Shown here: positions 1-36,540 of the stretch, one piece after another
How the letters are laid out: each line of letters opens with the position of its first letter
Numbering within the stretch: the stretch's first letter is position 1
Source of the DNA: Naegleria gruberi
Lineage: Eukaryota
NCBI GenBank assembly: GCA_000004985.1
Contig: GG739237.1
DNA length: 36,540 nucleotides
Reading direction: 5' to 3' (one strand)
The notes under the pieces: model-generated
Seen by the model: the letters and a program-made list of their open reading frames with translations, nothing else
Told to the model about the DNA's origin: nothing
The model's database searches: none
Made by a program: the position numbers and the translations under genes

Positions 1-2
1 TG

Positions 3-893
3 GGTACTGGTCTCAGAGTTCATAACTTTGATTTCAATACATTCGATAATACTCCAGGTACTGTTAAGAAATTGGTTAGATCTAAGGATAACAAATACTT
101 GTTTGTTTCTGGTACTTTCAATAGAGCTGGTGATTTGTGGGTTAATGGTTTGGCTTATTGGAATATTGAAAAGAAGACTTGGAACAAGCTTGAAACCAAC
201 TCAATGGATAGCATTAGTGATATCGATTATGATGGTAGATATTTATATGTTGTTGGTTCTTTGACTAGAGCTGGTAAATATGTTGTTAAGAATGCTGCTA
301 GATTTGATATGGAATCTCAAACATGGTTGCCAATGAATGATGGTTTGTCTTCTCCTGCCTCAGTTGGTGTTGTTGTTGATGGTAAATTCGTTGCTTGGGG
401 TTCAAATGGTGGTTCTGGTGTTTCATTCTGGCAAAATTTGGCTGTTTGGTCATCAAACTCATGGAAGGCAATTGAAATGGATGCTGCTAACAATAATGGA
501 TGTTACTCTGATAGAGAAGTCTGTATTTCTAGTGTTCCATTGACTGCTGTCACTTATTTCAAGGGTAAGATTTACTTCTTGAGTGCTGGTACTGTCTATG
601 TCTCTGATACTTCAATGAGTAAGGGTACTTTATATGCTAGAGGTTCTCTTGGTACTATTAATGCCAAGACTCAATTCTTCAATTATCCAAAGTCAAATAC
701 TATTGGTGTTGCTTCAATTGGTGGAGTTGAATTCGTTGAATATAACATTGATACTAAGAATATTCAACATACTAATACTAGAGATAGTTATGTTCTTGCT
801 GATGCTCCAATTATGGCCATCTCTGCTGCTCCAAAGAATGTCTTTGCTGTTGTTGCTTTGATTGCTTCATTGATTGTTACATTGTTCTTTTAA
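3..893 (+). CDS. Kelch / galactose-oxidase-type beta-propeller repeat cell-surface protein, C-terminal portion (5' partial: frame is open back to the window start), ending in a GPI-anchor-like hydrophobic C-terminus; possibly Rax2-like
   Basis: Frame 3 is open from base 3 (GTGLRVHNFDF...) to TAA at 891-893; the track's start at 72 is only a TTG alternative start inside a longer open frame. The protein has four tandem ~45-aa units (DNKYLFVSGTF..RAGDLW..W; DGRYLYVVGSL..RAGKY..W; DGKFVAWGSNG..W..W; GKIYFLSAGTVYV) with the kelch-like hydrophobic-Gly-Ser/Thr core and conserved Trp. The last 17 residues (VFAVVALIASLIVTLFF) are uniformly hydrophobic and preceded by small residues (SAAPKN), like a GPI attachment signal or a terminal TM anchor. 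Codon bias is strong (TTG, AGA, GGT, GTT, AAG, no CTG), as in a native, well-expressed yeast gene. The product family is inferred from repeat pattern only; no search was possible. Confidence 0.8.
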   Translation, partial: GTGLRVHNFDFNTFDNTPGTVKKLVRSKDNKYLFVSGTFNRAGDLWVNGLAYWNIEKKTWNKLETNSMDSISDIDYDGRYLYVVGSLTRAGKYVVKNAARFDMESQTWLPMNDGLSSPASVGVVVDGKFVAWGSNGGSGVSFWQNLAVWSSNSWKAIEMDAANNNGCYSDREVCISSVPLTAVTYFKGKIYFLSAGTVYVSDTSMSKGTLYARGSLGTINAKTQFFNYPKSNTIGVASIGGVEFVEYNIDTKNIQHTNTRDSYVLADAPIMAISAAPKNVFAVVALIASLIVTLFF

Positions 894-940
894 ATAAATT
901 AAATTTTCTTCATAATTTTGTTGAACATTGAAAAGAGTTT
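894..940 (+). terminator. Putative 3' end-processing / polyadenylation region of the kelch-repeat gene
   Basis: Immediately after the TAA stop: ttttaaataaattaaattttcttcataattttgttg, an AT-rich stretch containing AATAAA-like and T-rich elements typical of yeast 3' UTRs. Position and composition only. Confidence 0.3.
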
Positions 941-1254
941 CATTATGTTGAACCATTGTGTTGATAATTGCTCTGAATCCACTTACCTCTGAGGTGACAT
1001 CTTACATTGGAGGAGCAAATTCTGCTGCGCTTAGTTGAAAGAGATGGAAGAAGCAGTTGCTACTGAAATAATGGAAAGAAATATTATTAAGGAATTGTTA
1101 ATAGATGAGTTAACATCAACCATTCGAATACATAACATGAATTGCAAATAGAAGACAAATGGCTTCTAGGAGCACACATAGAGAGCACTCCATAACATTT
1201 TAGGTTTTGAAAATTAAAGTTCAATATTGTTCGATTCTAATTAAAAAGTTGTGG

Positions 1255-1291
1255 CAAACAATTTTACCTCTCAAATTATTCATAAAAAAAA
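1255..1291 (+). promoter_or_regulatory. A-rich 5' leader / translation initiation context of the vWA gene
   Basis: cataaaaaaaaATGg gives a run of A at -1 to -9 with A at -3, the preferred yeast initiation context. It lies directly upstream of the first in-frame ATG (1292) of a well-supported CDS. No clear TATA box was recognised further upstream. Confidence 0.35.
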
Positions 1292-1559
1292 ATGGGCAAT
1301 AAACAATCTAACCATCATCATCACCAACAACAACAACAGTCTTCTTCCACGAGCACCTTCACACCAACAACTATTCCGGTTTCTAATGAAGAGGCCTACA
1401 GAAGAGAAATGGAAATTTGTAGACAATACGAAATTGAAAGTAAGATGAGAGAAATGCATGAAGCCAAGTTTCATCAATATTCGGAAAATAAGGAGCCAGC
1501 ATTGCAAAATCTTCAATTGGTATTAATAATTGATCACTCTGGATCAATGGGTTCTTTTG
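1292..1559 (+). CDS. vWA (von Willebrand factor A) domain protein, exon 1: N-terminal MGNKQS myristoylation consensus, His4-Gln5-Ser/Thr low-complexity tract, coiled/charged linker, then start of the vWA domain (LVLIIDHSGSMGSF)
   Basis: ATG at 1292 in A-rich context. The exon ends ...QNLQLVLIIDHSGSMGSF, where DxSGSM is the canonical MIDAS motif that opens a vWA/integrin-I domain. Without splicing, the frame runs into GRFFCEIIFILIGN* (stop at 1601-1603). A GT at 1560 (GTAGGT) and AG at 1607-1608 restore the frame exactly in phase 1. Confidence 0.8.
1313..1348 (+). repeat. Coding trinucleotide microsatellite (CAT)3-CAC-(CAA)4-CAG-(TCT)2-TCC encoding HHHHQQQQQSSS
   Basis: Read directly from the sequence: catcatcatcaccaacaacaacaacagtcttcttcc, in frame within exon 1 of the vWA gene. 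Confidence 0.9.
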
Positions 1560-1608
1560 GTAGGTTTTTTTGTGAAATAATTTTTATTCTAATTGGAAAC
1601 TGAACAAG
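1560..1608 (+). other. Spliceosomal intron (49 nt, phase 1) of the vWA gene; donor GTAGGT, putative branch CTAAT at 1589-1593, acceptor AAG
   Basis: gtaggtttttttgtgaaataatttttattctaattggaaactgaacaag. Removing it joins ...GSMGSF to DEDATGQNRSKGLVDSNHWTRYDNVIQAAKYL..., which continues the vWA fold (helix alpha1, then beta-strand KVPLIFFDS, then the VLFIVFTDGSPNGG motif). The intron is AT-rich. The exact donor and acceptor are chosen because they are the only GT/AG pair that restores frame; no RNA evidence is available. Confidence 0.65.
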
Positions 1609-1979
1609 ATGAGGATGCAACAGGTCAAAATCGTTCCAAGGGCTTGGTTGATTCTAATCATTGGACACGTTATGATAATGTTATTCAAGCAGCTAAATAT
1701 CTTTCTGAAAGTATATTACAATATGATAAGGATGGAAAGGTACCACTTATTTTCTTTGATTCAAATGTTAGAGAAGTGATTGTTGACAGTATTCCAAGAT
1801 TAGTTGCTGCATTTGAAAAAAATCAACCAAATTCAAGTACCAATTTATTAGGAGCTCTTGAATTAGCATTTAAAAATCATGTCAATGATCATGAAAATGT
1901 ATTATTTATTGTTTTCACAGATGGTAGTCCTAACGGAGGTCAAGAACCAAAGATCAAACAATTAATTCAAGACAAATTG
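1609..1979 (+). CDS. vWA domain protein, exon 2 (3' partial: runs into the N gap at 1980)
   Basis: Continuous open frame DEDATGQNRSKGLVDSNHWTRYDNVIQAAKYLSESILQYDKDGKVPLIFFDSNVREVIVDSIPRLVAAFEKNQPNSSTNLLGALELAFKNHVNDHENVLFIVFTDGSPNGGQEPKIKQLIQDKL. It contains the conserved vWA elements after the MIDAS DxSxS: a Thr in the alpha1 region, a hydrophobic beta-strand ending FFDS, LGALELA, and the FTDG + GG motif. The last real base is 1979. Confidence 0.8.
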
Positions 1980-4900
1980 NNNNNNNNNNNNNNNNNNNNN
2001 NNNNNNNNNNNNNNNNNNNNNNNNNNNNNNNNNNNNNNNNNNNNNNNNNNNNNNNNNNNNNNNNNNNNNNNNNNNNNNNNNNNNNNNNNNNNNNNNNNNN
2101 NNNNNNNNNNNNNNNNNNNNNNNNNNNNNNNNNNNNNNNNNNNNNNNNNNNNNNNNNNNNNNNNNNNNNNNNNNNNNNNNNNNNNNNNNNNNNNNNNNNN
2201 NNNNNNNNNNNNNNNNNNNNNNNNNNNNNNNNNNNNNNNNNNNNNNNNNNNNNNNNNNNNNNNNNNNNNNNNNNNNNNNNNNNNNNNNNNNNNNNNNNNN
2301 NNNNNNNNNNNNNNNNNNNNNNNNNNNNNNNNNNNNNNNNNNNNNNNNNNNNNNNNNNNNNNNNNNNNNNNNNNNNNNNNNNNNNNNNNNNNNNNNNNNN
2401 NNNNNNNNNNNNNNNNNNNNNNNNNNNNNNNNNNNNNNNNNNNNNNNNNNNNNNNNNNNNNNNNNNNNNNNNNNNNNNNNNNNNNNNNNNNNNNNNNNNN
2501 NNNNNNNNNNNNNNNNNNNNNNNNNNNNNNNNNNNNNNNNNNNNNNNNNNNNNNNNNNNNNNNNNNNNNNNNNNNNNNNNNNNNNNNNNNNNNNNNNNNN
2601 NNNNNNNNNNNNNNNNNNNNNNNNNNNNNNNNNNNNNNNNNNNNNNNNNNNNNNNNNNNNNNNNNNNNNNNNNNNNNNNNNNNNNNNNNNNNNNNNNNNN
2701 NNNNNNNNNNNNNNNNNNNNNNNNNNNNNNNNNNNNNNNNNNNNNNNNNNNNNNNNNNNNNNNNNNNNNNNNNNNNNNNNNNNNNNNNNNNNNNNNNNNN
2801 NNNNNNNNNNNNNNNNNNNNNNNNNNNNNNNNNNNNNNNNNNNNNNNNNNNNNNNNNNNNNNNNNNNNNNNNNNNNNNNNNNNNNNNNNNNNNNNNNNNN
2901 NNNNNNNNNNNNNNNNNNNNNNNNNNNNNNNNNNNNNNNNNNNNNNNNNNNNNNNNNNNNNNNNNNNNNNNNNNNNNNNNNNNNNNNNNNNNNNNNNNNN
3001 NNNNNNNNNNNNNNNNNNNNNNNNNNNNNNNNNNNNNNNNNNNNNNNNNNNNNNNNNNNNNNNNNNNNNNNNNNNNNNNNNNNNNNNNNNNNNNNNNNNN
3101 NNNNNNNNNNNNNNNNNNNNNNNNNNNNNNNNNNNNNNNNNNNNNNNNNNNNNNNNNNNNNNNNNNNNNNNNNNNNNNNNNNNNNNNNNNNNNNNNNNNN
3201 NNNNNNNNNNNNNNNNNNNNNNNNNNNNNNNNNNNNNNNNNNNNNNNNNNNNNNNNNNNNNNNNNNNNNNNNNNNNNNNNNNNNNNNNNNNNNNNNNNNN
3301 NNNNNNNNNNNNNNNNNNNNNNNNNNNNNNNNNNNNNNNNNNNNNNNNNNNNNNNNNNNNNNNNNNNNNNNNNNNNNNNNNNNNNNNNNNNNNNNNNNNN
3401 NNNNNNNNNNNNNNNNNNNNNNNNNNNNNNNNNNNNNNNNNNNNNNNNNNNNNNNNNNNNNNNNNNNNNNNNNNNNNNNNNNNNNNNNNNNNNNNNNNNN
3501 NNNNNNNNNNNNNNNNNNNNNNNNNNNNNNNNNNNNNNNNNNNNNNNNNNNNNNNNNNNNNNNNNNNNNNNNNNNNNNNNNNNNNNNNNNNNNNNNNNNN
3601 NNNNNNNNNNNNNNNNNNNNNNNNNNNNNNNNNNNNNNNNNNNNNNNNNNNNNNNNNNNNNNNNNNNNNNNNNNNNNNNNNNNNNNNNNNNNNNNNNNNN
3701 NNNNNNNNNNNNNNNNNNNNNNNNNNNNNNNNNNNNNNNNNNNNNNNNNNNNNNNNNNNNNNNNNNNNNNNNNNNNNNNNNNNNNNNNNNNNNNNNNNNN
3801 NNNNNNNNNNNNNNNNNNNNNNNNNNNNNNNNNNNNNNNNNNNNNNNNNNNNNNNNNNNNNNNNNNNNNNNNNNNNNNNNNNNNNNNNNNNNNNNNNNNN
3901 NNNNNNNNNNNNNNNNNNNNNNNNNNNNNNNNNNNNNNNNNNNNNNNNNNNNNNNNNNNNNNNNNNNNNNNNNNNNNNNNNNNNNNNNNNNNNNNNNNNN
4001 NNNNNNNNNNNNNNNNNNNNNNNNNNNNNNNNNNNNNNNNNNNNNNNNNNNNNNNNNNNNNNNNNNNNNNNNNNNNNNNNNNNNNNNNNNNNNNNNNNNN
4101 NNNNNNNNNNNNNNNNNNNNNNNNNNNNNNNNNNNNNNNNNNNNNNNNNNNNNNNNNNNNNNNNNNNNNNNNNNNNNNNNNNNNNNNNNNNNNNNNNNNN
4201 NNNNNNNNNNNNNNNNNNNNNNNNNNNNNNNNNNNNNNNNNNNNNNNNNNNNNNNNNNNNNNNNNNNNNNNNNNNNNNNNNNNNNNNNNNNNNNNNNNNN
4301 NNNNNNNNNNNNNNNNNNNNNNNNNNNNNNNNNNNNNNNNNNNNNNNNNNNNNNNNNNNNNNNNNNNNNNNNNNNNNNNNNNNNNNNNNNNNNNNNNNNN
4401 NNNNNNNNNNNNNNNNNNNNNNNNNNNNNNNNNNNNNNNNNNNNNNNNNNNNNNNNNNNNNNNNNNNNNNNNNNNNNNNNNNNNNNNNNNNNNNNNNNNN
4501 NNNNNNNNNNNNNNNNNNNNNNNNNNNNNNNNNNNNNNNNNNNNNNNNNNNNNNNNNNNNNNNNNNNNNNNNNNNNNNNNNNNNNNNNNNNNNNNNNNNN
4601 NNNNNNNNNNNNNNNNNNNNNNNNNNNNNNNNNNNNNNNNNNNNNNNNNNNNNNNNNNNNNNNNNNNNNNNNNNNNNNNNNNNNNNNNNNNNNNNNNNNN
4701 NNNNNNNNNNNNNNNNNNNNNNNNNNNNNNNNNNNNNNNNNNNNNNNNNNNNNNNNNNNNNNNNNNNNNNNNNNNNNNNNNNNNNNNNNNNNNNNNNNNN
4801 NNNNNNNNNNNNNNNNNNNNNNNNNNNNNNNNNNNNNNNNNNNNNNNNNNNNNNNNNNNNNNNNNNNNNNNNNNNNNNNNNNNNNNNNNNNNNNNNNNNN

Positions 4901-7900
4901 NNNNNNNNNNNNNNNNNNNNNNNNNNNNNNNNNNNNNNNNNNNNNNNNNNNNNNNNNNNNNNNNNNNNNNNNNNNNNNNNNNNNNNNNNNNNNNNNNNNN
5001 NNNNNNNNNNNNNNNNNNNNNNNNNNNNNNNNNNNNNNNNNNNNNNNNNNNNNNNNNNNNNNNNNNNNNNNNNNNNNNNNNNNNNNNNNNNNNNNNNNNN
5101 NNNNNNNNNNNNNNNNNNNNNNNNNNNNNNNNNNNNNNNNNNNNNNNNNNNNNNNNNNNNNNNNNNNNNNNNNNNNNNNNNNNNNNNNNNNNNNNNNNNN
5201 NNNNNNNNNNNNNNNNNNNNNNNNNNNNNNNNNNNNNNNNNNNNNNNNNNNNNNNNNNNNNNNNNNNNNNNNNNNNNNNNNNNNNNNNNNNNNNNNNNNN
5301 NNNNNNNNNNNNNNNNNNNNNNNNNNNNNNNNNNNNNNNNNNNNNNNNNNNNNNNNNNNNNNNNNNNNNNNNNNNNNNNNNNNNNNNNNNNNNNNNNNNN
5401 NNNNNNNNNNNNNNNNNNNNNNNNNNNNNNNNNNNNNNNNNNNNNNNNNNNNNNNNNNNNNNNNNNNNNNNNNNNNNNNNNNNNNNNNNNNNNNNNNNNN
5501 NNNNNNNNNNNNNNNNNNNNNNNNNNNNNNNNNNNNNNNNNNNNNNNNNNNNNNNNNNNNNNNNNNNNNNNNNNNNNNNNNNNNNNNNNNNNNNNNNNNN
5601 NNNNNNNNNNNNNNNNNNNNNNNNNNNNNNNNNNNNNNNNNNNNNNNNNNNNNNNNNNNNNNNNNNNNNNNNNNNNNNNNNNNNNNNNNNNNNNNNNNNN
5701 NNNNNNNNNNNNNNNNNNNNNNNNNNNNNNNNNNNNNNNNNNNNNNNNNNNNNNNNNNNNNNNNNNNNNNNNNNNNNNNNNNNNNNNNNNNNNNNNNNNN
5801 NNNNNNNNNNNNNNNNNNNNNNNNNNNNNNNNNNNNNNNNNNNNNNNNNNNNNNNNNNNNNNNNNNNNNNNNNNNNNNNNNNNNNNNNNNNNNNNNNNNN
5901 NNNNNNNNNNNNNNNNNNNNNNNNNNNNNNNNNNNNNNNNNNNNNNNNNNNNNNNNNNNNNNNNNNNNNNNNNNNNNNNNNNNNNNNNNNNNNNNNNNNN
6001 NNNNNNNNNNNNNNNNNNNNNNNNNNNNNNNNNNNNNNNNNNNNNNNNNNNNNNNNNNNNNNNNNNNNNNNNNNNNNNNNNNNNNNNNNNNNNNNNNNNN
6101 NNNNNNNNNNNNNNNNNNNNNNNNNNNNNNNNNNNNNNNNNNNNNNNNNNNNNNNNNNNNNNNNNNNNNNNNNNNNNNNNNNNNNNNNNNNNNNNNNNNN
6201 NNNNNNNNNNNNNNNNNNNNNNNNNNNNNNNNNNNNNNNNNNNNNNNNNNNNNNNNNNNNNNNNNNNNNNNNNNNNNNNNNNNNNNNNNNNNNNNNNNNN
6301 NNNNNNNNNNNNNNNNNNNNNNNNNNNNNNNNNNNNNNNNNNNNNNNNNNNNNNNNNNNNNNNNNNNNNNNNNNNNNNNNNNNNNNNNNNNNNNNNNNNN
6401 NNNNNNNNNNNNNNNNNNNNNNNNNNNNNNNNNNNNNNNNNNNNNNNNNNNNNNNNNNNNNNNNNNNNNNNNNNNNNNNNNNNNNNNNNNNNNNNNNNNN
6501 NNNNNNNNNNNNNNNNNNNNNNNNNNNNNNNNNNNNNNNNNNNNNNNNNNNNNNNNNNNNNNNNNNNNNNNNNNNNNNNNNNNNNNNNNNNNNNNNNNNN
6601 NNNNNNNNNNNNNNNNNNNNNNNNNNNNNNNNNNNNNNNNNNNNNNNNNNNNNNNNNNNNNNNNNNNNNNNNNNNNNNNNNNNNNNNNNNNNNNNNNNNN
6701 NNNNNNNNNNNNNNNNNNNNNNNNNNNNNNNNNNNNNNNNNNNNNNNNNNNNNNNNNNNNNNNNNNNNNNNNNNNNNNNNNNNNNNNNNNNNNNNNNNNN
6801 NNNNNNNNNNNNNNNNNNNNNNNNNNNNNNNNNNNNNNNNNNNNNNNNNNNNNNNNNNNNNNNNNNNNNNNNNNNNNNNNNNNNNNNNNNNNNNNNNNNN
6901 NNNNNNNNNNNNNNNNNNNNNNNNNNNNNNNNNNNNNNNNNNNNNNNNNNNNNNNNNNNNNNNNNNNNNNNNNNNNNNNNNNNNNNNNNNNNNNNNNNNN
7001 NNNNNNNNNNNNNNNNNNNNNNNNNNNNNNNNNNNNNNNNNNNNNNNNNNNNNNNNNNNNNNNNNNNNNNNNNNNNNNNNNNNNNNNNNNNNNNNNNNNN
7101 NNNNNNNNNNNNNNNNNNNNNNNNNNNNNNNNNNNNNNNNNNNNNNNNNNNNNNNNNNNNNNNNNNNNNNNNNNNNNNNNNNNNNNNNNNNNNNNNNNNN
7201 NNNNNNNNNNNNNNNNNNNNNNNNNNNNNNNNNNNNNNNNNNNNNNNNNNNNNNNNNNNNNNNNNNNNNNNNNNNNNNNNNNNNNNNNNNNNNNNNNNNN
7301 NNNNNNNNNNNNNNNNNNNNNNNNNNNNNNNNNNNNNNNNNNNNNNNNNNNNNNNNNNNNNNNNNNNNNNNNNNNNNNNNNNNNNNNNNNNNNNNNNNNN
7401 NNNNNNNNNNNNNNNNNNNNNNNNNNNNNNNNNNNNNNNNNNNNNNNNNNNNNNNNNNNNNNNNNNNNNNNNNNNNNNNNNNNNNNNNNNNNNNNNNNNN
7501 NNNNNNNNNNNNNNNNNNNNNNNNNNNNNNNNNNNNNNNNNNNNNNNNNNNNNNNNNNNNNNNNNNNNNNNNNNNNNNNNNNNNNNNNNNNNNNNNNNNN
7601 NNNNNNNNNNNNNNNNNNNNNNNNNNNNNNNNNNNNNNNNNNNNNNNNNNNNNNNNNNNNNNNNNNNNNNNNNNNNNNNNNNNNNNNNNNNNNNNNNNNN
7701 NNNNNNNNNNNNNNNNNNNNNNNNNNNNNNNNNNNNNNNNNNNNNNNNNNNNNNNNNNNNNNNNNNNNNNNNNNNNNNNNNNNNNNNNNNNNNNNNNNNN
7801 NNNNNNNNNNNNNNNNNNNNNNNNNNNNNNNNNNNNNNNNNNNNNNNNNNNNNNNNNNNNNNNNNNNNNNNNNNNNNNNNNNNNNNNNNNNNNNNNNNNN

Positions 7901-10900
7901 NNNNNNNNNNNNNNNNNNNNNNNNNNNNNNNNNNNNNNNNNNNNNNNNNNNNNNNNNNNNNNNNNNNNNNNNNNNNNNNNNNNNNNNNNNNNNNNNNNNN
8001 NNNNNNNNNNNNNNNNNNNNNNNNNNNNNNNNNNNNNNNNNNNNNNNNNNNNNNNNNNNNNNNNNNNNNNNNNNNNNNNNNNNNNNNNNNNNNNNNNNNN
8101 NNNNNNNNNNNNNNNNNNNNNNNNNNNNNNNNNNNNNNNNNNNNNNNNNNNNNNNNNNNNNNNNNNNNNNNNNNNNNNNNNNNNNNNNNNNNNNNNNNNN
8201 NNNNNNNNNNNNNNNNNNNNNNNNNNNNNNNNNNNNNNNNNNNNNNNNNNNNNNNNNNNNNNNNNNNNNNNNNNNNNNNNNNNNNNNNNNNNNNNNNNNN
8301 NNNNNNNNNNNNNNNNNNNNNNNNNNNNNNNNNNNNNNNNNNNNNNNNNNNNNNNNNNNNNNNNNNNNNNNNNNNNNNNNNNNNNNNNNNNNNNNNNNNN
8401 NNNNNNNNNNNNNNNNNNNNNNNNNNNNNNNNNNNNNNNNNNNNNNNNNNNNNNNNNNNNNNNNNNNNNNNNNNNNNNNNNNNNNNNNNNNNNNNNNNNN
8501 NNNNNNNNNNNNNNNNNNNNNNNNNNNNNNNNNNNNNNNNNNNNNNNNNNNNNNNNNNNNNNNNNNNNNNNNNNNNNNNNNNNNNNNNNNNNNNNNNNNN
8601 NNNNNNNNNNNNNNNNNNNNNNNNNNNNNNNNNNNNNNNNNNNNNNNNNNNNNNNNNNNNNNNNNNNNNNNNNNNNNNNNNNNNNNNNNNNNNNNNNNNN
8701 NNNNNNNNNNNNNNNNNNNNNNNNNNNNNNNNNNNNNNNNNNNNNNNNNNNNNNNNNNNNNNNNNNNNNNNNNNNNNNNNNNNNNNNNNNNNNNNNNNNN
8801 NNNNNNNNNNNNNNNNNNNNNNNNNNNNNNNNNNNNNNNNNNNNNNNNNNNNNNNNNNNNNNNNNNNNNNNNNNNNNNNNNNNNNNNNNNNNNNNNNNNN
8901 NNNNNNNNNNNNNNNNNNNNNNNNNNNNNNNNNNNNNNNNNNNNNNNNNNNNNNNNNNNNNNNNNNNNNNNNNNNNNNNNNNNNNNNNNNNNNNNNNNNN
9001 NNNNNNNNNNNNNNNNNNNNNNNNNNNNNNNNNNNNNNNNNNNNNNNNNNNNNNNNNNNNNNNNNNNNNNNNNNNNNNNNNNNNNNNNNNNNNNNNNNNN
9101 NNNNNNNNNNNNNNNNNNNNNNNNNNNNNNNNNNNNNNNNNNNNNNNNNNNNNNNNNNNNNNNNNNNNNNNNNNNNNNNNNNNNNNNNNNNNNNNNNNNN
9201 NNNNNNNNNNNNNNNNNNNNNNNNNNNNNNNNNNNNNNNNNNNNNNNNNNNNNNNNNNNNNNNNNNNNNNNNNNNNNNNNNNNNNNNNNNNNNNNNNNNN
9301 NNNNNNNNNNNNNNNNNNNNNNNNNNNNNNNNNNNNNNNNNNNNNNNNNNNNNNNNNNNNNNNNNNNNNNNNNNNNNNNNNNNNNNNNNNNNNNNNNNNN
9401 NNNNNNNNNNNNNNNNNNNNNNNNNNNNNNNNNNNNNNNNNNNNNNNNNNNNNNNNNNNNNNNNNNNNNNNNNNNNNNNNNNNNNNNNNNNNNNNNNNNN
9501 NNNNNNNNNNNNNNNNNNNNNNNNNNNNNNNNNNNNNNNNNNNNNNNNNNNNNNNNNNNNNNNNNNNNNNNNNNNNNNNNNNNNNNNNNNNNNNNNNNNN
9601 NNNNNNNNNNNNNNNNNNNNNNNNNNNNNNNNNNNNNNNNNNNNNNNNNNNNNNNNNNNNNNNNNNNNNNNNNNNNNNNNNNNNNNNNNNNNNNNNNNNN
9701 NNNNNNNNNNNNNNNNNNNNNNNNNNNNNNNNNNNNNNNNNNNNNNNNNNNNNNNNNNNNNNNNNNNNNNNNNNNNNNNNNNNNNNNNNNNNNNNNNNNN
9801 NNNNNNNNNNNNNNNNNNNNNNNNNNNNNNNNNNNNNNNNNNNNNNNNNNNNNNNNNNNNNNNNNNNNNNNNNNNNNNNNNNNNNNNNNNNNNNNNNNNN
9901 NNNNNNNNNNNNNNNNNNNNNNNNNNNNNNNNNNNNNNNNNNNNNNNNNNNNNNNNNNNNNNNNNNNNNNNNNNNNNNNNNNNNNNNNNNNNNNNNNNNN
10001 NNNNNNNNNNNNNNNNNNNNNNNNNNNNNNNNNNNNNNNNNNNNNNNNNNNNNNNNNNNNNNNNNNNNNNNNNNNNNNNNNNNNNNNNNNNNNNNNNNNN
10101 NNNNNNNNNNNNNNNNNNNNNNNNNNNNNNNNNNNNNNNNNNNNNNNNNNNNNNNNNNNNNNNNNNNNNNNNNNNNNNNNNNNNNNNNNNNNNNNNNNNN
10201 NNNNNNNNNNNNNNNNNNNNNNNNNNNNNNNNNNNNNNNNNNNNNNNNNNNNNNNNNNNNNNNNNNNNNNNNNNNNNNNNNNNNNNNNNNNNNNNNNNNN
10301 NNNNNNNNNNNNNNNNNNNNNNNNNNNNNNNNNNNNNNNNNNNNNNNNNNNNNNNNNNNNNNNNNNNNNNNNNNNNNNNNNNNNNNNNNNNNNNNNNNNN
10401 NNNNNNNNNNNNNNNNNNNNNNNNNNNNNNNNNNNNNNNNNNNNNNNNNNNNNNNNNNNNNNNNNNNNNNNNNNNNNNNNNNNNNNNNNNNNNNNNNNNN
10501 NNNNNNNNNNNNNNNNNNNNNNNNNNNNNNNNNNNNNNNNNNNNNNNNNNNNNNNNNNNNNNNNNNNNNNNNNNNNNNNNNNNNNNNNNNNNNNNNNNNN
10601 NNNNNNNNNNNNNNNNNNNNNNNNNNNNNNNNNNNNNNNNNNNNNNNNNNNNNNNNNNNNNNNNNNNNNNNNNNNNNNNNNNNNNNNNNNNNNNNNNNNN
10701 NNNNNNNNNNNNNNNNNNNNNNNNNNNNNNNNNNNNNNNNNNNNNNNNNNNNNNNNNNNNNNNNNNNNNNNNNNNNNNNNNNNNNNNNNNNNNNNNNNNN
10801 NNNNNNNNNNNNNNNNNNNNNNNNNNNNNNNNNNNNNNNNNNNNNNNNNNNNNNNNNNNNNNNNNNNNNNNNNNNNNNNNNNNNNNNNNNNNNNNNNNNN

Positions 10901-13900
10901 NNNNNNNNNNNNNNNNNNNNNNNNNNNNNNNNNNNNNNNNNNNNNNNNNNNNNNNNNNNNNNNNNNNNNNNNNNNNNNNNNNNNNNNNNNNNNNNNNNNN
11001 NNNNNNNNNNNNNNNNNNNNNNNNNNNNNNNNNNNNNNNNNNNNNNNNNNNNNNNNNNNNNNNNNNNNNNNNNNNNNNNNNNNNNNNNNNNNNNNNNNNN
11101 NNNNNNNNNNNNNNNNNNNNNNNNNNNNNNNNNNNNNNNNNNNNNNNNNNNNNNNNNNNNNNNNNNNNNNNNNNNNNNNNNNNNNNNNNNNNNNNNNNNN
11201 NNNNNNNNNNNNNNNNNNNNNNNNNNNNNNNNNNNNNNNNNNNNNNNNNNNNNNNNNNNNNNNNNNNNNNNNNNNNNNNNNNNNNNNNNNNNNNNNNNNN
11301 NNNNNNNNNNNNNNNNNNNNNNNNNNNNNNNNNNNNNNNNNNNNNNNNNNNNNNNNNNNNNNNNNNNNNNNNNNNNNNNNNNNNNNNNNNNNNNNNNNNN
11401 NNNNNNNNNNNNNNNNNNNNNNNNNNNNNNNNNNNNNNNNNNNNNNNNNNNNNNNNNNNNNNNNNNNNNNNNNNNNNNNNNNNNNNNNNNNNNNNNNNNN
11501 NNNNNNNNNNNNNNNNNNNNNNNNNNNNNNNNNNNNNNNNNNNNNNNNNNNNNNNNNNNNNNNNNNNNNNNNNNNNNNNNNNNNNNNNNNNNNNNNNNNN
11601 NNNNNNNNNNNNNNNNNNNNNNNNNNNNNNNNNNNNNNNNNNNNNNNNNNNNNNNNNNNNNNNNNNNNNNNNNNNNNNNNNNNNNNNNNNNNNNNNNNNN
11701 NNNNNNNNNNNNNNNNNNNNNNNNNNNNNNNNNNNNNNNNNNNNNNNNNNNNNNNNNNNNNNNNNNNNNNNNNNNNNNNNNNNNNNNNNNNNNNNNNNNN
11801 NNNNNNNNNNNNNNNNNNNNNNNNNNNNNNNNNNNNNNNNNNNNNNNNNNNNNNNNNNNNNNNNNNNNNNNNNNNNNNNNNNNNNNNNNNNNNNNNNNNN
11901 NNNNNNNNNNNNNNNNNNNNNNNNNNNNNNNNNNNNNNNNNNNNNNNNNNNNNNNNNNNNNNNNNNNNNNNNNNNNNNNNNNNNNNNNNNNNNNNNNNNN
12001 NNNNNNNNNNNNNNNNNNNNNNNNNNNNNNNNNNNNNNNNNNNNNNNNNNNNNNNNNNNNNNNNNNNNNNNNNNNNNNNNNNNNNNNNNNNNNNNNNNNN
12101 NNNNNNNNNNNNNNNNNNNNNNNNNNNNNNNNNNNNNNNNNNNNNNNNNNNNNNNNNNNNNNNNNNNNNNNNNNNNNNNNNNNNNNNNNNNNNNNNNNNN
12201 NNNNNNNNNNNNNNNNNNNNNNNNNNNNNNNNNNNNNNNNNNNNNNNNNNNNNNNNNNNNNNNNNNNNNNNNNNNNNNNNNNNNNNNNNNNNNNNNNNNN
12301 NNNNNNNNNNNNNNNNNNNNNNNNNNNNNNNNNNNNNNNNNNNNNNNNNNNNNNNNNNNNNNNNNNNNNNNNNNNNNNNNNNNNNNNNNNNNNNNNNNNN
12401 NNNNNNNNNNNNNNNNNNNNNNNNNNNNNNNNNNNNNNNNNNNNNNNNNNNNNNNNNNNNNNNNNNNNNNNNNNNNNNNNNNNNNNNNNNNNNNNNNNNN
12501 NNNNNNNNNNNNNNNNNNNNNNNNNNNNNNNNNNNNNNNNNNNNNNNNNNNNNNNNNNNNNNNNNNNNNNNNNNNNNNNNNNNNNNNNNNNNNNNNNNNN
12601 NNNNNNNNNNNNNNNNNNNNNNNNNNNNNNNNNNNNNNNNNNNNNNNNNNNNNNNNNNNNNNNNNNNNNNNNNNNNNNNNNNNNNNNNNNNNNNNNNNNN
12701 NNNNNNNNNNNNNNNNNNNNNNNNNNNNNNNNNNNNNNNNNNNNNNNNNNNNNNNNNNNNNNNNNNNNNNNNNNNNNNNNNNNNNNNNNNNNNNNNNNNN
12801 NNNNNNNNNNNNNNNNNNNNNNNNNNNNNNNNNNNNNNNNNNNNNNNNNNNNNNNNNNNNNNNNNNNNNNNNNNNNNNNNNNNNNNNNNNNNNNNNNNNN
12901 NNNNNNNNNNNNNNNNNNNNNNNNNNNNNNNNNNNNNNNNNNNNNNNNNNNNNNNNNNNNNNNNNNNNNNNNNNNNNNNNNNNNNNNNNNNNNNNNNNNN
13001 NNNNNNNNNNNNNNNNNNNNNNNNNNNNNNNNNNNNNNNNNNNNNNNNNNNNNNNNNNNNNNNNNNNNNNNNNNNNNNNNNNNNNNNNNNNNNNNNNNNN
13101 NNNNNNNNNNNNNNNNNNNNNNNNNNNNNNNNNNNNNNNNNNNNNNNNNNNNNNNNNNNNNNNNNNNNNNNNNNNNNNNNNNNNNNNNNNNNNNNNNNNN
13201 NNNNNNNNNNNNNNNNNNNNNNNNNNNNNNNNNNNNNNNNNNNNNNNNNNNNNNNNNNNNNNNNNNNNNNNNNNNNNNNNNNNNNNNNNNNNNNNNNNNN
13301 NNNNNNNNNNNNNNNNNNNNNNNNNNNNNNNNNNNNNNNNNNNNNNNNNNNNNNNNNNNNNNNNNNNNNNNNNNNNNNNNNNNNNNNNNNNNNNNNNNNN
13401 NNNNNNNNNNNNNNNNNNNNNNNNNNNNNNNNNNNNNNNNNNNNNNNNNNNNNNNNNNNNNNNNNNNNNNNNNNNNNNNNNNNNNNNNNNNNNNNNNNNN
13501 NNNNNNNNNNNNNNNNNNNNNNNNNNNNNNNNNNNNNNNNNNNNNNNNNNNNNNNNNNNNNNNNNNNNNNNNNNNNNNNNNNNNNNNNNNNNNNNNNNNN
13601 NNNNNNNNNNNNNNNNNNNNNNNNNNNNNNNNNNNNNNNNNNNNNNNNNNNNNNNNNNNNNNNNNNNNNNNNNNNNNNNNNNNNNNNNNNNNNNNNNNNN
13701 NNNNNNNNNNNNNNNNNNNNNNNNNNNNNNNNNNNNNNNNNNNNNNNNNNNNNNNNNNNNNNNNNNNNNNNNNNNNNNNNNNNNNNNNNNNNNNNNNNNN
13801 NNNNNNNNNNNNNNNNNNNNNNNNNNNNNNNNNNNNNNNNNNNNNNNNNNNNNNNNNNNNNNNNNNNNNNNNNNNNNNNNNNNNNNNNNNNNNNNNNNNN

Positions 13901-16900
13901 NNNNNNNNNNNNNNNNNNNNNNNNNNNNNNNNNNNNNNNNNNNNNNNNNNNNNNNNNNNNNNNNNNNNNNNNNNNNNNNNNNNNNNNNNNNNNNNNNNNN
14001 NNNNNNNNNNNNNNNNNNNNNNNNNNNNNNNNNNNNNNNNNNNNNNNNNNNNNNNNNNNNNNNNNNNNNNNNNNNNNNNNNNNNNNNNNNNNNNNNNNNN
14101 NNNNNNNNNNNNNNNNNNNNNNNNNNNNNNNNNNNNNNNNNNNNNNNNNNNNNNNNNNNNNNNNNNNNNNNNNNNNNNNNNNNNNNNNNNNNNNNNNNNN
14201 NNNNNNNNNNNNNNNNNNNNNNNNNNNNNNNNNNNNNNNNNNNNNNNNNNNNNNNNNNNNNNNNNNNNNNNNNNNNNNNNNNNNNNNNNNNNNNNNNNNN
14301 NNNNNNNNNNNNNNNNNNNNNNNNNNNNNNNNNNNNNNNNNNNNNNNNNNNNNNNNNNNNNNNNNNNNNNNNNNNNNNNNNNNNNNNNNNNNNNNNNNNN
14401 NNNNNNNNNNNNNNNNNNNNNNNNNNNNNNNNNNNNNNNNNNNNNNNNNNNNNNNNNNNNNNNNNNNNNNNNNNNNNNNNNNNNNNNNNNNNNNNNNNNN
14501 NNNNNNNNNNNNNNNNNNNNNNNNNNNNNNNNNNNNNNNNNNNNNNNNNNNNNNNNNNNNNNNNNNNNNNNNNNNNNNNNNNNNNNNNNNNNNNNNNNNN
14601 NNNNNNNNNNNNNNNNNNNNNNNNNNNNNNNNNNNNNNNNNNNNNNNNNNNNNNNNNNNNNNNNNNNNNNNNNNNNNNNNNNNNNNNNNNNNNNNNNNNN
14701 NNNNNNNNNNNNNNNNNNNNNNNNNNNNNNNNNNNNNNNNNNNNNNNNNNNNNNNNNNNNNNNNNNNNNNNNNNNNNNNNNNNNNNNNNNNNNNNNNNNN
14801 NNNNNNNNNNNNNNNNNNNNNNNNNNNNNNNNNNNNNNNNNNNNNNNNNNNNNNNNNNNNNNNNNNNNNNNNNNNNNNNNNNNNNNNNNNNNNNNNNNNN
14901 NNNNNNNNNNNNNNNNNNNNNNNNNNNNNNNNNNNNNNNNNNNNNNNNNNNNNNNNNNNNNNNNNNNNNNNNNNNNNNNNNNNNNNNNNNNNNNNNNNNN
15001 NNNNNNNNNNNNNNNNNNNNNNNNNNNNNNNNNNNNNNNNNNNNNNNNNNNNNNNNNNNNNNNNNNNNNNNNNNNNNNNNNNNNNNNNNNNNNNNNNNNN
15101 NNNNNNNNNNNNNNNNNNNNNNNNNNNNNNNNNNNNNNNNNNNNNNNNNNNNNNNNNNNNNNNNNNNNNNNNNNNNNNNNNNNNNNNNNNNNNNNNNNNN
15201 NNNNNNNNNNNNNNNNNNNNNNNNNNNNNNNNNNNNNNNNNNNNNNNNNNNNNNNNNNNNNNNNNNNNNNNNNNNNNNNNNNNNNNNNNNNNNNNNNNNN
15301 NNNNNNNNNNNNNNNNNNNNNNNNNNNNNNNNNNNNNNNNNNNNNNNNNNNNNNNNNNNNNNNNNNNNNNNNNNNNNNNNNNNNNNNNNNNNNNNNNNNN
15401 NNNNNNNNNNNNNNNNNNNNNNNNNNNNNNNNNNNNNNNNNNNNNNNNNNNNNNNNNNNNNNNNNNNNNNNNNNNNNNNNNNNNNNNNNNNNNNNNNNNN
15501 NNNNNNNNNNNNNNNNNNNNNNNNNNNNNNNNNNNNNNNNNNNNNNNNNNNNNNNNNNNNNNNNNNNNNNNNNNNNNNNNNNNNNNNNNNNNNNNNNNNN
15601 NNNNNNNNNNNNNNNNNNNNNNNNNNNNNNNNNNNNNNNNNNNNNNNNNNNNNNNNNNNNNNNNNNNNNNNNNNNNNNNNNNNNNNNNNNNNNNNNNNNN
15701 NNNNNNNNNNNNNNNNNNNNNNNNNNNNNNNNNNNNNNNNNNNNNNNNNNNNNNNNNNNNNNNNNNNNNNNNNNNNNNNNNNNNNNNNNNNNNNNNNNNN
15801 NNNNNNNNNNNNNNNNNNNNNNNNNNNNNNNNNNNNNNNNNNNNNNNNNNNNNNNNNNNNNNNNNNNNNNNNNNNNNNNNNNNNNNNNNNNNNNNNNNNN
15901 NNNNNNNNNNNNNNNNNNNNNNNNNNNNNNNNNNNNNNNNNNNNNNNNNNNNNNNNNNNNNNNNNNNNNNNNNNNNNNNNNNNNNNNNNNNNNNNNNNNN
16001 NNNNNNNNNNNNNNNNNNNNNNNNNNNNNNNNNNNNNNNNNNNNNNNNNNNNNNNNNNNNNNNNNNNNNNNNNNNNNNNNNNNNNNNNNNNNNNNNNNNN
16101 NNNNNNNNNNNNNNNNNNNNNNNNNNNNNNNNNNNNNNNNNNNNNNNNNNNNNNNNNNNNNNNNNNNNNNNNNNNNNNNNNNNNNNNNNNNNNNNNNNNN
16201 NNNNNNNNNNNNNNNNNNNNNNNNNNNNNNNNNNNNNNNNNNNNNNNNNNNNNNNNNNNNNNNNNNNNNNNNNNNNNNNNNNNNNNNNNNNNNNNNNNNN
16301 NNNNNNNNNNNNNNNNNNNNNNNNNNNNNNNNNNNNNNNNNNNNNNNNNNNNNNNNNNNNNNNNNNNNNNNNNNNNNNNNNNNNNNNNNNNNNNNNNNNN
16401 NNNNNNNNNNNNNNNNNNNNNNNNNNNNNNNNNNNNNNNNNNNNNNNNNNNNNNNNNNNNNNNNNNNNNNNNNNNNNNNNNNNNNNNNNNNNNNNNNNNN
16501 NNNNNNNNNNNNNNNNNNNNNNNNNNNNNNNNNNNNNNNNNNNNNNNNNNNNNNNNNNNNNNNNNNNNNNNNNNNNNNNNNNNNNNNNNNNNNNNNNNNN
16601 NNNNNNNNNNNNNNNNNNNNNNNNNNNNNNNNNNNNNNNNNNNNNNNNNNNNNNNNNNNNNNNNNNNNNNNNNNNNNNNNNNNNNNNNNNNNNNNNNNNN
16701 NNNNNNNNNNNNNNNNNNNNNNNNNNNNNNNNNNNNNNNNNNNNNNNNNNNNNNNNNNNNNNNNNNNNNNNNNNNNNNNNNNNNNNNNNNNNNNNNNNNN
16801 NNNNNNNNNNNNNNNNNNNNNNNNNNNNNNNNNNNNNNNNNNNNNNNNNNNNNNNNNNNNNNNNNNNNNNNNNNNNNNNNNNNNNNNNNNNNNNNNNNNN

Positions 16901-19900
16901 NNNNNNNNNNNNNNNNNNNNNNNNNNNNNNNNNNNNNNNNNNNNNNNNNNNNNNNNNNNNNNNNNNNNNNNNNNNNNNNNNNNNNNNNNNNNNNNNNNNN
17001 NNNNNNNNNNNNNNNNNNNNNNNNNNNNNNNNNNNNNNNNNNNNNNNNNNNNNNNNNNNNNNNNNNNNNNNNNNNNNNNNNNNNNNNNNNNNNNNNNNNN
17101 NNNNNNNNNNNNNNNNNNNNNNNNNNNNNNNNNNNNNNNNNNNNNNNNNNNNNNNNNNNNNNNNNNNNNNNNNNNNNNNNNNNNNNNNNNNNNNNNNNNN
17201 NNNNNNNNNNNNNNNNNNNNNNNNNNNNNNNNNNNNNNNNNNNNNNNNNNNNNNNNNNNNNNNNNNNNNNNNNNNNNNNNNNNNNNNNNNNNNNNNNNNN
17301 NNNNNNNNNNNNNNNNNNNNNNNNNNNNNNNNNNNNNNNNNNNNNNNNNNNNNNNNNNNNNNNNNNNNNNNNNNNNNNNNNNNNNNNNNNNNNNNNNNNN
17401 NNNNNNNNNNNNNNNNNNNNNNNNNNNNNNNNNNNNNNNNNNNNNNNNNNNNNNNNNNNNNNNNNNNNNNNNNNNNNNNNNNNNNNNNNNNNNNNNNNNN
17501 NNNNNNNNNNNNNNNNNNNNNNNNNNNNNNNNNNNNNNNNNNNNNNNNNNNNNNNNNNNNNNNNNNNNNNNNNNNNNNNNNNNNNNNNNNNNNNNNNNNN
17601 NNNNNNNNNNNNNNNNNNNNNNNNNNNNNNNNNNNNNNNNNNNNNNNNNNNNNNNNNNNNNNNNNNNNNNNNNNNNNNNNNNNNNNNNNNNNNNNNNNNN
17701 NNNNNNNNNNNNNNNNNNNNNNNNNNNNNNNNNNNNNNNNNNNNNNNNNNNNNNNNNNNNNNNNNNNNNNNNNNNNNNNNNNNNNNNNNNNNNNNNNNNN
17801 NNNNNNNNNNNNNNNNNNNNNNNNNNNNNNNNNNNNNNNNNNNNNNNNNNNNNNNNNNNNNNNNNNNNNNNNNNNNNNNNNNNNNNNNNNNNNNNNNNNN
17901 NNNNNNNNNNNNNNNNNNNNNNNNNNNNNNNNNNNNNNNNNNNNNNNNNNNNNNNNNNNNNNNNNNNNNNNNNNNNNNNNNNNNNNNNNNNNNNNNNNNN
18001 NNNNNNNNNNNNNNNNNNNNNNNNNNNNNNNNNNNNNNNNNNNNNNNNNNNNNNNNNNNNNNNNNNNNNNNNNNNNNNNNNNNNNNNNNNNNNNNNNNNN
18101 NNNNNNNNNNNNNNNNNNNNNNNNNNNNNNNNNNNNNNNNNNNNNNNNNNNNNNNNNNNNNNNNNNNNNNNNNNNNNNNNNNNNNNNNNNNNNNNNNNNN
18201 NNNNNNNNNNNNNNNNNNNNNNNNNNNNNNNNNNNNNNNNNNNNNNNNNNNNNNNNNNNNNNNNNNNNNNNNNNNNNNNNNNNNNNNNNNNNNNNNNNNN
18301 NNNNNNNNNNNNNNNNNNNNNNNNNNNNNNNNNNNNNNNNNNNNNNNNNNNNNNNNNNNNNNNNNNNNNNNNNNNNNNNNNNNNNNNNNNNNNNNNNNNN
18401 NNNNNNNNNNNNNNNNNNNNNNNNNNNNNNNNNNNNNNNNNNNNNNNNNNNNNNNNNNNNNNNNNNNNNNNNNNNNNNNNNNNNNNNNNNNNNNNNNNNN
18501 NNNNNNNNNNNNNNNNNNNNNNNNNNNNNNNNNNNNNNNNNNNNNNNNNNNNNNNNNNNNNNNNNNNNNNNNNNNNNNNNNNNNNNNNNNNNNNNNNNNN
18601 NNNNNNNNNNNNNNNNNNNNNNNNNNNNNNNNNNNNNNNNNNNNNNNNNNNNNNNNNNNNNNNNNNNNNNNNNNNNNNNNNNNNNNNNNNNNNNNNNNNN
18701 NNNNNNNNNNNNNNNNNNNNNNNNNNNNNNNNNNNNNNNNNNNNNNNNNNNNNNNNNNNNNNNNNNNNNNNNNNNNNNNNNNNNNNNNNNNNNNNNNNNN
18801 NNNNNNNNNNNNNNNNNNNNNNNNNNNNNNNNNNNNNNNNNNNNNNNNNNNNNNNNNNNNNNNNNNNNNNNNNNNNNNNNNNNNNNNNNNNNNNNNNNNN
18901 NNNNNNNNNNNNNNNNNNNNNNNNNNNNNNNNNNNNNNNNNNNNNNNNNNNNNNNNNNNNNNNNNNNNNNNNNNNNNNNNNNNNNNNNNNNNNNNNNNNN
19001 NNNNNNNNNNNNNNNNNNNNNNNNNNNNNNNNNNNNNNNNNNNNNNNNNNNNNNNNNNNNNNNNNNNNNNNNNNNNNNNNNNNNNNNNNNNNNNNNNNNN
19101 NNNNNNNNNNNNNNNNNNNNNNNNNNNNNNNNNNNNNNNNNNNNNNNNNNNNNNNNNNNNNNNNNNNNNNNNNNNNNNNNNNNNNNNNNNNNNNNNNNNN
19201 NNNNNNNNNNNNNNNNNNNNNNNNNNNNNNNNNNNNNNNNNNNNNNNNNNNNNNNNNNNNNNNNNNNNNNNNNNNNNNNNNNNNNNNNNNNNNNNNNNNN
19301 NNNNNNNNNNNNNNNNNNNNNNNNNNNNNNNNNNNNNNNNNNNNNNNNNNNNNNNNNNNNNNNNNNNNNNNNNNNNNNNNNNNNNNNNNNNNNNNNNNNN
19401 NNNNNNNNNNNNNNNNNNNNNNNNNNNNNNNNNNNNNNNNNNNNNNNNNNNNNNNNNNNNNNNNNNNNNNNNNNNNNNNNNNNNNNNNNNNNNNNNNNNN
19501 NNNNNNNNNNNNNNNNNNNNNNNNNNNNNNNNNNNNNNNNNNNNNNNNNNNNNNNNNNNNNNNNNNNNNNNNNNNNNNNNNNNNNNNNNNNNNNNNNNNN
19601 NNNNNNNNNNNNNNNNNNNNNNNNNNNNNNNNNNNNNNNNNNNNNNNNNNNNNNNNNNNNNNNNNNNNNNNNNNNNNNNNNNNNNNNNNNNNNNNNNNNN
19701 NNNNNNNNNNNNNNNNNNNNNNNNNNNNNNNNNNNNNNNNNNNNNNNNNNNNNNNNNNNNNNNNNNNNNNNNNNNNNNNNNNNNNNNNNNNNNNNNNNNN
19801 NNNNNNNNNNNNNNNNNNNNNNNNNNNNNNNNNNNNNNNNNNNNNNNNNNNNNNNNNNNNNNNNNNNNNNNNNNNNNNNNNNNNNNNNNNNNNNNNNNNN

Positions 19901-22900
19901 NNNNNNNNNNNNNNNNNNNNNNNNNNNNNNNNNNNNNNNNNNNNNNNNNNNNNNNNNNNNNNNNNNNNNNNNNNNNNNNNNNNNNNNNNNNNNNNNNNNN
20001 NNNNNNNNNNNNNNNNNNNNNNNNNNNNNNNNNNNNNNNNNNNNNNNNNNNNNNNNNNNNNNNNNNNNNNNNNNNNNNNNNNNNNNNNNNNNNNNNNNNN
20101 NNNNNNNNNNNNNNNNNNNNNNNNNNNNNNNNNNNNNNNNNNNNNNNNNNNNNNNNNNNNNNNNNNNNNNNNNNNNNNNNNNNNNNNNNNNNNNNNNNNN
20201 NNNNNNNNNNNNNNNNNNNNNNNNNNNNNNNNNNNNNNNNNNNNNNNNNNNNNNNNNNNNNNNNNNNNNNNNNNNNNNNNNNNNNNNNNNNNNNNNNNNN
20301 NNNNNNNNNNNNNNNNNNNNNNNNNNNNNNNNNNNNNNNNNNNNNNNNNNNNNNNNNNNNNNNNNNNNNNNNNNNNNNNNNNNNNNNNNNNNNNNNNNNN
20401 NNNNNNNNNNNNNNNNNNNNNNNNNNNNNNNNNNNNNNNNNNNNNNNNNNNNNNNNNNNNNNNNNNNNNNNNNNNNNNNNNNNNNNNNNNNNNNNNNNNN
20501 NNNNNNNNNNNNNNNNNNNNNNNNNNNNNNNNNNNNNNNNNNNNNNNNNNNNNNNNNNNNNNNNNNNNNNNNNNNNNNNNNNNNNNNNNNNNNNNNNNNN
20601 NNNNNNNNNNNNNNNNNNNNNNNNNNNNNNNNNNNNNNNNNNNNNNNNNNNNNNNNNNNNNNNNNNNNNNNNNNNNNNNNNNNNNNNNNNNNNNNNNNNN
20701 NNNNNNNNNNNNNNNNNNNNNNNNNNNNNNNNNNNNNNNNNNNNNNNNNNNNNNNNNNNNNNNNNNNNNNNNNNNNNNNNNNNNNNNNNNNNNNNNNNNN
20801 NNNNNNNNNNNNNNNNNNNNNNNNNNNNNNNNNNNNNNNNNNNNNNNNNNNNNNNNNNNNNNNNNNNNNNNNNNNNNNNNNNNNNNNNNNNNNNNNNNNN
20901 NNNNNNNNNNNNNNNNNNNNNNNNNNNNNNNNNNNNNNNNNNNNNNNNNNNNNNNNNNNNNNNNNNNNNNNNNNNNNNNNNNNNNNNNNNNNNNNNNNNN
21001 NNNNNNNNNNNNNNNNNNNNNNNNNNNNNNNNNNNNNNNNNNNNNNNNNNNNNNNNNNNNNNNNNNNNNNNNNNNNNNNNNNNNNNNNNNNNNNNNNNNN
21101 NNNNNNNNNNNNNNNNNNNNNNNNNNNNNNNNNNNNNNNNNNNNNNNNNNNNNNNNNNNNNNNNNNNNNNNNNNNNNNNNNNNNNNNNNNNNNNNNNNNN
21201 NNNNNNNNNNNNNNNNNNNNNNNNNNNNNNNNNNNNNNNNNNNNNNNNNNNNNNNNNNNNNNNNNNNNNNNNNNNNNNNNNNNNNNNNNNNNNNNNNNNN
21301 NNNNNNNNNNNNNNNNNNNNNNNNNNNNNNNNNNNNNNNNNNNNNNNNNNNNNNNNNNNNNNNNNNNNNNNNNNNNNNNNNNNNNNNNNNNNNNNNNNNN
21401 NNNNNNNNNNNNNNNNNNNNNNNNNNNNNNNNNNNNNNNNNNNNNNNNNNNNNNNNNNNNNNNNNNNNNNNNNNNNNNNNNNNNNNNNNNNNNNNNNNNN
21501 NNNNNNNNNNNNNNNNNNNNNNNNNNNNNNNNNNNNNNNNNNNNNNNNNNNNNNNNNNNNNNNNNNNNNNNNNNNNNNNNNNNNNNNNNNNNNNNNNNNN
21601 NNNNNNNNNNNNNNNNNNNNNNNNNNNNNNNNNNNNNNNNNNNNNNNNNNNNNNNNNNNNNNNNNNNNNNNNNNNNNNNNNNNNNNNNNNNNNNNNNNNN
21701 NNNNNNNNNNNNNNNNNNNNNNNNNNNNNNNNNNNNNNNNNNNNNNNNNNNNNNNNNNNNNNNNNNNNNNNNNNNNNNNNNNNNNNNNNNNNNNNNNNNN
21801 NNNNNNNNNNNNNNNNNNNNNNNNNNNNNNNNNNNNNNNNNNNNNNNNNNNNNNNNNNNNNNNNNNNNNNNNNNNNNNNNNNNNNNNNNNNNNNNNNNNN
21901 NNNNNNNNNNNNNNNNNNNNNNNNNNNNNNNNNNNNNNNNNNNNNNNNNNNNNNNNNNNNNNNNNNNNNNNNNNNNNNNNNNNNNNNNNNNNNNNNNNNN
22001 NNNNNNNNNNNNNNNNNNNNNNNNNNNNNNNNNNNNNNNNNNNNNNNNNNNNNNNNNNNNNNNNNNNNNNNNNNNNNNNNNNNNNNNNNNNNNNNNNNNN
22101 NNNNNNNNNNNNNNNNNNNNNNNNNNNNNNNNNNNNNNNNNNNNNNNNNNNNNNNNNNNNNNNNNNNNNNNNNNNNNNNNNNNNNNNNNNNNNNNNNNNN
22201 NNNNNNNNNNNNNNNNNNNNNNNNNNNNNNNNNNNNNNNNNNNNNNNNNNNNNNNNNNNNNNNNNNNNNNNNNNNNNNNNNNNNNNNNNNNNNNNNNNNN
22301 NNNNNNNNNNNNNNNNNNNNNNNNNNNNNNNNNNNNNNNNNNNNNNNNNNNNNNNNNNNNNNNNNNNNNNNNNNNNNNNNNNNNNNNNNNNNNNNNNNNN
22401 NNNNNNNNNNNNNNNNNNNNNNNNNNNNNNNNNNNNNNNNNNNNNNNNNNNNNNNNNNNNNNNNNNNNNNNNNNNNNNNNNNNNNNNNNNNNNNNNNNNN
22501 NNNNNNNNNNNNNNNNNNNNNNNNNNNNNNNNNNNNNNNNNNNNNNNNNNNNNNNNNNNNNNNNNNNNNNNNNNNNNNNNNNNNNNNNNNNNNNNNNNNN
22601 NNNNNNNNNNNNNNNNNNNNNNNNNNNNNNNNNNNNNNNNNNNNNNNNNNNNNNNNNNNNNNNNNNNNNNNNNNNNNNNNNNNNNNNNNNNNNNNNNNNN
22701 NNNNNNNNNNNNNNNNNNNNNNNNNNNNNNNNNNNNNNNNNNNNNNNNNNNNNNNNNNNNNNNNNNNNNNNNNNNNNNNNNNNNNNNNNNNNNNNNNNNN
22801 NNNNNNNNNNNNNNNNNNNNNNNNNNNNNNNNNNNNNNNNNNNNNNNNNNNNNNNNNNNNNNNNNNNNNNNNNNNNNNNNNNNNNNNNNNNNNNNNNNNN

Positions 22901-25900
22901 NNNNNNNNNNNNNNNNNNNNNNNNNNNNNNNNNNNNNNNNNNNNNNNNNNNNNNNNNNNNNNNNNNNNNNNNNNNNNNNNNNNNNNNNNNNNNNNNNNNN
23001 NNNNNNNNNNNNNNNNNNNNNNNNNNNNNNNNNNNNNNNNNNNNNNNNNNNNNNNNNNNNNNNNNNNNNNNNNNNNNNNNNNNNNNNNNNNNNNNNNNNN
23101 NNNNNNNNNNNNNNNNNNNNNNNNNNNNNNNNNNNNNNNNNNNNNNNNNNNNNNNNNNNNNNNNNNNNNNNNNNNNNNNNNNNNNNNNNNNNNNNNNNNN
23201 NNNNNNNNNNNNNNNNNNNNNNNNNNNNNNNNNNNNNNNNNNNNNNNNNNNNNNNNNNNNNNNNNNNNNNNNNNNNNNNNNNNNNNNNNNNNNNNNNNNN
23301 NNNNNNNNNNNNNNNNNNNNNNNNNNNNNNNNNNNNNNNNNNNNNNNNNNNNNNNNNNNNNNNNNNNNNNNNNNNNNNNNNNNNNNNNNNNNNNNNNNNN
23401 NNNNNNNNNNNNNNNNNNNNNNNNNNNNNNNNNNNNNNNNNNNNNNNNNNNNNNNNNNNNNNNNNNNNNNNNNNNNNNNNNNNNNNNNNNNNNNNNNNNN
23501 NNNNNNNNNNNNNNNNNNNNNNNNNNNNNNNNNNNNNNNNNNNNNNNNNNNNNNNNNNNNNNNNNNNNNNNNNNNNNNNNNNNNNNNNNNNNNNNNNNNN
23601 NNNNNNNNNNNNNNNNNNNNNNNNNNNNNNNNNNNNNNNNNNNNNNNNNNNNNNNNNNNNNNNNNNNNNNNNNNNNNNNNNNNNNNNNNNNNNNNNNNNN
23701 NNNNNNNNNNNNNNNNNNNNNNNNNNNNNNNNNNNNNNNNNNNNNNNNNNNNNNNNNNNNNNNNNNNNNNNNNNNNNNNNNNNNNNNNNNNNNNNNNNNN
23801 NNNNNNNNNNNNNNNNNNNNNNNNNNNNNNNNNNNNNNNNNNNNNNNNNNNNNNNNNNNNNNNNNNNNNNNNNNNNNNNNNNNNNNNNNNNNNNNNNNNN
23901 NNNNNNNNNNNNNNNNNNNNNNNNNNNNNNNNNNNNNNNNNNNNNNNNNNNNNNNNNNNNNNNNNNNNNNNNNNNNNNNNNNNNNNNNNNNNNNNNNNNN
24001 NNNNNNNNNNNNNNNNNNNNNNNNNNNNNNNNNNNNNNNNNNNNNNNNNNNNNNNNNNNNNNNNNNNNNNNNNNNNNNNNNNNNNNNNNNNNNNNNNNNN
24101 NNNNNNNNNNNNNNNNNNNNNNNNNNNNNNNNNNNNNNNNNNNNNNNNNNNNNNNNNNNNNNNNNNNNNNNNNNNNNNNNNNNNNNNNNNNNNNNNNNNN
24201 NNNNNNNNNNNNNNNNNNNNNNNNNNNNNNNNNNNNNNNNNNNNNNNNNNNNNNNNNNNNNNNNNNNNNNNNNNNNNNNNNNNNNNNNNNNNNNNNNNNN
24301 NNNNNNNNNNNNNNNNNNNNNNNNNNNNNNNNNNNNNNNNNNNNNNNNNNNNNNNNNNNNNNNNNNNNNNNNNNNNNNNNNNNNNNNNNNNNNNNNNNNN
24401 NNNNNNNNNNNNNNNNNNNNNNNNNNNNNNNNNNNNNNNNNNNNNNNNNNNNNNNNNNNNNNNNNNNNNNNNNNNNNNNNNNNNNNNNNNNNNNNNNNNN
24501 NNNNNNNNNNNNNNNNNNNNNNNNNNNNNNNNNNNNNNNNNNNNNNNNNNNNNNNNNNNNNNNNNNNNNNNNNNNNNNNNNNNNNNNNNNNNNNNNNNNN
24601 NNNNNNNNNNNNNNNNNNNNNNNNNNNNNNNNNNNNNNNNNNNNNNNNNNNNNNNNNNNNNNNNNNNNNNNNNNNNNNNNNNNNNNNNNNNNNNNNNNNN
24701 NNNNNNNNNNNNNNNNNNNNNNNNNNNNNNNNNNNNNNNNNNNNNNNNNNNNNNNNNNNNNNNNNNNNNNNNNNNNNNNNNNNNNNNNNNNNNNNNNNNN
24801 NNNNNNNNNNNNNNNNNNNNNNNNNNNNNNNNNNNNNNNNNNNNNNNNNNNNNNNNNNNNNNNNNNNNNNNNNNNNNNNNNNNNNNNNNNNNNNNNNNNN
24901 NNNNNNNNNNNNNNNNNNNNNNNNNNNNNNNNNNNNNNNNNNNNNNNNNNNNNNNNNNNNNNNNNNNNNNNNNNNNNNNNNNNNNNNNNNNNNNNNNNNN
25001 NNNNNNNNNNNNNNNNNNNNNNNNNNNNNNNNNNNNNNNNNNNNNNNNNNNNNNNNNNNNNNNNNNNNNNNNNNNNNNNNNNNNNNNNNNNNNNNNNNNN
25101 NNNNNNNNNNNNNNNNNNNNNNNNNNNNNNNNNNNNNNNNNNNNNNNNNNNNNNNNNNNNNNNNNNNNNNNNNNNNNNNNNNNNNNNNNNNNNNNNNNNN
25201 NNNNNNNNNNNNNNNNNNNNNNNNNNNNNNNNNNNNNNNNNNNNNNNNNNNNNNNNNNNNNNNNNNNNNNNNNNNNNNNNNNNNNNNNNNNNNNNNNNNN
25301 NNNNNNNNNNNNNNNNNNNNNNNNNNNNNNNNNNNNNNNNNNNNNNNNNNNNNNNNNNNNNNNNNNNNNNNNNNNNNNNNNNNNNNNNNNNNNNNNNNNN
25401 NNNNNNNNNNNNNNNNNNNNNNNNNNNNNNNNNNNNNNNNNNNNNNNNNNNNNNNNNNNNNNNNNNNNNNNNNNNNNNNNNNNNNNNNNNNNNNNNNNNN
25501 NNNNNNNNNNNNNNNNNNNNNNNNNNNNNNNNNNNNNNNNNNNNNNNNNNNNNNNNNNNNNNNNNNNNNNNNNNNNNNNNNNNNNNNNNNNNNNNNNNNN
25601 NNNNNNNNNNNNNNNNNNNNNNNNNNNNNNNNNNNNNNNNNNNNNNNNNNNNNNNNNNNNNNNNNNNNNNNNNNNNNNNNNNNNNNNNNNNNNNNNNNNN
25701 NNNNNNNNNNNNNNNNNNNNNNNNNNNNNNNNNNNNNNNNNNNNNNNNNNNNNNNNNNNNNNNNNNNNNNNNNNNNNNNNNNNNNNNNNNNNNNNNNNNN
25801 NNNNNNNNNNNNNNNNNNNNNNNNNNNNNNNNNNNNNNNNNNNNNNNNNNNNNNNNNNNNNNNNNNNNNNNNNNNNNNNNNNNNNNNNNNNNNNNNNNNN

Positions 25901-28900
25901 NNNNNNNNNNNNNNNNNNNNNNNNNNNNNNNNNNNNNNNNNNNNNNNNNNNNNNNNNNNNNNNNNNNNNNNNNNNNNNNNNNNNNNNNNNNNNNNNNNNN
26001 NNNNNNNNNNNNNNNNNNNNNNNNNNNNNNNNNNNNNNNNNNNNNNNNNNNNNNNNNNNNNNNNNNNNNNNNNNNNNNNNNNNNNNNNNNNNNNNNNNNN
26101 NNNNNNNNNNNNNNNNNNNNNNNNNNNNNNNNNNNNNNNNNNNNNNNNNNNNNNNNNNNNNNNNNNNNNNNNNNNNNNNNNNNNNNNNNNNNNNNNNNNN
26201 NNNNNNNNNNNNNNNNNNNNNNNNNNNNNNNNNNNNNNNNNNNNNNNNNNNNNNNNNNNNNNNNNNNNNNNNNNNNNNNNNNNNNNNNNNNNNNNNNNNN
26301 NNNNNNNNNNNNNNNNNNNNNNNNNNNNNNNNNNNNNNNNNNNNNNNNNNNNNNNNNNNNNNNNNNNNNNNNNNNNNNNNNNNNNNNNNNNNNNNNNNNN
26401 NNNNNNNNNNNNNNNNNNNNNNNNNNNNNNNNNNNNNNNNNNNNNNNNNNNNNNNNNNNNNNNNNNNNNNNNNNNNNNNNNNNNNNNNNNNNNNNNNNNN
26501 NNNNNNNNNNNNNNNNNNNNNNNNNNNNNNNNNNNNNNNNNNNNNNNNNNNNNNNNNNNNNNNNNNNNNNNNNNNNNNNNNNNNNNNNNNNNNNNNNNNN
26601 NNNNNNNNNNNNNNNNNNNNNNNNNNNNNNNNNNNNNNNNNNNNNNNNNNNNNNNNNNNNNNNNNNNNNNNNNNNNNNNNNNNNNNNNNNNNNNNNNNNN
26701 NNNNNNNNNNNNNNNNNNNNNNNNNNNNNNNNNNNNNNNNNNNNNNNNNNNNNNNNNNNNNNNNNNNNNNNNNNNNNNNNNNNNNNNNNNNNNNNNNNNN
26801 NNNNNNNNNNNNNNNNNNNNNNNNNNNNNNNNNNNNNNNNNNNNNNNNNNNNNNNNNNNNNNNNNNNNNNNNNNNNNNNNNNNNNNNNNNNNNNNNNNNN
26901 NNNNNNNNNNNNNNNNNNNNNNNNNNNNNNNNNNNNNNNNNNNNNNNNNNNNNNNNNNNNNNNNNNNNNNNNNNNNNNNNNNNNNNNNNNNNNNNNNNNN
27001 NNNNNNNNNNNNNNNNNNNNNNNNNNNNNNNNNNNNNNNNNNNNNNNNNNNNNNNNNNNNNNNNNNNNNNNNNNNNNNNNNNNNNNNNNNNNNNNNNNNN
27101 NNNNNNNNNNNNNNNNNNNNNNNNNNNNNNNNNNNNNNNNNNNNNNNNNNNNNNNNNNNNNNNNNNNNNNNNNNNNNNNNNNNNNNNNNNNNNNNNNNNN
27201 NNNNNNNNNNNNNNNNNNNNNNNNNNNNNNNNNNNNNNNNNNNNNNNNNNNNNNNNNNNNNNNNNNNNNNNNNNNNNNNNNNNNNNNNNNNNNNNNNNNN
27301 NNNNNNNNNNNNNNNNNNNNNNNNNNNNNNNNNNNNNNNNNNNNNNNNNNNNNNNNNNNNNNNNNNNNNNNNNNNNNNNNNNNNNNNNNNNNNNNNNNNN
27401 NNNNNNNNNNNNNNNNNNNNNNNNNNNNNNNNNNNNNNNNNNNNNNNNNNNNNNNNNNNNNNNNNNNNNNNNNNNNNNNNNNNNNNNNNNNNNNNNNNNN
27501 NNNNNNNNNNNNNNNNNNNNNNNNNNNNNNNNNNNNNNNNNNNNNNNNNNNNNNNNNNNNNNNNNNNNNNNNNNNNNNNNNNNNNNNNNNNNNNNNNNNN
27601 NNNNNNNNNNNNNNNNNNNNNNNNNNNNNNNNNNNNNNNNNNNNNNNNNNNNNNNNNNNNNNNNNNNNNNNNNNNNNNNNNNNNNNNNNNNNNNNNNNNN
27701 NNNNNNNNNNNNNNNNNNNNNNNNNNNNNNNNNNNNNNNNNNNNNNNNNNNNNNNNNNNNNNNNNNNNNNNNNNNNNNNNNNNNNNNNNNNNNNNNNNNN
27801 NNNNNNNNNNNNNNNNNNNNNNNNNNNNNNNNNNNNNNNNNNNNNNNNNNNNNNNNNNNNNNNNNNNNNNNNNNNNNNNNNNNNNNNNNNNNNNNNNNNN
27901 NNNNNNNNNNNNNNNNNNNNNNNNNNNNNNNNNNNNNNNNNNNNNNNNNNNNNNNNNNNNNNNNNNNNNNNNNNNNNNNNNNNNNNNNNNNNNNNNNNNN
28001 NNNNNNNNNNNNNNNNNNNNNNNNNNNNNNNNNNNNNNNNNNNNNNNNNNNNNNNNNNNNNNNNNNNNNNNNNNNNNNNNNNNNNNNNNNNNNNNNNNNN
28101 NNNNNNNNNNNNNNNNNNNNNNNNNNNNNNNNNNNNNNNNNNNNNNNNNNNNNNNNNNNNNNNNNNNNNNNNNNNNNNNNNNNNNNNNNNNNNNNNNNNN
28201 NNNNNNNNNNNNNNNNNNNNNNNNNNNNNNNNNNNNNNNNNNNNNNNNNNNNNNNNNNNNNNNNNNNNNNNNNNNNNNNNNNNNNNNNNNNNNNNNNNNN
28301 NNNNNNNNNNNNNNNNNNNNNNNNNNNNNNNNNNNNNNNNNNNNNNNNNNNNNNNNNNNNNNNNNNNNNNNNNNNNNNNNNNNNNNNNNNNNNNNNNNNN
28401 NNNNNNNNNNNNNNNNNNNNNNNNNNNNNNNNNNNNNNNNNNNNNNNNNNNNNNNNNNNNNNNNNNNNNNNNNNNNNNNNNNNNNNNNNNNNNNNNNNNN
28501 NNNNNNNNNNNNNNNNNNNNNNNNNNNNNNNNNNNNNNNNNNNNNNNNNNNNNNNNNNNNNNNNNNNNNNNNNNNNNNNNNNNNNNNNNNNNNNNNNNNN
28601 NNNNNNNNNNNNNNNNNNNNNNNNNNNNNNNNNNNNNNNNNNNNNNNNNNNNNNNNNNNNNNNNNNNNNNNNNNNNNNNNNNNNNNNNNNNNNNNNNNNN
28701 NNNNNNNNNNNNNNNNNNNNNNNNNNNNNNNNNNNNNNNNNNNNNNNNNNNNNNNNNNNNNNNNNNNNNNNNNNNNNNNNNNNNNNNNNNNNNNNNNNNN
28801 NNNNNNNNNNNNNNNNNNNNNNNNNNNNNNNNNNNNNNNNNNNNNNNNNNNNNNNNNNNNNNNNNNNNNNNNNNNNNNNNNNNNNNNNNNNNNNNNNNNN

Positions 28901-31900
28901 NNNNNNNNNNNNNNNNNNNNNNNNNNNNNNNNNNNNNNNNNNNNNNNNNNNNNNNNNNNNNNNNNNNNNNNNNNNNNNNNNNNNNNNNNNNNNNNNNNNN
29001 NNNNNNNNNNNNNNNNNNNNNNNNNNNNNNNNNNNNNNNNNNNNNNNNNNNNNNNNNNNNNNNNNNNNNNNNNNNNNNNNNNNNNNNNNNNNNNNNNNNN
29101 NNNNNNNNNNNNNNNNNNNNNNNNNNNNNNNNNNNNNNNNNNNNNNNNNNNNNNNNNNNNNNNNNNNNNNNNNNNNNNNNNNNNNNNNNNNNNNNNNNNN
29201 NNNNNNNNNNNNNNNNNNNNNNNNNNNNNNNNNNNNNNNNNNNNNNNNNNNNNNNNNNNNNNNNNNNNNNNNNNNNNNNNNNNNNNNNNNNNNNNNNNNN
29301 NNNNNNNNNNNNNNNNNNNNNNNNNNNNNNNNNNNNNNNNNNNNNNNNNNNNNNNNNNNNNNNNNNNNNNNNNNNNNNNNNNNNNNNNNNNNNNNNNNNN
29401 NNNNNNNNNNNNNNNNNNNNNNNNNNNNNNNNNNNNNNNNNNNNNNNNNNNNNNNNNNNNNNNNNNNNNNNNNNNNNNNNNNNNNNNNNNNNNNNNNNNN
29501 NNNNNNNNNNNNNNNNNNNNNNNNNNNNNNNNNNNNNNNNNNNNNNNNNNNNNNNNNNNNNNNNNNNNNNNNNNNNNNNNNNNNNNNNNNNNNNNNNNNN
29601 NNNNNNNNNNNNNNNNNNNNNNNNNNNNNNNNNNNNNNNNNNNNNNNNNNNNNNNNNNNNNNNNNNNNNNNNNNNNNNNNNNNNNNNNNNNNNNNNNNNN
29701 NNNNNNNNNNNNNNNNNNNNNNNNNNNNNNNNNNNNNNNNNNNNNNNNNNNNNNNNNNNNNNNNNNNNNNNNNNNNNNNNNNNNNNNNNNNNNNNNNNNN
29801 NNNNNNNNNNNNNNNNNNNNNNNNNNNNNNNNNNNNNNNNNNNNNNNNNNNNNNNNNNNNNNNNNNNNNNNNNNNNNNNNNNNNNNNNNNNNNNNNNNNN
29901 NNNNNNNNNNNNNNNNNNNNNNNNNNNNNNNNNNNNNNNNNNNNNNNNNNNNNNNNNNNNNNNNNNNNNNNNNNNNNNNNNNNNNNNNNNNNNNNNNNNN
30001 NNNNNNNNNNNNNNNNNNNNNNNNNNNNNNNNNNNNNNNNNNNNNNNNNNNNNNNNNNNNNNNNNNNNNNNNNNNNNNNNNNNNNNNNNNNNNNNNNNNN
30101 NNNNNNNNNNNNNNNNNNNNNNNNNNNNNNNNNNNNNNNNNNNNNNNNNNNNNNNNNNNNNNNNNNNNNNNNNNNNNNNNNNNNNNNNNNNNNNNNNNNN
30201 NNNNNNNNNNNNNNNNNNNNNNNNNNNNNNNNNNNNNNNNNNNNNNNNNNNNNNNNNNNNNNNNNNNNNNNNNNNNNNNNNNNNNNNNNNNNNNNNNNNN
30301 NNNNNNNNNNNNNNNNNNNNNNNNNNNNNNNNNNNNNNNNNNNNNNNNNNNNNNNNNNNNNNNNNNNNNNNNNNNNNNNNNNNNNNNNNNNNNNNNNNNN
30401 NNNNNNNNNNNNNNNNNNNNNNNNNNNNNNNNNNNNNNNNNNNNNNNNNNNNNNNNNNNNNNNNNNNNNNNNNNNNNNNNNNNNNNNNNNNNNNNNNNNN
30501 NNNNNNNNNNNNNNNNNNNNNNNNNNNNNNNNNNNNNNNNNNNNNNNNNNNNNNNNNNNNNNNNNNNNNNNNNNNNNNNNNNNNNNNNNNNNNNNNNNNN
30601 NNNNNNNNNNNNNNNNNNNNNNNNNNNNNNNNNNNNNNNNNNNNNNNNNNNNNNNNNNNNNNNNNNNNNNNNNNNNNNNNNNNNNNNNNNNNNNNNNNNN
30701 NNNNNNNNNNNNNNNNNNNNNNNNNNNNNNNNNNNNNNNNNNNNNNNNNNNNNNNNNNNNNNNNNNNNNNNNNNNNNNNNNNNNNNNNNNNNNNNNNNNN
30801 NNNNNNNNNNNNNNNNNNNNNNNNNNNNNNNNNNNNNNNNNNNNNNNNNNNNNNNNNNNNNNNNNNNNNNNNNNNNNNNNNNNNNNNNNNNNNNNNNNNN
30901 NNNNNNNNNNNNNNNNNNNNNNNNNNNNNNNNNNNNNNNNNNNNNNNNNNNNNNNNNNNNNNNNNNNNNNNNNNNNNNNNNNNNNNNNNNNNNNNNNNNN
31001 NNNNNNNNNNNNNNNNNNNNNNNNNNNNNNNNNNNNNNNNNNNNNNNNNNNNNNNNNNNNNNNNNNNNNNNNNNNNNNNNNNNNNNNNNNNNNNNNNNNN
31101 NNNNNNNNNNNNNNNNNNNNNNNNNNNNNNNNNNNNNNNNNNNNNNNNNNNNNNNNNNNNNNNNNNNNNNNNNNNNNNNNNNNNNNNNNNNNNNNNNNNN
31201 NNNNNNNNNNNNNNNNNNNNNNNNNNNNNNNNNNNNNNNNNNNNNNNNNNNNNNNNNNNNNNNNNNNNNNNNNNNNNNNNNNNNNNNNNNNNNNNNNNNN
31301 NNNNNNNNNNNNNNNNNNNNNNNNNNNNNNNNNNNNNNNNNNNNNNNNNNNNNNNNNNNNNNNNNNNNNNNNNNNNNNNNNNNNNNNNNNNNNNNNNNNN
31401 NNNNNNNNNNNNNNNNNNNNNNNNNNNNNNNNNNNNNNNNNNNNNNNNNNNNNNNNNNNNNNNNNNNNNNNNNNNNNNNNNNNNNNNNNNNNNNNNNNNN
31501 NNNNNNNNNNNNNNNNNNNNNNNNNNNNNNNNNNNNNNNNNNNNNNNNNNNNNNNNNNNNNNNNNNNNNNNNNNNNNNNNNNNNNNNNNNNNNNNNNNNN
31601 NNNNNNNNNNNNNNNNNNNNNNNNNNNNNNNNNNNNNNNNNNNNNNNNNNNNNNNNNNNNNNNNNNNNNNNNNNNNNNNNNNNNNNNNNNNNNNNNNNNN
31701 NNNNNNNNNNNNNNNNNNNNNNNNNNNNNNNNNNNNNNNNNNNNNNNNNNNNNNNNNNNNNNNNNNNNNNNNNNNNNNNNNNNNNNNNNNNNNNNNNNNN
31801 NNNNNNNNNNNNNNNNNNNNNNNNNNNNNNNNNNNNNNNNNNNNNNNNNNNNNNNNNNNNNNNNNNNNNNNNNNNNNNNNNNNNNNNNNNNNNNNNNNNN

Positions 31901-34900
31901 NNNNNNNNNNNNNNNNNNNNNNNNNNNNNNNNNNNNNNNNNNNNNNNNNNNNNNNNNNNNNNNNNNNNNNNNNNNNNNNNNNNNNNNNNNNNNNNNNNNN
32001 NNNNNNNNNNNNNNNNNNNNNNNNNNNNNNNNNNNNNNNNNNNNNNNNNNNNNNNNNNNNNNNNNNNNNNNNNNNNNNNNNNNNNNNNNNNNNNNNNNNN
32101 NNNNNNNNNNNNNNNNNNNNNNNNNNNNNNNNNNNNNNNNNNNNNNNNNNNNNNNNNNNNNNNNNNNNNNNNNNNNNNNNNNNNNNNNNNNNNNNNNNNN
32201 NNNNNNNNNNNNNNNNNNNNNNNNNNNNNNNNNNNNNNNNNNNNNNNNNNNNNNNNNNNNNNNNNNNNNNNNNNNNNNNNNNNNNNNNNNNNNNNNNNNN
32301 NNNNNNNNNNNNNNNNNNNNNNNNNNNNNNNNNNNNNNNNNNNNNNNNNNNNNNNNNNNNNNNNNNNNNNNNNNNNNNNNNNNNNNNNNNNNNNNNNNNN
32401 NNNNNNNNNNNNNNNNNNNNNNNNNNNNNNNNNNNNNNNNNNNNNNNNNNNNNNNNNNNNNNNNNNNNNNNNNNNNNNNNNNNNNNNNNNNNNNNNNNNN
32501 NNNNNNNNNNNNNNNNNNNNNNNNNNNNNNNNNNNNNNNNNNNNNNNNNNNNNNNNNNNNNNNNNNNNNNNNNNNNNNNNNNNNNNNNNNNNNNNNNNNN
32601 NNNNNNNNNNNNNNNNNNNNNNNNNNNNNNNNNNNNNNNNNNNNNNNNNNNNNNNNNNNNNNNNNNNNNNNNNNNNNNNNNNNNNNNNNNNNNNNNNNNN
32701 NNNNNNNNNNNNNNNNNNNNNNNNNNNNNNNNNNNNNNNNNNNNNNNNNNNNNNNNNNNNNNNNNNNNNNNNNNNNNNNNNNNNNNNNNNNNNNNNNNNN
32801 NNNNNNNNNNNNNNNNNNNNNNNNNNNNNNNNNNNNNNNNNNNNNNNNNNNNNNNNNNNNNNNNNNNNNNNNNNNNNNNNNNNNNNNNNNNNNNNNNNNN
32901 NNNNNNNNNNNNNNNNNNNNNNNNNNNNNNNNNNNNNNNNNNNNNNNNNNNNNNNNNNNNNNNNNNNNNNNNNNNNNNNNNNNNNNNNNNNNNNNNNNNN
33001 NNNNNNNNNNNNNNNNNNNNNNNNNNNNNNNNNNNNNNNNNNNNNNNNNNNNNNNNNNNNNNNNNNNNNNNNNNNNNNNNNNNNNNNNNNNNNNNNNNNN
33101 NNNNNNNNNNNNNNNNNNNNNNNNNNNNNNNNNNNNNNNNNNNNNNNNNNNNNNNNNNNNNNNNNNNNNNNNNNNNNNNNNNNNNNNNNNNNNNNNNNNN
33201 NNNNNNNNNNNNNNNNNNNNNNNNNNNNNNNNNNNNNNNNNNNNNNNNNNNNNNNNNNNNNNNNNNNNNNNNNNNNNNNNNNNNNNNNNNNNNNNNNNNN
33301 NNNNNNNNNNNNNNNNNNNNNNNNNNNNNNNNNNNNNNNNNNNNNNNNNNNNNNNNNNNNNNNNNNNNNNNNNNNNNNNNNNNNNNNNNNNNNNNNNNNN
33401 NNNNNNNNNNNNNNNNNNNNNNNNNNNNNNNNNNNNNNNNNNNNNNNNNNNNNNNNNNNNNNNNNNNNNNNNNNNNNNNNNNNNNNNNNNNNNNNNNNNN
33501 NNNNNNNNNNNNNNNNNNNNNNNNNNNNNNNNNNNNNNNNNNNNNNNNNNNNNNNNNNNNNNNNNNNNNNNNNNNNNNNNNNNNNNNNNNNNNNNNNNNN
33601 NNNNNNNNNNNNNNNNNNNNNNNNNNNNNNNNNNNNNNNNNNNNNNNNNNNNNNNNNNNNNNNNNNNNNNNNNNNNNNNNNNNNNNNNNNNNNNNNNNNN
33701 NNNNNNNNNNNNNNNNNNNNNNNNNNNNNNNNNNNNNNNNNNNNNNNNNNNNNNNNNNNNNNNNNNNNNNNNNNNNNNNNNNNNNNNNNNNNNNNNNNNN
33801 NNNNNNNNNNNNNNNNNNNNNNNNNNNNNNNNNNNNNNNNNNNNNNNNNNNNNNNNNNNNNNNNNNNNNNNNNNNNNNNNNNNNNNNNNNNNNNNNNNNN
33901 NNNNNNNNNNNNNNNNNNNNNNNNNNNNNNNNNNNNNNNNNNNNNNNNNNNNNNNNNNNNNNNNNNNNNNNNNNNNNNNNNNNNNNNNNNNNNNNNNNNN
34001 NNNNNNNNNNNNNNNNNNNNNNNNNNNNNNNNNNNNNNNNNNNNNNNNNNNNNNNNNNNNNNNNNNNNNNNNNNNNNNNNNNNNNNNNNNNNNNNNNNNN
34101 NNNNNNNNNNNNNNNNNNNNNNNNNNNNNNNNNNNNNNNNNNNNNNNNNNNNNNNNNNNNNNNNNNNNNNNNNNNNNNNNNNNNNNNNNNNNNNNNNNNN
34201 NNNNNNNNNNNNNNNNNNNNNNNNNNNNNNNNNNNNNNNNNNNNNNNNNNNNNNNNNNNNNNNNNNNNNNNNNNNNNNNNNNNNNNNNNNNNNNNNNNNN
34301 NNNNNNNNNNNNNNNNNNNNNNNNNNNNNNNNNNNNNNNNNNNNNNNNNNNNNNNNNNNNNNNNNNNNNNNNNNNNNNNNNNNNNNNNNNNNNNNNNNNN
34401 NNNNNNNNNNNNNNNNNNNNNNNNNNNNNNNNNNNNNNNNNNNNNNNNNNNNNNNNNNNNNNNNNNNNNNNNNNNNNNNNNNNNNNNNNNNNNNNNNNNN
34501 NNNNNNNNNNNNNNNNNNNNNNNNNNNNNNNNNNNNNNNNNNNNNNNNNNNNNNNNNNNNNNNNNNNNNNNNNNNNNNNNNNNNNNNNNNNNNNNNNNNN
34601 NNNNNNNNNNNNNNNNNNNNNNNNNNNNNNNNNNNNNNNNNNNNNNNNNNNNNNNNNNNNNNNNNNNNNNNNNNNNNNNNNNNNNNNNNNNNNNNNNNNN
34701 NNNNNNNNNNNNNNNNNNNNNNNNNNNNNNNNNNNNNNNNNNNNNNNNNNNNNNNNNNNNNNNNNNNNNNNNNNNNNNNNNNNNNNNNNNNNNNNNNNNN
34801 NNNNNNNNNNNNNNNNNNNNNNNNNNNNNNNNNNNNNNNNNNNNNNNNNNNNNNNNNNNNNNNNNNNNNNNNNNNNNNNNNNNNNNNNNNNNNNNNNNNN

Positions 34901-35495
34901 NNNNNNNNNNNNNNNNNNNNNNNNNNNNNNNNNNNNNNNNNNNNNNNNNNNNNNNNNNNNNNNNNNNNNNNNNNNNNNNNNNNNNNNNNNNNNNNNNNNN
35001 NNNNNNNNNNNNNNNNNNNNNNNNNNNNNNNNNNNNNNNNNNNNNNNNNNNNNNNNNNNNNNNNNNNNNNNNNNNNNNNNNNNNNNNNNNNNNNNNNNNN
35101 NNNNNNNNNNNNNNNNNNNNNNNNNNNNNNNNNNNNNNNNNNNNNNNNNNNNNNNNNNNNNNNNNNNNNNNNNNNNNNNNNNNNNNNNNNNNNNNNNNNN
35201 NNNNNNNNNNNNNNNNNNNNNNNNNNNNNNNNNNNNNNNNNNNNNNNNNNNNNNNNNNNNNNNNNNNNNNNNNNNNNNNNNNNNNNNNNNNNNNNNNNNN
35301 NNNNNNNNNNNNNNNNNNNNNNNNNNNNNNNNNNNNNNNNNNNNNNNNNNNNNNNNNNNNNNNNNNNNNNNNNNNNNNNNNNNNNNNNNNNNNNNNNNNN
35401 NNNNNNNNNNNNNNNNNNNNNNNNNNNNNNNNNNNNNNNNNNNNNNNNNNNNNNNNNNNNNNNNNNNNNNNNNNNNNNNNNNNNNNNNNNNNNNN
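1980..35495. other. Assembly gap: 33,516 consecutive N
   Basis: Uninterrupted n from 1980 to 35495. No sequence information. Every ORF-track feature crossing it is an artefact. Confidence 0.99.
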
Positions 35496-36540
35496 TTAAT
35501 AAATCTTGTAATTCGATCATTCTAGTTTCAGAATAAGATGGTTGAAATGTTTCTAATATTGGAGCATTTTCAGTTATTTCCTCCAAGCATATTTTTAAAT
35601 TTGATTTCAAGAGCAGATTTCTTGCTCTTTTGATAACATGAGAATAATCAAAAATATGGTATGAAGATAAATCTGTTTTCAATTTTTCTGCAACTTGAAT
35701 ATTTCCATTGGCTCCATCTGAACTAGTGCACACCAATGTGAAAGATTCATTCTTGTTTTGAATGAGATTGACTACTTCTTTGATTTTTCTGACAATAAAA
35801 TCTACGTGCTTACTAGAATCGTATCCAAAAGCTCCAAGAGGAAAACTACAATTCCCATCTAGAGATGTGTAAAAAAACTGACAAAGTTTTGAGGCAACAT
35901 CTGATTGGCTGATGGTTTCATGTTTTTCCATTACTTCATCACTAGTTAAGATGTTATCATTAATAAAACCTACAACTCGTTTTTGAAATGAATCAAATAC
36001 AAGTCCAGAACGAATTTCCATTTCATCCCATGAAATAATAAATTCTTTACAAATATTTTGTGTGATCATTCCATCAATAAGAGAAGATAATGAGTTATTC
36101 CATGATGTATTCATTGATGGTAAATATTCTTGCAATGTAGAAATGGAAGGCAGAATGAAATTATAATTAAGAGTACCTTTTTGATTAGAATTAAACCCTC
36201 TAAAGAATTCATATGCCTTCTTACCTCCACAATATTTGAAGTTTAAACACCATTCAATTATTATTGGATCATGCCGAATTTGACGTGAAGATTTATCAGC
36301 ATTTACGATGGTATTGGATATAAATCTATAAAAGAAATGGTTTGGTGTTATAATTTTACGTTCCAACAGTGATCTTAATTTTTCAACAATTACATCATCA
36401 TTATGTGACAATATTTTGACCTTCCTTTTGAGTGATTTGATTGTTTTACGAAACTGTTGAATTTTCTTTGCTAATGTTCTATCATGATACTTTCGTAGTG
36501 AATTTCTATATAATTTTCCACAAGAAGAGCACGTACGTGA
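35496..36540 (-). CDS. P-element / THAP9-family transposase (Tnp_P_element-type catalytic region), internal fragment: N-terminal side continues beyond the window end, C-terminal side continues into the gap
   Basis: The minus-strand frame is open over all 1,045 real bases. The track's start at 36411 is a TTG inside an open frame that continues to base 36540 (SRTCSSCGKLYRNSLRKYHDRTLAKKIQQFRKTIKSLKRKVKI-LSHNDD...). The translation is collinear, from my recollection of those sequences, with Drosophila P transposase and human THAP9. IVEKLRSLLERK matches the leucine-zipper/coiled-coil region. EWCLNFKYCGGKKAYEFF..FILPSISTLQEYL matches AICLHTAGPRAYNHLY..FPLPSRTTLYRWL. IISWDEMEI matches LAFDEMKV (first catalytic Asp). 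FTLVCTSSDGANGNIQVAEKL matches YLVVAIVSDLGTGNQKLWTELG and VLAVTSDATAHSVQMAKALG (second catalytic Asp). HIFDYSHVIKRARNLL matches FVFSDTPHLIKLVRN and FFDSCHLLRLIRNAF. No internal stop or frameshift in the visible part. Confidence 0.8.

What the first reader, a model, noticed from the sequence alone, without database searches (positions are those of the whole stretch)
35496..36540. Apparently intact P-element/THAP9-family transposase gene in a yeast-like genome
The minus-strand ORF aligns block-for-block with the catalytic core of P-element transposases, including the two visible acidic motifs of the RNase-H-like fold (SWDEM and CTSSDG) and the FD(Y/S)xH(L/V)IKxxRN block. It has no stops across 348 codons. 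P-superfamily DNA transposons are sporadic in fungi and essentially unreported in budding-yeast-type genomes. An intact copy next to an unassemblable 33.5-kb region is therefore noteworthy. It could be an active element, part of a repeat cluster that caused the gap, or a domesticated THAP9-like host gene. The THAP zinc finger and the third catalytic Glu would lie outside the visible sequence.
Basis: partly seen in the sequence, partly recalled or inferred. Interest (0 to 1): 0.7.

Follow-up and report, generated by a model that had tools for sequence, protein, structure and literature searches.

The report
P-type transposase fragment in Naegleria
The open reading frame is a real but doubly truncated piece of a P-element-type "cut-and-paste" transposase. 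It sits in the amoeba Naegleria gruberi, not in a yeast, and belongs to a little-described protist branch of that family whose complete members also carry a DNA-trimming exonuclease.

Summary
Window 35496-36540 (minus strand) is one 348-codon open frame, and the SWDEM, SSDG and FDYSHVIKRARN motifs are present.

It is a P-superfamily transposase:
- Pfam TNP-like_RNaseH_N scores above its gathering threshold.
- A family profile hits Drosophila P transposase (6p5a) at E=1e-13, with all three catalytic residues aligned.

Several parts of the interpretation fail:
- The window is a whole 36.5-kb Naegleria gruberi scaffold, not yeast.
- The ORF is cut by the scaffold end and by the N gap, so "intact" cannot be judged.
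- Relatives show no THAP domain and no PF12017 hit.
- The GTP-binding residues of the fly enzyme do not appear conserved.

The ORF belongs to a divergent clade found in amoeboid protists and metagenomes. Full-length members, including a 1200-aa N. gruberi paralogue, fuse the transposase to a C2H2 finger and a TREX-like DEDDh exonuclease. Two metagenomic families of this clade are multicopy elements of about 4.1 kb, with roughly 16-bp terminal inverted repeats. Flank matches between contigs indicate 8-bp target duplications. Kolobok and hAT are rejected.

Interest is moderate: a new variant of a known kind, seen here only as a fragment.

The parts
35496..36540 (-). 348-codon open reading frame, truncated at both ends. 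It covers the N-terminal part of a P-superfamily transposase, from the last CxxC of the N-terminal zinc module to just past the D(2)H motif.
   Evidence: 0 stops, other frames 15-42 stops. PF21787; 169 homologues. AF2 model, pLDDT 81.4. Foldseek top hits 6pe2/6p5a.
36520..36531 (-). CSSC (aa 4-7), the last Cys pair of the family's N-terminal C...C...CxxC zinc module. The rest of the module lies beyond the scaffold end.
   Evidence: C-x2-C is invariant in the family; no THAP or PDB match for the module.
36403..36528 (-). Long helix (aa 5-46), a coiled-coil-like segment. It occupies the position of the P transposase leucine-zipper dimerisation region.
   Evidence: DSSP helix H5-46. The P transposase domain order is taken from PMC7776569. 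Dimerisation is inferred.
36061..36393 (-). Helical HTH-type DNA-binding region (aa 50-160), including IIEWCL..YCGGKKAYEF and LPSISTLQEYLP (aa 130-141, 36118-36153).
   Evidence: LPS.sTL...FDEM aligns with 6p5a residues 178-247; the whole-chain fold matches. PF12017 itself does not hit.
35680..36060 (-). N-terminal half of the RNase H-like catalytic domain (aa 161-287), with catalytic D172 (36025-36027, SWDEM) and D275 (35716-35718, SSDG).
   Evidence: PF21787 covers aa 161-287; near-invariant D172 and D275; these align to D230 and D303 of DmTNP.
35617..35652 (-). FDYSHVIKRARN, the D(2)H...K..RN signature that follows the second catalytic Asp in P-type transposases.
   Evidence: D298, H301, K304, R307 and N308 are invariant; aligns to SDTPHLIKLVRN of 6p5a.
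35496..35589 (-). Last 31 codons (aa 318-348). They are divergent and low-confidence, and probably begin a lineage-specific insertion ahead of the alpha-helical insertion domain. The ORF then runs into the N gap.
   Evidence: pLDDT below 50 for aa 318-337; relative P0001 also has an insertion here; no alignment to the family consensus.
1980..35495 (.). Scaffold gap of 33,516 N. It would hold the rest of the gene (insertion domain, catalytic Glu and, if present, zinc finger and exonuclease) and the 3' end of any element.

Best explanation
The ORF is a fragment of a gene for a P-superfamily DDE cut-and-paste transposase in Naegleria gruberi.

The visible part encodes:
- the end of an N-terminal zinc module;
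- a coiled-coil segment;
- a helix-turn-helix DNA-binding region;
- the first half of the RNase H-like catalytic domain, with two of the three catalytic acids (D172, D275) and the D(2)H..K..RN signature.

From its complete relatives I infer that the missing C-terminal part holds an all-helical insertion domain, the third catalytic Glu (VENxFSxIRxK), a C2H2 finger and probably a TREX-like DEDDh 3'-5' exonuclease.

Members of this clade are true mobile elements. Two families from metagenomes are about 4.1 kb, hold one long gene, have imperfect terminal inverted repeats of about 16 bp (TAYGGKGTGCTGACT) plus subterminal inverted repeats, and make 8-bp target-site duplications. The inferred mechanism is P-like. 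The transposase binds the ends, pairs them, cuts with the DDE site and integrates with an 8-bp stagger.

The fused exonuclease plausibly trims 3' single-stranded tails of the kind that P-type staggered cleavage leaves. That step is speculation. Whether this particular copy is complete, active or mobile cannot be decided from the window.
For: Shown for the window ORF:
- Open frame, P about 1e-13 by chance.
- PF21787 above gathering score.
- 169 homologues at E<=1e-3.
- Family profile against PDB: best hit 6p5a at E=9.9e-14, with D230/D303/E531 aligned to the family D/D/E.
- AF2 model (pLDDT 81.4): best Foldseek hits 6pe2/6p5a at E=4e-8, next Hermes at 2e-3.
- GC3 of 0.21 against 0.22-0.25 for the two host genes, so the composition is host-like.

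Shown for relatives:
- RNase_T/TREX-like exonuclease in P0004, P0003, P0165 and 16 of 53 long members. The family profile hits TREX-type exonuclease structures at E=2.7e-10.
- Multicopy elements with sharp ends, at least 7 distinct left flanks each, and copies 99.3-100% identical.
- Two independent exact 8/8 matches between a left flank and a right flank, GCAGTTTT and CAAATTGA, with the ninth base differing in both.
- Family members appear in transcriptomes of Soliformovum, Rhizamoeba and Pompholyxophrys, so they are expressed.
Against: - The fragment lacks a start, a stop, the third catalytic residue, terminal repeats and target duplications, so none of these can be checked for this copy.
- No close copy (>55% identity) exists among about 15 billion predicted proteins, so copy number in Naegleria is unknown.
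- Only the N-terminal RNase H Pfam model hits most family members. TNP-like_GBD hit 2 of 53, TNP-like_RNaseH_C 1 of 53, and THAP and PF12017 0 of 53.
- Of the eight GTP-contacting residues of the fly enzyme (PMC7776569), only F443 (aromatic) and perhaps K385 line up with similar family consensus residues. GTP dependence, a P hallmark, is therefore doubtful.
- The 8-bp duplication rests on matching flanks across different, probably chimeric, short-read contigs. One locus seen in two assemblies (L006, L018) shows unrelated flanks.
Confidence: 0.85

Rival explanations
1. It is a domesticated, THAP9-like host gene of Naegleria: a transposase-derived protein kept for a cellular function and no longer mobile.
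For: - The frame is open over all 348 visible codons and has host-like GC3.
- N. gruberi has very little transposon DNA (0.28% in bioRxiv 10.64898/2026.06.24.734286).
- The two N. gruberi paralogues are only 37% identical, so they are old.
- P0004 is an annotated gene on a 331-kb scaffold.
- In L002 the related 1480-aa gene ends 28 bp from a neighbouring host-type gene.
Against: - No orthologue above 55% identity was found in any other annotated genome or transcriptome, other Naegleria species included as far as the libraries hold them.
- Clade members are demonstrably multicopy, near-identical and bounded by inverted repeats elsewhere.
- The distribution is patchy across Discoba, Amoebozoa and Rotosphaerida.
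- There is no THAP domain.
Confidence: 0.2
2. It is a decayed or partial relic: a dead copy, or a solo fragment at a contig end, that is open only over the visible stretch.
For: The gene is cut on both sides. The last 31 codons do not align to the family and are modelled with low confidence. The contig is only 1,045 bp.
Against: A frame of 348 stop-free codons in 30% GC DNA is very unlikely without recent selection. All invariant family residues are intact. The closest relative has an insertion at the same place, which explains the divergent tail.
Confidence: 0.25
3. It belongs to the Kolobok superfamily. Kolobok is known from Naegleria, and its KolobokD lineage also carries a DEDDh exonuclease.
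For: Kojima & Bao 2022 (PMC9587614) list Naegleria among Kolobok hosts and describe TREX-like DEDDh exonucleases in KolobokD.
Against: - The Kolobok_1_NaeGru core motifs (DARYSSRR, HDKDSTV, LDPNHVIK, NSQNNESIHS) differ from those seen here.
- hhalign of the family profile against that core gives probability 1.2% and aligns only the D(2)H motif.
- The family has no conserved zinc finger between D(2)H and E, a feature of almost all Kolobok.
- The target duplication is 8 bp, not TTAA.
- Fold searches single out the P transposase.
Confidence: 0.02
4. It is a hAT-superfamily transposase. hAT elements also make 8-bp duplications and have a related RNase H fold with an insertion domain.
Confidence: 0.03

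Closest known systems
Drosophila P element transposase (PDB 6p5a/6pe2) and the P superfamily
   Same: - The order of parts is the same: zinc module, coiled coil, HTH, then an RNase H domain split by an all-helical insertion domain.
- The catalytic D/D/E align.
- The D(2)H..K..RN and ENxFS signatures are present.
- Relatives' elements have short terminal inverted repeats, subterminal inverted repeats and 8-bp target duplications.
   Different: - Sequence identity is only about 15-18%.
- No THAP domain is detectable; a C...C...CxxC module sits in its place.
- The GTP-contacting residues are mostly not conserved in the profile alignment.
- Pfam GBD, RNaseH_C and PF12017 models do not hit.
- Complete members add a C2H2 finger and a TREX-like DEDDh exonuclease, and some add a Ulp1 protease or a SAP domain.
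- The hosts are amoeboid protists rather than animals.
Vertebrate THAP9 (domesticated P transposase) and the zebrafish Pdre/THAP9 element
   Same: They share a homologous catalytic core (the same Pfam TNP-like_RNaseH_N family). The zebrafish element also has 13-bp terminal repeats, subterminal repeats and 8-bp duplications (PMC7776569).
   Different: THAP9 proteins match P transposase along their whole length and carry THAP. This clade does not, and it has the exonuclease fusion. Domestication is not shown here.
KolobokD DNA transposons (Kojima & Bao 2022)
   Same: They are a precedent for a eukaryotic DDE transposon that encodes a TREX-like DEDDh exonuclease, and Kolobok occurs in Naegleria.
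   Different: The transposase superfamily differs by motifs, by hhalign, by the zinc finger between D2 and E, and by the TTAA duplication. The exonuclease association here is probably independent of the Kolobok one.
N. gruberi predicted protein XP_002672253.1 / D2VUG4 (NAEGRDRAFT_72654)
   Same: It comes from the same genome and the same clade. It is 37% identical over aa 26-317 of the window ORF and is a complete 1200-aa protein: transposase, C2H2 finger, RNase_T exonuclease and a Cys-rich tail.
   Different: It is a distant paralogue, not another copy of the same element, and is annotated only as 'predicted protein'.

Membership tests
P superfamily (P element / THAP9-type transposases) | RNase H-like catalytic domain recognised by the family's own profile (Pfam TNP-like_RNaseH_N, PF21787) | tested here: met
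   Window ORF: E=5.9e-9, 36.8 bits against a gathering score of 24.6. 31 of 53 long homologues hit it, best E=2.3e-28.
P superfamily (P element / THAP9-type transposases) | Catalytic DDE triad aligned to D230, D303 and E531 of Drosophila P transposase | tested here: met
   D172 and D275 of the window ORF align to D230 and D303. E531 aligns to the family's VENxFS Glu, which is seen only in relatives because the window ends first.
P superfamily (P element / THAP9-type transposases) | Overall fold: HTH plus a split RNase H domain with an all-helical insertion domain, as in 6p5a | tested here: met
P superfamily (P element / THAP9-type transposases) | 8-bp target-site duplication and short terminal plus subterminal inverted repeats | tested here: met
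   Met in two related metagenomic families. It cannot be tested for the window copy, whose ends lie outside the visible sequence.
P superfamily (P element / THAP9-type transposases) | N-terminal THAP (C2CH) DNA-binding domain | tested here: not met
   0 of 53 long relatives hit Pfam THAP. The N-terminal C..C..CxxC module has no PDB or THAP match. In the window only the last CxxC is visible.
P superfamily (P element / THAP9-type transposases) | GTP-binding residues of the insertion domain (K385, K400, V401, S409, F443, D444, N447, D528) | tested here: inconclusive
   In the profile alignment to 6p5a, only F443 (aromatic) and perhaps K385 face similar consensus residues (residue list from PMC7776569). 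The alignment is weak in this region, and the region is absent from the window.
   No hit at E<=1 for the window ORF and none in 53 relatives, although the region aligns to 6p5a in profile and fold.
Domesticated THAP9-like host gene | Single-copy orthologues conserved across related species, without terminal repeats | tested here: inconclusive
   No orthologue above 55% identity exists in the protein libraries. Copy number and ends in N. gruberi cannot be examined with these tools.
Kolobok superfamily (including KolobokD) | Kolobok catalytic-core motifs, a zinc finger between C/DxxH and E, and a TTAA duplication | tested here: not met
   hhalign probability 1.2% against Kolobok_1_NaeGru. The motifs differ. 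There are no conserved Cys between D(2)H and E. The duplication is 8 bp.
hAT superfamily | hAT C-terminal dimerisation domain, BED finger, and closest fold to Hermes | tested here: not met

The most novel reading that the evidence does not exclude
The fragment is the Naegleria representative of an undescribed, protist-wide lineage of P-superfamily transposons. In this lineage the transposase has swapped THAP for a different C4 zinc module and has lost the GTP-binding residues. It is also fused to its own TREX-like 3'-5' exonuclease, sometimes with a Ulp1 protease or SAP domain as well. That would be a GTP-independent P-like element that brings its own end-processing nuclease, and it would show that P-type elements are ancient and widespread outside animals.
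Probability: 0.45. Interest if true: 0.55.

Novelty: new variant of a known kind. Interest (0 to 1): 0.4.

Why it matters
P elements are a textbook transposon, yet they are known almost only from animals, with a few protozoan Repbase entries (from my own knowledge, not checked here). Their unusual features, namely the GTP cofactor, 17-nt staggered cleavage and the THAP domain, have been studied in a single enzyme.

A divergent branch with the same fold but no THAP, apparently without the GTP site and with a fused 3'-5' exonuclease, offers a natural comparison. It could show which of those features are essential, and how the 3' tails left by P-type cleavage are processed.

For Naegleria it adds a transposase family to a genome that is very poor in transposons.

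For the scan itself, the lesson is that the 'yeast' context that drove the high first-stage score was wrong. The window shows only a fragment.

Tried and rejected
- phmmer of the ORF against PDB sequences found nothing significant. Only the family profile reached 6p5a.
- The word-index protein search found one relative. Repeating it with the family alignment returned only two proteins because of the candidate cap.
It found no confirmed relative with the single ORF or with a 3-sequence alignment. Both scans are now used.
- The look-up of encoding contigs could not locate the N. gruberi paralogue P0004, so its genomic ends could not be inspected.
- The inverted-repeat search in single-copy contigs L001, L002 and L004 gave only low-complexity matches and no credible terminal repeats. 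Ends were found only by comparing multiple copies.
- Kolobok was considered seriously because of the exonuclease and its presence in Naegleria, then rejected.
- THAP was rejected for the N-terminal module.
- A 'TA' duplication was considered, because both element ends read TA and one locus (L006, L018) has unrelated flanks. It is disfavoured by two exact 8-mer matches between flanks (roughly 2e-4 and 4e-4 each by chance).
- The afdb50 fold library was not available.
- Literature searches found no paper describing P-type elements in Naegleria or a P-plus-DEDDh fusion. The library excludes Repbase Reports and most subscription journals, so this is weak evidence of novelty.

Full report
**What is in the window.** Only two short stretches are real sequence: 1-1979 and 35496-36540. 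Positions 1980-35495 are 33,516 N. The first gene of the window is 100% identical to 'predicted protein, partial [Naegleria gruberi]', and the longest contig recorded for that protein is exactly 36,540 bp. The window is therefore a complete small scaffold of the N. gruberi assembly: a 2-kb contig and a 1-kb contig joined across an estimated gap. The fosmid-like total length is my inference. The genome is a heterolobosean amoeboflagellate, not a yeast.

**Check of the observation.** The minus strand of 35496-36540 translates into 348 codons without a stop, while the other five frames have 15-42 stops. At this composition the chance of such a frame is about 1e-13. SWDEM (D172), CTSSDG (D275) and FDYSHVIKRARN (aa 297-308) are present. 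The ORF has neither start nor stop. Its N-terminus runs off the scaffold end and its C-terminus runs into the gap. 'Intact' cannot be assessed.

**Family assignment from sequence.**
- Pfam gives one significant hit, TNP-like_RNaseH_N (PF21787), at E=5.9e-9 and 36.8 bits against a gathering score of 24.6, over aa 161-287.
- A single-sequence search of PDB finds nothing.
- An exhaustive phmmer search of 1.84 billion representative proteins finds 169 relatives at E<=1e-3.
- A profile of the ORF plus 30 relatives (A1) has the Drosophila P element transposase (6p5a) as its best PDB match, at E=9.9e-14.
- That alignment runs from LPSxxTL...FDEM through SDxGxGN and DxPHLIKxVRN to VEHFFGSMRS. It places the family's conserved D, D and E on the catalytic D230, D303 and E531.

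**Family assignment from structure.**
- An AlphaFold model of the window fragment (pLDDT 81.4) finds the P transposase first (Foldseek E=4e-8). Hermes follows at 2e-3.
- A model of the N. gruberi paralogue, aa 95-746 (pLDDT 83.6, pTM 0.78), matches 6p5a with Foldseek E=2.7e-16 and TM 0.70.

**The clade it belongs to.** The nearest relatives are the following.

| Relative | Source | Identity to the window ORF | Notes |
|---|---|---|---|
| L001 / P0001 + P0007 | metagenome contig | 49% over all 348 aa once a probable 35-nt intron is removed | |
| P0003 | metagenome, 1480 aa | 42% | |
| P0004 (XP_002672253.1) | N. gruberi, 1200 aa, on a 331-kb scaffold | 37% | |

Named sources of other members are transcriptomes of Soliformovum irregulare and Rhizamoeba saxonica (Amoebozoa) and Pompholyxophrys punicea (Rotosphaerida). 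Most members come from metagenomes.

Complete members share D(2)H..K..RN, followed about 170 residues later by VENxFSxIRxK. After that come a C2H2-type finger and a DEDDh exonuclease:
- Pfam RNase_T hits 16 of 53 long members.
- The family profile hits TREX-type structures at E=2.7e-10.
- P0004 scores 1.6e-6 and P0165 scores 1.2e-11.
- P0003 also ends in a Ulp1 protease domain (E=1.6e-8), and P0018 has a SAP domain.

None of the 53 long members has a Pfam THAP or PF12017 hit. Only 2 hit TNP-like_GBD and 1 hits TNP-like_RNaseH_C. The N-terminal module is C-x-G...C...C-x2-C, of which the window shows only the last CxxC. It has no PDB match.

Of the eight GTP-contacting residues of the fly enzyme (PMC7776569), only F443 and perhaps K385 face similar consensus residues in the profile alignment. 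This alignment is weak, so I treat GTP binding as doubtful rather than excluded.

**Evidence that the clade is mobile.** Two metagenomic families could be delimited because the same protein occurs on many contigs.
- *Family A* (P0165, 1201 aa; its representative P0029 hits the window ORF at E=2.9e-17). Copies are 99.3-99.98% identical. They share a sharp left end, TACGGGGTGCTGACTTG, and right end, GGAGTCAGACACCCGTA. There are seven different left flanks. The element is 4,147 bp and has a perfect 13-bp subterminal inverted repeat, GTCCGCAAATAGG.
- *Family B* (P0155). The element is 4,119 bp, with ends TATGG(T/G)GTGCTGACTG and GGAGTCAGACACCCATA, seven left flanks and four right flanks.

In each family one right flank equals, 8 of 8, the left flank of another contig. 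These are GCAGTTTT (L010 left, L008 right) and CAAATTGA (L020/L024 left, L019 right). The ninth base differs in both cases. By chance this would be about 2e-4 and 4e-4.

One locus seen in two assemblies (L006, L018) has unrelated flanks. I attribute this to arbitrary pairing of flanks when short reads are assembled across 99.9%-identical 4-kb repeats. A direct empty-site test is still needed.

An 8-bp duplication fits P (and hAT) and excludes Kolobok.

**Rivals.**
- *Kolobok* deserved attention. It is reported from Naegleria, and its KolobokD lineage carries a TREX-like exonuclease (PMC9587614). However, the Naegleria Kolobok core has different motifs, and hhalign gives a probability of 1.2%. 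The family also lacks the Kolobok zinc finger between D(2)H and E, and the duplication is not TTAA.
- *hAT* is rejected by the fold scores and by the absence of hAT and BED domains.
- *A domesticated gene* cannot be excluded for this copy. The frame is open, its composition is host-like (GC3 0.21 against 0.22-0.25), Naegleria is transposon-poor, and the two paralogues are old. Against this, there is no conserved orthologue elsewhere, and relatives are plainly mobile.
- *A decayed relic* is also possible, but a 348-codon open frame with every invariant residue intact argues against long decay.

**How it most likely works.**
- *Shown:* the visible protein has the P-type order of coiled coil, HTH and first RNase H half, with two catalytic Asp residues.
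- *Inferred from relatives:* the full protein completes the DDE site across a helical insertion domain, recognises terminal and subterminal inverted repeats of about 16 bp, and integrates with an 8-bp stagger.
- *Speculative:* the fused TREX-like 3'-5' exonuclease trims 3' single-stranded tails. P transposase leaves 17-nt 3' extensions (PMC7776569). Kojima & Bao made the analogous suggestion for KolobokD.

**Verdict.** The ORF is a P-superfamily transposase. It sits in Naegleria rather than a yeast, it is visible only as a fragment, and it belongs to a divergent exonuclease-bearing, THAP-less protist clade rather than to canonical P/THAP9.

I found no paper describing such a clade. Repbase could not be searched, so novelty is uncertain. 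I rate it a new variant of a known kind with moderate interest (0.4).

Noticed in passing
window 1-36540: The window is an entire small N. gruberi scaffold: a 1,979-bp contig and a 1,045-bp contig around a 33,516-N gap. The total length is fosmid-like, so the gap is probably a clone-size estimate rather than an unassemblable repeat (inference).
   Followed up: partly
window 1-893 (+): This is the 3' part of a gene for a Rax2-like/kelch-type beta-propeller protein with a hydrophobic C-terminal tail (...VVALIASLIVTLFF*). Pfam Rax2 gives E=1.4e-11. It is identical to the annotated N. gruberi 'predicted protein, partial'.
   Followed up: partly
window 1292-1979 (+), intron 1560-1608: This gene starts MGNKQS (a possible myristoylation signal, by eye), has a His/Gln run and a von Willebrand A domain (DHSGSM; VWA_2 E=2.3e-5, just below gathering). 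It needs a 49-nt GTAGGT...AAG intron to stay in frame, and it runs into the gap.
   Followed up: partly
L005-L013, L016-L018 (family A); L019-L026 (family B): Two metagenomic P-like elements of about 4.1 kb have related termini (TAYGGKGTGCTGACT) and copies 99.3-100% identical, and appear across many samples. In family B the transposase ORF (842 aa) and the exonuclease ORF (350 aa) overlap by 38 nt, whereas variant P0158 (1204 aa) is fused. This could be a frameshifted copy or programmed frameshifting.
   Followed up: partly
L005 3987-8906: One copy of family A is cut short at its right end by a Ty3/gypsy-type retroelement gene (RVT_1, rve, Chromo), a nested insertion.
   Followed up: no
L001 814-848: The closest relative's gene is split into two ORFs. 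A 35-nt GTATGC...TTAG segment, if spliced out, rejoins them in frame. That suggests a very short intron and a host with tiny introns. The window ORF has no intron at that site.
   Followed up: partly
P0003 (L002 737-5179), P0018, P0004: Accessory domains vary within the clade. P0003 has a Ulp1 protease (Peptidase_C48) at its C-terminus, and its exonuclease is interrupted by a long poly-Asn tract. P0018 has a SAP domain. The N. gruberi paralogue has a long Cys-rich tail resembling B-box/CXC motifs.
   Followed up: partly
family N-termini (alignment A5): A conserved module of about 70 residues, C-x-G-[IV]...C...C-x2-C, replaces THAP upstream of the coiled coil. It has no Pfam or PDB match and may be an undescribed DNA-binding zinc domain.
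   Followed up: partly
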